DNA of 64,000 nt from Mycoplasmatota bacterium (lineage in GTDB: Bacteria > Bacillota_I > Bacilli_A > MAG-NZ), in the NCBI GenBank assembly GCA_018394315.1, contig CP074575.1, positions 372,001-436,000 on the forward strand, read 5' to 3'. Within the stretch, counting starts at the first letter, position 1, and every line of letters begins with the position of its first letter. The notes under the pieces are model-generated. The model was not told where the DNA came from, made no database searches, and saw only the letters and a program-made list of their open reading frames with translations. The position numbers were made by a program, and so were the translations under genes. Positions 1-64,000 of this stretch are shown piece after piece.

Positions 1-361
1 GATTACTGATAATGGACCAACACACTTTAGATATTATCAATTTTGGATTGAACATACTTCTATTTTTATTGCGGTATTTTACATGATTTTTGTGCATAAA
101 TACAAGGTTAACTTTAAGTCATTAATTAAAGCTTTCGTAGCCATTGTATTTCTCACATTAATAGCTATATACGTTAACAGTAACATCACTGGAGCCAATT
201 ATCTATTCTTATCAACGACTGAAGCTGGAGATAGCATTTTAAACTTTTTACCAAATAATTTAGGACTTAGATTGTTAGTAATGGGCGGTGTGATATTATT
301 CTTATTCTTCTTATCTTATTTACCATGGTTAATAATTAAAAAGTCAAAGAGAATTGACTAA
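1..361 (+). CDS. Integral membrane protein, YwaF/TMEM164-like family (5'-truncated by window)
   Basis: Frame is open from base 2 (ITDNGPTHFRYYQFWIEH...), followed by hydrophobic helices and a GANYLFL motif typical of the family. Confidence 0.7.
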   Translation, partial: ITDNGPTHFRYYQFWIEHTSIFIAVFYMIFVHKYKVNFKSLIKAFVAIVFLTLIAIYVNSNITGANYLFLSTTEAGDSILNFLPNNLGLRLLVMGGVILFLFFLSYLPWLIIKKSKRID

Positions 362-369
362 CAAATCTT

Positions 370-399
370 AAAAATCTCAATCAACTGATTGAGATTTTA
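370..399. terminator. Bidirectional intrinsic terminator
   Basis: Inverted repeat aaaatctcaatca / tgattgagatttt between two convergent genes. Confidence 0.75.
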
Positions 400-402
400 A
401 CT

Positions 403-1476
403 TTAGAATCTACCTTTTATAACTTCCTCCTCAGTTAAGATTTTAGCGTCAACTAAGGCTCTTTGATAAGAAGTACTTTCTCTTGACATTCTCACAGTTG
501 CTCCTGCAATCCCATCATATGAATTTTGAGCTGATTTAGTAGCACCCGCAGATGCATCGTAATCAACCCCAAAGAAATTATCTTCGTTGATAGCTAATGC
601 CCATCTCTCTACCGACCAATCAACTAACGAAGTCAATTCTGTAGCGTTTTTCCCAATTAAGTACTCTTCGATCGCTTCATAGTTACCCTGCCATCCACCT
701 TTTGAGTGGCGTCCGAGTGTAACTGGTAACTCATTTGGTGTACCATTCGTAAATGTAACACCAGCAGCCTCCATCAATTCTTTCATAGTTGATGTTTCAC
801 TCAAACCTGCAAATACACCAAAATCTATTAAAATATGATTATAGTGACTGATACTTAAGATGTTTTTTCCTGTTAATTCATCCCATGAATTAGGTTTCAT
901 TAAACCTGCACCTGATGTTCTCACAGTAGGGATAAATCCTCCTTCTGTACCATCAACAGTTACATCACCTAATAGGATTGAATAGTCATAATCAGCAGGT
1001 AATTTAATTTCAAACTGATATCTAGTTACTGGTTCTACAATTAATAAAGCAGCGCTTCCATCAGGATCTACTTTCACTGCATATAAAGACATCTTATCAT
1101 GTGTGTCTATATTAAACATAGATGTACCTTTAGCATATTCGCTTCCTGGAGTTGCAGCAGTTGGTGTTATACTTAAATCTGCGCTAATTCTTGCAGTACT
1201 ATCTTGTCTTGTATACCATGATCCTTGTGACGATTTGAAAAATAAAACACTTGCATCAGTGATTATTCCATCATCATCTATTGTGATAATTGTTTGAATT
1301 TTTTGAGATGCTTCTTCTAAGGTAGTTCCTTTAGATTCACCTTTCCAAGACCACCCCATATAAGTACCATCTAAAGATTCAATCGGAATTTCTACAGGTA
1401 CTTCAACCTCCTTAGTACATGCAACTATTGTTAACAACAGTGCAAATGTTGCTAAAAGTGACAAAAATCTTTTCAT
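403..1476 (-). CDS. Lipoprotein, candidate FMN-binding (flavinylated) extracytoplasmic protein
   Basis: Signal peptide with lipobox IVAC; C-terminal DASAGAT and DGIAGAT resemble the DxxSGAT flavinylation motif. Confidence 0.55.
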   Translation of the reverse strand: MKRFLSLLATFALLLTIVACTKEVEVPVEIPIESLDGTYMGWSWKGESKGTTLEEASQKIQTIITIDDDGIITDASVLFFKSSQGSWYTRQDSTARISADLSITPTAATPGSEYAKGTSMFNIDTHDKMSLYAVKVDPDGSAALLIVEPVTRYQFEIKLPADYDYSILLGDVTVDGTEGGFIPTVRTSGAGLMKPNSWDELTGKNILSISHYNHILIDFGVFAGLSETSTMKELMEAAGVTFTNGTPNELPVTLGRHSKGGWQGNYEAIEEYLIGKNATELTSLVDWSVERWALAINEDNFFGVDYDASAGATKSAQNSYDGIAGATVRMSRESTSYQRALVDAKILTEEEVIKGRF

Positions 1477-1577
1477 AAATTCTCTCCTTCTATTTGTGTA
1501 AACTTGGAATATGATATTTTGAAATCATAATGAATAATAAAAAGAAAGATAATATATTAAACTATTTGTAGTAATTG

Positions 1578-1606
1578 AATCTATTTCATATTACACTTCC
1601 TGTCAA
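1578..1606 (-). promoter_or_regulatory. Sigma-A-like promoter of the lipoprotein gene
   Basis: Minus strand TTGACA-N17-TAGATT about 100 bp upstream of the start codon. Confidence 0.5.
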
Positions 1607-1933
1607 TACAAAAAAAGTCAGAAATCACATTATATTTTTTCAGGTTTTGAAAGTATTTATTAGAGAAAAATTTAACATAAAAGTTAATACAATTACAATC
1701 TAAAAGTAATAATCTTTAAAAATTTTACTGTTCTTTCTTCCTTTTTAATCTTGGGTACATAGAGTAATTCCAAAGGAATAAAACAATCATCAATTTAAAG
1801 CATATTTGTTTTAGTAAAACATATTAAAAGATAATAGACAATTGTGGAAAAGAATCGAAGTAAGCTGAAATTTGATTAAGTTATACGTGTACAAACAAAT
1901 ACATTCTAATGCAAATCGTTTCTCTCAAGAAAA

Positions 1934-2668
1934 ATCATAACTACCAGTTGAACTGGTAGTTTGCTCAGCGCCTATAAGGCTTGATGCTGGCTATGTCTCA
2001 AGACATTCTGAAGATCTGCCATCCGCATCCCTCTTCTAACTTGCTCCTAAAAGGAGCTTTTTTATTTGTTTACTTTATCTTCTCACCCGTGAACGGGTCT
2101 ATGAATTCCTTCATACTCATCTGATCTTGTATTTTGTCTTCTTGTATCTGATTCTTTATATATTTTTGTATCACTATCTTATTTCTTCCTACTGTATCTA
2201 CATAGTACCCTCGACACCAAAATTTTCTATTCTCATATTTGTATTGCAAGTTCGCATGTCTGTCAAATATCATCAATGAACTTTTTCCCTTCAAGTATCC
2301 TACAAAGGATGAAACACTCAGTTTTGGTGGTATTGATAATAGCATGTGTACATGGTCAACACATGCATTAGCTTCTATTATTTCAACATTCTTTCTTTCA
2401 CATAGTTTTCTCAGCATTATGCCAATACCACTTTTGATTCTTCCATATATTATCTGTCTTCTGTATTTGGGTGCGAAAATTATGTGATACTTACAATTCC
2501 ATGTTGTGTGTGATAAACTATTACTATCCAAATGGATACCTCCTTGATTTGAATTTGGTTGGCAGACCTAATTCATTCTATCATAGGAGGTTTTCCTTTT
2601 ATTTCTTTTCCTCACCGGCAAAGCCTCTTTGGAACTACTCGCATAGCAAGTGGTTTTCGCCTAACAAT
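1934..2668 (-). mobile_element. IS200/IS605-family element, tnpA only (ends approximate)
   Basis: Y1 transposase flanked by related subterminal hairpins aactaccagtt-g-aactggtagtt (1939-1961) and aactactcgcatagcaagtggtt (about 2633-2655). Confidence 0.8.
2070..2531 (-). CDS. tnpA: IS200/IS605 Y1 transposase
   Basis: WNCKYHIIFAPKYRR N-terminus, HUH motif DHVHML, FWCRGYY and catalytic YIKNQ. Confidence 0.97.
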   Translation of the reverse strand: MDSNSLSHTTWNCKYHIIFAPKYRRQIIYGRIKSGIGIMLRKLCERKNVEIIEANACVDHVHMLLSIPPKLSVSSFVGYLKGKSSLMIFDRHANLQYKYENRKFWCRGYYVDTVGRNKIVIQKYIKNQIQEDKIQDQMSMKEFIDPFTGEKIK

Positions 2669-2697
2669 AAAAATGAGCTATCATTTCACATGATAAC

Positions 2698-4204
2698 GGC
2701 TGTAAAATTAAGTTTGGGGTAAGAGAGTTATTCTCTTATTTCAAACTTTTTTAATGGATACAAAAAAAGTGCATAATAATCCGATATAATTTAAGCGCTC
2801 AAACCTAATTAGAAAGGAAATTATTATGCACTCAAATTCTATCACATTTAATAATGATATAAAATCTATTTTCAATATCCACGATAAATCTATAGTCCTA
2901 GATAACTATGAAATTATCGATGACTCAATAATCATTCATCTTTCAAGGAATCGCCAATTAGTCAAATGTTCAGTCTGTGGAGAATTAACTGATAAGGTCC
3001 ACGACTATTATATTCGCACTATTAATCATGGTGTTTTCAATAACCGTAAGTGTTTTATTAAATACAAGCAACGTAGATATCGTTGTGATTGTGGTAAGAG
3101 ATTCTCTTTACCTAATCAATTTGTTGAGAAGTACAATAAGATTAGTTCTAACTCTAAATGGAGTATCATTAACGAGGCTATACTTGTTTCTTCTTTCAAA
3201 GACATGGGGAAAAGACTTAATATGTCTTCTACCACTGTAAGAAGAATATTTAATATACATTGTAAACAATCTAGAAAGTCTTTACCTAGAGTATTAAGCA
3301 TTGATGAATTCAAAGGTAATAGTGGTGGATACAAATACAATCTAAGTATTTGTGATCCTTCTAATAGACAAATAATAGATATATTACCTTGTAGATATAA
3401 GGATTACTTACACCACTACTTTAGTACGTTTTCTTCTGAAGAACTAAGTAATGTAGAGGTTATTACTATGGATATGTATCATACTTACCACGATATTTGT
3501 AAGGAATTCTTTCCTAACGCTACTATAGTAATCGATACTTTCCACTTTGTTAGACTAGTTACCAATGCAGCTAATAATGTAAGGATTAGAATTATGAAGA
3601 AGTTTAATCGAATTGATAAGCAATACAAAGTCCTCAAATCTAGATGGAGATTATTTAATACTAAACCAGATTGCATCTCGGATAAATGGATATTTGATAA
3701 AAGGAGTAAGCAATGGACAAGTGATTCATCATTACTTGATTACATGAGAAACATTCATCCAGAGTTAGGTAAGACCAGAGAGTTACTAGAATCGTTTTAT
3801 GAGATTGTTCATAACTCAAGCTATCCTACCGTTTATCATGAGCTCAATAATTGGATCATTGAAGCGAAGAAAACTAACATTGGTGAAGTTAGAGAAGCAG
3901 CATTATCTATAGAAAGGTGGTTACCTGAGATAGTTAATTCGTTTATGATTAATCCTGATACTGAAACTAAATACACCTCAGCCTTTATTGAAGGTAGTAA
4001 TAACTATATCAAAGTGATAAAACGTACTTCATATGGATTTAGATGTTTCAATACTTTTAGAAACAAAATACTTTATCATCACAATAATTCAAGACATATT
4101 ATATCTGCATAGTTATGCACAAAAAAAGGACATAGATTTTTTCAATCTATATCCTTAAACTCTTACTCATTTATTGAGTTTACCCCAATCCTTGACTTAG
4201 AGCC
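2698..4204 (+). mobile_element. Intact ISL3-family insertion sequence with 8-bp target-site duplication
   Basis: Imperfect 25-bp terminal inverted repeats (ggctgtaaaattaagtttggggtaa / ttaccccaatccttgacttagagcc, 18/25) flanked by direct repeat atgataac at 2690-2697 and 4205-4212. Confidence 0.93.
2826..4112 (+). CDS. ISL3-family DDE transposase
   Basis: Zn-finger CSVCG...RYRCDCG, SIDEF, ITMDM, IDTFH and EGSNNYIKVIKRTSYGFR motifs. Confidence 0.96.
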   Translation: MHSNSITFNNDIKSIFNIHDKSIVLDNYEIIDDSIIIHLSRNRQLVKCSVCGELTDKVHDYYIRTINHGVFNNRKCFIKYKQRRYRCDCGKRFSLPNQFVEKYNKISSNSKWSIINEAILVSSFKDMGKRLNMSSTTVRRIFNIHCKQSRKSLPRVLSIDEFKGNSGGYKYNLSICDPSNRQIIDILPCRYKDYLHHYFSTFSSEELSNVEVITMDMYHTYHDICKEFFPNATIVIDTFHFVRLVTNAANNVRIRIMKKFNRIDKQYKVLKSRWRLFNTKPDCISDKWIFDKRSKQWTSDSSLLDYMRNIHPELGKTRELLESFYEIVHNSSYPTVYHELNNWIIEAKKTNIGEVREAALSIERWLPEIVNSFMINPDTETKYTSAFIEGSNNYIKVIKRTSYGFRCFNTFRNKILYHHNNSRHIISA

Positions 4205-4239
4205 ATGATAACTCATTCGACTAGACCTTTTTAGATTAT

Positions 4240-5220
4240 TTACAAATTATCAAAATTATTATATCTTTCTTTTAATTCCATTAATCTGTCTTTACATAAT
4301 AATATTATAATCAAACATTCAATGATATCTATTGTTTCTATATAATCTATATCAAATGAACCTTCTTTCAAAAGATTATCTATAAACTCATTCAAATCAT
4401 TAACTATCTTATCTTCAACACTATAGTTATAAACTTTAAGTGAATGAAGTGAAAAATTTCTTAGCGATAGATGGTCATATTTATTACTCTTAATCGATGT
4501 TACAATTTTTGAATAGGCTATATTTAACGCTGATATCAATCCAGCAATTTGAAAACTTCTACCTTTATTATCAATTAACTTTTTCAAATGCATTTTTGCT
4601 GCAAAATCCAAGATCTCTTGATCGGCTTGAAGAACAAATTCAAATGCATCTGAACTGTCATCATATGCTAATTTATAAACTACATCACAAGAGTATTTAT
4701 TTATAATTCCAATAGCAATATCATTTGATAACATTACTTCTAAACTTTCTTCCCCAACAAATACATTAATCTCATTTTCAGTATCAAGAGCTTTTTGACT
4801 ATTAATCACTAATCTTCCTTGCCTTATGATTGTTTGAGTAATCATAAACAAGACTGATAATAAAAATACGTATATAGTAATGAAGGTGTATAAAAGATGT
4901 AAATTTGTCAATTTGAATATTAATACTAAAAATAACGATATGATAAATGATACAGAAATCTTTCTTATACATTTCTTAAAAGCATGCCAAACTATAACAA
5001 CTATTATTTTAGAGTAAAGATGCCATTTTGGATACTTGCGCTCAATATCCATTAGTTTACTAGAATAAAAGTGTATTAATAAGGTATATAAAAATATTGT
5101 ATTAATTCTTTCATTGTCCTTCATCATGGTATGAGTTTCTCTTAAACTAGTTTTATAGAAGTCATCTACATAAGATGTAAATCGACTATTTATATGCGAT
5201 AATTCAGACGCCAAATACAT
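4240..5220 (-). CDS. Unknown membrane protein, copy A (start moved to ATG 5220)
   Basis: GGAG ribosome site before MYLASEL; 2-3 central hydrophobic segments; no recognised family. Confidence 0.75.
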   Translation of the reverse strand: MYLASELSHINSRFTSYVDDFYKTSLRETHTMMKDNERINTIFLYTLLIHFYSSKLMDIERKYPKWHLYSKIIVVIVWHAFKKCIRKISVSFIISLFLVLIFKLTNLHLLYTFITIYVFLLSVLFMITQTIIRQGRLVINSQKALDTENEINVFVGEESLEVMLSNDIAIGIINKYSCDVVYKLAYDDSSDAFEFVLQADQEILDFAAKMHLKKLIDNKGRSFQIAGLISALNIAYSKIVTSIKSNKYDHLSLRNFSLHSLKVYNYSVEDKIVNDLNEFIDNLLKEGSFDIDYIETIDIIECLIIILLCKDRLMELKERYNNFDNL

Positions 5221-6505
5221 TATTACTCCATATTTGTTCTTCAAAACGATTAAACTCTCTAGGTTTTCCATACCAAAAACCTTGAACTAAATTTAAGTCA
5301 TATTTAATAAGCGCGTGTAATTCATCTACCTTTTCAATTTTTGTAACAATAACTTGTACTCCTTTAGATACAAGAAATTCTATAAACTTTGAAAATTCTG
5401 GTTTCTTGTAATGGTCAGTTGTTATTTTTATCATATCATAAGGAAATTTTCCATGGATCTCAATTAACTCATCAAAGCTAAATGAGATATTATCAATGCA
5501 TACCTTAAACCCTATGTCTTGTATTTTTCTTAGGTTAGATATACAGTCATTATCCTTGAATGTTACCATATTAATATGTATTAGAATATTGTTGACTGGA
5601 ACTTGTTTATATCTTCGAATCAAGTTATCGAGCCTTTTCACAAATGAATCACTCAATGATTCTTTTGCAACCTTGATTCCTATAATAAAATTTTCATCAA
5701 CTAAATTCTTATTGAGTAATTTTAAATAATTTTTGAGTGCATCCTCAGCTATACCAAAGTCTACATTTGAAATTAGGTTTCTTTTAATAGCTAATGGTAT
5801 AAACACATTAGGATTTAAAACTTTGTCCTTGTTTTTCCACCTTGCAAGTGTTTCAAAACCTACGATTTTGACCTTTTTAGTATCGTATATACATAAATAA
5901 TGGGATATTATCTTATTTGAATCATCAATTCCATAACTTTTTTCTACGTTATTTGGGTTATCCAAATTTATTAAATTATAATTAGTGTTCCGATTTTTAG
6001 CTATATGACAACTACTAATAACTATGTCTAGTAAATCTTCTGAATTTGTTGGCAGTGACTTACTTATTACTGCACCTATATGAAACTTAAGCTTGATCTT
6101 TCTATTATCAATCTTAATATTTTTGTTTAAGTTATTTATTAATCTATCAGCTAACTGATGATGATTTGATTTTTTTTCTCTATTTACTAATACGAATTTT
6201 TCATCAGAAAAGCAAAATAAACTAAACATATATTCTTTAGAGTACTTCTTCAAAATAGAGATTAACTTACCTCTTATAATGCTTTCTTCCTTATCCGTGT
6301 ATACATTTTCTTTTAATTCGCTCATCTCTATATATAATACAAATCCAACATTATTTTTCTTCAAATGCCTATAAAATGAAAACCTACTTAGAATAGAATA
6401 TCTTCTGTTATATAGAATAGATTTTTGTAAAGTAATTTTTGTAAGAAAATAAAAAACAATCGGAGTTATTATTATTAAAATAAAAAATATATATTCCTTT
6501 GACAT
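5204..6505 (-). CDS. Membrane-anchored degenerate GGDEF-EAL domain protein, copy A
   Basis: N-terminal TM helix; GGDEF-like region with SDEKF; EAL-domain landmarks GFETLARW, PNVFIPLA, DMIKI, VQGFWYGKP. Confidence 0.85.
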   Translation of the reverse strand: MSKEYIFFILIIITPIVFYFLTKITLQKSILYNRRYSILSRFSFYRHLKKNNVGFVLYIEMSELKENVYTDKEESIIRGKLISILKKYSKEYMFSLFCFSDEKFVLVNREKKSNHHQLADRLINNLNKNIKIDNRKIKLKFHIGAVISKSLPTNSEDLLDIVISSCHIAKNRNTNYNLINLDNPNNVEKSYGIDDSNKIISHYLCIYDTKKVKIVGFETLARWKNKDKVLNPNVFIPLAIKRNLISNVDFGIAEDALKNYLKLLNKNLVDENFIIGIKVAKESLSDSFVKRLDNLIRRYKQVPVNNILIHINMVTFKDNDCISNLRKIQDIGFKVCIDNISFSFDELIEIHGKFPYDMIKITTDHYKKPEFSKFIEFLVSKGVQVIVTKIEKVDELHALIKYDLNLVQGFWYGKPREFNRFEEQIWSNNVFGV

Positions 6506-6538
6506 TTAATCACATCCAGTCATTTTAACTTTAGAAAT

Positions 6539-6572
6539 AAAATCCATCCTAGAATTCTAGAAATGGATTTTT
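6539..6572 (-). terminator. Terminator-like hairpin between mreB pair and GGDEF-EAL gene, copy A
   Basis: Stem aaaatccat...atggatttt enclosing ctagaattctag; same hairpin at 11633-11667. Confidence 0.55.
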
Positions 6573-6580
6573 TCAGACAA

Positions 6581-7606
6581 TTAATCTAAAGGTTTTACTA
6601 AGTAACTACCTTTATTTTTCAATAATACTTTAGTACCTTCACAAATTGCAGTCAATGCGTTACTAGTTATTTTAACATCAACTTGTAATCTATTTGACAA
6701 GAAATCAGCGATACCATGAATTAACGCTCCACCACCATTAACAATAATTCCATCATTGATAATATCAGCTGCTAACTCTGGAGGAGTTTGCTGTAATACT
6801 CTTTGAACTGTATTTACAATTTCCTCGAAAGCTTCTATTAAAACATCTCTAATCTCTTTTTGAGTAATTTCGATTTCTTTTGGTAAACCAGTTAATAAAT
6901 CTCTACCTGCGATCTTCATCGTTTCAGATGCGCCAGATAACGCTTCATCTAAAGTACCAATTTCTTTTTTGATTTTTTCAGCTGAAATCGAACCGATAAG
7001 TACTTGATGAGTAAACTGAATATGTTTAATAATCGCTTCATCAAAGAATGTTCCTGCGACACGAATCGATTCAGAATTTACTATATCACCAAGTGATAAC
7101 ACACCGATATCTGTTGATCCTCCACCGATATCAATAACCATAGCTCCCTGAGGTTTGAAAATATCTGCGCCTGCCCCGATTGCTCCAGCTTTGACTTCTT
7201 CTTCAATAAAACATTCACCAATACCTAGGTCTGAAGCTAGTTCAATTAAAGAATCTCTCTCTATTTGAGTTACTTCTGAAGGGCAGCTTAATAGAAGAGT
7301 TGATGCCGAAAGATCATAAGAATCTTTATCTATCTTCTGTAGTACATACTCAATCAAAGTTCCTGCAGATCTAATGTCTGATATTACACCTAGGTGTAAA
7401 GGCTTAGAAATAGTAATTCTATCATGAGTTTTACCAACCATTTTTGCCGCTTCTTTACCAACAGCTATAGTTTCACCAGTTTCATTATCGTACGCAACTA
7501 CAGATGGTTCATTAAATACAACACCTTTCCCCGCTACATACACTAGAGTATTAACTGTACCCAGATCAACACCTATACTTAATCCTTTTTTCTTTTTAGT
7601 TTCCAT
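6581..7606 (-). CDS. mreB: MreB-family actin-like protein (paralog 2, copy A)
   Basis: GVDLGTVNT phosphate-1, NEPSVVA, DIGGGSTD phosphate-2 and GGGALI adenosine motifs. Confidence 0.95.
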   Translation of the reverse strand: METKKKKGLSIGVDLGTVNTLVYVAGKGVVFNEPSVVAYDNETGETIAVGKEAAKMVGKTHDRITISKPLHLGVISDIRSAGTLIEYVLQKIDKDSYDLSASTLLLSCPSEVTQIERDSLIELASDLGIGECFIEEEVKAGAIGAGADIFKPQGAMVIDIGGGSTDIGVLSLGDIVNSESIRVAGTFFDEAIIKHIQFTHQVLIGSISAEKIKKEIGTLDEALSGASETMKIAGRDLLTGLPKEIEITQKEIRDVLIEAFEEIVNTVQRVLQQTPPELAADIINDGIIVNGGGALIHGIADFLSNRLQVDVKITSNALTAICEGTKVLLKNKGSYLVKPLD

Positions 7607-7620
7607 AATTACCCTCCTTC

Positions 7621-8715
7621 TTATTCAGTATCTGCATCTTTTACAAAGTGCCCTCGTGTTTTAAGTAATACTTTGGTACCTAAAACTACCGAAGTTAACG
7701 GATTACTAGAAACTCTAACTTTTAATCCAAGTTTTTCAGTAAAATACTCAGCAGCATGATCTACTAATGAAACACCACCATTTAATAAGATTCCATCATA
7801 ATATATGTCTGAACATAACTCAGGTGGAGTATCTTTAAATGCAGAAATAATTAAGTTTTTAATGTCATTAAAGATAGGTAATAATACTTCAGTTACGTTT
7901 CTTGATGTAATCTCTGTATGTCTTGGTAAACCTGTTAATAAATCTCTACCAGCAACTCGCATTGTAGCTACGTCTTTTTTCTCATTTACAGTTCCTAATT
8001 CAATTTTTATTCTCTCAGCAGTTTTTTGCCCAATCTCAATTTTCAAATGTTGTTTACAATACTTAATAATTTCATGATCAATAAAATTACCAGCCATTCT
8101 TAACGTTTTAGATAATACAACATCACCTAAGTTAAGAATACCAACATCGGTAGATCCACCACCAATATCAACCACCATTGTACCTCGGTCATCATAGATA
8201 TCTACACCAGATCCTACACATCCAGACTTAATTTCTTCCTCAATATAAACTTCTTCTATCCCTAATTGTTGAGGAAGTTGCAATAAAGCTTTTCTTTCGA
8301 TTTGAGTTACCTCTGATGGGCAACACAGTACACTTCTAATCTCAGAGTTGCTTGCATGTAAGTTTACTTTAGAAAACACGAATTTAAGTAAATCTTTAGC
8401 GGCTCTAATATCAGAAATAACACCATCTCTTAAAGGTCTAACTATTTTAATTTTATCATGAGTTTTCCCAGTCATGTTATCTGCCTCAAACCCGGCTGCG
8501 ATTACTTTTCTCGAATCTCTATCGTATGCTACTATAGAAGGTTCATCAAATATGATTCCTTGTCCTTCAACATAGACTAGTAAATTTACCGTTCCGAAGT
8601 CGATACCAACTCCAACTTTTCTGACTTCGATGTTCTCAGGAGTCTCTTCAACTACTTCTTCAATAGTTTCGAAAGATTCAAGAGGTTCTTTTTTAGAATT
8701 TTTATTTTTAATCAC
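7621..8715 (-). CDS. mreB: MreB-family actin-like protein with acidic N-terminal extension (paralog 1, copy A)
   Basis: GIDFGTVN, DEPSIVA, PLRDGVI, DIGGGSTD, GRDLLTGLP, TPPEL motifs. Confidence 0.95.
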   Translation of the reverse strand: MIKNKNSKKEPLESFETIEEVVEETPENIEVRKVGVGIDFGTVNLLVYVEGQGIIFDEPSIVAYDRDSRKVIAAGFEADNMTGKTHDKIKIVRPLRDGVISDIRAAKDLLKFVFSKVNLHASNSEIRSVLCCPSEVTQIERKALLQLPQQLGIEEVYIEEEIKSGCVGSGVDIYDDRGTMVVDIGGGSTDVGILNLGDVVLSKTLRMAGNFIDHEIIKYCKQHLKIEIGQKTAERIKIELGTVNEKKDVATMRVAGRDLLTGLPRHTEITSRNVTEVLLPIFNDIKNLIISAFKDTPPELCSDIYYDGILLNGGVSLVDHAAEYFTEKLGLKVRVSSNPLTSVVLGTKVLLKTRGHFVKDADTE

Positions 8716-8751
8716 ACATATTCTCCTTTCGTCTTGCTCTTTAACATTCTA

Positions 8752-8780
8752 ATTTTATCAAGTTTAAACAAATTTCGCTA
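8752..8780 (-). promoter_or_regulatory. Promoter of module copy A
   Basis: Minus strand TAGCGA-N17-TAAAAT with extended TG; same arrangement upstream of copy B. Confidence 0.55.
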
Positions 8781-8892
8781 TCGAGATTTACTTAATCGAT
8801 GAATACAATTGAATAGTTTATTTGATAAATTAATTAATTATTAAGAACTTTATTAAATAATATTATTTTAATATGGTTAATACCATGTTTTG

Positions 8893-9209
8893 GAAAGAAA
8901 ATTTAGTGACTTATTTATTTAGAGAAGCACCAAATACTATCGAGAATTGGCAACCTGAAATTACTAATTCATTTATAATTAATTCTGAGGCAAATTCTAA
9001 GTATATTAATGATTATATCGAAGCCACAAATAATTATTTTGAGTCACTAAAACGAATGTCATACAGTATTAGAAATTTCAATACATTCTGAAACAAGATT
9101 ATTTACCAGCGGACGATCCACTTACGGTTTGGTTACTAAAAAAAGTATTACTCTAAAATAAGAGCGATACTTAATTATTTGCTTTTGATCCCATCCTTGA
9201 TTCAGAGCC
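8893..9209 (+). pseudogene. Decayed 3' fragment of an ISL3 element including its right inverted repeat
   Basis: REAPNTIENWQPEITNSFIIN...IEATNNYFESLKRMSYSIRNFNTF*NKII aligns with the C-terminus of the 2826-4112 transposase; atcccatccttgattcagagcc (to 9209) matches its right IR. Confidence 0.88.
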
Positions 9210-9256
9210 TCTTTTGTAAATAACGTGATATAAAGGTTTGAAATTTTACAACACAC

Positions 9257-9286
9257 TACTAAATGAAAATACACGTTCATTTAGTA
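9257..9286. terminator. Hairpin downstream of module copy B
   Basis: Inverted repeat tactaaatgaa / ttcatttagta. Confidence 0.45.
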
Positions 9287-9333
9287 AATAACAAACTACT
9301 CAATTATTTCTTGAATTAACTCTCCTTCATTGA

Positions 9334-10314
9334 TTACAAATTATCAAAATTACTATATCTTTCTTTTAATTCCATTAGTCTGTCTTTACATAATAAGATT
9401 ATAATCAAACATTCAATGATATCTATTGTTTCTATATAATCTATATCAAATGAACCTTCTTTCAAAAGATTATCTATAAACTCATTCAAATCATTAACTA
9501 TCTTATCTTCAACACTATAATTATAAACTTTAAGTGAATGAAGTGAAAAATTTCTTAGCGATAGATGGTCATATTTATTACTCTTAATCGATGTAACAAT
9601 TTTTGAATAGGCTATATTTAACGCTGATATCAATCCAGCAATTTGAAAACTTCTACCTTTATTATCAATTAACTTTTTCAAATGCATTTTTGCTGCAAAA
9701 TCCAAGATCTCTTGATCGGCTTGAAGAACAAATTCAAATGCATCTGAACTGTCATCATATGCTAATTTATAAACTACATCAGAAGAGTATTTATTTATAA
9801 TTCCAATAGCAATATCATTTGATAACATTACTTCTAAACTTTCTTCCCCAACAAATACATTAATTTCATTTTCAGTATCAAGAGCTTTTTGACTGTTAAT
9901 CACTAATCTTCCTTGCCTTATGATTGTTTGAGTAATCATAAACAAGACTGATAATAAAAATACGTATATAGTAATGAAGGTGTATAAAAGATGTAAATTT
10001 GTCAATTTGAATATTAATACTAAAAATAACGATATGATAAATGATACAGAAATCTTTCTTATACATTTCTTAAAAGCATGCCAAACTATAACAACTATTA
10101 TTTTAGAGTAAAGATGCCATTTTGGATACTTGCGCTCAATATCCATTAGTTTACTAGAATAAAAGTGTATTAATAAGGTATATAAAAATATTGTATTAAT
10201 TCTTTCATTGTCCTTCATCATGGTATGAGTTTCTCTTAAACTAGTTTTATAGAAGTCATCTACATAAGATGTAAATCGACTATTTATATGCGATAATTCA
10301 GACGCCAAATACAT
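9334..10314 (-). CDS. Unknown membrane protein, copy B (start moved to ATG 10314)
   Basis: Differs from copy A at 2 residues by manual comparison. Confidence 0.75.
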   Translation of the reverse strand: MYLASELSHINSRFTSYVDDFYKTSLRETHTMMKDNERINTIFLYTLLIHFYSSKLMDIERKYPKWHLYSKIIVVIVWHAFKKCIRKISVSFIISLFLVLIFKLTNLHLLYTFITIYVFLLSVLFMITQTIIRQGRLVINSQKALDTENEINVFVGEESLEVMLSNDIAIGIINKYSSDVVYKLAYDDSSDAFEFVLQADQEILDFAAKMHLKKLIDNKGRSFQIAGLISALNIAYSKIVTSIKSNKYDHLSLRNFSLHSLKVYNYSVEDKIVNDLNEFIDNLLKEGSFDIDYIETIDIIECLIIILLCKDRLMELKERYSNFDNL

Positions 10315-11599
10315 TATTACTCCATATTTGTTCTTCAAAACGATTAAACTCTCTAGGTTTTCCATACCAAAAACCTTGAACTAAATTTAAATCATATTTA
10401 ATAAGCGCGTGTAATTCATCTACTTTTTCAATTTTTGTAACAATAACTTGTACTCCTTTAGATACAAGAAATTCTATAAACTTTGAAAATTCTGGTTTCT
10501 TGTAATGGTCAGTTGTTATTTTTATCATATCATAAGGGAATTTTCCATGGATCTCAATTAACTCTTCGAAGTTAAACGTTATATTATCTATACATACCTT
10601 AAACCCTATGTCTTGTATTTTTCTTAGGCTAGAAATACATTCATTATTATTGAAGGTAATCATATCAATATGAATTAAAATATTATTGACGGGAACTTCT
10701 TTATATCTTCGAATCAAGTTATCAAGCCTTTTCACGAATGAATCACTCAATGATTCTTTTGCAACTTTGATTCCTATAATGAAATTTTCATCAACTAAAT
10801 TCTTATTGAGTAATTTTAAATAATTTTTAAATGCATCCTCAGCTATACTAAAGTCTACATTTGAAATTAGATTTCTTTTAATAGCTAATGGTATAAACAC
10901 ATTAGGATTTAAAACTTTATCCTTATTTTTCCATCTTGCAAGTGTTTCAAAACCTACAATCTTGACCTTTTTAGTATCATATATACATAAATAATGAGAG
11001 ATTATCTTATTTGAGTCATCAATTCCATAACTTTTTTCTACGTTATTTGGGTTATCCAAATTTATTAAATTATAATTGGTGTTCCTATTTTTAGCTATAT
11101 GACAACTACTAATAACTATGTCTAGTAACTCTTCTGAATTCGTTGGCAGAGACTTACTAACGGCAGCTCCTATGTGAAACTTAAGCTTGATCTTTCTATT
11201 ATCAATCTTAATATTTTTGTTTAAGTTATTTATTAATCTATCAGCTAACTGATGATGATTTATTTTTGTATTTGCATTTACTAATACGTACTTTTCATCA
11301 GAAAAATAAAATAAACTAAACTTATATTCTTTAGAGTACTTCTTTAATATAGAGATTAATTTACCTCTTATAATGCTTTTTTCATTATCCGTGTACACAT
11401 TTTCTTTTAATTCGCTCATCTCTATATATAATACAAATCCAACATTATTTTTCTTTAAATGCCTATAAAATGAAAACCTACTCAGAATAGAATATCTTCT
11501 GTTATATAAAATAGATTTTTGTAAAGTAATTTTCGTTAAAAAGTAAAAAATAATCGGAGTTATTATTATTAAAATATAATATATATATTCTTTCGGCAT
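10298..11599 (-). CDS. Membrane-anchored degenerate GGDEF-EAL domain protein, copy B
   Basis: Same motifs as copy A (SDEKY, GFETLARW, VQGFWYGKP). Confidence 0.85.
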   Translation of the reverse strand: MPKEYIYYILIIITPIIFYFLTKITLQKSILYNRRYSILSRFSFYRHLKKNNVGFVLYIEMSELKENVYTDNEKSIIRGKLISILKKYSKEYKFSLFYFSDEKYVLVNANTKINHHQLADRLINNLNKNIKIDNRKIKLKFHIGAAVSKSLPTNSEELLDIVISSCHIAKNRNTNYNLINLDNPNNVEKSYGIDDSNKIISHYLCIYDTKKVKIVGFETLARWKNKDKVLNPNVFIPLAIKRNLISNVDFSIAEDAFKNYLKLLNKNLVDENFIIGIKVAKESLSDSFVKRLDNLIRRYKEVPVNNILIHIDMITFNNNECISSLRKIQDIGFKVCIDNITFNFEELIEIHGKFPYDMIKITTDHYKKPEFSKFIEFLVSKGVQVIVTKIEKVDELHALIKYDLNLVQGFWYGKPREFNRFEEQIWSNNVFGV

Positions 11600-11632
11600 T
11601 TAATCACATCCAGTCATTTTAACTTTAGAAAT

Positions 11633-11667
11633 AAAATCCATCCTAGAATTCTAGAAATGGATTTTTT
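11633..11667 (-). terminator. Terminator-like hairpin, copy B
   Basis: Same stem-loop as 6539-6572. Confidence 0.55.
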
Positions 11668-11674
11668 CAAACAA

Positions 11675-12700
11675 TTAATCTAAAGGTTTTACTAAGTAAC
11701 TACCTTTATTTTTCAATAATACTTTAGTACCTTCACAAATTGCAGTCAATGCGTTATTAGTTATTTTAACATCAACTTGTAATCTATTTGACAAGAAATC
11801 AGCGATACCATGAATTAACGCTCCACCACCATTAACAATAATTCCATCATTGATAATATCGGCTGCTAACTCTGGAGGAGTTTGTTGTAATACTCTTTGA
11901 GCTGTATTTACAATTTCCTCGAACGCTTCTATTAAAACATCTCTAATTTCTTTTTGAGTAACTTCGATTTCTTTTGGTAAACCAGTTAATAAATCTCTAC
12001 CTGCGATCTTCATCGTTTCAGAAGCGCCAGATAACGCTTCATCTAAAGTACCAATCTTCTTTTTAATTTTTTCAGCTGAAATCGAACCGATAAGTACTTG
12101 ATGAGTAAACTGAATATGTTTAATAATCGCTTCATCAAAGAATGTTCCTGCGACACGAATCGATTCAGAAGTTACTATATCACCAAGTGATAACACACCG
12201 ATATCTGTTGATCCTCCACCGATATCAATAACCATAGCTCCCTGAGCTCTAAAAATATCTACACCTGCTCCGATTACTCCAGCTTTGACTTCTTCTTCAA
12301 TAAAACATTCACCAATACCTAGGTCTGAAGCTAGTTCAATTAAAGACTCTCTCTCTATTTGAGTTACTTCTGAAGGGCAGCATAATAGAAGAGTTGATGC
12401 TGAAAGATCATAAGAATCTTTATCTATCTTCTGCAGTACATACTCAATCAAAGTTCCTGCAGATCTAATGTCTGATATTACACCTAAGTGTAAAGGCTTA
12501 GAAATAGTAATTCTATCATGAGTTTTCCCAACCATTTTTGCCGCTTCTTTACCAACAGCAATAGTTTCACCAGTTTCATTATCGTACGCAACTACAGATG
12601 GTTCATTAAATACAACACCTTTCCCCGCTACATACACTAGAGTATTAACTGTACCTAAATCAACACCTATATTTAATCCTTTTTTCTTTTTAGCTTCCAT
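11675..12700 (-). CDS. mreB: MreB-family actin-like protein (paralog 2, copy B)
   Basis: Actin-fold motifs as in copy A. Confidence 0.95.
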   Translation of the reverse strand: MEAKKKKGLNIGVDLGTVNTLVYVAGKGVVFNEPSVVAYDNETGETIAVGKEAAKMVGKTHDRITISKPLHLGVISDIRSAGTLIEYVLQKIDKDSYDLSASTLLLCCPSEVTQIERESLIELASDLGIGECFIEEEVKAGVIGAGVDIFRAQGAMVIDIGGGSTDIGVLSLGDIVTSESIRVAGTFFDEAIIKHIQFTHQVLIGSISAEKIKKKIGTLDEALSGASETMKIAGRDLLTGLPKEIEVTQKEIRDVLIEAFEEIVNTAQRVLQQTPPELAADIINDGIIVNGGGALIHGIADFLSNRLQVDVKITNNALTAICEGTKVLLKNKGSYLVKPLD

Positions 12701-12714
12701 AATTACCCTCCTTC

Positions 12715-13839
12715 TTATTCAGTATCTGCATCTTTTACAAAGTGCCCTCGTGTTTTAAGTAATACTTTGGTACCTAAAACTACCGAAGTTAATGGATTAC
12801 TAGAAACTTTAACTTTTAATCCAAGGTTTTCAGTAAAATACTCAGCAGCATAATCTACTAATGAAACACCACCATTTAATAAGATTCCATCATAATATAT
12901 GTCTGAACATAACTCAGGTGGAGTATCTTTTAATGTAGCAATCATTAAGTTTTTAATGTCATTAAAGATAGGTAATAATACTTCAGTTACGTTTCTTGAT
13001 GTGATTTCTGTATGTCTTGGTAAACCTGTTAATAAATCTCTACCAGCAACTCGCATTGTAGCAACGTCTTTTTTCTCATTTAAAGTTCCTAATTCAATTT
13101 TGATTTTCTCAGCAGTCTTTTGCCCAATCTCAATTTTCAAATGCTGTTTGCAATACTTAATAATTTCATGATCAATAAAATTACCAGCCATTCTTAACGT
13201 TTTAGATAATACAACATCACCTAAGTTAAGAATACCAACATCGGTAGATCCACCACCAATATCAACCACCATTGTACCTCGGTCATTATAGATATCTACA
13301 CCAGATCCTACACAACCAGACTTGATTTCTTCCTCGATATAAACTTCTTCTATCCCTAATTGTTGAGGAAGTTGTAATAAAGCTTTTCTTTCAATTTGAG
13401 TTACCTCTGATGGGCAACACAGTACACCTCTAATTTCAGAGTTGCTTGCATGTAAGTTTACTTTAGAAAACACGAATTTAAGTAAGTCTTTAGCAGCTCT
13501 GATGTCAGAAATAACACCATCTCTTAAAGGTCTAACTATTTTAATTTTATCATGAGTTTTCCCAGTCATGTTATCTGCATCAAACCCGGCTGCAATTACT
13601 TTTCTCGAATCCCTATCGTATGCGACTACAGAAGGTTCATCAAATATGATTCCTTGTCCTTCAACATAGACTAGTAAATTTACCGTTCCGAAGTCGATAC
13701 CAACTCCAACTCTTCTCTCTTCGATGTCTTCATCTGTCTCTTCTAAGACTTCCTCAGTAGTCTCTTCTAAGACTTCTTCAGTAGTCTCCACAGTCTCTAC
13801 AGATTGTACTGATTTTTTTTTAGAATTGATCTTTTGCAT
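12715..13839 (-). CDS. mreB: MreB-family actin-like protein with longer acidic N-terminal extension (paralog 1, copy B; start moved to ATG 13839)
   Basis: Actin-fold motifs; AAGGAG is correctly spaced for ATG 13839 rather than 13848. Confidence 0.95.
   Translation of the reverse strand: MQKINSKKKSVQSVETVETTEEVLEETTEEVLEETDEDIEERRVGVGIDFGTVNLLVYVEGQGIIFDEPSVVAYDRDSRKVIAAGFDADNMTGKTHDKIKIVRPLRDGVISDIRAAKDLLKFVFSKVNLHASNSEIRGVLCCPSEVTQIERKALLQLPQQLGIEEVYIEEEIKSGCVGSGVDIYNDRGTMVVDIGGGSTDVGILNLGDVVLSKTLRMAGNFIDHEIIKYCKQHLKIEIGQKTAEKIKIELGTLNEKKDVATMRVAGRDLLTGLPRHTEITSRNVTEVLLPIFNDIKNLMIATLKDTPPELCSDIYYDGILLNGGVSLVDYAAEYFTENLGLKVKVSSNPLTSVVLGTKVLLKTRGHFVKDADTE
13736..13788. repeat. 24-bp tandem repeat (about 2.2 units) encoding TEEVLEET
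   Basis: gtctcttctaagacttcctcagta / gtctcttctaagacttcttcagta / gtctc. Confidence 0.9.
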
Positions 13840-13907
13840 TATATACATTCTCCTTTCGCCTTGCGATTAATTTATGGCAAATTCTTTGTGGCAAACACTT
13901 AATGTGC

Positions 13908-13936
13908 ATTATATCAAAAACTAACATATTTCGCTA
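13908..13936 (-). promoter_or_regulatory. Promoter of module copy B
   Basis: Minus strand TAGCGA-N17-TATAAT with extended TG. Confidence 0.6.
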
Positions 13937-14583
13937 CTAATAGACACTTAACGACAAAGCATATATAAGTAATTGAATCGACAGAACTTCTACAAAATTT
14001 AGTTATTAGTGAAATCAAGTCGTGAAAAATAGTATTTAATTTATTTTTTTAAAATTAATTAAGTAACGATATTGGTAAAATATGGTAATTTTTCATATTG
14101 TATAACTCACGAAAATACAAAGAATAATAGTAATTTATCTAAGTTATTGAGTCACTCTCTGATATAAGGAGGTTATCGAAATTAGTAGCGTAAAGGATGA
14201 TATGTTAACGCCAAATCAAAATATTTTACGGGCTTCATTTTACCTAAAAAGGTAGGGGACTATAAATTATACTCTTCTCCATAGGAAATTCCAATTCCAG
14301 GCGTACTGGTTCTCCTTGATGGGAAGGATACCAAGAAAGTTTACACAACTGATTATTATTCAACTAATTATAAGTTTACATGTAACGATGTTGAATATTC
14401 TCTCAAAAAAGACTGTTTAAACTTCCTTCAAGAAATATTAGATCAAGTTCATTTACCTAATTTGTTCTTTTGCTTTAGTTCATTCAGGTATCCACTCACA
14501 GATATATATACTCGATATGATTTGCTTTAAATTATTATATTATAAAAAAAAGACAAATATTTGCAGTTTATCATTGCTTATAT

Positions 14584-14612
14584 AATCGAGGAGTAGGAGA
14601 TATTTGAACACT
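14584..14612 (-). repeat. Degenerate copy of tRNA-Ser 3' end (outermost att-like scar)
   Basis: aatcgaggagtaggagatatttgaacact matches 22037-22065 at 25/29; flank attgcttatataa resembles the tRNA downstream flank. Confidence 0.8.
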
Positions 14613-14687
14613 TCCAAATACAACATAACTCATATTGAATTCCAAGTCCTTATATCAATTTACGCGGACTTCAAACATCACGCTAAG

Positions 14688-14720
14688 AAAAAGTAGAAAA
14701 AATCATTTTTTCTACTTTTT
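14688..14720. terminator. Intrinsic terminator
   Basis: aaaaagtagaaaaaa-tca-ttttttctacttttt just past the stop of the 14755 gene. Confidence 0.7.
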
Positions 14721-14754
14721 GTAGTGTCGTCTCTCGTATTTTCGTCCTTATAAG

Positions 14755-15798
14755 CTATAAGATCATCGATTGTTTTGTTGCTATTTTATTTAATTTTTTT
14801 AGATTTATAATAGGGAAAAGTACTGGTAATGTTACAATTACTAAAATCATTAATAATCCTATATCACTAAGACGATAATAACCTTCGATCAATCCTATAA
14901 TGAACACAAAAAGAACAAATATTGGTAGTACACACAACAAACCGATTTGGAATATGATTATTCTCTTCATATACTTTGAGAATATTATAACCCTAGTAAA
15001 CAAGTATGATAGTACCATAAAAGCAAGCAGTGCAGCTAATAGGTACTCTTCTATGTTTACATATGATCTAACAACTAAACCAGCAAAAGATATTATAAAT
15101 ATAATAGAATATATTATCATACAAATGTCAAAGTATAATTTATGTTTACGTAATAATTTTGCATGATAATCTTTCATCTCTTTATTTGCAACTAATTCTT
15201 TTGTTTCCCATCTAGACATAAGCAATAACACAACAGCACATACAGCAATTATAAATTGTGAAAACATAACAAATTCATTTATTGCTAAATTCGTTACTGA
15301 CAGTGCAAGAAGTAGTGTACTTGATATAAACATTGATAATATATAATAAACGTCTTTATCAAAGATTTTTGTAGAGACAAGTGAAAAATAGATGATTTGA
15401 AATATAATAGTAATAAACATTAACCAAGTTATGTATACAGTGTATCCGGATAACCCTCTATAAATCAATTCAAATCCTCTTAAAATAACGCCGTCATTTA
15501 TGAAAGGTAGAAAAAAAACTAATAAAGATATTGATAGTAAAATAATTTTTAATGAGAAAATCCTGTTATTATAATTCTCTTTTCTAGACTTCCTTTCACC
15601 ATCTAGTAGTTCATTAATTGTAATATTATACAATAGACTTAATTTCCGTAAAATCTCAACATCAGGTATCGACTCTCCTCTTTCCCATTTTGAAACAGCT
15701 TGCCCAGATACATTACATAAGTTTGCGATTTCACTTTGAGTAAGACTTCTTTCTTTTCTAAGACTTAATAAAAAATCACCTATAATTTTATTATTCAT
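14755..15798 (-). CDS. XRE-family HTH protein fused to a multi-pass membrane domain (start moved to 15798)
   Basis: LRKERSLTQSEIA...VSGQAVSKWERGESIPD, then several TM helices; GGAGG 6 nt before ATG 15798. Confidence 0.88.
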   Translation of the reverse strand: MNNKIIGDFLLSLRKERSLTQSEIANLCNVSGQAVSKWERGESIPDVEILRKLSLLYNITINELLDGERKSRKENYNNRIFSLKIILLSISLLVFFLPFINDGVILRGFELIYRGLSGYTVYITWLMFITIIFQIIYFSLVSTKIFDKDVYYILSMFISSTLLLALSVTNLAINEFVMFSQFIIAVCAVVLLLMSRWETKELVANKEMKDYHAKLLRKHKLYFDICMIIYSIIFIISFAGLVVRSYVNIEEYLLAALLAFMVLSYLFTRVIIFSKYMKRIIIFQIGLLCVLPIFVLFVFIIGLIEGYYRLSDIGLLMILVIVTLPVLFPIINLKKLNKIATKQSMIL

Positions 15799-15921
15799 AA
15801 TCATCCTCCCTATTAATATTATATATACTATAAATAAAAGATGCAAAGTACTGTAAGTTGTATCTACTAAACCAACAGTTGATATTTTGAAACCCTCATT
15901 GTTTTACAACTAATACGTAGG

Positions 15922-16080
15922 ACAGCACGAGGCCAAAGCGGGTCACCTGTTCATAATATTTCTAACCAGGCAATTGGAATTCATTCTGGAGCTACTTCAA
16001 TTGACCAAGATACAAATAATAGAGCTACCAGAATATCGATAGCTCTAATGAATTAACTGGGAGATAATTATATTAACTAA
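15922..16080 (+). pseudogene. C-terminal remnant of a trypsin-like (V8/glutamyl endopeptidase-type) serine protease
   Basis: Translates to TARGQSGSPVHNISNQAIGIHSG...NNRATRI with the GxSGSP catalytic Ser motif; no start or 5' part. Confidence 0.7.
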
Positions 16081-16367
16081 GTGGTATTTATAGCTATGTT
16101 TCTTCAGCTAACAATATTCGCTTATATAAAAGGAGTGTACTCACCCTTAAAGTTGTGGAGACATTATATACGAACAATGATTATGCCTTCCAATTTCAAA
16201 AGTCGATGTCAGATTGTTACCTTGTTAAATATAGATTTAGAAAATACACTCTAATGTTAGCTATGAAAGAGGAATAATCGATGGAAATGCCACCTCACTA
16301 TGAACATTACTACATAGAATGAATAGAAAGAGGGATTCCCCGAATTACAATAATAACTATAAAGAAT

Positions 16368-16395
16368 AGACCCCAAATAATATTTTGGAGTCTAA
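16368..16395. terminator. Hairpin terminator downstream of the 16458 gene
   Basis: tagaccccaaa / tttggagtcta inverted repeat. Confidence 0.5.
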
Positions 16396-16457
16396 TCCTT
16401 TCTTTAATTTATAAGTTTTTAATTATTATTGAGTAATAAATCATATTTTATCTATAC

Positions 16458-17027
16458 TTAATCGCCAATGATTAAAATAATTTCATTTATCTTTTCTATT
16501 ATATCATCAGCTTGTTGTAAAGCATTTTTATTCACATCATAGTTATGTAACAAATCCATTGCCTCAGCAGTTGGACCAGGGCAATAAATTCCAAGTTCAT
16601 TTCTTGGGTCATCCTTAGGATCATATTTTTCAAATTTATTAGAGAAAATTATCATAATACTTCCTTCTTTAGGTAGATCGTTACTATCGTAACTTATTAA
16701 AACTCCTTCTTCATTAACACCCCCTATTTTTTGTATTACAATCTTGTCTTCCATCTCGCCTTTTAATTTCATCAGAACATCAACAGAATACCTAGTTTTA
16801 GGCATACTTGAACCGTAACCTTCAAATTGAAGAGTTTCTAGTTCTTCAACGATATGTCCTATAAAAATATAATCATACTTTTCTATTTTTTCACTTATAT
16901 CAGTTAAAGGTTCTGGATAATCAGCGTATACTACTACTTCTGGTTGTACTTCATTCTTTGTCTGCTTACATCCAATCATTATAAATGCCAATGCACATAA
17001 AGTGGTAACACATAAGATTTTTTTCAC
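16458..17027 (-). CDS. Hypothetical lipoprotein (start moved to GTG 17027)
   Basis: GGAGGAG ribosome site, MKKILC...MIGC lipobox. Confidence 0.75.
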   Translation of the reverse strand: MKKILCVTTLCALAFIMIGCKQTKNEVQPEVVVYADYPEPLTDISEKIEKYDYIFIGHIVEELETLQFEGYGSSMPKTRYSVDVLMKLKGEMEDKIVIQKIGGVNEEGVLISYDSNDLPKEGSIMIIFSNKFEKYDPKDDPRNELGIYCPGPTAEAMDLLHNYDVNKNALQQADDIIEKINEIILIIGD

Positions 17028-17128
17028 AATATTCTCCTCCTTAACCCCAATTATAAATAGATACACCCCTTTTATTATTATCACATCAAACTTTTTATTT
17101 GATATCTACTAAACGGGGCGCATAAAAC

Positions 17129-17177
17129 CTGTTCGCTATTGCTTATTTAATGGCGGAGTAGGAGAGATTTGAACTCT
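17129..17177 (-). repeat. Copy of tRNA-Ser 3' end plus 22 bp of downstream flank (att-like scar)
   Basis: 17151-17177 is identical to 22039-22065; 17129-17150 matches 22017-22038 at 20/22. Confidence 0.93.
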
Positions 17178-17318
17178 TACGCATTATAATATACTTGTTC
17201 TTTTATTAATTTTTCAACTCATTATAACAAATCACAGTTAAGTTAAACTTAACTCTAAGAAAAAAATAAAACTTTTTAAAATTTTATCTTTTCTTTATTA
17301 TGAATTGAGTTTCTCATT

Positions 17319-17786
17319 TTACTTATCTTTTTCTATAAGCATTTTAACTATTCTATTATACTCACCTTCCTCATACTCTGCTTCAAAGTATGTTCTCCCC
17401 TTGAGTCTTGAATTCATGTATAGAAGATCATCACCCCAAAGTGGACTAAACATAAGAGTATGCCCATCTTCAAGTTTCATAGTAATTTTATATACACAAC
17501 CACGTCCAAGTTCACCAGACCTCTGCTCTGTCAAATTTAATGGAAACTTCAAATTCCCAATATACTCAAACAACTCATCAGCATCTACGACTTCTATTTT
17601 ATGATATAGAACGTCTATAGTTGAAGGGCAGTTAGTTACATCATCAAAAACTGTTATCTCAATAACATCATCAATAGGTATTCTCCCTGGTGTGTTTCCA
17701 TATAGTATAACAATTGTACCTACAATTAAAAACATAACTAACAGAATCACACATAAAGAAATTAGGATCACCTTTATGTCTTTCAT
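17319..17786 (-). CDS. Hypothetical membrane-anchored exported protein (start moved to ATG 17786)
   Basis: GGAGG before MKDIKVILISL; single N-terminal hydrophobic helix. Confidence 0.7.
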   Translation of the reverse strand: MKDIKVILISLCVILLVMFLIVGTIVILYGNTPGRIPIDDVIEITVFDDVTNCPSTIDVLYHKIEVVDADELFEYIGNLKFPLNLTEQRSGELGRGCVYKITMKLEDGHTLMFSPLWGDDLLYMNSRLKGRTYFEAEYEEGEYNRIVKMLIEKDK

Positions 17787-17957
17787 GAATCTTCCTCCAC
17801 TCTCATATAGTATTAATAATTGTTTTTTCTCAAGTTCCCAATCATCAAAACTATTCACTTTATAATCTCTTACAAAAATAATAGACTCTATAAATAGTAT
17901 ACTACATATTGTTTCTGTATATAACAAATTAACCCTCCTAAAGAAGTTATATTAACT

Positions 17958-17985
17958 AAAAAAGGTAAACAACTGTTTACCTTTT
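17958..17985 (-). terminator. Terminator following a displaced tRNA 3' end
   Basis: aaaaggtaaaca-ac-tgtttacctttt. Confidence 0.75.
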
Positions 17986-17998
17986 GAATTATTATAAA

Positions 17999-18026
17999 TG
18001 GCGGAGTAGGAGAGATTTGAACTCTC
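17999..18026 (-). repeat. Exact 28-bp copy of tRNA-Ser 3' end (T-arm to CCA; att-like scar)
   Basis: tggcggagtaggagagatttgaactctc is identical to 22039-22066. Confidence 0.95.
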
Positions 18027-18346
18027 TTGTCTGAAAATCATACTATTTTAATATATATTTTTCAAAGAACAATCATATACTACTCGGTGATTAATGAAGT
18101 TATTAATGGAATATACACTTACCTCAAATACGGGAATATAATATTGAGCCTTCATCTAATCACCTACTACCATTATAAGATTTACACGGAAAGAAACGTT
18201 CTGTTCAAAAAAAAGTAGAAATAATTATAATTTCTTTCTACTTTTCATCTATATTCCTTTCAATTAATGTATATTTGATTTGACCAGTGAAGTTCATAAC
18301 CTAACGGTGTCGGAGACCGAAACCACACATATATCTCTTTAATTGT

Positions 18347-18802
18347 TTATATAGGTAACTCTTTGTTAACTTTTTTTATTGGTTCTATAGTAGCTATTTC
18401 GCCATCTCTATTTGTTAGATTTTCGAGTTCTTGACCAAAATGATTTATAGAGGCAATATCAGTAATAAGAACATTTTTACTGTGCATATAATACTCTTCA
18501 TATTTTTGCTCATTACTACTCATTTCTATATCACACTGTATATGTCCATTCCAATTCTTTAATTTCATTCTAATTCTCAAAAATCCTATTCCAAAACGGC
18601 CTCCTTTACCTAATTCACCAAATACTATTTCTTTGACGTCTGTTTCACTTCTTGGAAACCACTCAGATAATTCTTTTGACAGCTCACTGACTTTAGCTTC
18701 CGAAGTGTACAAATATACTCTACTTTTAACATCTACAGAATGTGTAGTGACTTGTAATTCTATCATATAGACATCAGACCATACTCTCTTAAACTCAATC
18801 AT
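18347..18802 (-). CDS. Hypothetical protein
   Basis: 151-aa ORF with AAGGAG ribosome site. Confidence 0.75.
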   Translation of the reverse strand: MIEFKRVWSDVYMIELQVTTHSVDVKSRVYLYTSEAKVSELSKELSEWFPRSETDVKEIVFGELGKGGRFGIGFLRIRMKLKNWNGHIQCDIEMSSNEQKYEEYYMHSKNVLITDIASINHFGQELENLTNRDGEIATIEPIKKVNKELPI

Positions 18803-18892
18803 AAGTTGTTCTCCTTATTTATACTACTTCTTAAATCTCCATATATATTTTTTATGAAGGGTGATGGAGCTTGAAATGAGGTATTTAACTAT

Positions 18893-19339
18893 TTAATATC
18901 TTGCTATTATTTGCATTAACTGACAGTTAATTATCTTTTCAATTTTTATAATATCCGAAATTTCAATTTTTCTAAGTGGATTAAAAATCTCAATCTCGCA
19001 CTTCGAAAATCCACAATTAAAATTATACTTAAGATTCTCAAGTTCTGTTACCGAGCTACAACAAGGTGTTTTTATTGTTCTATCAACAAAACCAGAATTA
19101 TAACTTTCGGACATTCTCTCTTGCCACCAACCATCAAGATTAGCACCGCATACATTACATCTAATAGAATCTAAGTTTTCTCCACAATCAATGAACGTAA
19201 TATCTTCAAAAGTTACAATACGTATTGTCTCATACTTATATTCAATAGAATCTAAATAATTTTCTATCAATGATTCTAACAAATCGGGAAACATCACACC
19301 TACCTTTTTGGGTATTAACCTTACAAAGTTATCTGACAT
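18893..19339 (-). CDS. Conserved hypothetical Cys-rich protein
   Basis: FIDCGEN...CNVCG...TPCC...CGF pattern, possible metal ligands; ribosome site present. Confidence 0.78.
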   Translation of the reverse strand: MSDNFVRLIPKKVGVMFPDLLESLIENYLDSIEYKYETIRIVTFEDITFIDCGENLDSIRCNVCGANLDGWWQERMSESYNSGFVDRTIKTPCCSSVTELENLKYNFNCGFSKCEIEIFNPLRKIEISDIIKIEKIINCQLMQIIARY

Positions 19340-19496
19340 TATTTTTTCTCTCCCTATACTAATTTGCTATAATTGTTTAACTGTGTTGACTAACAATACA
19401 ACATATACATGTTAACTAAAACTATAGAGCATTTGTATGAAAAATCCACGATTTCTAAGTTCATTACTCACGATAAAAAATATTTCTATGATAAAT

Positions 19497-20207
19497 CTAA
19501 ATCGCTTCTTTTTTTTCTAGATACTTCTTTAATCTTAAATACTTCTTTGAATTTACTTGAGTCTCAAAACCAAGGTATCTCAATATTTCATTTCCCACAT
19601 ATTCTTCCCACAGAAAGTTACTTCCTGAATGCTTCTTTCTATAATATTCGTTCCAATATGACATAACTCTAGATTGTGTAGTATTAAAAAAAACCTTGTT
19701 ATCACTTATGAAGTCTAAATATAAACGTTTATCAATTACCCCTATATTTTCTTTAATAATCTCAACTATTTCTACTACATATTCTCCTAACAGTCTAATA
19801 ATAAACGGAGCAACCCATGAATGATTGCAATCACCTTTAAATAGGTTTCTAATGGAATCTTCTCTAACGTATCCACTACTATGTCTAGTTAAAATACAGT
19901 AATAGATAGCTTGTTGTATTGGTGTCAGTTTTGTACTATTATTTCTATCAAAGACTTCATTATGTGGATAAGGTGAATTGCTTCTCTTACCTTCAGCTCT
20001 TATTGCTTCAAATTGTTGTAACCACGCCTCGCGCTTTACTCGGTTGTACACTCTATAAGGTATTGTGATTTTCTCATTATTTATATACACAGAAAAGGTA
20101 ATACTAGAACCCATTTCTTCAAATGCAAAAGAATTAATAACAACCAAAACATCTTTTTCTATACTTTTTGGAAACGAATTAAGTAATATAGATTCTAAAT
20201 CATTCAT
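19497..20207 (-). CDS. Conserved hypothetical protein
   Basis: IPYRVY, TRHSSGYVRE and LLGEYVVEI motifs; ribosome site AAGGGG. Confidence 0.78.
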   Translation of the reverse strand: MNDLESILLNSFPKSIEKDVLVVINSFAFEEMGSSITFSVYINNEKITIPYRVYNRVKREAWLQQFEAIRAEGKRSNSPYPHNEVFDRNNSTKLTPIQQAIYYCILTRHSSGYVREDSIRNLFKGDCNHSWVAPFIIRLLGEYVVEIVEIIKENIGVIDKRLYLDFISDNKVFFNTTQSRVMSYWNEYYRKKHSGSNFLWEEYVGNEILRYLGFETQVNSKKYLRLKKYLEKKEAI

Positions 20208-20455
20208 AAAGATATCCCCTTGATAAAAATATTTATGTTTCTTAAGATAAAAGGATTTTCTAATTATCAGTGTAGAGACCGAAATAACGTATTATATTAG
20301 TAATATAGCACAACAGCTACAAAAAATTACAATTCCAATTACTAATATTATTCCAGTTGTGATATATCCTGAAGCATCTTCCTTTGAAATTAATTTACCC
20401 ATTGCTCATAGTCACGTTGTTCACCCAGATATATAAACAGTTCTATCTACTGTTA

Positions 20456-21667
20456 CTACGTAAAGGAGTTAGTATCAATAAAGTTATATTTAATTTCTAC
20501 CACAACATTACCATTAACATCAATTATTCCATACTTGTTGTCTTTTCTTACTCTTATTAGATTATAGTCTAATATAAATACCATATCGTCAAACATATAA
20601 TCTACTATTTTTCTACCATTTAGATCTATAAGCCCCCATTTATCATTGGACTTTACTATCACGAAATTACTATTGTAATAAAACTTAAGATCATCAAACT
20701 CTATATCTACTTTAATCTCACCAACATTATTTATTAGTCCGCACCTATCGTCAACACAGACCTCAGCCAGGTCTTCCTCTCCAAAAGGTTCTGCTTTATC
20801 ATACACAAAATCTATCACAACATTACCATCTTTGTTAATGTATCCCCATTTATTATTCATTTTGACTGCTGCAAGGTTGTTAGAGAATCCAAATGCAAAA
20901 TCATACTTTATATCAATTAATAAGTTACCTTTCATATCTACAAAACCAAACTTATTTTGTAATATTATTTTAGATAACCCTTCACGAAAATCTCCTATTC
21001 CATCATATATAGTATCAACTGTTAATTCGCCAGTTTCATCAATGTATCCCCACTTATCTTCTAATTTCACCCTAGCGCCCTTTGTAAAAAATAATGAGTC
21101 ACGTACTCTATCATACTTAGGCTCAACAACAATAGTGCCAGAATCATTTATATACCCCCATTTGTCACCTAATAGAAAAGCTTTATGATCCGCAAAATCA
21201 TATTTAATTTCAGTAACTAATTCACCAGCTTTATTAATGTATCCCCACTTGTTATCTATATTTACTGGTGTTATATTACTATTAAGAAACCACTTGGTTC
21301 TATCATAGATAAAGTCTATAACTACATCTCCTGATGTGTTAATATACCCCCACTTTCCATTTAGACATGTGGGGAATAGATCTTCTGCGAAATGATTATC
21401 AATGTAATCATATTCAATGTCTACTATAAGTTTTCCGGCGTTGTCAGCTAGACCCCATTTGTCTTCTATCTCAACTGCAAGTACAGTATTAAATTTAGAA
21501 GTAATAATATTTTGATATATAATAGGTAATATAACATCTCCTTTTGAATTAATTGCTCCCTTTAAATCACCATCACGAACAACTATTAAATGATTATTAT
21601 TTATATTACTACAACCAGTGATTGTAAATGTTAGTATCACTAATAACACTAGAACAATTTTCCTCAT
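20456..21667 (-). CDS. WG (KWG)-repeat lipoprotein
   Basis: Lipobox ITGC; many KWGYIN/D-xxG repeats. Confidence 0.92.
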   Translation of the reverse strand: MRKIVLVLLVILTFTITGCSNINNNHLIVVRDGDLKGAINSKGDVILPIIYQNIITSKFNTVLAVEIEDKWGLADNAGKLIVDIEYDYIDNHFAEDLFPTCLNGKWGYINTSGDVVIDFIYDRTKWFLNSNITPVNIDNKWGYINKAGELVTEIKYDFADHKAFLLGDKWGYINDSGTIVVEPKYDRVRDSLFFTKGARVKLEDKWGYIDETGELTVDTIYDGIGDFREGLSKIILQNKFGFVDMKGNLLIDIKYDFAFGFSNNLAAVKMNNKWGYINKDGNVVIDFVYDKAEPFGEEDLAEVCVDDRCGLINNVGEIKVDIEFDDLKFYYNSNFVIVKSNDKWGLIDLNGRKIVDYMFDDMVFILDYNLIRVRKDNKYGIIDVNGNVVVEIKYNFIDTNSFT

Positions 21668-21995
21668 ATTAGCATCTCCTTAATAGACTATCTTAGAATA
21701 CATTATTTAGATTATTGTAACATACTTTTTAACTTTTCAAAAACTAACAAGATGAAAAAAAATGCAATATTTATCCTATGTAGTTAGCTATAGAAAAAGG
21801 GATAGCTTGCAAAAGTGAAATACTTCTAATCGAAGATTTCATATCTAGGTATATCAAAATAACCGATACATATAAAGGAGTTATTGACTTAATAAAAATT
21901 TCTATTTAGAGATTCCCTTTCACAACGCACACGTGAACTGACCACAGCTTCTAATAATTATATACTCTAAAACTGTCCATTACATAATTTACTAT

Positions 21996-22025
21996 AAAAA
22001 AAGCAAACAGATTTTTCTGTTTGCT
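21996..22025 (-). terminator. tRNA-Ser terminator
   Basis: agcaaacaga / tctgtttgct stem followed by a T run on the minus strand. Confidence 0.8.
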
Positions 22026-22038
22026 ATTGTTTATTTAA

Positions 22039-22129
22039 TGGCGGAGTAGGAGAGATTTGAACTCTCGCGCCGCGTAAACGACCTATACCCTTAGCAGGGG
22101 CACCTCTTCAGCCACTTGAGTACTACTCC
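22039..22129 (-). tRNA. tRNA-Ser (anticodon GCT)
   Basis: Acceptor stem GGAGTAG/CTACTCC, anticodon arm TGCCC-CTGCTAA-GGGTA, long variable arm, T-arm GAGAG-TTCAAAT-CTCTC, encoded CCA. Confidence 0.97.
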
Positions 22130-22147
22130 ATTTTATCGTGCTCATAT

Positions 22148-22176
22148 ATTTTATAATATTTGTTGGTCTATGTCAA
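22148..22176 (-). promoter_or_regulatory. Sigma-A promoter of tRNA-Ser
   Basis: TTGACA-N17-TAAAAT on the minus strand. Confidence 0.75.
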
Positions 22177-22306
22177 CAAAATTTATCAACATTTGCATTT
22201 CATAAAGTCAATTATAAAATCTTTATATAAAAATTTCTTTTAACTAATGTAATAAGTGTATTCTTTTACCAATTCTAGAGAAAATAATGACTGAAAGGTT
22301 GGTAAT

Positions 22307-23998
22307 ATGATAACTAATTATAAAATTGAAAAGAATAAAGGTAGTGAAGTTCTCCATTTATATTATGAAGGATTTACAACGGAGTTTTCTAGTGATTTCT
22401 TTAAAAACTCTAATGAATCTTTTAAGTCACTCAAAAAACAAATAATTGATTACATTAAAAGTAATAAAATTGATTTTAAAGGAACTATGGCTAAAGTAAT
22501 GATTGGAGGAGCTTTAACTCTTACAGTACTTTTAGGTAATAATATTGCTGTTGAAGCTAGTAATGATTCCTCGCAAGATATCACATATTTCATACAAGAA
22601 GGTGATAACCTATGGAAAATTGCTAGAAAATATAATACAAGTGTAAATGATCTTAAAGCAAGTAATAATCTTCAGTCAGACAATATTTATCCAGGTGAAG
22701 AATTAACTATTCGCTTGCCATTAAACACAAGGAAATATATAGTTCAAGAAGGTGATAATCTTTGGATAATTGCTAGAGAACATAATATAAGTACAGATGA
22801 ACTCAAGACAAGTAATAATTTAACTTCAGATGTTATTCACCCAGGTGACACTTTATATATTTATCCTTCCTCTACTTCTACTCCTACTTCTGTTTATCAA
22901 ATAGAATATGGAGATAGCTTATGGACTGTAGCAAAGAAATTCAATATGTCAGTAAGTGAATTGAAGCAATTAAATAATTTAACTTCAGATGCTATTTACG
23001 TTGGAAATTCACTTATTGTCAATCAAATAAATCCAGTAGAGGAAACACAAAATGAATATATTGTAAAGTCTGGTGATAGTTTATGGAGTATCTCTAATAA
23101 GTTCAATATTTCAGTAGCTGACTTGATTAGAGTCAATAATCTAGATTCTGATGTTATCTATATTAATCAACGACTAACAATTAATTCTACTGTCAATATA
23201 GAAAGTGATATCACTCTTCAACTCCGTTTAGAGAATGGGCAAGTTATAAACATTTCATTAGAAGAATATGTAGTGGGTGTCGTAAGTAGTGAAATGTATC
23301 CACACTTTCATGAAGAAGCACTAAAAGCTCAAGCATTAGCGGCAAGAACATACGCATTGAAGGCTTATGAAGAAGGAGTTATTCTTTCAACAACGGACTA
23401 CCATCAAGTGTATCAAAACGAAGATGCATTAAGAAGATTGTGGGGAGCTAAGTACGACGAATACTACAGTAAAATGGAAAAAGCAGTTTTATCCACTAAA
23501 GGTGAAGTAATAAAATATAACGGTGAGTTGATCGATGCTTTATACTTTTCAACAAGTAACGGAAAAACTGAGAATCCTTTCTATATCTGGGGTGGAGAAC
23601 TAGATTACTTACAAAGTGTTAATAGTCCTTGGGATGTAGAATCAACGGAATATCTCAATACAAAGACAATGAGCTTAGATGAATTCTCAAAATCTCTTGG
23701 AGTACGTTCAAGTAATGTTTATATTGAAGTATTATCTTGGACATCAGGTGACAGAATAGAAAACATTAAGATTGATGGTATAACTTTTGATGGTAACACA
23801 GTAAAATCAAAATTAGGATTACGCTCTACTGATTTTTCGATTAACATTGAAGGGGACATGGTTCATATAGAACAAAGAGGCTGGGGTCATGGTGTTGGAA
23901 TGAGTCAGTATGGAGCTCACTATATGAGTCAAGAAGGATATACCTACGATCAGATTATTAAACACTACTATCAAAATGTTAATATAGAAGCTAGTTAA
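22307..23998 (+). CDS. 4x LysM + SpoIID/LytB-domain peptidoglycan-processing protein
   Basis: Four Y-x-[IV]-xx-GD-x-LW LysM repeats; EEYVVGVVSSEM, EALKAQALAARTY and GWGHGVGMSQYGA SpoIID motifs. Confidence 0.92.
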   Translation: MITNYKIEKNKGSEVLHLYYEGFTTEFSSDFFKNSNESFKSLKKQIIDYIKSNKIDFKGTMAKVMIGGALTLTVLLGNNIAVEASNDSSQDITYFIQEGDNLWKIARKYNTSVNDLKASNNLQSDNIYPGEELTIRLPLNTRKYIVQEGDNLWIIAREHNISTDELKTSNNLTSDVIHPGDTLYIYPSSTSTPTSVYQIEYGDSLWTVAKKFNMSVSELKQLNNLTSDAIYVGNSLIVNQINPVEETQNEYIVKSGDSLWSISNKFNISVADLIRVNNLDSDVIYINQRLTINSTVNIESDITLQLRLENGQVINISLEEYVVGVVSSEMYPHFHEEALKAQALAARTYALKAYEEGVILSTTDYHQVYQNEDALRRLWGAKYDEYYSKMEKAVLSTKGEVIKYNGELIDALYFSTSNGKTENPFYIWGGELDYLQSVNSPWDVESTEYLNTKTMSLDEFSKSLGVRSSNVYIEVLSWTSGDRIENIKIDGITFDGNTVKSKLGLRSTDFSINIEGDMVHIEQRGWGHGVGMSQYGAHYMSQEGYTYDQIIKHYYQNVNIEAS

Positions 23999-24000
23999 AA

Positions 24001-24023
24001 CACCTAAGCATTTTGCTTAGGTG
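24001..24023. terminator. Bidirectional terminator
   Basis: cacctaagc / gcttaggtg between convergent genes. Confidence 0.75.
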
Positions 24024-26204
24024 TTATTTACTTGGGTTAATCATAGTAAGAGACAATCTTCCACGTTTCATATCTATATCGTGTACCCAAACTTTAACAA
24101 TTTGTCCGACTTGTACTACATCCATTGGATGTTTAACAAACTTATTGGTAAGTTTAGAGATATGAACTAATCCATCTTCTTTTACACCACAATCTACGAA
24201 TGCTCCGAAATCAACAACGTTTCTCACAGTTCCAGTTAACTCCATACCTACAGATATATCTGAAAGTTTCAACACCCCTTGTTTTAAAACTGGAGCCTCG
24301 AACTCATCTCTAGGGTCCCTGTTAGGAGCAATTAGAGCATCTAAAATATCATTGAAAGTGTACTCATCGATTGTCATTGCTTCTAATAATTTTTCTCTAT
24401 CAGTAGAATTAATAGAGTCGATTAACTCCTTTGAGCCAATATCACTTTTAGAGAAACCTAAAACTGATAATATTTCTTCTGCATATTCATAACTCTCAGG
24501 GTGAATTCCTGTCTTGTCTAAAGGCTCTTTACCATCAAGAACTCTTAAGAAACCAACTGCTTGAACTAATGATTTTGGTCCTAGTTTTGGAACTTTACCG
24601 ATGTTCTTTCTTGAAATAAATTTACCAAATTCATCACGGTACTTAACAATATTTCCAGCAACAACTTTAGATAAACCAGAAATATATTGAAGTAACTCTT
24701 GTGAAGCGGTATTTATGTTCACTCCGACTTTATTTACAGCTGTTTCAACAACAAAATTTAACTGATCATTCAATTTCTTTTGCGAAACATCATGTTGATA
24801 TTGCCCTACTCCAATACTCTTTGGATCTATTTTTACTAATTCACTTAATGGGTCTTGTAATCTTCTACCAATTGAAACCGCACTTCTTTCTTCAACTTCA
24901 AAATCAGGGAATTCTTTCCTAGCGTTATCACTTGCTGAGTATACTGAAGCTCCTGCTTCATTAATAATAACGTAAGATACATTTAGTTCATATTCTTTAA
25001 TTAAGTCTGCAATAAATCTTTCAGTTTCTCTTGATGCAGTACCATTTCCTATCGCAATAATATCAACAGCATATTTTTTTGTCATACTTACAACTTTTTC
25101 TTTTGCATCTAGAATTCTTCTAGGATTAATTTTTTCATCAATGTACTTTTGATGAGGATATATTACACCTATTTCTAAAACCTTTCCAGTTGAATCTAAA
25201 ACACTTAATTTACATCCAGTTCTATATGCTGGATCTACTCCTAATACAACCTTATCTTTCATAGGTGGTTGTAGTAATAAGTTATGTAAATTCTCACTAA
25301 AGATCTTTATCGCTTGTTCCTCAGCTACTTCTTTTAATTCCGAACGAATTTCTCTTTCTACACTAGGTTTGATTAGCCTTTTATATGCATCTTCGATAGC
25401 ACTCTCTAAATAATTTGAAGCGTTAGATTCCTTTTTGATAAAATCCTTCTTTAAAAAGTATGTTAATGTGTCTTTATCTTCAGCTATAGTTATCCTTAAT
25501 ATTTTTTCACTTTCACCACGATTCATCGCTAACACTCTGTGAGGAACTATATTTTTTATTGGTTCACTGTAATCATAGTACTGTGTGTAAACACCCTTTT
25601 CATCTAAATCAACTTTCTTAGTGGCTTTAGCAGTTAGATCGGCTTGTGTTCTAAAGTTATTTTTTATGAATTTACGATACTTTGGATTATCAGCAACTTC
25701 TTCAGCTATGATATCCATTGCACCTTGTAAAGCAGATTCAATATCTTTTATTTCTTCATTAAGATATTTTTCAGCTTCTAATTCTATATTTACTACTGGA
25801 TAACTCTTCAAAAATATAGCTAAAGGCTCAAGACCATGTTTCTTGGCTTCAGTAGCTCTAGTTTTTTTCTTTTCTTTATAAGGACGATACAAATCTTCAA
25901 CCTCTGTCAGTTTTGTACATTTAAGGACTTCTTGTTTAAGTTCTTCAGTTAATTTACCTTTTTCAGCAATAAGTCTTAATACATCATCCTTACGTTTCTT
26001 TAAATTTTGACCATATTCATATTCTTTACTCACTGCACGAATTTGTTCTTCATCAAGTGCTCCAGTTTGTTCTTTCCTGTATCTAGCTATAAAAGGGACT
26101 GTATTACCCTCTTCTAATAAATCAAGCACTGTCTTTATTTGCTTTAAACTAATTCCTTGCTCTATACTAATTTGTTTTAATAGTGTTTCATTAATTGTTC
26201 CCAT
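24024..26204 (-). CDS. tex: Tex-family transcription accessory protein
   Basis: GNTVPFIARYRKE, GVDPAYRTGCK, SIGVGQYQHDV and C-terminal S1 domain. Confidence 0.96.
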   Translation of the reverse strand: MGTINETLLKQISIEQGISLKQIKTVLDLLEEGNTVPFIARYRKEQTGALDEEQIRAVSKEYEYGQNLKKRKDDVLRLIAEKGKLTEELKQEVLKCTKLTEVEDLYRPYKEKKKTRATEAKKHGLEPLAIFLKSYPVVNIELEAEKYLNEEIKDIESALQGAMDIIAEEVADNPKYRKFIKNNFRTQADLTAKATKKVDLDEKGVYTQYYDYSEPIKNIVPHRVLAMNRGESEKILRITIAEDKDTLTYFLKKDFIKKESNASNYLESAIEDAYKRLIKPSVEREIRSELKEVAEEQAIKIFSENLHNLLLQPPMKDKVVLGVDPAYRTGCKLSVLDSTGKVLEIGVIYPHQKYIDEKINPRRILDAKEKVVSMTKKYAVDIIAIGNGTASRETERFIADLIKEYELNVSYVIINEAGASVYSASDNARKEFPDFEVEERSAVSIGRRLQDPLSELVKIDPKSIGVGQYQHDVSQKKLNDQLNFVVETAVNKVGVNINTASQELLQYISGLSKVVAGNIVKYRDEFGKFISRKNIGKVPKLGPKSLVQAVGFLRVLDGKEPLDKTGIHPESYEYAEEILSVLGFSKSDIGSKELIDSINSTDREKLLEAMTIDEYTFNDILDALIAPNRDPRDEFEAPVLKQGVLKLSDISVGMELTGTVRNVVDFGAFVDCGVKEDGLVHISKLTNKFVKHPMDVVQVGQIVKVWVHDIDMKRGRLSLTMINPSK

Positions 26205-26412
26205 CGTATCCTCCTTAGAAAGCTAATCATTTACCATAAACAATTATAAAGAAAAATGCTTATATTTTCAAGGGACTTTACACTTCTATGAATCGTTACG
26301 AATTATTATTCTTAAGCGATTTTATTAATTCGCCAAATTAAAAAGGCTCCATTTAAAGAACGAATGGAACCTAATTATTTTTTGACTTTCATTTTTTTTG
26401 TAAAAGTCGATT

Positions 26413-27393
26413 TTACTTGCCGTATTCGATTGTAAATGATCTTGCTACTTCAAATAATTCATCTTGCGTTAAATTATTAGAAACTATCATATATTCACTA
26501 CCTGCACTGTACCAAGATATACTTGTAGGTCCAAGTGCTCCAAAAGTACCGTTCACCAGAATTGGTTCTCCATAAATGAATTGTGGTAAGATTGATGAAT
26601 TCAAATCATCTACAAACTGTTGATAAATTGTAAATCCAGTATCTCCACCAAAGCATGTGATAGCGTAGTCACTTGTTACTTGTTCGCTTACAATGCGGAC
26701 TCCTTCTGGATAGTAATTTGGATAATTAACTTCTCTTAAATAATCTCCACCTTCACCTAATGCTAGAGTTTCCGCTTCAAGATTCAATTCTTTATCGAAG
26801 TAATTATTATCAAATTTCTTATTTAAATCGAACTCTATAAATACTACAGTAATCACTGGTTCCATCTTAGAATCATAGACAATAACTTCTTTAGGTAATA
26901 AAGTTTTTACATCTAGTACTACTTTTTGAGTCTTCAAATCAGAATTTGTTTTATATGCTACTTCAGATCTTATTATAATCTCATCTTCTTCAATCACTAC
27001 ACTTGTGTTCTCATCATTAAGAATATCACTCACAAGAGATTGATATAAGTAAGCGTGAGATGTGTTAAGTGGCCATTCACTTTGGAACTGAAAACTCTTG
27101 TTTAGTTCAGGAGTAATCACAAACACACCTTCATCATTTTTAAGAATCATCTGAGTACTATTGTTATCCTGATTTATCATTTTAACCTTAAAATAATTTG
27201 GTTCAGAATAACTGATTTCTAAATCATACTTCTTAACGTCATTTCCTCTTTTAACTTCCATCAACGCTTTTGAGTAATATCCATCAATATTTGTTATTTT
27301 TTTTCCTAGTTCAACTGGTACTTCTTCCTCTTTTAATTTTCCACAACCTACCAACAACACTAAAACAATTAAAAAGCTTAATATTTTTTTCAT
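26413..27393 (-). CDS. LolA-fold lipoprotein, YdcC-like (sporulation-associated in Bacillus)
   Basis: Lipobox LVGC; QMILKNDEGVFVITPELNKSFQFQSEWP...YLYQSLV motif. Confidence 0.8.
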   Translation of the reverse strand: MKKILSFLIVLVLLVGCGKLKEEEVPVELGKKITNIDGYYSKALMEVKRGNDVKKYDLEISYSEPNYFKVKMINQDNNSTQMILKNDEGVFVITPELNKSFQFQSEWPLNTSHAYLYQSLVSDILNDENTSVVIEEDEIIIRSEVAYKTNSDLKTQKVVLDVKTLLPKEVIVYDSKMEPVITVVFIEFDLNKKFDNNYFDKELNLEAETLALGEGGDYLREVNYPNYYPEGVRIVSEQVTSDYAITCFGGDTGFTIYQQFVDDLNSSILPQFIYGEPILVNGTFGALGPTSISWYSAGSEYMIVSNNLTQDELFEVARSFTIEYGK

Positions 27394-27516
27394 AATTCAC
27401 CTCTATTATCGTTACATTAATTTTATGAATTATATTTTTTTTATATTCACTATATGTATAAATTAGTCAAAATTAAGGAAAATATAAAAGAATAAACTTT
27501 TAAAGGAGGAATTTTT

Positions 27517-27720
27517 GTGAGTGCACTCCAAAAAACAGCTTTAGTACTAACACTAGTCGGTGCCCTAAATTGGGGATTGATTGGGCTATTTGGATTTGAT
27601 TTAGTAGCATTTATCTTTGGTGGCGCAACTACATTCTTATCAAGGACAGTTTACTCTTTAGTAGGAGTAGCTGCTATCATCAATCTAACACTTTTAGCGT
27701 ATCCAGTAAAGGATATGTAG
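27517..27720 (+). CDS. DUF378 (YuzA-like) small membrane protein
   Basis: GALNWGLIGLFGFDLVAFIFG signature. Confidence 0.9.
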   Translation: MSALQKTALVLTLVGALNWGLIGLFGFDLVAFIFGGATTFLSRTVYSLVGVAAIINLTLLAYPVKDM

Positions 27721-27797
27721 CAATAACAACTCTGCTATTAATAGAGTGTGGAGTATAAATACTAATTACGGTATGTTAAACTAAAGGTAGTGATATA

Positions 27798-28013
27798 ATG
27801 ACAAATATTCAAAAATTTGGTAAGAAAATACGTAAGCTACGTCTAGACAGAAATATGAGCCAAGAAGAATTGGCTTATGAGTCTGGATTGCATCGAACTT
27901 ATATTGGAAGCGTTGAAAGAGCCGAAAAGAATCTGACTATCAAAAATGTATTTAAGATAGCTGAAGCTCTAGGAATCAATCCAAGTGATTTATTTAACTT
28001 TGATGATTTATAA
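27798..28013 (+). CDS. Small XRE-family HTH regulator
   Basis: SQEELA...LHRTYIGSVERAEKNLT motif. Confidence 0.9.
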   Translation: MTNIQKFGKKIRKLRLDRNMSQEELAYESGLHRTYIGSVERAEKNLTIKNVFKIAEALGINPSDLFNFDDL

Positions 28014-28016
28014 GAA

Positions 28017-28043
28017 GTAAGGACAATTGTCCTTATTTTTTTT
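28017..28043 (+). terminator. Intrinsic terminator
   Basis: taaggacaa/ttgtcctta followed by a T run. Confidence 0.65.
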
Positions 28044-28090
28044 CATTTTATTTTATGAAAATAATAATATTTTTATTAAAAAAGAAGGAA

Positions 28091-29029
28091 CTAATTCCCT
28101 CTTATATCCTCAGCAATTTCCTTGATTTTTCTGAATCTATGGTTCAATCCAGATTTAGTAATATCTTTGCCTATTACTTCCGCTCCTATTTCAAGCAACT
28201 CATTTAGTGAAGCTTCTGGATTTTCTTTCCTTAATATTGCCGCTTCTCTTAATTTTTCTGTTAAATTTTCAAGACCAATTGTACTTTCAATATAATCAAT
28301 ATCATCAATTTGCTTTTTAGCTGTAGAAATCACTCTTTTTTGATTAGCAATATCACAATTATTCATTCTATTAATTGAATTATTTATATCACGGTAAATT
28401 CTAATATCTTCATAAAACATTACAGAGCCATATGCTTCTATTAACTTTAAAAAATCGGAGATTTTCTCTGCTTCCTTTAAATAAATCATATAGCCTTTAT
28501 TCCTAGTGATCATCTTTGCATTATAGTGAAATGAATTAATCAAATACAGTACTTCTTTAGCATGTGTTTCGCTTTTAATTAGTAATTCTAAGTGGTAAAG
28601 AGATGTTCTAGGATTATTAATGGAACCACAAGAAATAAAAACACCGCGTAAATACGCTCTCTTACAACAATCACTTTTAATTAATTCCAATGGAATGTTA
28701 TTTACTGGTGTTAGCCCTTCCATTAATTCTAATTCTCTAATTATTAAATCAATATTATTTATTATTCTTACTATATAAAGATTGCGTCTATTAAGTCTTC
28801 TTTGCTTTTTGGTTATTAATTCAATATCAGATTGATAAACACTCTTAAGAAGAATAACAACCCTTTTAGCAATAGTGGGGTTTTGTGTATGATAGTCAAT
28901 TTTCATACCATTACTAGAAATGAATATCTCACCATTGCTTCGTAAAAGTGCTGATAATTCAGCTAATTGGCAACAATTATCACCTAATACTTTTGTTAAC
29001 TCTTTTTTTACGTCAGCAGCAAAACTCAT
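28091..29029 (-). CDS. whiA: DNA-binding protein WhiA
   Basis: MSFAADVKKEL, AYLRGVF..GS.NNP..YHLE, NRMNNCDIAN, TKSGLNHR motifs. Confidence 0.95.
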   Translation of the reverse strand: MSFAADVKKELTKVLGDNCCQLAELSALLRSNGEIFISSNGMKIDYHTQNPTIAKRVVILLKSVYQSDIELITKKQRRLNRRNLYIVRIINNIDLIIRELELMEGLTPVNNIPLELIKSDCCKRAYLRGVFISCGSINNPRTSLYHLELLIKSETHAKEVLYLINSFHYNAKMITRNKGYMIYLKEAEKISDFLKLIEAYGSVMFYEDIRIYRDINNSINRMNNCDIANQKRVISTAKKQIDDIDYIESTIGLENLTEKLREAAILRKENPEASLNELLEIGAEVIGKDITKSGLNHRFRKIKEIAEDIRGN

Positions 29030-29038
29030 ACTTACCCC

Positions 29039-29950
29039 TTAATTCAAATCTTCAATATATTTTCCCGCTTGCATAGCTGCGATAGCACCATCATTTGTAG
29101 CAGTCGCAATTTGTCTTAGATTTTTAACAATCACATCTCCTGCAGCATAAATACCTTTAACTCTAGTTTCCATAAATTCATTAGTCTTAATATAACCAGA
29201 ATCGTCTAGGATTCCTAAATTCTTAAAACTATTAGTTTTGGGATTAAACCCAACGAATATAAAAGCTCCATCAAACTTAATCTCTGATTTTTCTTTAGTT
29301 ATATTATTTATAATTCGAGCTCCAGAAATTTTACCGTCACCAATAAATGATTCTACTGATGTATTCTTAACAATCTCTATATTATCGTACTTCTTAGTCT
29401 TATCAATATAAGTAGCGTTAGCTCTTAACTCTCTTCTAGCTAATACTTTAACACTTTTTGCTAACCCCGATAAATATATCGCTTCTTCAATGGCACTATT
29501 TCCTCCACCGATAACTAAAACATCTTTATCCTTATAAAGTGGTCCATCACAAATTGCACACCAAGAAATCCCGTTTCCCGCAAATTTTTCTTCATTTTCC
29601 GCACCTAGACTTCTTGGAACAGTTCCGGTTGCTATAATAATAGCTTTTCCTTCGTACTCATTATCAGTTGTTTTTACTATCTTTATTTCGCCATCTATTA
29701 TTTCAGTTACTTCGCCGTATCGATACTCTACCCCTAATTCTTGAGTATGATTAAACATCTTCAATGCTAAATCTGCCCCAGATAATTTCCCAAAACCGAT
29801 ATAGTTTTCCACTTCAGAAGTGTTAACCATTTGTCCTCCTGGAGCACCCTTTTCTAACATTAATACATTTAATCCTGCTCGATTAGCATAAATAGCGGCG
29901 TTCATACCCGCTGGTCCCGCACCAATTACAATAACATCATAATTATTCAT
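29039..29950 (-). CDS. trxB: Thioredoxin reductase (start moved to 29950)
   Basis: GAGPAG, CAICDG active site, GGGNSA, RQIATA. Confidence 0.95.
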   Translation of the reverse strand: MNNYDVIVIGAGPAGMNAAIYANRAGLNVLMLEKGAPGGQMVNTSEVENYIGFGKLSGADLALKMFNHTQELGVEYRYGEVTEIIDGEIKIVKTTDNEYEGKAIIIATGTVPRSLGAENEEKFAGNGISWCAICDGPLYKDKDVLVIGGGNSAIEEAIYLSGLAKSVKVLARRELRANATYIDKTKKYDNIEIVKNTSVESFIGDGKISGARIINNITKEKSEIKFDGAFIFVGFNPKTNSFKNLGILDDSGYIKTNEFMETRVKGIYAAGDVIVKNLRQIATATNDGAIAAMQAGKYIEDLN

Positions 29951-30809
29951 CAATTTCACCTTCAACAAATTCTAAATAACTAACTGGATAGATTTCTTTT
30001 TTTCTTCTGTAAACGAACCAAGCAATACCAATACCTGCAAGAACAAGTGATATCATTCTAGCTACTTGAATCGGTCCAGACATTAAACTATCAGTTCTCA
30101 TATCTTCAATAAAGAATCTACCTAATGAATACCAAACAAGATAGAATGATAAAGCGTCTCCAATCCAGTACTTTCTAATTTTTCTTAATACAAAGAACAT
30201 AATAACAAATCCTAGCACATTCCATAATGACTCATATAAGAATGTTGGATGATAATAATCAAGTCCCTCAGGACCATATAAATACATTTGATTAACAATG
30301 AATTTAGGCAAATGTAAAGTTTGCTCTAAAAAAGCCCTTCTAGCATCTAAACTAGCTCCAGGAACTAATCCACCATGTGCTTCTTGGTTAAAGAAGTTCC
30401 CCCATCTACCAAAACCTTGTGCTAGAAGAAATCCTGGTACAAGCAATTCAATATATTTAAATATATTTAAGTTTCTCTTTTTTACATAAAAATATAAGAA
30501 AATACCTACAGCCAAAATTGTTCCGTGAATTGCTAATCCACCATTCCAAATATATAAAGCTGTTATTACATTATCCTTATATTCACTCCATTCAAATATA
30601 ACATAATATAACCTAGCTCCTAAAATCCCATAAATTAAACCATAAATGAATCCGTCTGATAAATCATCTGGATTAAGTCTTAGTTTAGTCACTTCCCTAT
30701 AAGCTAACCATAAAGCTGTTAAAATCCCTATTAAAATTGCCAGAGCATAAAACTGAATTGATAATCTCCCAATCCCTATTGAATCTCTTAATGGATCAAA
30801 TACATGCAT
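29943..30809 (-). CDS. lgt: Prolipoprotein diacylglyceryl transferase
   Basis: GARLYYV, GGLAIHG, GRWGNFFNQE, HPTFLYES motifs. Confidence 0.97.
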   Translation of the reverse strand: MHVFDPLRDSIGIGRLSIQFYALAILIGILTALWLAYREVTKLRLNPDDLSDGFIYGLIYGILGARLYYVIFEWSEYKDNVITALYIWNGGLAIHGTILAVGIFLYFYVKKRNLNIFKYIELLVPGFLLAQGFGRWGNFFNQEAHGGLVPGASLDARRAFLEQTLHLPKFIVNQMYLYGPEGLDYYHPTFLYESLWNVLGFVIMFFVLRKIRKYWIGDALSFYLVWYSLGRFFIEDMRTDSLMSGPIQVARMISLVLAGIGIAWFVYRRKKEIYPVSYLEFVEGEIDE

Positions 30810-31315
30810 TATTTACCCTCCTTTTTTCTAAACATCTTATTAAATCTATATCTATGTATTGCGTTCAATAAAAGAACTGTAATCACTTTTCTTACTATCA
30901 TGAAGACAATAGTAAATCCAATCAGAGTTTCAGTCGTTTTAAATTCAATCAACCCTTCAACCATCAAAAAACCTAGTCCCATAGAAATTAGTATTGGAAA
31001 TATAAACAAACTACCAAAACTCATCAATATATACTTAGTAAATTTAGCTGCAGTAATCTGTGAAAGAATATTTTCAAAGATACTAAACCACGCTGCAAAT
31101 AACACTATACTATATACCGAATCGTAATATGCAATATTGGTATAAAAGAGAATTGAAATAAATAGACCAATATTGATTAATAATTTTATGAAATAATTGA
31201 TATATTGATTGTTAGAATAATTACTTGAAAGATTTATCACAATCTTACGAGTAATTATCTTTTTCTTCGTCTCATCTTGTTCATCTTGATTATTTTTTTT
31301 GCCGTCATCTCTCAA
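30809..31315 (-). CDS. 4-TM membrane protein, YvlD/phage-holin-family-like
   Basis: Four hydrophobic helices; position between uvrA and lgt as for Bacillus yvlD. Confidence 0.5.
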   Translation of the reverse strand: MRDDGKKNNQDEQDETKKKIITRKIVINLSSNYSNNQYINYFIKLLINIGLFISILFYTNIAYYDSVYSIVLFAAWFSIFENILSQITAAKFTKYILMSFGSLFIFPILISMGLGFLMVEGLIEFKTTETLIGFTIVFMIVRKVITVLLLNAIHRYRFNKMFRKKEGK

Positions 31316-31317
31316 GA

Positions 31318-34140
31318 TTATCCCTCCTTAAGTATTTTCTTTAAATATTGTCCAGTATACGATTGGTCACATTTAGCAATCTCTTCAGGAGTCCCTTTAG
31401 CTATAATATTACCACCTAAATCTCCGCCTTCTGGACCTAAATCTATAATATGATCAGCAACTTTAACCACATCTAAGTTGTGCTCGATAATTACTACACT
31501 CGCTCCACTTTCAACTATTGTATTCAATACACTTAGTAATCTTTTAACATCATCGGCATGTAATCCTGTTGTTGGCTCATCCAAAATATATAGTGTCTTA
31601 TCGGTAATACGTTTATGAAGTTCACTTGCAAGCTTAACTCTTTGTGCCTCTCCACCTGACAAGGTTGTGGCACTTTGACCAAGTTTTATATAACCAAGTC
31701 CTACTTGTTCAATTGTAACTAATTTACGATGAATAGCAGGTATTTTCTCAAAGAACTTAACTGCATTTGAAATAGTCATGTCTAAAATATCTGCAATATT
31801 TTTTCCTTTATACTTAACTTCTAACGTTTCAGAGTTATACCTCTTCCCACCGCACACATCACAAGGTACATACACATCTGGCAAGAAATGCATTTCAATT
31901 TTAAGTAGTCCATCACCACGGCATGACTCGCATCTACCGCCTTTAACATTAAAGGAGAATCTTCCTTTTAAATACCCTCTTAGTTTTGCTTCATTAGTTC
32001 TAGCATATAAATCTCTTATATCGTCAAACACCCCAGTATAAGTAGCAGGATTACTTCTAGGAGTTCTACCGATAGGTGATTGATCAATATCAATTACTTT
32101 TTCAATATTATCAATACCAATAATCTCTTTATGCTTTCCTGGTAAATCTTTTCTTTTGTAAATTTGTCTCGCTACACCCTTGTAAAGAATCTCATTAATT
32201 AATGAAGATTTACCACTACCAGATACCCCAGTAACAACCGTAAGTACTCCTAATGGAATTGTAACATTAATATTTTTAAGATTGTTTTCTTTTGCACCTT
32301 TTATTACTATTTTTTTGTTAGAGAGTTTTCTTCTTTTACTAGGTATATCAATCTTCATTTCCTTAGATAAGTACTTTCCAGTAATACTATCTTTATTCTT
32401 CATTAATTGCTTAGGCGTACCTTCTGCTACTACTTCTCCACCATGAATTCCTGCATTAGGACCAATATCAATAATCCAATCTGCTTCCATCATTGTTTCT
32501 TCATCATGCTCCACTACAATTAAAGTGTTACCTAAATCTCTCATATGCTTTAGTGTCTTAATTAATTTATGATTATCTCTTTGATGTAAGCCTATTGATG
32601 GCTCATCTAAAACATATAATACACCTGATAACCTGCTTCCAATTTGAGTGGCTAATCTAATTCTTTGCGCTTCACCACCACTCAGGGTTCCTGCTCTTCT
32701 TTCTAAAGTTAAATAATCAAGTCCTACATCAACCAAGAAAGATAATCGTTCTTTAATTTCTTTTAGTATCATACTAGCTATTTTAGCTTGTAGATCATTT
32801 AACTCTAGGGTTTCAATAAAAGCAAGTGCATCTCTCGTTGACATTGATGTAAAATCATTAATATTAATGTCTCCAACTTTCACACTTAAAGCAGCAGTAG
32901 ATAATCTTTTACCCTTACAAACTGGGCAATCAGATTCTACTGAGTAATTATCTAGCCATCTCAATACCCAATTACTAGAAGTCTCTAGTTTACGTCTTTC
33001 TAAGTGATTAATTATTCCTTCAAAGTTTGATGTTTTTTCATGCTTAGCACCGCTTCTTGATTTTAACTTAAAGTTAATTAAGTCACTATGACCATAGAAT
33101 AATATATTTCTTTCCTTTTTAGTATACTCGCTTAATTTTCTTTTGGTATCAATATTAAAGTGTTTCATCGCAATATCTAGTTGCATACCAAACATCGATA
33201 ATCTATCAATCTCTGTACCCCAAGGTTTGAATGCCCCTTCAAACAATGTTTTATTAAAATCGATTGCCAAATCTAAACTGATTTCTGTATGCGTTCCAAT
33301 ACCTTTACACTCTGGACATGCTCCAAATGGGGAATTAAAAGAAAATAATCTAGGTTCTAATTCTGGTATCGTAAAATCACAATGAGGACAAGCGAATTTC
33401 TCACTAAATATCAAATCTACTTTTCCTATAGTTACATACACTAAACCTTCACTTAATTTTAAAGCTGTTTCTAGCGAATCATAAATCCTAGACCTATTAT
33501 TTGAACTTAATTTTAGTCTATCTATTAATACTTCAATGTTATGCTTCTTATTTTTCTCTAATTTAATCGGTTCAGAAAAGTCTACTTCTTCACTATTGAT
33601 TCTACCTCTTACATAACCCTCTTTAATTAGTTTCTCTATAACTTTAGCATGAGTCCCCTTTTGACCTTGTACAATAGGTGAATAAATAAATACTCTTGCT
33701 CCTTCTTCATGCTCATAAATTTTGTTTATCATCTGATCAACATTTTGAGAAGCAATCGGCTCGTGGTGAGTCGGACAATAAGGTATTCCTATTCTTGCAT
33801 ATAATAAACGCAAATAATCATACACTTCAGTTACAGTTCCGACAGTAGAGCGAGGGTTTTTACTAGTAGTCTTTTGATCAATACTAATAGCTGGTGACAA
33901 CCCTTCAATTTGATCAACATCAGGTTTATCCATATTCCCTAGAAATTGTCTTGCATAAGCACTTAGACTCTCAACATATCTTCTTTGTCCCTCAGCGTAC
34001 ACCGTATCAAATGCTAAAGAGGACTTTCCACTTCCAGATAGACCAGTCATAACTACAAATTTATATCTAGGTATCAGTACATCAATATCTTTTAAATTGT
34101 TTTCTCTAGCACCTTTTACGGTTATATATTTTTGTTCCAT
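31318..34140 (-). CDS. uvrA: Excinuclease ABC subunit A
   Basis: Two Walker A (GLSGSGKSS, GVSGSGKSS), LSGGEAQR signatures, Zn fingers. Confidence 0.98.
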   Translation of the reverse strand: MEQKYITVKGARENNLKDIDVLIPRYKFVVMTGLSGSGKSSLAFDTVYAEGQRRYVESLSAYARQFLGNMDKPDVDQIEGLSPAISIDQKTTSKNPRSTVGTVTEVYDYLRLLYARIGIPYCPTHHEPIASQNVDQMINKIYEHEEGARVFIYSPIVQGQKGTHAKVIEKLIKEGYVRGRINSEEVDFSEPIKLEKNKKHNIEVLIDRLKLSSNNRSRIYDSLETALKLSEGLVYVTIGKVDLIFSEKFACPHCDFTIPELEPRLFSFNSPFGACPECKGIGTHTEISLDLAIDFNKTLFEGAFKPWGTEIDRLSMFGMQLDIAMKHFNIDTKRKLSEYTKKERNILFYGHSDLINFKLKSRSGAKHEKTSNFEGIINHLERRKLETSSNWVLRWLDNYSVESDCPVCKGKRLSTAALSVKVGDININDFTSMSTRDALAFIETLELNDLQAKIASMILKEIKERLSFLVDVGLDYLTLERRAGTLSGGEAQRIRLATQIGSRLSGVLYVLDEPSIGLHQRDNHKLIKTLKHMRDLGNTLIVVEHDEETMMEADWIIDIGPNAGIHGGEVVAEGTPKQLMKNKDSITGKYLSKEMKIDIPSKRRKLSNKKIVIKGAKENNLKNINVTIPLGVLTVVTGVSGSGKSSLINEILYKGVARQIYKRKDLPGKHKEIIGIDNIEKVIDIDQSPIGRTPRSNPATYTGVFDDIRDLYARTNEAKLRGYLKGRFSFNVKGGRCESCRGDGLLKIEMHFLPDVYVPCDVCGGKRYNSETLEVKYKGKNIADILDMTISNAVKFFEKIPAIHRKLVTIEQVGLGYIKLGQSATTLSGGEAQRVKLASELHKRITDKTLYILDEPTTGLHADDVKRLLSVLNTIVESGASVVIIEHNLDVVKVADHIIDLGPEGGDLGGNIIAKGTPEEIAKCDQSYTGQYLKKILKEG

Positions 34141-34141
34141 A

Positions 34142-34690
34142 TTATTCTCCTAAAACTATTTCACATTCTTCTTTAATATTTAATTCAGTAAAATACTTGT
34201 TTTCTAATGGTATCCATTCATTTATGAATTTAGATAACATATGTTCCCCATTACGTTTCTTAATTCTCTCTATTTGTAATTTATCATCAATATCTATAAA
34301 GATAGATAGATCATAAAACTTTCTAAACTCAGGTCGCATTGAATACGCGCCCTCAATGATGATCAACTTATTCATCCTTCTTGAATCTTTATAGTAAACT
34401 CCATCTCTACAATCAAATCTACGAAATTCGATAATATCAGCAGCTAACTTTAGAAATACCTCTTCATATATTCTTTCATAATCAACATTTCCACCTGGTT
34501 CGCTCATTCTATCCAGAGTCTTTCTTTCAAAGGGTAAAAAATAATCATCCATATGGAATACGGTTCCGTTATATTTTTCTTTTAACTTATTAGCTAAAGT
34601 GGATTTTCCAGAAGCACATTTACCATCGATTGCAACTATAACTCTATCCTTTGAATTCAGTAAACTCCCTACTCTAGAATAAAGCTGCAT
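34142..34690 (-). CDS. Uridine-kinase-like P-loop protein (start moved to ATG 34690)
   Basis: AIDGKCASGKST, FHMDDYF, IEGAYS, WIPLE; GGAGG before ATG 34690. Confidence 0.82.
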   Translation of the reverse strand: MQLYSRVGSLLNSKDRVIVAIDGKCASGKSTLANKLKEKYNGTVFHMDDYFLPFERKTLDRMSEPGGNVDYERIYEEVFLKLAADIIEFRRFDCRDGVYYKDSRRMNKLIIIEGAYSMRPEFRKFYDLSIFIDIDDKLQIERIKKRNGEHMLSKFINEWIPLENKYFTELNIKEECEIVLGE

Positions 34691-35243
34691 CTTGAGCCTC
34701 CAAAACAACGTCACACGCTTCCTTTAAATTATAATGATCTATATACTCGTTTTCTAATGGTATCCATTTTTTAATATAATCTTTAACTCCCTCAATACCT
34801 TCTCTTTTAGTTAATCTTTCAATCTGGTGACTAGGATCAATACCAAGGAATATTTTCAAATCATAATACTTTCTAAATTCGGGTCGCATTGAATATGCAC
34901 CTTCAATGATAACAAGCTTTTTCAATTCTTTTTCCATAGGGTAATATTCTAGCGTGATATCACTGTATCTTTTATAGGAAACTTTATCTTGATCTAGTTT
35001 CTCATGAATTTCTGAAAGAACCCTATCGTAGTCAACATTACACCCTGGTTCACTCATTCTTTCAGGTGTTTTCTGCTCAATTGGTAAGTAGAACCAATCC
35101 ATTTGAAATACTGTTGCATCATACTTTTCTTCCAAGTGTTTTGAGAAAGTTGTTTTACCAGATCCACACATGCCATCAATTGCTACAATAACACGGTCCT
35201 TTTCACTCATTAATTTTTCGATTGCTTTATAAACTCTTTCCAT
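34674..35243 (-). CDS. Uridine-kinase-like P-loop protein, tandem paralog
   Basis: AIDGMCGSGKTT, IEGAYSMRPEFRK, WIPLEN shared with neighbour. Confidence 0.82.
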   Translation of the reverse strand: MERVYKAIEKLMSEKDRVIVAIDGMCGSGKTTFSKHLEEKYDATVFQMDWFYLPIEQKTPERMSEPGCNVDYDRVLSEIHEKLDQDKVSYKRYSDITLEYYPMEKELKKLVIIEGAYSMRPEFRKYYDLKIFLGIDPSHQIERLTKREGIEGVKDYIKKWIPLENEYIDHYNLKEACDVVLEAQDAALF

Positions 35244-35317
35244 ATCCTTCTAAGATGAATACATCTTGCCTTTCTATAAATAGCGTATAACCACTACCTT
35301 TTATTCTAACACATTTA

Positions 35318-36082
35318 TTATAAATAACTACTAACTCGCTTAATAAAATTATCCCACCCATACCTATCATAAATATCATGTGGGCAATACTTCCCGCTTG
35401 CATGATTATGAGTTACAACATTTTCAAGAGGAATATTATGCTCATTTATCAAATAGGCAGTCAATTTCGCTGCATTATCAATAGCTTTATCTTTTACCAG
35501 ATCATCGTGATTAGTACTCTTAGCAATTTCAATTCCTATGGATTTTCTATTATAAGAACTGATTTCTTTGCCGTCTCCTGCATGCCAACCATTAACGATA
35601 ACAGGCAACGCTTGCCAAATTTCTTCATCATCAACAGCAAAGTGAAAGGATGTAAATGTATTATTCTGACTAGAATGCAAATAGTCAATTTCATCATAAG
35701 AACTAGCACTATTAGCCGTATTATGAATCACTATATACTTAGGTCTCATATAATTACCATATTTATCACTTTTGCTATCTAGAAAGTATTTATTGATATT
35801 AATATTAATATTTTTATTTCTTTTTACTATTTCTTCGGTTTCTAATTCGCTAGAAGCGCTGGATCCATCAATACTTAAAGTGATGGTCATCATCACCACT
35901 CCTTGAATCACTACTTTTATTACTTTTCCCTTAAAGCCTATTTTTCTTGAAAAAGTAATAATCTCTTTGTTAAGATTATTAATCTTCTTCTTAGCGTTAT
36001 TAAAAAATTCTTTTGAAATTTCAGAGTCAAAATCAACAAATATAAAAAGTTGATTTTCCTTAATAAGATATTTAACGTCCAT
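35318..36082 (-). CDS. N-acetylmuramoyl-L-alanine amidase (Amidase_2)
   Basis: IVIHNTAN, SFHFAVDD, GWHAGDG, SIGIEI, HNHASGKYCP. Confidence 0.92.
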   Translation of the reverse strand: MDVKYLIKENQLFIFVDFDSEISKEFFNNAKKKINNLNKEIITFSRKIGFKGKVIKVVIQGVVMMTITLSIDGSSASSELETEEIVKRNKNINININKYFLDSKSDKYGNYMRPKYIVIHNTANSASSYDEIDYLHSSQNNTFTSFHFAVDDEEIWQALPVIVNGWHAGDGKEISSYNRKSIGIEIAKSTNHDDLVKDKAIDNAAKLTAYLINEHNIPLENVVTHNHASGKYCPHDIYDRYGWDNFIKRVSSYL

Positions 36083-36171
36083 GCCTACACTCCTTTAGCC
36101 TTATCATTCCCAATAATTAGCAAATTAAAATGAGGTACGCAGAATAATTATACGTAACCTCACTTCTTGCT

Positions 36172-37365
36172 TTAATTAAGTAAAGAAATCAATCTTCTAA
36201 CAAAGATTACTCCTCCTAATAAGTCAGCAGAGCCTCCAGGACTAATACCCTTAAGAGAATACTCTTTATCTAATTTCTTTATTTTGCTGATATCTAAATC
36301 TAACATATCTGACGCATCATATTTTACTTTTTCTAATACGTCCAAATTATGTCTATAAAGAATTGTTGTATCATCGCAATCACTCATGATTCGAAATAAA
36401 ACTTTTAAATTATCTCCTTCAAGATTCTTAAATATTAAAGGAAATCCCTTTTCTGCTTCTCCTCTTACTCCAGTAATACCATATTTCAAATATACATCTT
36501 TTCCATGAGAATGATATTTACGTTCAAGTAATTCTTTACTAATATCTTTGAAAAGATATCTTATATTGTCCTGCCAATCAATAGAATTTTTAAGCGATTT
36601 GACAAAAGAAATAATCAGTGCTCCAATAATGAATATCCCACCCTTATGAGTATTGACACCATTAGTAGCTTTAAACATTTCTTCTTCCATTGATTTTCCG
36701 ATTTGCTTACATTCAGATAAATCAAGAGTAAAAGACCCTTTAACTATTTTCCTAAACCCATCTCTTAAACTTGCGATACTCTTAAGCATTAGCATATAAT
36801 CCATATCTTTATGCGCACCATTACTATTGGGTGTAACAAGGCCTGGTTTATTTAATAAATTTAGTTCTTCATGTAAACTCTCACATGCTATATCACTTAT
36901 ATAACTACTTAGGTATTCAACAAACATATGATAAATTCTTTGCTGAACTTCATACAAAGAGTGCTTTTCACTTCTAATACAATAATGCGCTATGTCATCA
37001 CAAATCAAACACTTTCTTTGGCTATAACCCAAATCAGTTCTAGATAATTGCTTAAAAGATTCATCATAAACATCAATATCAAGCAATCTACCTAAAGGAT
37101 GATTTTCTTCTATATTGATCATACGTTTCTTTAACTCAGAACTATCAAGATCAACAATACCCAGAAGAACTAAACCTTCCTTATCGTTAATTTCTACTTT
37201 ATGTTCGAAATCCCAATCTAAATCAATTAAATTATATATAGTGTTAACAATATAATTATTTTTAGATCCTGGGTAATTAATTCTAAAGACAACTAAAGGC
37301 ATGTTGAACTCACTAACTAATTCTTTTTGTAAATTAAATCTCTTTTCTCTAGCTTCTAAAATCAT
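36172..37365 (-). CDS. citXG: Fused CitX holo-ACP synthase / CitG triphosphoribosyl-dephospho-CoA synthase (start moved to 37365)
   Basis: ILEARE and GRLLDIDV (CitX); KPGLV, NTHKG and SPGGSADL (CitG). Confidence 0.9.
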   Translation of the reverse strand: MILEAREKRFNLQKELVSEFNMPLVVFRINYPGSKNNYIVNTIYNLIDLDWDFEHKVEINDKEGLVLLGIVDLDSSELKKRMINIEENHPLGRLLDIDVYDESFKQLSRTDLGYSQRKCLICDDIAHYCIRSEKHSLYEVQQRIYHMFVEYLSSYISDIACESLHEELNLLNKPGLVTPNSNGAHKDMDYMLMLKSIASLRDGFRKIVKGSFTLDLSECKQIGKSMEEEMFKATNGVNTHKGGIFIIGALIISFVKSLKNSIDWQDNIRYLFKDISKELLERKYHSHGKDVYLKYGITGVRGEAEKGFPLIFKNLEGDNLKVLFRIMSDCDDTTILYRHNLDVLEKVKYDASDMLDLDISKIKKLDKEYSLKGISPGGSADLLGGVIFVRRLISLLN

Positions 37366-38311
37366 TAAGCATCTCATATGTTTCTCTTGGAACATATTCC
37401 TTTATCAAATTAATATCGATTTTAAGAAGTTCTCTTACAATTGACGCACTAATGTACTTATCTTTCAATTTCTTTCTTTCAACTAAGATAACTTCAAACC
37501 CATCACTAAGCATTACTTTATTATAAGAATTAGTTACCGCACAAATCGGTTCTGTACCGATATACCTTTTTTTGATGTTAAATATTTTAACGAAATACTT
37601 CTTAAATATTTCAAAATCTATTTTAGCAAACAGTTCATTTATTAAGCCTTTGTCTTTTATGAAATATGTACTGAAAGTAGCTTTTGATATCATATATACA
37701 GTACTAGGTATTACAGTTACATTTGAAAAACGCTTTGCTACTCTTTTACATAACTCATATCTGAACTTGAAAGGAAACTCTGACTTATCTTCTTCAACTA
37801 CAAAAACTAAGACATTTTCATTTTCTTTAGATGCTTTCTCAATTAGATATAAATGTCCATTTGTTAATGGATTAAGATTCATCACAATAGATGCATATTC
37901 CTTATCGAGATGATATTTTTCCTTAATATCTAATAAATAATCACTTATATTATTTACTCCACCCTCGAATAAAGTAATTGAATCAACAGTTACAACTTCC
38001 TTCATTCCTAGACCAGTAAATATATCATAATTATCCTCTTTTGAATAAGCAAAATAGTGATAGATATCCTTTGTTTCTAAGTACTTTATTACCTTATTAA
38101 CCAATGCAGTAGCAACGCCCTTACCTTGATGTTTTTCTAAAACGCTTAAACATTTAATGATATTCCCACTTATTGAAACTGTTCCAATAATCTCTTTATC
38201 AACAGCAATTAAAGTTAAGTCTATATCATCATCAAAAGATAGGTTATTACTTTCTAAAATATCTTTAACAGCAATTAGTTGGTTTTCTAATACAGCTAAC
38301 TCAATATTCAT
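37349..38311 (-). CDS. citC: Citrate/citramalate lyase ligase
   Basis: N-terminal GNAT-like region; VMNLNPLTNGH, ISKATFSTYF, ISASIVR. Confidence 0.9.
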   Translation of the reverse strand: MNIELAVLENQLIAVKDILESNNLSFDDDIDLTLIAVDKEIIGTVSISGNIIKCLSVLEKHQGKGVATALVNKVIKYLETKDIYHYFAYSKEDNYDIFTGLGMKEVVTVDSITLFEGGVNNISDYLLDIKEKYHLDKEYASIVMNLNPLTNGHLYLIEKASKENENVLVFVVEEDKSEFPFKFRYELCKRVAKRFSNVTVIPSTVYMISKATFSTYFIKDKGLINELFAKIDFEIFKKYFVKIFNIKKRYIGTEPICAVTNSYNKVMLSDGFEVILVERKKLKDKYISASIVRELLKIDINLIKEYVPRETYEMLNDFRS

Positions 38312-39699
38312 ACTTTATAAATTTTATCTATAATGTTGCCATCTCGATATTCAACGTATCCTATAACATCATTACTTTTCTTTAATCTTTTCTCTTTACC
38401 AACCAAATTACTTGCGATACTTCTAAGTTCTTCTATAGTCTTAATTTTAAGTTCTGAGTCCTCTAACTTATTTAATAAATCTCCCCTTAAAGGATTAATA
38501 GCTATACCATACTCAGTTACTAAAATATCGATATCCTTACCAGGTGTAGTTTTAGTTAACACTTCATCCACGATGATAGGTGTTCTTGCTTTTACAAGAT
38601 TTGTAACTACTATGGCTAATTTACTTCCTGCAGCTGTATCGCTGTGACCACCTGAGCCACCAATTATATATCCATCTGAAGCTGTAGTAACATTAACATT
38701 AAAATTGACATCAATTTCTGTAGCCCCTAAAATCATGATATCCAATTTATCAACTATAGGACTAGTAAGAGGATTTGCATACTCACTAGCACTCATTAAA
38801 TGGTGATTCTTATTTTTCTTTAATGATCTAACCGCATCTAAGTCAAAACATTGTACATCGTATAGTTCATCAAATAGACCCTCTTCAAGCATATCTACTA
38901 AATAACCCGTAATACCACCAGAGGCAAATGAACCTTTTATATTATTTTTAATCATTTTCTTTTTTAAGTATTTAGCAACTGCTAAACTTGTCCCACCAGC
39001 ACCTGTTTGAAATGATAGTCCATTCTTTAAATAACCTGTTTCTTCTATAACACTAACTGTATCTCTAGCTATTTTTAAACTAACAGGATTTCTCGTAATC
39101 GATGTTGTCCCTGACTGTATAAGAAATTGATCTCCAATTTCGTCAAGTACTAAGACATAATCTACATATTTTCCATCTATTTCAACATAAGATAATTCAT
39201 CAACAACAGTATCAGTAATTAAAACAACTTGTTTAGCTTTTTCAACATCAGAAATACTATAGCCTAGTGCTCCTAAAACAGTAGATCCATCAGTCCCATT
39301 TCCATTACCAGATTTGTCAACTGCACTAACAGCGATAAACGCTATATCAATAACTAGTTCGCCTTCTTCTATTGACCTAGGTCTTCCACCATGAGTTTGC
39401 ATAATGAGTTTATCTTTTAATTTACCTTCGCTAACAACTTTTGCTACTGGACCATTTAAGTAATTAGTATAAATAGAAGAAATTGTTCCCTTTTCAATTA
39501 AAGGAACAATTGGTTCATGAGCATTAAAAATTCCACTTGCTGCAAGTGTTAAATTCTTAATATTTAATTTATCTAATTCTAACATAGTCTTGTTTAATAC
39601 ATAATCGCCATTTCTTAAGTGATGATGGAATGAAACAGTTAAATCATCTTCTACATTTAATAGATTAAATAGTTCATTATATGAATTAATTCTTTTCAT
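38308..39699 (-). CDS. citF: Citrate/citramalate lyase alpha subunit (ACP transferase)
   Basis: SFHHHLRNGD, HGGRPR, FQTGAGG, GGSGGHSDTA. Confidence 0.93.
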   Translation of the reverse strand: MKRINSYNELFNLLNVEDDLTVSFHHHLRNGDYVLNKTMLELDKLNIKNLTLAASGIFNAHEPIVPLIEKGTISSIYTNYLNGPVAKVVSEGKLKDKLIMQTHGGRPRSIEEGELVIDIAFIAVSAVDKSGNGNGTDGSTVLGALGYSISDVEKAKQVVLITDTVVDELSYVEIDGKYVDYVLVLDEIGDQFLIQSGTTSITRNPVSLKIARDTVSVIEETGYLKNGLSFQTGAGGTSLAVAKYLKKKMIKNNIKGSFASGGITGYLVDMLEEGLFDELYDVQCFDLDAVRSLKKNKNHHLMSASEYANPLTSPIVDKLDIMILGATEIDVNFNVNVTTASDGYIIGGSGGHSDTAAGSKLAIVVTNLVKARTPIIVDEVLTKTTPGKDIDILVTEYGIAINPLRGDLLNKLEDSELKIKTIEELRSIASNLVGKEKRLKKSNDVIGYVEYRDGNIIDKIYKV

Positions 39700-40489
39700 A
39701 CGCTTTCGCTTTCTTTAAAATATTTTTTGCTCTAATAATAACTGGCAAGTCTACCATCTTTCCATCAACACTAAATACGCCACTATCGTTTATCTTAGCA
39801 GCCTCAACCACTTTAGTCGCAAATTCAATTTCTTCTAAAGTAGGTTTATATATTTCATTAATTATAGGTATTTGATTTGGGTGAATGCTACTTCTTGCAC
39901 TCATACCTATCATCTTAGAATACTTAACTGATTCTTCTAATGACTCGTCATTATCAGTATCTGTAAATGGAGTATCTATTGAGTCAATCCCTAAATAAGC
40001 ACAAACCATTACAAGTTTATGTCTAGCATACAAAAGCTCGATATCATCTAGAGTTCTAACTACATCAATATTAGTTGCAAGATCCTCTCCACCTAATAAC
40101 ATACCCGTTACATTATCAAATTCACCAATTTCTTTCATAGTTAACACCGCTTCAGGTGTTTCAATTATTGGTATTAGTGATTTGTTTGTATATTTCTCTA
40201 CTAAACTCATAACTTTAGTATTTGCTTTTGGAATCACATATCCAGAGATATCAAAGTTATTAAATTCTTCAATTTCATTTTTACCTAAATCATAAATGTC
40301 ATTAACTCTAATATAAACATTATCAAAAGCAGCAGTTTCTAAGTAAGCTTTTAATAGATCTTTCGCACTATCCTTGTCTTGAACGCTAACTGCATCTTCT
40401 AAGTCAAAAATAACTCCTTTTGCATCAAAAACATGGGCACTTTGAACCATTCCAGGATTGTTTCCTGGGACAAATAAATAACTACTCAT
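39686..40489 (-). CDS. citE: Citrate/citramalate lyase beta subunit (acyl-ACP lyase)
   Basis: LFVPGNNP, FDLEDAV, IHPNQI, GKMVDLPV. Confidence 0.92.
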   Translation of the reverse strand: MSSYLFVPGNNPGMVQSAHVFDAKGVIFDLEDAVSVQDKDSAKDLLKAYLETAAFDNVYIRVNDIYDLGKNEIEEFNNFDISGYVIPKANTKVMSLVEKYTNKSLIPIIETPEAVLTMKEIGEFDNVTGMLLGGEDLATNIDVVRTLDDIELLYARHKLVMVCAYLGIDSIDTPFTDTDNDESLEESVKYSKMIGMSARSSIHPNQIPIINEIYKPTLEEIEFATKVVEAAKINDSGVFSVDGKMVDLPVIIRAKNILKKAKAYEKN

Positions 40490-40733
40490 TTTGGGCCCTC
40501 CTTAGTGCGGTAATCAGTCTAGCTTTGATTGTATAATCATAAGCACCTTTATCTTTAACAACTACTTTACAAGTAATTTGATGTTCTTTTAACGTATCAA
40601 CAATAACTTGATTTATTGCATCTCCAAACTTATCAAATACAATACTATCAATCTCGACTATTAACTTATCACTAGGAGATACAATAACTAAAGCATCATT
40701 ACTTTCAATAGTTCCTGCTTGTGCTATTTTCAT
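40482..40733 (-). CDS. citD: Citrate/citramalate lyase acyl carrier protein
   Basis: AGTIESND with prosthetic-group Ser; DKGAYD. Confidence 0.92.
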   Translation of the reverse strand: MKIAQAGTIESNDALVIVSPSDKLIVEIDSIVFDKFGDAINQVIVDTLKEHQITCKVVVKDKGAYDYTIKARLITALRRAQNE

Positions 40734-40739
40734 AATATC

Positions 40740-41969
40740 CTACTTTCTTGTTAATGCCATCACTCGATTCATTTCGTTATTAACAATCATAATTCCTTCA
40801 TCAGTACCCATACCAGGTTTAGCTAGTACTTGGCAAGCACCCGCTGCCATAGCTATATTAGTAGTAATTTCACTTGAAATATTGGTTTCATTACAAGTAC
40901 CACCAGAGTAAGCTAACACCCCGTACTTTTGACAGATTAAGATAGCATTAACTATATTGTTTACTCCACCTAAATCTGGTGTTTTTATTTGCAACATATG
41001 TCCAGCCTTCGCTTTTGCAAACAAAGTAATATCTTCTAAATTATTACACCACTCATCAGCTACTATTTCTACCTTAATATTTCTTTCATCAAGTAGAGCC
41101 GTTAACTCACTTAGTGCTTTAATCTGTAACTCTCTGTCTCCTAAATCACACGGACCTTCAATTCTTAGAGAAAATGGATGTGCACTTTCTTCCAAGACTT
41201 TTAAATAATCTGCCATTTTATCTATATTATTTTCATAGATCTCTCCAATAGTACCATATACATCTAAATGCATTACTGGATAATAATCTTCGCTTAACTC
41301 TAAGATTCTATCTCTCATCCATTCAATATAACTCTTTAATAACTCACCATCTCTACCTAACTTTGTTTCAATATTATTAATTAAACCATGTGGTAATACA
41401 TCGACTCTTTTTAAAATCATTTTGTCAACATTTTCATACCTATTATCTCCTGATTGAGCAAATAGGCTTGGCTTAACAATTTCAGTTTTAATGTCATATT
41501 CATCTTTTATAACTTCAGCAACCGTAATTCTTTTAACTTTAGCTACTGCAGATAATATACTTTGAGTTATACCATATCTTAAAGCAGTATGTAGTCTTTT
41601 GCCGTTTAAAACTAGATTATCAAAATATTCGGCATTACTTCTAAAGTCATTTAACTCTCGACCTACTAATAATGGTTCTAAATCTTCTTCAATAACTTTA
41701 ATGAACTCATCAGCAATAAATAACGGATCTCGTCCACCACATCCTGAATATTGAACTGCAGCACAATCACCAATTCCCATAGTTCCGTCTTCCATAATCA
41801 ACATAACAGAAATTGACTCACCAGCTTGTCTTACACCCTTAAAATTAGGAGTAATTGGATCACCTTTATAAGTGAACCCATCTCCTAAAGCACCCGCTTT
41901 AATAGCACGTTGATCATCAAAATAAAATCCTGTAAGTCCTTTTGAAACTACAACTTTAGTTATTTTCAT
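40740..41969 (-). CDS. mal: Methylaspartate ammonia-lyase
   Basis: [42 protein letters not shown]. Confidence 0.96.
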
Positions 41970-43434
41970 TTTTCCACCATTCGTTTTCTAGATCTATTAT
42001 ATTCTTTTTATCACTAATCGAGTATACATCATCAATTGTCATATTGAAGTCTACTTCTCTATTTTCTTTTTCTGCACGTTTTTTTAGCATATTGTAGTGG
42101 AAATCTTTTACCTCTTGAGTAAATGGAATATTTCCAAACTCCAAAATTCTTACAGCACCACTTTTATCTCTTGCTGTTAAAATTTTACCAGCATTAAATT
42201 GACTTGGAGCAAATGGGATATCAATAATTCCTGCTTTGAATGCTTCAACAGTACCAACTGCTAAATCTCCATGCCCAACTTCAAGTACTTTATCTAAGAT
42301 TTGATCAACCTCAGTTTTAATTTGTTCAATCTCTTTTCTTATCTTTATACCCGTAGCATATTTTTGCCCACGGAGTAACATAACAACCTCTTTTGATGCC
42401 TTCAAACCTTTTGCATTTGCTTGCATCGTTGGAATTCCAATTGATTCATGTGTTGTTTTTGTAATCATTTTAGTAGCACCAGCTAAAGCAGCTGTAGTTG
42501 CTCCCATACTAATTAATCCAAATGCTTCTGTTTCATCCTTTGGGAATCCTCCCATCCATTGATGGAATACAGTAGATACATAAACATCTTCATACCCATA
42601 AGCATTTAAGTAATATTCTGCTTGTTCTCTTAACGCTCTAATAGCCGCAACATCTTGAACAATATTCCCTAGTTGACCATAACCCACTGTTATATTTTTA
42701 ACACCTTGTTCAGCAGCAAGTAATGTTTCAATAATCGCAACAGTGTTTGATATACATGGTGGAACCAATGTCCCAGTTAAAGGCCCAAAAGGTTCTCTAT
42801 TTAATGAAATTCCGCGCTCTTCATAATAACCAACTAATCTATCACAGTATTGCCAGTTCTTAATAGTCGTTTCTAGTGGGACATTTTTTGCATAAGGAAT
42901 ATTATAAGATATTCCTCCTCCTTCATTTGATGTCCAACCAGCAGCATGAATAATTTCTGTTAAAAGTCTTGCATCAGGAGTACCATGTCTAGCCTGAAGA
43001 GGAACATTAATAGATTCAGCTACTCTTCTACAACTATTAACCCCGTGATTAACAACCGGAAACCCATTAAGCATAGATTTCCCAGTTCTAATACTTTCCC
43101 TAATTCCTATTTCAGCTTCTTCATATCTATTTTGTCTAGTATAAGAATCTACTGTAGTAGGTAAAAAGTCAGCTCTTCCAATTTTCTCTAAGTACTTTAA
43201 AAGTTTAATATGTTGATCTACTAATGCAACTCCTGCTCGAGGTTGAATTAACACTCGGTCTAAATCTTTCGCTTTATAAAGTTTTTTTGCGAAGTTTTTA
43301 TGGTCTGGTAACTTCTTAAGATATTCGATTGCTTCATCAATATCAATGTCCTTACCTGTAGTCCAACTAGATAAAACTTCTTCCCTCATTTTTAGAAATT
43401 CTTCTTCGCTAATGCGTTTATTCTTTAGTTCCAT
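41956..43434 (-). CDS. glmE: Glutamate mutase E subunit
   Basis: [44 protein letters not shown]. Confidence 0.97.
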
Positions 43435-44794
43435 CTTTATTCTCCTGTAACAAGTATTTTTTCATCATTCTTAAAGCTACATCTGGATATCTAACACTTA
43501 GTAAACTTAAAGAAGATAATATATACATCTTATCAATTATTATTTCACAATCTGTAGGCCTTAACTCAGTCATCTTTTTCTGGTTAAATAATGTCTTCTC
43601 AACAATATTGTCATTATTAACAACAACTCCACCAGTGCCTATAATATATTTCAAATTAGATAAATCTTTTCCAGTTTGCAAATACATCATACCCATTGGA
43701 GAATATATAGTTTCTACACTACCAACATGTCTAGACATTGCTTCATCAACACAAATTGACGCCATCGCAATGTCGAACATAACATCATTATGCTCTTTTG
43801 CAATAAATTCAGTATTTCTTCTTCTGAATTCAATTTTATCCTTAACATCGCTTAATCCATACTCTTTAAACGCTAACTCTCCAACAGTTTCATATAAAGC
43901 ATTAGCACTGTATCTCATTCCTAAATCACCTTCAACAGTTCTTTTAGCAATTGGTTCTTCTAATCCTTGAAAGACAACACCTGCTTTTGAAGGTAATCCT
44001 TGTGCAATTGAATGAATATCGGTAGTTGCTCCCCCGACATCTACACAAAGTAAATCCCCGATTCCAATCTCATTCTTTGTGCCCTGTCCCAACACTTCTA
44101 AACCATGCAATACTGCTGCAGGAGTTGGCATAATAACATTATCAACTAGTTCCTCAGCCTGTTTTATCCCCTTAGCCAAAGTAATCTTCTCGATGAATAT
44201 TTCTCTAATTACTTCTTTAGCAGATTCAACATTAAGTTTATTTATTTCAGGCATTACATTTTCAGCTTTTCGGTAATAGATATTATTTATCTTAAAAATA
44301 CTTTCTATCTCAGCATAGGCCTTTTTATTTCCTGCTAATACGATTGGAATGTCTATCAGAGCTTCTGCTAACATCTTAGCATTATGGATTATTGATTCGG
44401 AGTTTCCTCCATCTGTTCCACCTGCAAGTAGAATTATATCCGCGTCGCTATTCTTTATTTCATCTATTTCATCATATGTAATAAAATTAGAATAGACATA
44501 TTCAACTTTTGCTCCTGCACCTAATGCAGCTCTCTTCGCTGCCTCAACAGTGAGTTTTTTTACTAGTCCAATTGCTGTTACGACTAATCCACCAGCAGCA
44601 CTGCTACATGCTAGTCTTTCTTCTATTTCCCCCGGAATGTTTAAAGAATTATATGCTCTTACATATCCATCCAGGATATTTGTTGAAACTGTTGTAGTAC
44701 TTTGTGCCGTTGAGATTACTTCTTCAGTTACCAAGTCAATTAATGTTAGCTTAGTGTATGTAGAACCAAAATCAGTCAACAAGACTAGTTTCAT
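43418..44794 (-). CDS. glmL: Glutamate mutase reactivating factor
   Basis: [41 protein letters not shown]. Confidence 0.95.
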
Positions 44795-45192
44795 TTTAAA
44801 TCTTTTTTCAAAGCGCTAATTGCATCATCTGGTGATGTCCCAGGAGGATACACTCTATCAAATCCCATTTCCAAGAATCGCTTTTTGACTTCTTTCCATT
44901 TCTGTTTTCCAATTACAATATTTCCGCCTACATACAAAAGGACATCTCCCAAACCAGCTTCCACGCATTTATCTTTAAACCCGCGACAGTCTAATTCTCC
45001 ATGTCCGTAAAGTGACGATACTAAAATAGCATCTGCATTTGTCTCAATCGCTGCATTGATAAAATCCTCTTGCTGCGATAAAACGCCGATGTTTATTACT
45101 TTGAAACCAGCATTTGTTAAACAGTAATCTAATATCTTATTCCCAACTGCGTGCACGTCCGCACCGATAACACCAATAATGACCGTTTTCAC
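44791..45192 (-). CDS. glmS: Glutamate mutase S subunit (B12-binding)
   Basis: DVHAVG cobalamin motif, SSLYGHG, YVGGN. Confidence 0.96.
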
Positions 45193-45248
45193 AACTATAC
45201 CCCTCTTTTTTTAATGATTCAACCTATATATACTATTTATACAAAAAT

Positions 45249-45277
45249 ATTATAACTATGAAACATACCTAAGTCAA
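45249..45277 (-). promoter_or_regulatory. Sigma-A promoter of the glm-mal-cit operon
   Basis: TTGACT-N17-TATAAT on the minus strand. Confidence 0.7.
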
Positions 45278-45326
45278 CGAAATAATCAATATAAAAGATA
45301 GAAAAATCTTCCGCATCATAAATTGG

Positions 45327-47339
<2,013 letters not shown>

Positions 47340-47456
47340 TTACATTATATCATAGATGTGACATAATTCCTCACCATCTGTGTTAATAAAAGACATCTAA
47401 TATGAATATAAGATTCAAAAATAAAAGGGCGTTAAACCCCTTTATTATAAACACAA

Positions 47457-47918
47457 TTATCGTAGCTGTGTTTTCCTTTTATAATTGTTACTTAGCATAT
47501 CATTATAACGCATAATGAATTGTCTATATGCAGCAAATTCATCATAGTTTAAATAAGATCTAGGATTGTACCCTATCATGGATTTTTCTAAGTCATTAAT
47601 AACATAATCTCTATACTCTCTATTGTTTATGTCAACTTTCAAACCACTATTTGACCTAATTATAAAATCTTCTATATCGCCTTTTACGTTTCTAAAATTA
47701 TCATCGTAGTAGTCTCGTGCTTGGTTTAAATTCATGTTTTCCATTTCATCATAATATCTTGTTCCAAAGTCACTGTAACCACGATCGTTAAATCTTTGAT
47801 TATATCTAGTTTCTACGTTATTTCTTGTACCAAGTCGTTCAGCATTCATATCTCTGTTTCGTTCATTTGTACAACCAACTAGTAGCAATAAAGAAGCTAT
47901 TAACAAAGCCTTTTTCAA
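47457..47918 (-). CDS. Lipoprotein, possibly spore-associated YhcN/YlaJ-like (start moved to TTG 47918)
   Basis: GGAGG site, lipobox LVGC, Asn/Arg-rich N-terminus; family call weak. Confidence 0.5.
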   Translation of the reverse strand: MKKALLIASLLLLVGCTNERNRDMNAERLGTRNNVETRYNQRFNDRGYSDFGTRYYDEMENMNLNQARDYYDDNFRNVKGDIEDFIIRSNSGLKVDINNREYRDYVINDLEKSMIGYNPRSYLNYDEFAAYRQFIMRYNDMLSNNYKRKTQLR

Positions 47919-47975
47919 AAAAATCACCTCCATTATTATTTTTAACAAAATGAAGGTTTCGACACATTCCAATAT

Positions 47976-50075
47976 TTAAATTTTAATGATTGAAGGATGT
48001 CCTGAAACTAATTTTTTTATCCCATGTGGAGCTTTAAAAGCAATTGAGACAGTCTCGTTATCCAATTGAACTATCACTCCAGCACCAAAGCTACTATGCT
48101 CTACTTTATCACCAACAGAATATAATTCATTTGCACTTTGAGTAGTAATTCTATCTATTTTAAAAATAGGTTCAGTTTGTCTTGATCTATTTCCTTTAAA
48201 ATCAATTAGATCTTCATTTATTTCATCGATAAATCTTGATTGCTCATTCATCACAGATTGACCATAAAGAGTTCTTGCACTAGCATTTGTTAAAAACACT
48301 TTTTTTCTAGCTCTTGTTATTGCTACATAAGCAAGTCTTCTTTCTTCTTCTAAATCTTCTAAACTCTCAGAACTTCTAGAACTAGGGAAAAGTCCTTCTT
48401 CCATACCATATATAAATACATAATCAAACTCTAAACCTTTTGCATTATGCATAGTCATTAACTTTACACTTTCTTCTGCTTTACTTTCTGTGTCTGTATG
48501 TAATGATATATCCGCTAATATTATTTCTAATTTTTGTCTACTCGTATATTCAGGTAAATTCCAACTCTTAAACACTGACTTAAATTCAATAACGTTTTCT
48601 AAACGAAATAAACCTTCATCCCCAAGAGATTCCAAGTATTTTTTATAACCGCTTTTTTCAACTAAAATATCGAAAAAATCATCTAAAATTATTTCTTCTA
48701 ACATATTGCTTAACTCATTTATAGTTTCTGCAAATATTGATAATTTAGCAGCCAAATTTTTTGAAAAAAATTCATCTGCTCTTTCAGAAACTTCAAACAT
48801 ACTAATCGAATTATCATTAGAAATAGCAAGAATTTTTGCTAACGTCGATGGACCAACTCCTCTTTTTGGAGAATTTATAATTCTTTGAAAATGCCAATCA
48901 TTACTTTTATCTACAACTAAGTTTAAATAAGAAATAATATCTTTTATTTCTTTTCGTTTAAAGTAACCAACTCCACCATAAACAATATAGGGAACATTTA
49001 GAACTCTCATACCTTCTTCAATAGTACGAGACATAAAATTACTACGGTATAAAACAGCAAAGTCTTCTGGTTTCTTTCCCTTTAAGCAAAGAGACTTAAT
49101 TTCATTTGCGATATATAGAGCCTCGTCTCCACCTGTTATAGCTCTAAAATATGTTATCTTTTCCCCAGACTCGTTATCAGTCCATAACTTCTTTTTATGT
49201 TTTGTAGAATTGTTTTTAATAATACTATTAGCAGCAGCAAGTATATTGTGAGTTGATCTATAATTTTGTTCTAGTAATATAACTTTAGTGTTTTTGTATT
49301 GTTTTTCAAAATTTGTTAAGTTTTTAAAATTTGCGCCCCTAAATTTATAGATACTTTGATCCTCATCTCCTACTAAAAAAATATTCTTATGTTTTGCCCC
49401 AAACATAACAATCAGTTTATTTTGAATGTCATTTGTATCTTGATACTCATCAACTAATATATACTGAAACTGATCTTGGTAAATTTTTAATACTTCTGGA
49501 TTGTTTGAAAATAACTCAACTGTCTTAATTAATAAATCGTCAAAATCGAGCAAATTGCTTTTTTTACAATATTCGTTATACCTTAAATAAATATAGTCAA
49601 TTGCTTCTTGAATATTAAATGGTAAATCATTATTAAACTTTCCACTTTTAATCTTGTCGATAAACCTAATAATTTCTTTAGGTCTAAATGTAATATCAAT
49701 ATTATTATCCTTTATGATCTTTTTAACAATTTGAGTTCTATCATCGTCATCGATTATACTAAATCCAATATCGTATCCCAGTAAATGAATATGTCTACGC
49801 AAAATTTTTACACACATCGAATGGAACGTTGAAATCCACATATCATAATTTCCAACTAAGTCTTCAACACGCTCTTTCATTTCTTTTGCCGCTTTATTTG
49901 TAAAAGTAATAGCCAAAATATTATCATAAGGAATTCCCTGTGATAATAAATAAGCAATTCTATGAGTTAGCACTCTCGTCTTTCCACTTCCTGCCCCAGC
50001 TATAACTATAACTGGTCCATCAATTGCGACAGTAGCTTCTCTTTGTTTTTCATTTAATCCCGTTAATAAATCCAT
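47976..50075 (-). CDS. pcrA: ATP-dependent DNA helicase PcrA/UvrD
   Basis: AGAGSGKT, VDEYQDTN, GDEDQSIY, EERRLAYVAITRA. Confidence 0.96.
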   Translation of the reverse strand: MDLLTGLNEKQREATVAIDGPVIVIAGAGSGKTRVLTHRIAYLLSQGIPYDNILAITFTNKAAKEMKERVEDLVGNYDMWISTFHSMCVKILRRHIHLLGYDIGFSIIDDDDRTQIVKKIIKDNNIDITFRPKEIIRFIDKIKSGKFNNDLPFNIQEAIDYIYLRYNEYCKKSNLLDFDDLLIKTVELFSNNPEVLKIYQDQFQYILVDEYQDTNDIQNKLIVMFGAKHKNIFLVGDEDQSIYKFRGANFKNLTNFEKQYKNTKVILLEQNYRSTHNILAAANSIIKNNSTKHKKKLWTDNESGEKITYFRAITGGDEALYIANEIKSLCLKGKKPEDFAVLYRSNFMSRTIEEGMRVLNVPYIVYGGVGYFKRKEIKDIISYLNLVVDKSNDWHFQRIINSPKRGVGPSTLAKILAISNDNSISMFEVSERADEFFSKNLAAKLSIFAETINELSNMLEEIILDDFFDILVEKSGYKKYLESLGDEGLFRLENVIEFKSVFKSWNLPEYTSRQKLEIILADISLHTDTESKAEESVKLMTMHNAKGLEFDYVFIYGMEEGLFPSSRSSESLEDLEEERRLAYVAITRARKKVFLTNASARTLYGQSVMNEQSRFIDEINEDLIDFKGNRSRQTEPIFKIDRITTQSANELYSVGDKVEHSSFGAGVIVQLDNETVSIAFKAPHGIKKLVSGHPSIIKI

Positions 50076-50144
50076 CTACTCACTCCTAAGCCTTTTAATT
50101 ATATAATCTTTATAAGTAAAAGAAAAGATTCTTTTAAAGAATCT

Positions 50145-51776
50145 CTATCTCTTAAACGTCGACTTCAACGGAACGATTCTATTGAAAACGTACTTTCCTT
50201 CTTCTAAATTTGTGTCTGGATCTACACTAAAAAATCCATTTCTAATAAACTGAAACTTATCAAAATGTTTGATCTCACTTAAAGAAGATTCAACTAATCC
50301 ATTTACAATTTTTAATGAATCAGGGTTAATTCTTTCAGCAAAGTCTCCATCACCATCTAATATTAAAGCATCATATAGTCTAAACTCAGCTGGGATAGCA
50401 CTTGAATCAACCCAGTGAATAGTACCATTTGGTTTTCTTTTGTCAAATCCGCTTCCTGACTTTGTTTCTTTATCATATGTACATCTTAACTCAAGGATAT
50501 TACCATCATTGTCTTTTATAACCTCTTCACATTTAATGAAGTAAGCATGACGTAATCTAACTTCTAATCCAATTGATAGTCTTTTCCACTTTTTATTTGG
50601 TTTTTCTTCTAAGAAGTCTTCTCGTTCAATATAAATTTCTCTACTAAAAGGAATTTCTCTTGAACCAAACTCTTCAGCTTCTTGATTCCACTCACCACTA
50701 ACATATTCAGTTTTCCCTTCAGGATAATTTGTTATCACAACTTTTAATGGATTAATAACCGCCATTGGTCTTGGAGCCTTCAGTTTTAAATCTTGACGAA
50801 GATATTGTTCAAACATTGCATAATCAGTCACTCCACCCTTTTTAGAAAGCCCTAAGTCAAGCACAAAGTTTGTAATTGCTTCAGGTGTAAATCCTCTTCT
50901 TCTAAGACCAACTATCGTTGGCATTCTTGGATCATCCCATCCAAGCACTTTAGATTCTTCTACTAACCTTCTTAAAAGTCTTTTGCTCATAACTGTATTT
51001 GTTAAGTTGAATCTACCATACTCGATTTGTCTAGGTACGTTTTCCATCTCACATTCAGCTACTACCCAATCATATAAAGGTCTATGATTTTCAAATTCTA
51101 AAGAGCATACAGAGTGAGTAATTCCTTCGATTGCATCCTCTATCGAATGAGCATAATCATACATAGGATAAATACACCATTTATCTCCAGTTCTATGATG
51201 GTGAGCATACAAAATTCTATAGAGTAATGGATCCCTTAGATTCATATTTGGGCTTGCCATATCGATTTTAGCTCTTAAAACTTTTTCTCCTTCTTTTAAT
51301 TCTCCATTCTTCATTCGTTCAAATAAATCAAGATTTTCCTCAACAGATCTATTTCTATATGGAGAATTTTTACCCGGAGTTGTAATATCTCCACGATATT
51401 CTCTTATTTCATCTATACTTAAATCACACACATAAGCTTTACCTTTTTTAATTAGAAGGATAGCTCTATTATACATTTCTTCAAAATAGTCACTTGCAAA
51501 TAATAGATTCTTCCACTTTAGACCTAACCACTTAAAATCTTCAATAATTCCTTCCACGTACTCAGTGTCTTCTGCAACAGGATTTGTGTCGTCAAATCTA
51601 AGATTAGTATAACCACCAAAATCTTTAGCTAAATAATACTGATTGATAAAACCCATTGCATGTCCAATATGAATATATCCGTTCGGTTCTGGTGGATATC
51701 TAGTAATAATAGTATCGTGTTTGCCGTTTTCTAAATCATTCTTAATAATAGTTTTTATAAAATTTGATCTTTCCAT
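50145..51776 (-). CDS. glnS: Glutaminyl-tRNA synthetase
   Basis: [27 protein letters not shown] and GlnRS-type beta-barrel C-terminus. Confidence 0.93.
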
Positions 51777-51903
51777 ATTTAACCTCCAATAGTATCAATA
51801 AATCATTTTAACAAATATATCTTAGAAAGTCATTAATCTAATTAGAGAAATCCTATAATATTTTATTATTAGGTATTTATATATTTATTAATACATAATA
51901 AAC

Positions 51904-51930
51904 AAAAAAAAGGACTACTAGGTCCTCTTT
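51904..51930 (-). terminator. Intrinsic terminator
   Basis: Minus strand agaggac-ctagta-gtcct followed by a long T run. Confidence 0.75.
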
Positions 51931-51957
51931 CTGTTCGTTCCAGTGTCTGTTAATTTC

Positions 51958-52092
51958 TTGTCATCATCGAATATAAGTAACTTTGGATAAGCTGTACCCG
52001 GTCCTCAATTACACCAGCATTCTCCGCAATATAAAACCACCCGTAATCTCAAAATCATGATATTTCAAAACATACTTATCTACAGTGGACAA
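51958..52092 (-). ncRNA. Putative structured ncRNA, long hairpin with central bubble (6S-like)
   Basis: Nested helices ttgtc/gacaa, ataagta/tacttat, ttttg/caaag, attac/gtaat in a GC-elevated intergenic region with its own terminator. Confidence 0.45.
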
Positions 52093-52118
52093 ATTTCTTT
52101 CTATGTAAGTTAAAACAC

Positions 52119-52148
52119 AAAAGCTCAGGTCAACACATCCGAGCTTTT
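52119..52148. terminator. Terminator of the 52192 gene
   Basis: aaaagctc...gagctttt. Confidence 0.65.
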
Positions 52149-52191
52149 AATATGTTATTTATTTATTTTAACTATTTTGTCTATCTTAATG

Positions 52192-53667
52192 TTAATTATT
52201 AGATTCGATTGCTTCTTCGATTACTTCCTCAGGTATGATGATTTCTCCGATATTATTATGATCTGATATAACAATTCTCATAGTTAATTCAGATATTTCT
52301 ACTCCCTCAGAATCTATACTTGATACTAGTAATTCAGTCATATCATATTCAATTAAAGTTACTTCAAACGATTCAACGTCATACCCAATAATCAGTTCCA
52401 TTACTTCATTCTCAAAGAAGTTCAAATCTACTTCTGCATATTGAGTTCCATTAGTACTATCTAACAATTCATTAACTGGTACTAATAATTTGATTAGTCC
52501 TACTTCATTTCCTTCTACATCAATACTTTCTAATATTTCTAAATCATAGTTAAGTATTTCCACAAAGGTATCTAATTCTATTTTCATTTGGTTTTCTTGA
52601 TATTGAATACTATCTATATGCATTACTTCCTTCGTCCACATTCCAAAGATTGAAGTATACGTTGTTAGTTCATCTGCTTCAACTATAGTGTACATCTCCA
52701 TATCCATATCAAATAGGCCTGTATCGATTTCCATCGAACAATATGAAACATCATTAGTTACATCAGCCTCAATAATGATTCCCAATTCAACTGGAGTACC
52801 CATCTCTATCGCACTCGTTCTTATCTCCATCATCATATGCATTTCCTCTATACCTTTGTTAACCTCTTGAATACTCTCTAACAAAGATACTATTTCATAA
52901 TCAGAAAACAGATTTATTGCTTGTGTAGACTCATATTCTTCTGCAACATCATCTAAAACACTTGGCAATTCTATTTTATCAACGTTGTTGTGGTCTGTAA
53001 TAACAATAGTTGTTGCGAATTTACTGATTTCTTCATCAACTACCTTTATATCTGATACTGCTTCCCTTAAATCAAATTCAACAAGCCGAATAGAATATGA
53101 CTCTAAATCATAACCAATTATTATTTCTAACTCTTGATCAGAATTCGAATTAAGGTCCAGACCTAAGGTGCTCAAACTTTGACCAAAGGTACCTAGTGTA
53201 TCTAAAGTAGTAATTAGACTAATTCTACCAATCTTAACCCCATTAAGTTCCTCTGCTTTCAAGATTTTAAAATCATCACTCAATAGTTTTAATAGAAAAC
53301 TAGCATCCAGTTTAATACTATCTTGAGAGTCATTTTCGATACTCATCTCTCGTTTACTCCACTTATCGAACGTCTCAAAGTATACTGTGATTTTATCCCC
53401 ATCATATTTGGTATAACTTTCCATATCAACAATAGTAGTATCGTTTCTCAATTGAATAACATTATACGATATATCCATTGATATATCTGATTCAGCAGTT
53501 ACTAAAAATTTATTTTCATTTGTTGTTTCAACATCAATTTCCATTGATAAATGCATTTCTTTTAAATCCTTATTTGCCTCTTGCAGGTTTACGATTAAAT
53601 TAACCTTGTCACAACCAGAAGCTAATAAAGTAAATAATACTAGTAAAAAAATAAATGTCTTTTTCAT
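52192..53667 (-). CDS. Acidic lipoprotein with two tandem LolA/LppX-like repeats
   Basis: Lipobox ASGC; halves share EMH..MEI, DME.YT, W.K, IIGYD.ES, VI.DHNN...I..P. Confidence 0.7.
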   Translation of the reverse strand: MKKTFIFLLVLFTLLASGCDKVNLIVNLQEANKDLKEMHLSMEIDVETTNENKFLVTAESDISMDISYNVIQLRNDTTIVDMESYTKYDGDKITVYFETFDKWSKREMSIENDSQDSIKLDASFLLKLLSDDFKILKAEELNGVKIGRISLITTLDTLGTFGQSLSTLGLDLNSNSDQELEIIIGYDLESYSIRLVEFDLREAVSDIKVVDEEISKFATTIVITDHNNVDKIELPSVLDDVAEEYESTQAINLFSDYEIVSLLESIQEVNKGIEEMHMMMEIRTSAIEMGTPVELGIIIEADVTNDVSYCSMEIDTGLFDMDMEMYTIVEADELTTYTSIFGMWTKEVMHIDSIQYQENQMKIELDTFVEILNYDLEILESIDVEGNEVGLIKLLVPVNELLDSTNGTQYAEVDLNFFENEVMELIIGYDVESFEVTLIEYDMTELLVSSIDSEGVEISELTMRIVISDHNNIGEIIIPEEVIEEAIESNN

Positions 53668-53724
53668 ACATGCCCCCTGTACATTGTACTATATGCACGC
53701 TAAAAACAATTACCCGAATAAAGT

Positions 53725-54159
53725 CTACTCTCCAATCGCAAAAGTTAACTCAGCTTTACACGCAACTTTGCCATCAACCTTAGCAACAGCGTTTCCAATA
53801 CCGATTGAACCACGATTTTTAACAATCTCAACATATAGCTCTAATACGTCACCCGGGATTACTTTCTTCTTGAATTTACAATTATTAATCCCTGCAAAAT
53901 AAGCAGTCTTACCTTTGTTCTCTTCTAAAGATAAAATCGTTACTGCTCCTGTTTGTGCTAATGCTTCAACTATTAAAACTCCTGGCATAACATGTTCTTC
54001 GGGAAAGTGTCCTATAAAATGCATTTCATTTGCAGTTACACACTTTATCGCTTTTGCACTCTTACCAACTTCTAAATCTACTACTTTATCAATTAATAGA
54101 AATGGATATCTATGAGGAATTATTTTTTGAATATCATTACTACTTAAATTTACTTCCAT
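53725..54159 (-). CDS. fabZ: 3-hydroxyacyl-ACP dehydratase
   Basis: [28 protein letters not shown]. Confidence 0.97.
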
Positions 54160-54160
54160 C

Positions 54161-55399
54161 TTAAATCACCTTTTTAAACAGTAAAGTCGCGTTATGTCCA
54201 CCAAAACCAAGTGAATTACTCATTGCATATTTTACTTCTCTTTCTTTACCTTGGTTTGTTGTATAGTCTAAATCACACTCTGGATCCTTAGTCTTATAAT
54301 TAATTGTTGGAGGAATGAAACCATCTTCAACAGCTTTAATGGTAAATATCGCCTCTACAGCTCCACTTGCTCCTAAAAGATGTCCAGTCATTGACTTAGT
54401 AGAACTAATTGATACTTTATTAGCATTCTCTCCTAAAGCATTTTTAATTGCTGCAGTTTCAGTTTTATCATTTAAAGGTGTAGATGTACCATGAGCATTA
54501 ATATAATCAATCTCCTTAGAATTCACTTCTCCTTCAATCATTGCATTTTTCATGCAATTAGCAGCGCCTAATCCACCTTCAACTGGAGCGGTAATATGAT
54601 TTGCATCACAAGTCGCACCATAACCGATGATTTCAGCATGTATTTTAGCGCCGCGTTTCACAGCACTTTCATATTCTTCTAATACTAAAGCTCCACTTCC
54701 TTCACCCATTACAAAACCACTTCTATTTAAATCAAATGGAGTTGATGCACTTGATGGATCATCAGAATCACTTAAAGCTCTCATAACATAAAATCCTGAT
54801 AACCCTAAATCACAAATACTTGCTTCTGCACCACCTGCAATAGCTGCATCTAAATATCCGTCTTTAATTGCTCTAAAAGCATCTCCTATAGCATTTGTGC
54901 TCGCTGCACAAGCAGTTACTGGTGACGTACAAATTCCTTTAAGGCCGTACTTTATTGCGATTTGGCCTGCTAATAGATTAATAATTGCCATTGGAATAAA
55001 AAATGGAGATATTCTATTGTGCCCTTTTGTTAAACCTTTTTCTCTTTCCTTTTCGATAGTTTCTAAACCACCAACACCACTAGTAAAATATACTCCGAAT
55101 CTATCTCTATTTTCATCCGTAATTGGAATTTTACTATCTTCAACTGCTTCCATTGTAGCAATTAATCCTAATTGAGAGAAACGATCCATTCTCTTACTTT
55201 CTCTTTTTCCTAAAATCTCTTGAATATCAAGATCTTTTACCTCACCTGCAATTTTTACATCTAAGTGATCTGTATTAATTCTTTTAATAAAGTCAATTCC
55301 GTTTTGTCCGACTTTAGCATTTTCCCAAGATTCATTAACAGTATTTCCTAGTGGAGATACCATTCCTATCCCTGTTATAACTACTCTTCTTTTCATCAC
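54161..55399 (-). CDS. fabF: 3-oxoacyl-ACP synthase II
   Basis: TACA, NAHGTST, GHLLGA, GFGGHN. Confidence 0.97.
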
Positions 55400-55406
55400 A
55401 ACCTCC

Positions 55407-56141
55407 TTAAATCATTCCACCATTTACACTGATAACTTGGCCAGTGATATATGATGCTTCTTCACTTGCGAGAAATGAAACTGCATTCGCAATATCTTCA
55501 GGTTTTCCTAATCTACCTAAAGGTATTTGACTCATATAGTGCTCTTTAACATCATCAGGTAAATCTACAGTCATTTTAGTTTCTATAAATCCTGGTGCAA
55601 CTGCGTTCACAGTTATTCCTCGAATTCCTAACTCTTTTGACATAGTTTTAGTCATCCCAATTACTCCTGCTTTAGAAGCTACATAATTGCTTTGTCCAGG
55701 ATTACCCATAATTCCAACTACACTTGAGATATTAATAATTCTCCCGCTTCTTTGTTTCATCATTGGTCTTACAACATTTTTCATCATGTTCCAAGTACCC
55801 TTTAGATTTACATTTATAACTGCATCAAAATCTTCTTCACTCATTCGCATCATTAAATTATCTTTAGTTATACCTGCATTGTTCACTAAAACATCAACTT
55901 TACCAAAAGTGTTAATCGCAACTTCAATAATTTTTCCACAATCGTCAAATTTTGAAATATCACCTTTAGCTAACTCTACGCTTCCCCCTAAAGAAACTAA
56001 CTCATTTTTTACCGTTAAAGCTTCATCGTCATTGCTTATGAAATTAACAACAATGTTCGCCCCTTGTACAGCAAATTTTTTTGCTATTTCATATCCTATA
56101 CCAGTTGTAGCACCGGTGATAATCACTGTCTTATTTTTCAT
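55407..56141 (-). CDS. fabG: 3-oxoacyl-ACP reductase
   Basis: TGATTGIG, NNAG, YVASK. Confidence 0.96.
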   Translation of the reverse strand: MKNKTVIITGATTGIGYEIAKKFAVQGANIVVNFISNDDEALTVKNELVSLGGSVELAKGDISKFDDCGKIIEVAINTFGKVDVLVNNAGITKDNLMMRMSEEDFDAVINVNLKGTWNMMKNVVRPMMKQRSGRIINISSVVGIMGNPGQSNYVASKAGVIGMTKTMSKELGIRGITVNAVAPGFIETKMTVDLPDDVKEHYMSQIPLGRLGKPEDIANAVSFLASEEASYITGQVISVNGGMI

Positions 56142-57049
56142 ATTACCTCCAACAATTTCTCTAAATCAGCTAGTTTATCTACATTCAAGATATTTAATTT
56201 ACGGTCAATCTTTTTAACAAATCCACTCAACACTTTACCTGGACCTATCTCAATAAATGTATCAACACCTAACTCAATCATTTTCTTTATAGAATCTTCA
56301 AACATAACCGAAGAACTAATTTGTTTAGTCATTAACTCTTTTAATGAACCGTTATATAAATCTCCAGTTACATTCATGTAAATTCTTTCACTTGGTTCCT
56401 TTAACTCAACTTTTGAAAGGAATTCTCCAAATAGCTTACTGGCTTCAGAAAGGATACTTGTATGAAAAGGACCACTTACTTTTAAAGGAATTACTCTTCT
56501 TGCACCCTCTTTAGTAGCTAGTTCTCCTACTTTTTTAACAGAATCCACTTCGCCACCAATTACTAATTGTCCAGGACAATTATAGTTAGCGATTTCAACA
56601 ATACCTTCTACTTGATTACAAAGATTCTCCAACTTATCTCTATCAAATCCAATTATAGCCATCATAGTACCAGATACTTTTTCACAAATACCTTGCATTA
56701 TTTTACTTCTACTTTGAACAATCTTCAATCCAGTTTCAAAATCAAATACACCTGCATAATAGAGAGCTGCATATTCACCTAAAGATAATCCAGCTACAAA
56801 ATCAGCAGATAGTCCTTTTTCTTTTAATACTTCTATTATCGCAACTGAAAGAGTAAAAATAGCTGGTTGTGTATACTCGGTTTGATTTAATACACCGGTT
56901 GAATCAGTAAAACATATTTCTTTTATATCATATCCTAAGACTTTTTCTGCAACTTTAAATATTTCCTTAACAACATCAAACTCGTAAAGCTCTGAACCCA
57001 TACCAACATATTGGGCACCTTGTCCAGCAAATATAAATGCTTTACTCAT
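56138..57049 (-). CDS. fabD: Malonyl-CoA:ACP transacylase
   Basis: GQGAQ, GLSLGE, SGPFH. Confidence 0.96.
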   Translation of the reverse strand: MSKAFIFAGQGAQYVGMGSELYEFDVVKEIFKVAEKVLGYDIKEICFTDSTGVLNQTEYTQPAIFTLSVAIIEVLKEKGLSADFVAGLSLGEYAALYYAGVFDFETGLKIVQSRSKIMQGICEKVSGTMMAIIGFDRDKLENLCNQVEGIVEIANYNCPGQLVIGGEVDSVKKVGELATKEGARRVIPLKVSGPFHTSILSEASKLFGEFLSKVELKEPSERIYMNVTGDLYNGSLKELMTKQISSSVMFEDSIKKMIELGVDTFIEIGPGKVLSGFVKKIDRKLNILNVDKLADLEKLLEVI

Positions 57050-57974
57050 AGGTATTCTCCTTAAGTACTTCTAAACTTTTATTTACTAACTCATCTAATA
57101 TTACTTTAGTAGGTCTGATTTCTTTAATTAATCCAGAAACTTGCCCTGCCATCAAACTACCATTCTCAACATCCCCATTAATAACAGCTTTTCTTAAAGA
57201 ACCTAGTGTTAACTTTTCTAATTCGGCTAATTCTATTCCTTCTTTAGCCATTTTTAAATATTCTCTAGCCATATTATTCTTAAGTACTCTTATAGGAGCC
57301 CCTGTATTTCTCCCAGTAACAATAGTTGAAGTATCTCTTGCCTTAAGGACTGCATTCTTATAGTTTTCATGAATTGGACACTCTTCTGCGGCAAGTAAGA
57401 CAGTTCCTATTTGAACACCTTCTGCACCTAAACAGAAAGCTGCAGCCATTTGTCTACCATCAGCAATTCCTCCAGCTGCTATTAACGGTACATCAACAGC
57501 ATCCATAACTTGTGGAACTAAAGCCATCGTTGTAAGTTCTCCAATATGTCCTCCCGCTTCAGTACCCTCTACGATTAGGGCATCCGCACCCATTCTTTCT
57601 AATCTCTTAGCTAAAGCAACTGTCGGAACTACTGGAATCACTGTGATTCCAGCTTCTTTCCACATATCCATATAAACTCCCGGACTTCCGCCACCAGTGG
57701 TAACGATTTTCACATCTTCCTCTACGACTACCTTAGCTATATCTTCTGCATGAGGACTCATCATCATAATATTTACACCAAAAGGCTTATTAGTTAATTC
57801 TTTACATTTTCTAATTTCAAATCTTACTTTGTCGGCATCCCAACCTCCTGCACCAATCAAACCCAAACCACCCGCATTAGAAACAGCGCTAGCAAGTAAA
57901 TGATCAGCAATGTTGGCCATACCCCCTTGAATTATTGGATATTTCGTTTTCAGCATCTTTACTATTGATTTCAT
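57042..57974 (-). CDS. fabK: Enoyl-ACP reductase II
   Basis: PIIQGGMA, EAGGHIG, AAGGIADG, MAGQ. Confidence 0.92.
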   Translation of the reverse strand: MKSIVKMLKTKYPIIQGGMANIADHLLASAVSNAGGLGLIGAGGWDADKVRFEIRKCKELTNKPFGVNIMMMSPHAEDIAKVVVEEDVKIVTTGGGSPGVYMDMWKEAGITVIPVVPTVALAKRLERMGADALIVEGTEAGGHIGELTTMALVPQVMDAVDVPLIAAGGIADGRQMAAAFCLGAEGVQIGTVLLAAEECPIHENYKNAVLKARDTSTIVTGRNTGAPIRVLKNNMAREYLKMAKEGIELAELEKLTLGSLRKAVINGDVENGSLMAGQVSGLIKEIRPTKVILDELVNKSLEVLKENTYE

Positions 57975-57988
57975 ACTAACCCCCTAGT

Positions 57989-58954
57989 TTAATATTCTAT
58001 TAATATCGCTCCCCAAGTAAATCCCGCACCAAAAGCAACTGAGATAATCTTGTCTCCACGTTTTACTCTTCCACTTCTTACAGCTTCATCAAGTGCAATA
58101 GCTACACTTGCAGCTGAAGTGTTCCCGTACTTTTCAATATTTACGAATAGTTTTTCCATTGGGATATTTAAATCTTTAGTAGCCTTTTCAATAATCCTTA
58201 AGTTTGCTTGATGGAAAACAAATAATGATATATCATCTACTGTTAAATTATTCTCTTCCAATATAATATTAACACTACTAGGCACGGCTCTAGTAGCAAA
58301 TTTAAAGACCTCTCTACCATTCATTTCAATATTACCAACAGTATTACCTACGTTGTTTTCAGGCGACTTTAAAGGAGTACCGCTACCGTGTAGATATCTA
58401 TTAACATCTCCCCTAGAATAACAGTTATTATCAATTATATCTCCTAAGCCTTCTCCTAAGATTACTGCTCCTGCACCATCACCAAATAAAACACAAGTAT
58501 TTCTGTCTTCCCAATCAACATATTTACTAATGACTTCAGCACCTATGACTAATGCCTTATTCATTTTACTATTTCTTAATGCTTTTTCAGCTACATTCAG
58601 TGCATAGACAAAACCACTACAAGCAGCATTTATATCAAATGCCATTACTTCTCTTAAGCCTAACCTTGACTGCAAGACATTAGCTACCGCTGGAAATGCA
58701 TTATCACCAGAAAAAGTAGCAACGATAACCATATCTATCTCATCTTTGTTGATTTTTGCAGCTTCAATAGCTCTTAATGCCGCATGATATGCTAAATCAC
58801 TTGTATTTTCATTTTCAACAATATGTCTTTCTTTAATCCCAGTTCTAGTAGTTATCCACTCATCATTAGTTTCAATAAAATTCTGTAAATCATTATTGGT
58901 TAATACTCTTTTAGGGATGTAACTCCCTGTTCCTAATATACTTACTTTTTTCAT
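57989..58954 (-). CDS. fabH: 3-oxoacyl-ACP synthase III
   Basis: AACSGF, HQANLR, GNTSAAS. Confidence 0.97.
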   Translation of the reverse strand: MKKVSILGTGSYIPKRVLTNNDLQNFIETNDEWITTRTGIKERHIVENENTSDLAYHAALRAIEAAKINKDEIDMVIVATFSGDNAFPAVANVLQSRLGLREVMAFDINAACSGFVYALNVAEKALRNSKMNKALVIGAEVISKYVDWEDRNTCVLFGDGAGAVILGEGLGDIIDNNCYSRGDVNRYLHGSGTPLKSPENNVGNTVGNIEMNGREVFKFATRAVPSSVNIILEENNLTVDDISLFVFHQANLRIIEKATKDLNIPMEKLFVNIEKYGNTSAASVAIALDEAVRSGRVKRGDKIISVAFGAGFTWGAILIEY

Positions 58955-58962
58955 TCTCTCAC

Positions 58963-59901
58963 CTACTCATGCAAATTAAATCGTTGGAAAAATCCGAGAT
59001 TTCTAAATTTACTATATCTTTCTTCTCGTAATCTAATTCTAGATTTATTTTTTAATTCGTTTAATGTAGCAATAATACTTTGTTTAACTCTTCTAGCAGT
59101 CTCTTCAAACCCATTATGAACACCGCCAATTGGTTCCTTAATAATCTTATCAACTATACCCCATTCTTTTAAATCATATGAAGTCAATTTAAGTGCTTCG
59201 GCTGCTTCACTTGCTCTTTTTGAATCTTTCCAAAGGATAGATGCAAATCCTTCTGGTGAAATTACTGAATAAATAGAGTTTTCTAACATAATGATTTTAT
59301 TAGCAACCGACAAAGCTAATGCTCCACCAGAACCACCTTCACCAATTACAACACAAATTACAGGTACAGTTAAACTCGACATATACATAATACTCTTAGC
59401 AATAGCTTCACCCTGACCGCGTTCCTCTGCAGCCATCCCGGGATATGCTCCAGGAGTATCAACAAAAGTAATAATAGGTCTATTAAACTTTTCTGCTTGT
59501 TGCATCAGTCTTATTGATTTACGATACCCTTCTGGATGGGGCATTGCGAAATTACGTTTAATGTTATCTTCAGTAGACTTACCCTTTTGCTGGGCAATTA
59601 CTGTAACCGGTAATCCGTTTAGAGTTCCTATACCTCCAATGATTGACTCGTCATCTGAATATAATCTATCTCCATGTAACTCCATAAAATCATCAAAAAG
59701 CGCCTCTATATAATTAGATGAAACTTGTCTAGCACTATGTCTAGCTATTTGAACTCTATCCCAAGGAGTTAGTTTATGCATAATATCATTTTTATATTTT
59801 TTAATATCTTCTTTTAATCTGTCTCTTAAGCTTTCATCATTTATCTCAGAAATCTTTATTTCTAACTCGTTTATCTTTTTCTCTTTAGCCAAAACGTCCA
59901 T
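58963..59901 (-). CDS. accA: Acetyl-CoA carboxylase carboxyltransferase alpha
   Basis: PEGYRK, DTPGAYPG, GEGGSGGAL. Confidence 0.97.
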   Translation of the reverse strand: MDVLAKEKKINELEIKISEINDESLRDRLKEDIKKYKNDIMHKLTPWDRVQIARHSARQVSSNYIEALFDDFMELHGDRLYSDDESIIGGIGTLNGLPVTVIAQQKGKSTEDNIKRNFAMPHPEGYRKSIRLMQQAEKFNRPIITFVDTPGAYPGMAAEERGQGEAIAKSIMYMSSLTVPVICVVIGEGGSGGALALSVANKIIMLENSIYSVISPEGFASILWKDSKRASEAAEALKLTSYDLKEWGIVDKIIKEPIGGVHNGFEETARRVKQSIIATLNELKNKSRIRLREERYSKFRNLGFFQRFNLHE

Positions 59902-60774
59902 TTAAACACCCCTCTTGTGAAAACTCAATATTTTAGCTAAAGTTGCCTTCATATCTTTTCTATGTACTACCTTGTCAACAAAGCCTCTTTCCTTCAAAAA
60001 CTCTGATTTTTGAAATTCTTCAGGTAACTTTTGCTTAATAATCTGTTCAATAACTCTTGGACCAGCAAACCCAATCAAAGCATTCGGTTCTGCTAGATGA
60101 ATATCACCAAGCATCGCAAACGATGCTGTAACACCACCTGTTGTTGGATGAGTCAGTACAGTGACATATAAAAGTCCCATTTCATGGAATTTCGAAACAA
60201 CTTGAGAAGTCTTTACCATCTGCATAAGTGATAAAATTCCTTCTTGCATTCTCGCTCCCCCTGAAGCAGTAAATAAAATTAGAGGAAGTTTTTTATACAT
60301 TGCATATTCAAATGATTTAGTTACTTTCTCACCTACAACACTACCCATAGAACCCATTAAAAAATAACTATCCATTACTCCAACAACACATGGATTATTA
60401 TCAATTGTGGCATGACCATAGATATAAGCATCATCAAGTCCAGTCTTTTGATTTAGTGTATCAATCTTATCATCATAATTATCTATATCAAGTGGATTTA
60501 GTGTAATAAAACCAAACCCTTTCTCGTAAAACGAACCTTCATCAACAGTTAACTTAATCCTATCAACTGCTCTCATTCTAAAATGATCTCCACATTTACT
60601 ACACGTGAATGAATTCTCCACAATATCTTCTTTTAATAACATTTCACCGCACTTATTACATTTATCGTACAATCCATCAGGTATCTCAACTTTACTCTTA
60701 GAAAACCTCTTTAGAGACTCTTTATATCTTTTTCTTAATAATCTTTTTTCTTCTAGACGATTAATTACACTCAT
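59902..60774 (-). CDS. accD: Acetyl-CoA carboxylase carboxyltransferase beta
   Basis: Cys4 Zn finger, GSMGSVVGEK, SGGARMQEG, GFAGPRV. Confidence 0.97.
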   Translation of the reverse strand: MSVINRLEEKRLLRKRYKESLKRFSKSKVEIPDGLYDKCNKCGEMLLKEDIVENSFTCSKCGDHFRMRAVDRIKLTVDEGSFYEKGFGFITLNPLDIDNYDDKIDTLNQKTGLDDAYIYGHATIDNNPCVVGVMDSYFLMGSMGSVVGEKVTKSFEYAMYKKLPLILFTASGGARMQEGILSLMQMVKTSQVVSKFHEMGLLYVTVLTHPTTGGVTASFAMLGDIHLAEPNALIGFAGPRVIEQIIKQKLPEEFQKSEFLKERGFVDKVVHRKDMKATLAKILSFHKRGV

Positions 60775-62132
60775 TATAAATTGGTCTCCAATAACTTACT
60801 AAGATTCTTCTCCACGAATCCAGTATTAAACTTACCTTCAACAAATTCTCTTGAATGTAGTATTGCATAATTAAAAGATAAATTAGTCTCAATTCCTTCA
60901 ATAATAATTTCCTCTATTGCGCTTCTCATCTTCATAATCGCAGATCTTCTATTTTCGGCATGTACGATAAGTTTTCCTGCCATAGAATCATAATATGGTG
61001 GAATACTATATCCTTGGTATAAGGCGCTATCAAATCTAATCCCAAAACCACCAGGAATGTGGATCAAATCAACTGTCCCCGGACTAGGTCTGAAGTTTAG
61101 TCTAGGATTTTCTGCATTAATCCTACACTCAATAGAATGACCAGTAAACGTAACATCTTCTTGGTTAAATGATAATTTCTTACCAGCAGCAATTTTTATC
61201 TGTTCCTTAACAATATCAATACCTGTAATCATTTCTGTCACAGGATGCTCAACTTGAATGCGCGTGTTCATCTCTATAAAATAGAAATCTTCACCACTTA
61301 GTAAAAATTCAATAGTTCCAGCATTTTCATAATTTGAAAACTTAGCAGCTTTAATTGCCGCTTCACCCATTCTTTGTCTTAAAGCATCACTTATTAAACC
61401 ACATGGTGCTTCTTCAATCACTTTCTGATTACGTCTTTGAATCGAACAGTCTCTTTCTCCTAAGTGAACAACATTACCATATTTGTCAGCTAATATTTGA
61501 AATTCAATATGTTTAGGACTTAAAACGAACTTTTCGATGTACATCGTATCATCACCAAAAGCATTCTTAGCCTCTAATTGAGCGGTTTCGAATGCACTCT
61601 TAAACTCATTTTCATTTTCAGCTACACGCATTCCGCGGCCTCCGCCACCTGCGCTTGCTTTTATCAACACTGGATAACCAATCTCTTTAGCAATGATTAT
61701 CCCTGCATAAACACTTTCCACTGCACCATCACTTCCAGGTACGACAGGAACACCAGCACTAATCATTATCTCTCTTGCCATTGATTTATTACCCATTTTA
61801 CTTATTACTTCTGCACTTGGACCAATAAACACAATACCACACTCGCTACAAAGATTAGCAAACTTAGTGTTTTCACTTAAAAAACCAAACCCTGGATGAA
61901 TTGCGTCTACACCACAATTAACCGCAGCACTTATAATGTTTTCCATATTAAGATAACTATCTATAGAACTTGGTCCCCCTATACAAACAGCTTCATCAGC
62001 TAATTGAACGTGTAATGCATCTTTATCAGCAGTTGAGTAAACAGCTACAGTTTCGATTCCTTCTTGCATACAAGCTCTAATTATCCTAACTGCAATTTCC
62101 CCTCTATTAGCAATTAATATTTTATGAAACAT
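60774..62132 (-). CDS. accC: Biotin carboxylase
   Basis: ANRGEIA, GGGGRGM, EMNTRIQVEH. Confidence 0.98.
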   Translation of the reverse strand: MFHKILIANRGEIAVRIIRACMQEGIETVAVYSTADKDALHVQLADEAVCIGGPSSIDSYLNMENIISAAVNCGVDAIHPGFGFLSENTKFANLCSECGIVFIGPSAEVISKMGNKSMAREIMISAGVPVVPGSDGAVESVYAGIIIAKEIGYPVLIKASAGGGGRGMRVAENENEFKSAFETAQLEAKNAFGDDTMYIEKFVLSPKHIEFQILADKYGNVVHLGERDCSIQRRNQKVIEEAPCGLISDALRQRMGEAAIKAAKFSNYENAGTIEFLLSGEDFYFIEMNTRIQVEHPVTEMITGIDIVKEQIKIAAGKKLSFNQEDVTFTGHSIECRINAENPRLNFRPSPGTVDLIHIPGGFGIRFDSALYQGYSIPPYYDSMAGKLIVHAENRRSAIMKMRSAIEEIIIEGIETNLSFNYAILHSREFVEGKFNTGFVEKNLSKLLETNL

Positions 62133-62147
62133 ATTAAAACCTTCTCT

Positions 62148-62582
62148 CTACTCGATAGTCATTATAACTTGGTCAAATTCAACCATTGCTGAATTTTTCA
62201 CCAATATTTCTTTAATAGTTCCATTAGAAGGCGCTGAAATCTCATTCATTACTTTCATAGCTTCAATAATACAAAGAGTCTGCCCCTTTTGAACTTTTGA
62301 TCCTACACTAACAAACGGTTTAGCATCTGGTGATGGAGATCCATAAAATGTACCAACTAAAGGTGCCAGCACTTTTACACTATTATCTGTCACTACTGGT
62401 TTAGTTTCTTCATTATTTGATACAGTAGTTACCACTGTTGGTACTTCCATTTCTTTTGCAGTTACATACTGTTTATCTTCTTTTTCTAATTTGATTTTAA
62501 ATCCATCTTGCTCTAATTCTATCTTGTGAATATTTGATTTTTCAAAATTCTTCATTATTTCTTTTATTAATTTAATTTCCAT
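62148..62582 (-). CDS. accB: Biotin carboxyl carrier protein
   Basis: EAMKVMN biotinylation motif. Confidence 0.97.
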   Translation of the reverse strand: MEIKLIKEIMKNFEKSNIHKIELEQDGFKIKLEKEDKQYVTAKEMEVPTVVTTVSNNEETKPVVTDNSVKVLAPLVGTFYGSPSPDAKPFVSVGSKVQKGQTLCIIEAMKVMNEISAPSNGTIKEILVKNSAMVEFDQVIMTIE

Positions 62583-62644
62583 AATTTCCTCCTAGAAAAT
62601 TTAAAACTATTTATTATTTAAAAAAACCCTATCTCTAGGGGCTT

Positions 62645-62863
62645 TTACTTATTTAAATAATCTACAATATTTTGTACAGTCTTCATAGCTTGTGCATCAG
62701 AATCATTAATAGAAATATCAAACTCATCTTCAATCGCCATTATTAATTCAACAGCATCTAATGAGTCCGCACCTAAATCATCAGTTAATGATGCATCTAG
62801 AGTGACTTCCTCTTCTTTTACACCTAAATTCTCTACAATAATATCTTTAATTTTTTCAAACAT
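62645..62863 (-). CDS. acpP: Acyl carrier protein (start moved to ATG 62863)
   Basis: DLGADSLD motif; AGGAG before MFEKIK. Confidence 0.96.
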
Positions 62864-62981
62864 TTTCTTAAGTCTCCTCTCATAAAACAAGTACATTATA
62901 CTTCTAAATCTTGATTTAGTCAAGGTACTTTGAATTTCAAACTATAGCTATAATTGTCGAAAATTGTCTTAATAACTTAAC

Positions 62982-64000
62982 TTATTCAAAACAATACTTA
63001 CACTCTGATATAAGTTCTTCAACTATCTCCTTTACTGTAGAGATTCTATCAATCATGTAAGCTTTCGCACCGGAAAATACTAATCCATTTTCAGCATCTC
63101 CACCGCTTGCATTACCTAGTTTTTCAGTAATACAATAAGGAATGTCTTTTTTTGCGCAAACCCTTAAACAATCAACACAGTACTTTATCTTTTGGTTTTT
63201 TGTCTTTAATGCATCAGTAAATGCATTTCTTATAGCTCTTCCTGGTAACCCTACCGGAGAAGGTACAAAAATCACGTCTTCTTCCCTTGCATTAACAATT
63301 TTTTGTTTATATGCATCGCTCACATCACATTCCTCAGTTGCGATAAATCTTGTTGCTACTTGAACCCCAGCACTACCCATTTCAATATACCTTGCAACAT
63401 CTTCACCTGTTGAAATCCCTCCTGCAGGAATTACTGGTATAGAAACCTTATATTCTTCTTCTACTTTTCTTACCTCAATTAATACTTCTTCAAGCAAAGT
63501 TTCAAGTGATTTATAATCACCTGACTCAATTTCTTCTTTAGAAAAACCTAAGTGTCCTCCAGCTAAAGGTCCTTCAACAACTACAAACTCAGGTAGTACA
63601 TTAAAAGATCTCATCCACTTTTTACAAATAATCTTAGCTGCCTTTCCACTTGAAACAATTACTGCGGGCTTAACTGATGATCCCTTTAGGTATTTTGGTA
63701 AGTCTACAGGTAACCCTGCTCCTGATACAATAAAATCTATTTCTTGCTTGCTCAAGAATTTAATATATTCATCATAATTAGTTCCAGCATACATAACATT
63801 AACACCTAATATTCCATCTGGACACTCATCTCTTACTGTTTTTATTTCTCTAGCTAGAGCTTCTAGGTTGGAATTAAGAGTATCACTTTTGAATTTTTTA
63901 CTTAAAAATCCTGGTTGAGCAGCAGATATTGTTCCTACTATCCCAGCTTTTATCGAGGCAATACTTAATCTACTTAGACTAATTCCTATCCCCATTCCGC
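62982..64000 (-). CDS. Nitronate monooxygenase/FabK-like flavoprotein, candidate FabX-type (5'-truncated by window)
   Basis: GMGIGIS, SGAGLP, AGGHLG, and C-terminal CVDCLRVC...YC Cys cluster; frame runs off the window end. Confidence 0.85.
   Translation of the reverse strand, partial: GMGIGISLSRLSIASIKAGIVGTISAAQPGFLSKKFKSDTLNSNLEALAREIKTVRDECPDGILGVNVMYAGTNYDEYIKFLSKQEIDFIVSGAGLPVDLPKYLKGSSVKPAVIVSSGKAAKIICKKWMRSFNVLPEFVVVEGPLAGGHLGFSKEEIESGDYKSLETLLEEVLIEVRKVEEEYKVSIPVIPAGGISTGEDVARYIEMGSAGVQVATRFIATEECDVSDAYKQKIVNAREEDVIFVPSPVGLPGRAIRNAFTDALKTKNQKIKYCVDCLRVCAKKDIPYCITEKLGNASGGDAENGLVFSGAKAYMIDRISTVKEIVEELISECKYCFE

What the first reader, a model, noticed from the sequence alone, without database searches (positions are those of the whole stretch)
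4240..13936. Four-gene module coupling two MreB paralogs to a degenerate GGDEF-EAL membrane protein and an unknown membrane protein
Seen: mreB1-mreB2-(TM-GGDEF-EAL)-(membrane protein), co-oriented, present twice, with no mreC, mreD, rodA or pbp. The two MreBs in each copy are clearly distinct paralogs. Known: mreCD-independent MreB expansions occur in Spiroplasma (swimming motility) and Haloplasma, and enzymatically dead GGDEF-EAL proteins (LapD, FimX) act as c-di-GMP receptors. Inference: a possibly undescribed cyclic-dinucleotide-responsive actin-like cytoskeletal or motility module in which the unknown protein anchors filaments to the membrane.
Basis: partly seen in the sequence, partly recalled or inferred. 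Interest (0 to 1): 0.85.

Follow-up and report, generated by a model that had tools for sequence, protein, structure and literature searches.

The report
c-di-GMP-linked bacterial actin pair operon
A duplicated four-gene unit pairs the two kinds of bacterial actin (MreB) that make a related wall-less bacterium bend and coil with a catalytically dead c-di-GMP-receptor-like protein and an unknown membrane protein, and in a related group the same operon sits behind a c-di-GMP riboswitch, suggesting an actin-based shape or movement machine controlled by this second messenger.

Summary
Observation confirmed: two tandem copies (96% identical, 4431 bp) of mreB1-mreB2-TM/dead GGDEF-EAL-2TM unknown. 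These are the genome's only MreBs and only EAL domains; MreC was not found. mreB1 groups with the A side and mreB2 with the B side of the Haloplasma/Izemoplasma MreB clade, apart from the walled-type MreBs. A 2026 preprint shows an A+B pair alone drives bending in syn3B. New here: the link to c-di-GMP is conserved. In an Izemoplasmatales-type order, 13 of 81 genomes have mreB triplets, all 13 with the dead GGDEF-EAL gene adjacent; 0 of 68 others have it at that cut-off. A c-di-GMP-I riboswitch with OFF-switch architecture precedes the operon in 13 of 14 such loci, but not in the window. The full four-gene order recurs on a distant metagenome contig. The fourth gene is rare, all-helical, with no family or fold match; an anchor role is unsupported, and Haloplasma MreBs need none. 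Best reading: a wall-independent MreB shape/motility actuator under c-di-GMP control (about 0.6). Ligand binding, contact with MreB and motility are inferred, not shown.

The parts
12715..13848 (-). mreB1 copy B: A-side MreB (sister to the middle gene of Izemoplasmatales triplets, with Haloplasma HA); acidic N-terminal extension; likelier start at the ATG at 13839
   Evidence: start choice from spacing to the AGGAG site
11675..12700 (-). mreB2 copy B: B-side MreB (sister to the third gene of Izemoplasmatales triplets, with Haloplasma HB/HC)
11633..11665 (-). hairpin followed by a T-rich run between mreB2 and the GGDEF-EAL gene (attenuator-like; function inferred)
   Evidence: a hairpin at the same place in L033 (two copies), L035, L117; not called by the G+C-rich terminator scan
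10298..11599 (-). N-terminal TM + degenerate GGDEF + degenerate EAL protein, copy B (433 aa)
9334..10314 (-). unknown 326-aa all-helical protein with two TM segments, copy B; start overlaps the EAL gene's end by 17 nt
7621..8715 (-). mreB1 copy A (GTG start)
6581..7606 (-). mreB2 copy A
6539..6571 (-). hairpin between mreB2 and the GGDEF-EAL gene, copy A
5204..6505 (-). TM + degenerate GGDEF (SDEKF) + degenerate EAL (ETL; E218, R222, D338, K360, Q408 kept; K278, H314, N339, T388 at positions that are N, E, D, E in the aligned EAL enzyme), copy A
4240..5220 (-). unknown two-TM protein, copy A
4126..4156 (-). terminator-like hairpin with T run after copy A, facing an ISL3 transposase

Best explanation
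The unit encodes a wall-synthesis-independent MreB actuator with a built-in c-di-GMP input. Shown here: one A-side and one B-side MreB of the Haloplasma/Izemoplasma clade, with ATP-site motifs present, no MreC in the genome, and a conserved neighbour whose GGDEF and EAL active sites are eroded. Shown by others for Haloplasma: an A+B pair forms sub-membrane ribbons and ATP-dependent bending and coiling. Inferred: the window's pair does the same (bending, protrusions or reshaping of the cell); the membrane-tethered dead GGDEF-EAL protein binds c-di-GMP at its EAL pocket and, as a FimX/LapD-like receptor, switches or positions the ribbon; high c-di-GMP turns the machine down while surface and polysaccharide genes are adjusted. 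In the Izemoplasmatales-type order a riboswitch adds an OFF switch on transcription; the window's lineage lacks it and has instead a fourth gene, translationally coupled to the receptor, most likely the receptor's membrane partner made in smaller amounts behind an intergenic hairpin (weakest step).
For: Trees: mreB1 + Izemoplasmatales middle gene 99/95 (mixture model 98/93), with HA 98/93 (mixture 89/79, not starred); mreB2 + third gene 99/91 (98/95), with HB/HC 99/98; walled-type outgroup 100/100 apart. Same order middle-third-receptor in both lineages. Preprint: only HA+HB pairs move. Co-occurrence: 13 of 81 genomes have mreB triplets, 12 have the full-length receptor orthologue adjacent, the 13th has it cut by a contig end, 0 of the other 68 at E<=1e-45; in the window's order 3 of 8 genomes have both and 5 of 8 neither. 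Riboswitch RF01051, 56-77 bits against a cut-off of 35, about 130-150 nt before the first mreB in 13 of 14 loci, against 2-7 per genome. Terminator gains 3.5-7.3 kcal/mol more with the aptamer folded in 13 of 13; at most 3 of 60 shuffles reach this in 11 of 13. Four-gene order on distant contig L117. dN/dS 0.11-0.22 for all four genes. The genome has five GGDEF domains with intact-looking motifs, seven HD-GYP motifs and two c-di-GMP-I riboswitches, and these are its only EAL domains. No flagellin found.
Against: No riboswitch at the window, L033/L034, L035 or 18 Haloplasma-type loci. Haloplasma-type main clusters have no such receptor, and their MreBs move without it. Orthology of the window's and the Izemoplasmatales receptors is only moderately supported: unresolved on EAL alone, 65/17, 89/96 with L117 added and long branches flagged; the Izemoplasmatales profile ranks the window's proteins last of 38. 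The EAL pocket is heavily eroded, and some dead EAL domains bind nothing (YcgF, passage in PMC3989770). E. coli csrD, a GGDEF-EAL-type gene annotated as a regulator of RNA decay, lies directly upstream of mreB, so adjacency need not mean contact. Xianfuyuplasma coldseepsis, with three MreBs, was described as coccoid and non-motile (PMC8397711). This genome keeps peptidoglycan genes, and a rigid wall would resist bending. In both leaders printed the terminator formed with or without the aptamer. Related genomes are not independent samples.
Confidence: 0.6

Rival explanations
1. The MreB pair is an actuator, but the dead GGDEF-EAL protein is a ligand-blind structural or regulatory partner (CsrD/YcgF-like); c-di-GMP acts only through the riboswitch where there is one, and not at all on the window's module.
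For: Four conserved acidic/amide positions replaced in the window's EAL; rapid divergence, 20-25% identity between lineages; no riboswitch in the window; csrD beside mreB in E. coli; YcgF passage.
Against: ExLxR, K and QG remain invariant in all 15 module proteins and in L117 while the rest drifts, as expected of a kept pocket; the same operon has a c-di-GMP riboswitch in 13 of 14 loci of the other lineage.
Confidence: 0.2
2. The filaments serve wall or spore development (organising the one SEDS/PBP pair or class A PBPs, engulfment) or static shape, not movement.
For: Peptidoglycan genes and a dcw cluster are present; sporulation-like genes follow ftsZ (recognised from sequence, not profile-tested); X. 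coldseepsis described as non-motile.
Against: The orthologous operon is kept in G049, where no Mur ligase was found, and is missing from G002, a same-family genome with one; no MreC; orthologous pairs move in wall-less syn3B.
Confidence: 0.13
3. Genomic hitch-hiking: the GGDEF-EAL and membrane genes share an operon with the MreBs by history only.
For: Hairpin between mreB2 and the downstream genes; one copy of the membrane gene is a pseudogene in L033; unrelated, intact-motif EAL genes also sit beside solo mreBs in G143 and G146.
Against: Joint presence and absence in 81 of 81 genomes of one order and 8 of 8 of another; adjacency kept after rearrangement in G104; four-gene order kept at about 25% identity in L117.
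Confidence: 0.07

Closest known systems
Haloplasma contractile HA+HB MreB pairs (bioRxiv 10.64898/2026.06.16.731841; read parts 1-5 of 6 of the main text, not the rest of the references or the supplement)
   Same: Same MreB clade; neighbouring B/A-type pair; no MreC found; shared C-terminal tail motif; Ser at the T160/T161 site also occurs in the motile B2.
   Different: Only two paralog types, duplicated as a whole unit; followed by a dead GGDEF-EAL and a two-TM gene that Haloplasma-type clusters lack; the preprint has 0 occurrences of GGDEF, EAL or c-di-GMP; motility untested here.
Izemoplasmatales (Izimaplasma/Xianfuyuplasma) three-mreB cluster I1-I2-I3 of the same preprint
   Same: Orthologous second and third mreB in the same order, followed by a dead GGDEF-EAL gene.
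   Different: Has I1 and a c-di-GMP-I riboswitch, lacks the two-TM gene; neither receptor nor riboswitch is mentioned in the preprint.
Spiroplasma MreB1-5/fibril swimming ribbon
   Same: Several MreB paralogs without MreCD; a cross-clade pair suffices (as summarised in the preprint).
   Different: Separate clade in my trees; no GGDEF-EAL-sized neighbour recognised in L081-L083 (ORF listing only).
FimX and LapD, degenerate GGDEF-EAL c-di-GMP receptors (passages in PMC3989770)
   Same: Both domains catalytically eroded; linked to a motility or adhesion output.
   Different: No REC/PAS/HAMP or periplasmic domain; LapD model 41 bits against cut-off 1020 for the Izemoplasmatales protein and no hit for the window's; ligand binding untested.
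E. coli csrD-mreBCD neighbourhood
   Same: GGDEF-EAL-type gene (degeneracy recalled) directly beside mreB.
   Different: There mreB leads a canonical mreBCD operon and CsrD is annotated as regulating CsrB/CsrC decay.

Membership tests
MreB/Mbl actin family | Profile match and ATP-site motifs | tested here: met
   PF06723 363-379 bits; NF010539 325-339 bits over cut-off 293; D.GT, EE and DIGGGST present
Canonical Rod-complex MreB (mreBCD, RodA/PBP2) | mreC/mreD beside it or in the genome; second SEDS protein | tested here: not met
   MreC 0 in G000, G004, G049, G141, found in control G158; MreD 0 but also missed in G158, so weak; one SEDS gene, in the dcw cluster; TIGR00904 294-319 bits, under cut-off 365.75
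MreBH / Mbl | Profile score and tree position | tested here: not met
   MreBH NF010540 295-307 bits against cut-off 515; single-copy walled-type MreBs of the class form a separate 100/100 clade. Bacillus sequences were not in the genome sets returned, so named Mbl was not in the tree
Haloplasma/Izemoplasma clade I MreBs | One A-side and one B-side paralog | tested here: met
   clade labels taken from G141, whose seven-gene layout and T160/T161 numbering match the preprint
Haloplasma/Izemoplasma clade I MreBs | Membrane ribbons and ATP-dependent bending | not testable with these tools
   needs expression and imaging
Active diguanylate cyclase | GG(D/E)EF motif | tested here: not met
   SDEKF at the aligned place; PF00990 17.8 bits under cut-off
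Active EAL phosphodiesterase | E(AL), N, E, DD(FG), K, general-base E, Q (roles recalled) | tested here: not met
   K278, H314, N339, T388 replace N, E, D, E of the aligned enzyme Bd1971; DDFGTG reads DNISFS
Degenerate GGDEF-EAL c-di-GMP receptor (FimX/LapD type) | Dead active sites with pocket residues ExLxR and QG kept | tested here: met
   invariant G216 E218 L220 R222 W223 K360 Q408 G409 in 15 of 15 and in L117
Degenerate GGDEF-EAL c-di-GMP receptor (FimX/LapD type) | Binds c-di-GMP and a partner protein | not testable with these tools
   needs a binding assay
c-di-GMP-I riboswitch control | RF01051 aptamer plus expression platform before the operon, in the window | tested here: not met
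   none at gathering score or at E<=10 in 3900-15000; met in 13 of 14 Izemoplasmatales-type loci
Any known family or fold for the fourth protein | Profile or structural match | tested here: inconclusive
   no significant Pfam/NCBIfam hit; Foldseek best E 0.66, VIA best Z 7.8 to generic four-helix bundles

The most novel reading that the evidence does not exclude
Free-living relatives of the mollicutes carry an actin-homologue motor that c-di-GMP controls directly: a membrane-tethered dead GGDEF-EAL receptor, with a new two-TM partner family, acts as clutch or brake on an A+B MreB ribbon, and a riboswitch shuts the operon off in the sister lineage. This would be a motile-to-sessile switch acting on a prokaryotic actin motor, and would explain why cultured three-MreB Izemoplasmatales look coccoid and non-motile.
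Probability: 0.35. Interest if true: 0.9.

Novelty: new variant of a known kind. Interest (0 to 1): 0.76.

Why it matters
MreB-only motors have so far been studied as bare pairs in syn3B, with no regulator named in the preprint I read. This gives candidate controls (a dead GGDEF-EAL protein, a riboswitch, a membrane partner), extends the A+B pair to a further order whose genome keeps peptidoglycan genes, and predicts a hidden low-c-di-GMP motile or shape-changing state in bacteria described as non-motile cocci. Each step can be tested with two to four genes in an existing minimal-cell system.

Tried and rejected
Complex prediction of MreB2 with the soluble GGDEF-EAL part: no verdict, score 0.00 in two runs, controls not folded. 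RNA runs: none was listed, so co-transcription was not tested. Single-sequence fold of the fourth protein: pLDDT 46, unusable; the alignment-based model (79.7) gave no fold match. ESM Atlas: hits under 0.8 or none. P0006 against phages and plasmids: no match. Fourth protein against the C-terminally anchored protein of Haloplasma-type clusters: probability 0.2%, unrelated. An apparent 781-aa MreB frame in G287 is not an MreB-EAL fusion; the ORFs are separate. Promoter scan at chance level, 66 against 65.0. Riboswitch remnant upstream of the window's mreB1: none. Assembly artefact rejected: 96% identity, different flanks, same duplication in L033. Contexts of P0005, P0006, P0007, P0008, P0010 could not be reached; only P0033/P0009 was placed. 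Earlier findings of the scan: four look-ups, nothing returned. Literature searches listed no paper linking these MreBs to GGDEF-EAL proteins or c-di-GMP (judged from listings); most subscription papers and the preprint's supplement were not visible.
Full report
1. What is in the window. Eight minus-strand ORFs form two tandem copies of one unit: mreB1, mreB2, a 433-aa protein with one N-terminal hydrophobic segment, a decayed GGDEF and an EAL domain, and a protein with two hydrophobic segments and no Pfam match. The copies are 96.1% identical over 4431 bp and have unrelated upstream regions. The two mreBs are 14 nt apart, a 75-nt gap with a hairpin follows mreB2, and the fourth gene most likely starts 17 nt inside the end of the third, where its homologues start. 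These four are the only MreBs and these two the only EAL domains found in the 2.17-Mb single-contig genome, 93.6% complete. All four genes are under purifying selection against the copy in L033 (dN/dS 0.135, 0.11, 0.217, 0.202).

2. The host. The nearest named relative is Mycoplasmatota bacterium WC44 (L031). MreC was not found (control G158 positive), MreD neither (weak, the profile also missed G158), nor flagellin. But the genome has one SEDS gene in a dcw cluster, three transpeptidase-domain proteins and Mur ligases, and genes after ftsZ that look like spoIIGA-sigE-sigG (recognised from sequence, not profile-tested). c-di-GMP signalling is present: 5 of 8 GGDEF matches have an intact-looking motif, seven proteins have an HD-GYP motif, and two c-di-GMP-I riboswitches precede a 1259-aa secreted-looking protein and an operon that looks like polysaccharide and sulfate-activation genes (labels from sequence).

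3. What the MreBs are. NCBIfam places them in the broad MreB model but under the cut-offs for TIGR00904 and MreBH. Trees of 116 (FastTree), 55 (IQ-TREE LG+G4), 35 (mixture model) and 32 rows, the smaller ones subsets chosen by me, agree: mreB1 is sister to the middle gene of the three-mreB clusters of an order I call Izemoplasmatales (name inferred from the three-gene layout in the preprint and the names), 99/95 and 98/93, and joins the Haloplasma HA group (98/93; 89/79 under the mixture model). mreB2 is sister to the third gene (99/91; 98/95) inside the HB/HC side (99/98). Single-copy walled-type MreBs and Spiroplasma-type MreBs fall outside. Clade labels come from G141, whose seven-gene layout and T160/T161 numbering match those the preprint gives for H. 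contractile. Bacillus MreB/Mbl/MreBH were not among the genomes returned. The preprint (bioRxiv 10.64898/2026.06.16.731841; parts 1-5 of 6 read; supplement closed) shows that HA+HB pairs, and no other pairing, give ATP-dependent bending and coiling and sub-membrane ribbons in syn3B. The window thus encodes the minimal pair type, twice. Both its MreBs have Ser at the Thr site mutated there, but so does B2, which moves with A2.

4. The GGDEF-EAL gene travels with the MreBs. Of 81 sampled genomes of that order, 13 have mreB triplets and 12 have a full-length orthologue of the GGDEF-EAL protein at E<=1e-45. All 12 are among the 13 and within about 100 bp of an mreB (11 after the third gene, G104 before the first); the 13th has the gene's start cut by a contig end. 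None of the other 68 has a hit at that cut-off, though they have other EAL proteins below it. In the window's own order 3 of 8 genomes have both and 5 have neither (G001 55% and G007 78% complete). G287, of another family, has the triplet and the gene. Kin are not independent, so this is conservation, not a statistical test. Haloplasma-type main clusters (9 of 12 genomes have 5-9 MreBs) lack it and carry other unknown genes; two solo mreBs there are followed by EAL proteins with intact motifs that group with ordinary EALs.

5. The protein is dead as an enzyme. GGDEF reads SDEKF; in the EAL domain E218, R222, D338, K360 and Q408 remain, while K278, H314, N339 and T388 stand where the aligned enzyme has N, E, D and E (residue roles recalled). 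Izemoplasmatales orthologues lose the second Asp and the general-base Glu by other changes. ExLxRW, K and QG are invariant in 15 of 15 module proteins and in L117. Whether the two lineages' proteins are orthologues is not settled: unresolved on EAL alone (30 of 38 rows kept by a motif filter), one clade at 65/17, 89/96 with L117 added and long branches flagged; profile ranks are mixed. Synteny favours orthology. Dead EAL domains may bind c-di-GMP (LapD, FimX) or nothing (YcgF) (passages of PMC3989770).

6. A riboswitch ties the operon to c-di-GMP in the sister lineage. RF01051 scores 56-77 bits (cut-off 35) about 130-150 nt before the first mreB in 12 of 13 Izemoplasmatales-type loci and in G287; the miss is the rearranged G104. 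Five genomes checked hold only 2-7 such elements each. The leaders share a segment complementary to the aptamer's 3' strand and a hairpin with a U run. With the hairpin's 3' strand blocked, the free leader pairs aptamer sequence with the hairpin's 5' strand; the terminator gains 3.5-7.3 kcal/mol more when the aptamer is held folded in 13 of 13, and at most 3 of 60 hairpin shuffles reach that in 11 of 13 (5 and 19 in the others). This is OFF-switch architecture, by a model only; plain minimum-energy folds kept the terminator in both states in the two leaders printed. No such element was found at the window, L033, L034, L035 or 18 Haloplasma-type loci; L117 starts inside mreB1.

7. The fourth gene. 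Four close hits, seven representatives among 1.84 billion proteins, the distant ones 22-27% identical, and 2 of 399 genomes of the class. One distant member could be placed: contig L117 reads mreB-mreB-TM/dead GGDEF-EAL-this gene, its MreBs 59% and 48% identical to the window's and sister to them (100/99; 91/95). So the four-gene order is old. The model (pLDDT 79.7, pTM 0.57) is all-helical, with a membrane hairpin and a conserved C-terminal helical bundle, and no convincing fold match. In L033 one of two copies is a pseudogene. Its overlap with the receptor gene, behind the hairpin, suggests it works with the receptor; an anchor role is not needed for Haloplasma ribbons.

8. Mechanism, rivals and novelty. 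Rivals: ligand-blind partner (0.2; E. coli csrD beside mreB is the cautionary case), wall, spore or static-shape role (0.13; X. coldseepsis is described as non-motile, passages of PMC8397711), hitch-hiking (0.07). The motor type is known; the preprint has no occurrence of GGDEF, EAL or c-di-GMP, and searches listed no paper on the link, judged from listings and limited to open papers. PMC10868615 and 10.1101/2023.09.28.559987 were seen as passages only and do not mention MreB. Verdict: new variant of a known kind, interest 0.76.

Noticed in passing
L041:12808-15456 and like genes in L059-L064, L066: An 880-aa soluble, coiled-coil-looking protein with no NCBIfam or significant Pfam hit follows the GGDEF-EAL gene in 8 of 13 Izemoplasmatales-type loci, usually before cardiolipin synthase; possible further cytoskeletal part.
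   Followed up: partly
L036:5008-6873, L037:9128-11002, L040:9589-11469 and others: Haloplasma-type clusters have a 620-630-aa protein with a weak C-terminal PIN match between an mreB triplet and an mreB pair (7 loci), and a 440-525-aa protein with one C-terminal TM after the pair.
   Followed up: partly
L077:1775-3469; L079:2716-4386: Solo B-type mreBs in G146 and G143 are directly followed by a TM-GGDEF-EAL gene with intact phosphodiesterase motifs: a second, apparently independent mreB-c-di-GMP link.
   Followed up: partly
window 13849-13866 and 8716-8738; L033, L035: A short motif GCAAG.CGAAAGGAG at the mreB1 ribosome-binding site is conserved in five otherwise unalignable upstream regions.
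   Followed up: no
window 8620-8715 and 13710-13848: MreB1 has a basic tip and then an acidic, repeat-like N-terminal extension of variable length, absent from Izemoplasmatales and Haloplasma A-types.
   Followed up: no
Izemoplasmatales leaders, alignment A2: The first 13-14 nt of the leader can pair with the stretch just after the terminator's U run, with changes on both sides in L061 (read by eye).
   Followed up: partly
window 2070-4112: IS200-like and ISL3 transposases flank copy A; the ISL3 has three further near-identical copies in the genome.
   Followed up: no
window 36172-45192: Methylaspartate mutase and ammonia-lyase genes run into citrate-lyase-like genes with CitX fused to CitG: a glutamate fermentation cluster.
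   Followed up: no
window 22307-23998: Four-LysM plus SpoIID-domain protein.
   Followed up: no
L117:932-1945: The B-side MreB on this contig is long-branched with altered ATP-site motif DLGAGSI.
   Followed up: no
L088:2873-5306; L089:2705-3700: Very divergent MreB-like genes in TGA-reading genomes G213 (a tandem pair) and G017 (right after dnaA-dnaN).
   Followed up: no

Follow-up and report, generated by a model that had tools for sequence, protein, structure and literature searches.

The tRNA-Ser(GCT) locus and its displaced copies

The locus lies in the window, the whole 64-kb stretch of DNA that was analysed, and is anchored by a tRNA-Ser(GCT) gene whose 3' end recurs three times downstream. 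The features that define these sites are the following.

22039..22129, minus strand: tRNA-Ser(GCT) (ARAGORN, Rfam), the anchor and putative integration target
22002..22025, minus strand: terminator-like hairpin 3' of tRNA-Ser(GCT)
17997..18026, minus strand: tRNA-Ser 3'-end copy 1
17960..17985, minus strand: terminator-like hairpin behind copy 1
17143..17177, minus strand: tRNA-Ser 3'-end copy 2
14584..14612, minus strand: tRNA-Ser 3'-end copy 3, diverged, T-loop intact

As the initial annotation had described, the copies match the tRNA-Ser(GCT) 3' end at 28 of 28 positions (copy 1, 17999-18026; 30 including flank), 27 of 27 (copy 2, 17151-17177; 35 including flank, 17143-17177) and 25 of 29 (copy 3). 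With a matrix trained on relatives' sites only, they score 55.9, 50.1 and 32.6 bits, compared with a 99th percentile of 4.9 bits for the best score per region in 200 shuffled regions. The matrix scan of 13850-22038 gave no further Ser copy above chance, and between 13000 and 23000 the tRNA is the sole Rfam match. Outward from the tRNA the sites are spaced by 4040, 848 and 2565 nt, in agreement with the first estimates of about 4.0, 0.8 and 2.5 kb, and two of the Ser sites have a terminator-like hairpin behind them. These downstream, co-oriented direct repeats of the tRNA end mark out cassettes, as is usual for additive islands. An assembly artefact is unlikely: the region lies on a single contig, the units are non-repetitive, and the same pattern is found in the related genomes G001 and G004.

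Ten displaced copies from three genomes are identical in all seven bases of the T-loop (70/70 positions), while the 5' stem strand of the same copies is identical at 37/50 positions and the 3' side at 140/150, a count that excludes one position differing between the relatives' own tRNAs. Displaced copies within one genome are related, so that p-values for this invariance overstate its significance. The pattern of an invariant loop beside a varying 5' strand fits crossover in the T-loop by a tyrosine recombinase, as had been proposed and as far as sequence can tell.

Unit 1 and its inner tRNA-Trp sites

The unit next to the tRNA (unit 1, 4.0 kb) has four intact genes, all on the minus strand.

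20456..21667, minus strand: head gene of the unit, a 403-aa WG-repeat protein (PF14903)
20292..20402, minus strand: hydrophobic 36-aa ORF whose end falls at the proximal Trp site, putative gene
20260..20294, minus strand: proximal tRNA-Trp anticodon-arm site, decayed, core with a short gap
19497..20207, minus strand: 236-aa protein of a widespread unnamed family
19374..19407, minus strand: candidate decayed Trp site, not significant
18893..19339, minus strand: 148-aa Cys-rich protein
18852..18885, minus strand: candidate decayed Trp site
18347..18802, minus strand: 151-aa protein
18298..18332, minus strand: distal tRNA-Trp anticodon-arm site, well conserved
18044..18214, minus strand: right-end arm with TATAAT and a boxA-like motif (18059-18069)

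Previously treated as undivided, this segment is in fact subdivided by tRNA-Trp-derived sites that had been missed, two of them significant and two weak or not significant. The distal site keeps 16 of 19 core bases and scores 40.6 bits (shuffle 99th percentile 7.7; nhmmer E 3.2e-7), and the proximal site is found by nhmmer with E 0.0011 and 12.1 bits, where controls reach at most 4.0. Of the two candidates, the one at 18852..18885 scores 7.5 bits (0.015 such expected per shuffled region) and is missed by nhmmer, and the one at 19374..19407 scores -4.7 bits, with 1.6 such expected per shuffled region. As half of the four inner sites fall short of clear support, unit 1 may be frozen for the most part.

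The WG-repeat protein has its only homologue among five relatives in the G004 array, at the same tRNA, and the best match of the proximal Trp site among 38 sites is the site behind that gene. Homologues of the 236-aa protein are at most 38% identical, the 148-aa protein has a single homologue (32%), and neither these two nor the 151-aa protein were found in the five relatives; a WapI/DUF6228-like fold for the last is only a lead. The right-end arm is shared with the arms found at displaced ends of tRNA-His and tRNA-Pro.

Units 2 and 3 and the sequence beyond

17319..17927, minus strand: the single gene of unit 2, membrane-anchored, unnamed
17178..17266, minus strand: right-end arm of unit 2 with TGnTATAAT and TGAAAA
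16458..17084, minus strand: lipoprotein-like gene of unit 3, 208 aa
14755..15846, minus strand: XRE-HTH membrane protein of unit 3
14191..14530, plus strand: pseudogene, 5' part missing, in-frame stop

Units 2 and 3 contain one and two intact genes, again all minus. In the whole array 7/7 intact genes, plus the 36-aa ORF, thus lie on the site strand, as noted before (one to four intact genes per segment on the tRNA strand). No Trp or Phe site was found in these two units by matrix scan, nor any Phe-type site above chance in 13850-22038. Homologues of the unit 2 gene (28-30%) stand between tRNA-Phe-type sites in G004 and beside the Phe-site array of the window's own genome (G000, 93.6% complete). 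The arm of unit 2 is 76% like the arm ending the HTH unit of G001, with partial likeness to the arms at tRNA-Arg and tRNA-Ser(TGA). In unit 3, the lipoprotein-like gene has a weak homologue in the tRNA-Arg array, and the XRE-HTH protein has a 64% identical homologue that forms a one-gene unit directly at the same tRNA in G001. This is the best recurrence of array cargo elsewhere, followed by 36-37% for the WG protein, and none recurs at high identity. Searches for phage or defence cargo (PHROGs, PADLOC, NCBIfam) gave generic HTH matches only, plus two sub-threshold choline-binding matches in the WG protein, and a promoter scan was uninformative, at chance level (58 vs 56.9). A 5.1-kb tandem duplication adjoins the array.

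The pseudogene, a fourth, decayed unit, shares 70% DNA identity with one of the cargo genes in the tRNA-Arg array, which is lipoprotein-like. The extent first given, 14573..22129, holds for the three units, but the island runs on past 14573.

Integrases in the array, the genome and its relatives

The segments had been described as free of integrases, and they are. PF00589 has no match in the window and 10 elsewhere in G000; tblastn with eight recombinases gave no match in the array at E<10, and blastx of eight spacers for integrase remnants gave a best E of 0.47 (the spacer 18803-18892, outside the blastx set, was covered by tblastn). The search of the rest of the genome did find intact integrases of the matching clade: G000 has three, at tRNA-Ser(TGA), tRNA-Arg(TCT) and tmRNA, and they are 42-44% identical to an intact 316-aa integrase of that clade that abuts tRNA-Ser(GCT) in G005. 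The tRNA-Trp gene of G000 adjoins a Trp-clade integrase (301 aa) and a Viral_Rep gene. All of these tRNA- or tmRNA-adjacent integrases have SAM-like and catalytic Pfam domains only. No integrase of G000 is tied to the Ser-GCT site, and the tree does not resolve the clade. Large serine recombinases (PF07508) were not found in G000, and neither the cargo nor the small number of element proteins scanned gave a relaxase or conjugation match; the donor elements seem to be small and to carry Rep or a methylase. When related loci were sought with the G005 integrase, the integrase itself and one weak fragment were the only matches.

The earlier suggestion of an integron-like array raises the question of a true integron or CALIN, in which attC-like hairpins would be processed as single strands by IntI. 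One-gene, co-oriented cassettes between repeated sites have this look, and the T-arm and the anticodon arm are both small hairpins. However, there is no IntI: on TIGR02249, which has a cut-off of 265 bits, the five integrases scanned from beside tRNAs or tmRNA reach 44-77 bits, and XerC/XerA models suit them better. In sequence the sites are copied from parts of tRNAs, and the IntegronFinder survey (PMC4889954) has no complete integron in Firmicutes or Tenericutes. This explanation is largely refuted and very improbable.

A stronger rival is that three or four integrase-carrying islands integrated serially and were shrunk by deletion (CIME-type), which would leave the sites as scars and the Trp sites as passengers. 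Island decay demonstrably happens in this lineage, where integrase stubs lie behind displaced copies in the Ser-TGA array (two copies) and the Arg array (three copies) of G000, and the first unit at tRNA-Ser(GCT) in G004 has a broken integrase. The pseudogene beyond copy 3 and the divergence of that copy point the same way, and the decay path itself is described in passages of PMC5704250 and for tycheposon islands. In the window, on the other hand, none of the four junctions has a stub (0/4); instead a short hairpin is followed by cargo. Even the copies that have diverged most keep an intact T-loop, and one-gene units of 0.85 and 1.37 kb have complete ends. Together with the relatives' arrays described below, this makes purely passive remnants rather unlikely. 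Because other arrays of G000 carry stubs beside displaced copies, an array served by integrases in trans and the remnants of serial islands, the two readings first offered, are not mutually exclusive.

Arrays in related genomes

G000 was compared with five relatives at genus and family level, one genome per species. Content at tRNA-Ser(GCT) is not identical but differs among G000, G001, G004 and G005. The HTH unit is first in G001 and last in G000, and sequence differs on both of its flanks. G004, from another genus, has six Ser copies, and the nearest is the most diverged. The proposed decay with distance therefore holds in the window, where copy 3 is the most diverged, but not in G004, and a strict chronological stack is contradicted by that nearest copy and by the flanks of the HTH unit. 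In three of the five arrays of G000 no other copy is as diverged as the farthest one; in one array there is a tie, and in one the farthest copy is not the most diverged.

The unit at 135040-139435 of G004 is a parallel of unit 1 at the same tRNA, with a WG head gene (36-37%) and Trp sites, and with small genes that the two units do not have in common. The proximal and distal Trp sites of unit 1 best match the corresponding sites of this unit (rank 1/38 and 1/37, with small margins), a result tested post hoc, after being noticed. In G004, 39 Trp-type matches fall into co-oriented clusters (reversed control 0); co-occurrence of Trp and Ser sites within a spacer was left uncounted, as a Trp site is present in most spacers of G004. 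An end module of G004 (Trp site, terminator, promoter, arm, Ser site) is present in three copies of about 225 nt that are 84-87% identical, and a 2.9-kb integrase-free unit is 96.5% identical between the Ser-GCT array of G004 and the Ser-TGA array of G000, in two genera. One end module repeated around differing cargo, and one integrase-free unit in different arrays of two genera, both speak against passive remnants.

Repeated modules might also arise without integrases, if RecA-type unequal exchange or duplication between end modules had multiplied and shuffled the units. The likeness of the G004 end modules (83-92% identical over about 190-230 nt) and the tandem duplication beside the array speak for this. 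In the window, however, the three arms are mutually unlike, the common homology is only about 30 nt, and the cargo genes are not mutual duplicates. The repeats also begin at the T-stem or anticodon stem, which are known crossover subsites (PMC4383910). Turnover of this type is improbable.

How the array may have been built

The array has an outer tier of units bounded by copies of the tRNA T-arm and 3' end, in the order tRNA tail, terminator, cargo, arm. Within unit 1 there is an inner tier of tRNA-Trp anticodon-arm copies between the genes, clear for two sites and weak for two. An additive tRNA-anchored island is a known kind and not an integron. Probably, though by no means certainly, the locus is such an island: anchored at tRNA-Ser(GCT), carrying tRNA-derived sites of two kinds, and built by tyrosine integrases encoded elsewhere. 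An Xer-sized integrase of roughly 315 aa, of the Ser/Arg/tmRNA clade, would arrive on small integrative elements and cross over in the seven-base T-loop, so that Ser-bounded units could be added, removed and reordered. The 301-aa integrase beside tRNA-Trp might take one-gene circles in and out at the Trp sites inside a unit. In this scheme, small elements at other tRNAs would supply the Xer-sized integrases in trans. The units without an integrase probably derive from integrase-carrying elements that were stripped down; they may now be moved in trans or along with a visiting element, and may in part be decayed islands.

A more far-reaching possibility, which we hold only tentatively, is live, two-tier, integron-like gene capture built wholly on tRNA attachment sites. 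Ser-bounded carriers with a Trp (and Phe) docking site would take up single genes via one integrase and travel among tRNA loci and genera with the help of another, both supplied in trans by small integrative elements, and the promoter and boxA-like signals of the arm would drive the next unit.

Comparison with known systems

The papers below are compared through the passages that bear on tRNA islands and cassettes. Additive flexible genomic islands at tRNAs are described in Alteromonas (PMC4898812), Ca. Actinomarinales (PMC7771536) and Methylopumilus (fGI-2, PMC10872708). Here, by contrast, units are subdivided by a second site type (Trp, and in G004 Phe as well) that lies away from its own tRNA, and different tRNA targets have arms in common; those passages describe neither nested second tRNA sites nor cross-target arms. 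In the accretion of ICE/IME and CIME (PMC5704250), new elements enter where the target gene ends, and CIME keep att ends and lack integrase and transfer genes, as the units here do. Units down to one gene, and an array with no visible derivation by decay, set this locus apart. Prochlorococcus tycheposons (10.1101/2020.12.28.424599) likewise integrate serially at tRNAs with partial tRNAs between elements, older elements being pushed inward and integrases fragmented, but they carry their own integrase, whereas the present units lack one and have nested sites. As in Islander islands (PMC4383910), a tRNA is paired with a co-oriented 3' fragment, and both the T-loop and the anticodon-loop subsites are represented, judging from sequence, namely the invariant T-loop of the Ser sites and the anticodon-arm origin of the Trp sites. 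Because Islander demands an integrase in every island and a length of 2 kb or more, and discards internal tRNA fragments, it would screen out the units and Trp sites here.

Integrons and CALINs (PMC4889954) share co-oriented, mostly one-gene cassettes between sites, a layout also seen on the G004 map, and an enzyme possibly in trans; they differ in having IntI, and here the sites are tRNA-derived, with several specificities interleaved. A literature search on this group and on integrase-less or integron-like tRNA arrays, mostly without subscription papers and supplements, found no nested tRNA-site arrays. The pdif/dif modules of Acinetobacter also place genes between short recombinase sites with the enzyme in trans, but use XerCD and dif-like sites, unlike the direct repeats of tRNA parts seen here. 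In pdif/dif modules, site orientation alternates.

Significance and occurrence

Stacked tRNA islands are common, and the stack alone is of modest interest. The nested architecture, if true, would mean that ordinary tRNA integrases are repurposed as cassette shufflers in a group without complete integrons according to IntegronFinder, and would give additive islands a directly testable route to single-gene acquisition. Useful insertion tools might also come from small integrases of Xer size and their short tRNA-derived sites. Island finders miss such arrays by design, through their integrase, length and internal-fragment filters. Metagenome scans with the Ser-arm pattern and the Trp-site pattern gave 0 matches each. 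Among 401 genomes of the class, the Ser-arm pattern is present in three, all in the family of G000; as the pattern contains that family's own tRNA sequence, the count does not argue against such arrays elsewhere. Viral contigs gave five matches, all whole tRNA genes, one of them next to a 375-aa integrase that is unrelated (about 21% identity).

The tRNA-Ser(GCT) stack and its limits

The locus is a real tRNA-anchored additive island. Three segments, each ending at a displaced copy of the 3' end of tRNA-Ser(GCT), are stacked behind the gene. Copies and units are numbered outward from the tRNA; a Ser site is a copy of the tRNA-Ser T-arm and 3' end, a Trp or Phe site is a copy of the anticodon arm of tRNA-Trp or tRNA-Phe, and the arm is the stretch immediately before a displaced tRNA end.

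Sites in the tRNA-Ser(GCT) array (window positions)
22039-22129, minus strand: tRNA-Ser(GCT)
20260-20294, tRNA strand: proximal tRNA-Trp anticodon-arm copy, gapped (nhmmer E 0.0011)
19374-19407: candidate Trp site, not significant
18852-18885, tRNA strand: weak candidate Trp site (7.5 bits, 0.015 expected per region; missed by nhmmer)
18298-18332, tRNA strand: distal tRNA-Trp anticodon-arm copy, upstream of the copy 1 arm (16/19 core bases)
17999-18026: tRNA-Ser 3'-end copy 1 (28/28 identical)
17151-17177: tRNA-Ser 3'-end copy 2 (27/27 identical, 35 with flank)
14584-14612: tRNA-Ser 3'-end copy 3 (25/29 identical)

From the tRNA outward the spacings are 4040, 848 and 2565 nt. Units 1, 2 and 3 contain four, one and two intact genes, each on the same strand as the tRNA, and the GC content is 28-29% (flanks 30-32%). 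A Ser-site matrix built from 10 of the relatives' sites scores the copies at 55.9, 50.1 and 32.6 bits, compared with a 99th percentile of 4.9 in shuffled regions, and finds no fourth copy in 13850-22038. The initial annotation was accurate in describing three copies, integrase-free segments and genes on the tRNA strand. The island extends further left than its bounds of 14573-22129, as a pseudogene sits beyond 14573: positions 14191-14456, between copy 3 and mreB, have 70% identity with a lipoprotein-like gene (244 aa) of the tRNA-Arg array, but the 5' part is missing and there is an in-frame stop. Because of this remnant, copy 3 is probably not the native chromosome junction. A 611-nt spacer at 15847-16457 contains two terminator-like hairpins and matches nothing else in the genome; it may have lost a Ser site, since homology to the HTH unit of a relative (G001) ends near 15882.

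The lack of an integrase is borne out by several searches. The 10 PF00589 matches of the genome all lie outside the window, tblastn with eight recombinases as queries gave no match in the array at E<10, and blastx of eight array spacers reached a best E of only 0.47, with no integrase remnant.

The same tRNA in relatives

tRNA-Ser(GCT) is present in all 8 genomes of the order, and, as the earlier reading anticipated, content at the locus differs among the genome studied here (G000, in which the window covers 372001-436000) and the relatives G001, G004 and G005. In G001, of the same genus and 55% complete, the XRE-HTH membrane protein gene of unit 3 stands alone in a unit of 1.37 kb that adjoins the tRNA (76.5% DNA and 64% protein identity to the window gene), followed by a gene absent from the G000 array. 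G004, from another genus, has six Ser copies across 26 kb. A broken integrase lies in its first unit and belongs to the clade of the intact 316-aa integrase found at tRNA-Ser(GCT) in G005, where the contig ends soon after. A three-gene cargo adjoining the broken integrase (G004:C1:118907-122253) may be an ABC-three-component (Lamassu-like) defence set, judging by sequence appearance. No Ser copy was found in the 5.6 and 5.3 kb downstream of the tRNA in G006 and G007; in G003 and G002 the sequence past the tRNA covers 1.0 and 0.2 kb only. In the window, decay grows with distance as proposed, the copies having 0, 1 and 5 mismatches to the 28-mer; the G004 copies, at 7, 1, 2, 3, 1 and 3, do not follow this trend.

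Probable crossover sites and candidate integrases

The suggestion of a tyrosine integrase crossing over in the T-loop fits the displaced copies. Across 10 copies taken from G000, G001 and G004, all 70 of 70 positions of the 7-base T-loop agree, whereas the 5' stem strand matches at 37/50 and the 3' part at 140/150, a count that excludes one position at which the tRNAs of the relatives are themselves not alike (Fisher p 4e-6 and 0.033, both overstated, the copies being related). This pattern is what a crossover inside the T-loop, with the left part coming from the incoming element, would leave. The T-loop and the anticodon loop are two of three crossover subsites named in the Islander paper (PMC4383910). 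The motif TGAAAA lies 25-62 nt upstream in 9 of the 10 copies, compared with 3.0% of random windows. The most diverged copies of the two genomes (14584-14613 in the window, 122342-122369 in G004) have the same two changes adjoining the T-loop; these may point to a variant form of the site instead of random decay.

A search of the genome for tyrosine recombinases, proposed earlier, found intact ones of 301-328 aa outside the window, pointing at tRNA-Trp, tmRNA, tRNA-Ser(TGA) and tRNA-Arg(TCT), with SAM-like and catalytic Pfam domains only. They head small elements, that at tRNA-Trp with a Viral_Rep gene and the others with a methylase. The 7.2-kb tRNA-Trp element (G000:C1:733-7950; 301-aa integrase, Viral_Rep protein, HTH gene, small genes) probably supplies the integrase of the Trp sites. 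A tree of 13 recombinases places the G005 enzyme together with the Arg, Ser(TGA) and tmRNA enzymes of G000, in a group whose internal branching is unresolved, and separate from a Trp/Phe group. The tmRNA element (G000:C1:1043096-1071550) consists of an integrase, a methylase-like gene and then large membrane-protein genes without Pfam (five scanned) or PHROGs (three scanned) matches; its first genes are common to the Ser(TGA) and Arg elements, the rest are absent there, and it is possibly an unclassified virus.

Displaced 3' copies also lie behind tRNA-His, Arg(TCT), Ser(TGA), Gln, Trp, Glu, Pro and tmRNA in G000, and orphan tmRNA-end and tRNA-His-end copies with arms occur far from their own genes (G000:C1:1801991, 1803943, 1815772 and 1819738). 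The family of the copy 1 arm (18044-18214) also precedes displaced His and Pro ends, and the Pro copy has a T-loop heptamer identical to that of Ser(GCT). The copy 2 arm is partly like those of Arg and Ser(TGA), and the first 7 bases right of the loop are common to the Arg site and Ser(GCT); from these likenesses, the Arg integrase is one candidate for acting in trans on Ser(GCT) sites.

Nested tRNA-Trp sites and a parallel unit in another genus

Within unit 1 lies a second type of site. The distal Trp site scores 40.6 bits, where shuffled sequence gives 7.7, and nhmmer finds it at E 3.2e-7; the proximal one reaches 12.1 bits against at most 4.0 in five control stretches of the window (nhmmer). 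The three best-scoring matches are intergenic and on the tRNA strand. In the G004 array the six Ser copies are interleaved with 19 Trp-type and 6 Phe-type sites, in a single orientation and mostly one gene apart. A 21-base Trp pattern has 39 matches in the G004 genome (0 for the reversed control) and occurs in 4 of the 8 genomes. In addition, 14 co-oriented Phe sites occupy about 8 kb far from tRNA-Phe in G000:C1:576000-584000; in G004 an intact 287-aa integrase adjoins tRNA-Phe.

Unit 1 runs from the tRNA through a WG-repeat protein gene, a Trp site, three genes, a Trp site and the arm to the Ser site. A G004 unit (135040-139435) starts with a Ser site, a Phe site and a WG gene, continues with Trp sites alternating with single genes (four sites, three genes), and ends with a putative transposase-like gene (by sequence appearance), an arm and a Ser site. 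The two WG proteins are 36-37% identical, the G004 one being the sole homologue among the five relatives searched; the three small genes of unit 1 have no match there. The proximal Trp site is best matched, among 38 sites, by one behind the G004 WG gene (56 vs 51), and the distal flank, among 37, by the G004 distal site (49 vs 44), both by small margins in a post hoc test. The G004 end module, bounded by a Trp site and a Ser site, occurs in three copies 84-87% identical over ~225 nt, and a fourth has ~190-200 nt of linker in common; in the copy 1 arm family, one of four other arms has a Trp site ~300 nt upstream. An integrase-free three-gene block of 2.9 kb is 96.5% identical between two genera, in the Ser(GCT) array of G004 (about 127850-130740) and the Ser(TGA) array of G000 (669123-672010), with a Trp-type site at its right end in both and at its left end in G004 only. 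Distant homologues of the unit 2 gene lie between Phe-type sites in G004.

How the stack may have formed

To the site anatomy, two site types, missing integrase, variable content and intact integrases elsewhere, all observed directly, we add a mechanism that we moderately favour, a two-tier, integrase-served stacking. An integrase of the Ser/Arg/tmRNA clade would cross over in the T-loop and the Trp integrase in the anticodon loop, at sites away from tRNA-Trp; both would act in trans, and the units would originate as stripped elements. Tyrosine recombinases require overlap identity between partner sites, which would allow every pair of Ser copies, and likewise every pair of Trp sites, to exchange. 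That the units are passive remnants is a weaker candidate, though one to be taken seriously: islands do decay in G000, as shown by integrase stubs behind displaced copies at Ser(TGA) (two) and Arg (three). Homologous turnover we consider unlikely. The "integron-like array" of the initial annotation, if meant as a true integron, is highly improbable and was rejected: on TIGR02249 (cut-off 265) the scores of the five integrases scanned are 44-77 bits, and according to PMC4889954 neither Firmicutes nor Tenericutes have complete integrons.

The stack itself is of an already known kind. Partial tRNA repeats mark cassettes at tRNA hotspots in Alteromonas (PMC4898812), Ca. Actinomarinales (PMC7771536) and Methylopumilus (PMC10872708), decayed elements are described as accreting (PMC5704250), and tycheposons show serial pushing with fragmented integrases (10.1101/2020.12.28.424599). 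The nesting of Trp sites, together with the parallel unit in a second genus, sets this island apart as a variant whose possible integron-like mechanism is testable; no description of nested tRNA-site arrays was found in the literature searched, which is not proof of absence.

Cargo and neighbourhood

The named cargo consists of the WG-repeat and XRE-HTH membrane proteins. Two cargo proteins appear lipoprotein-like or membrane-anchored, one may have a WapI/DUF6228-like fold (a lead only), and two belong to unnamed families with homologues at 28-38%. Searches for phage structural or defence cargo gave nothing past generic HTH matches. To the left, a four-gene unit (membrane protein, EAL protein, two mreB) is tandemly duplicated at 4240-8715 and 9334-13848, with a 5.1-kb period and 96% identity over the mreB part; the mreB pair is likewise in two copies in G004. 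Further left (2070-4112) are two putative transposase-like genes, IS200-like and ISL3-like by appearance. A tRNA-Glu lies just before the window, and the G004 array too spans tRNA-Ser to tRNA-Glu.

The motif TTCTTTGAAAA, boxA-like and a possible transcription signal, occurs 21 times in G000, four times shortly upstream of displaced tRNA/tmRNA ends (copy 1 included), and near-identical motifs are found in the rRNA leader and spacer. In arms it lies 3' of TATAAT (window 18059-18069; G000 266589, 639722 and 1071426). NusB-family and Rho_N matches are present, and hairpins lie behind the tRNA and copy 1.
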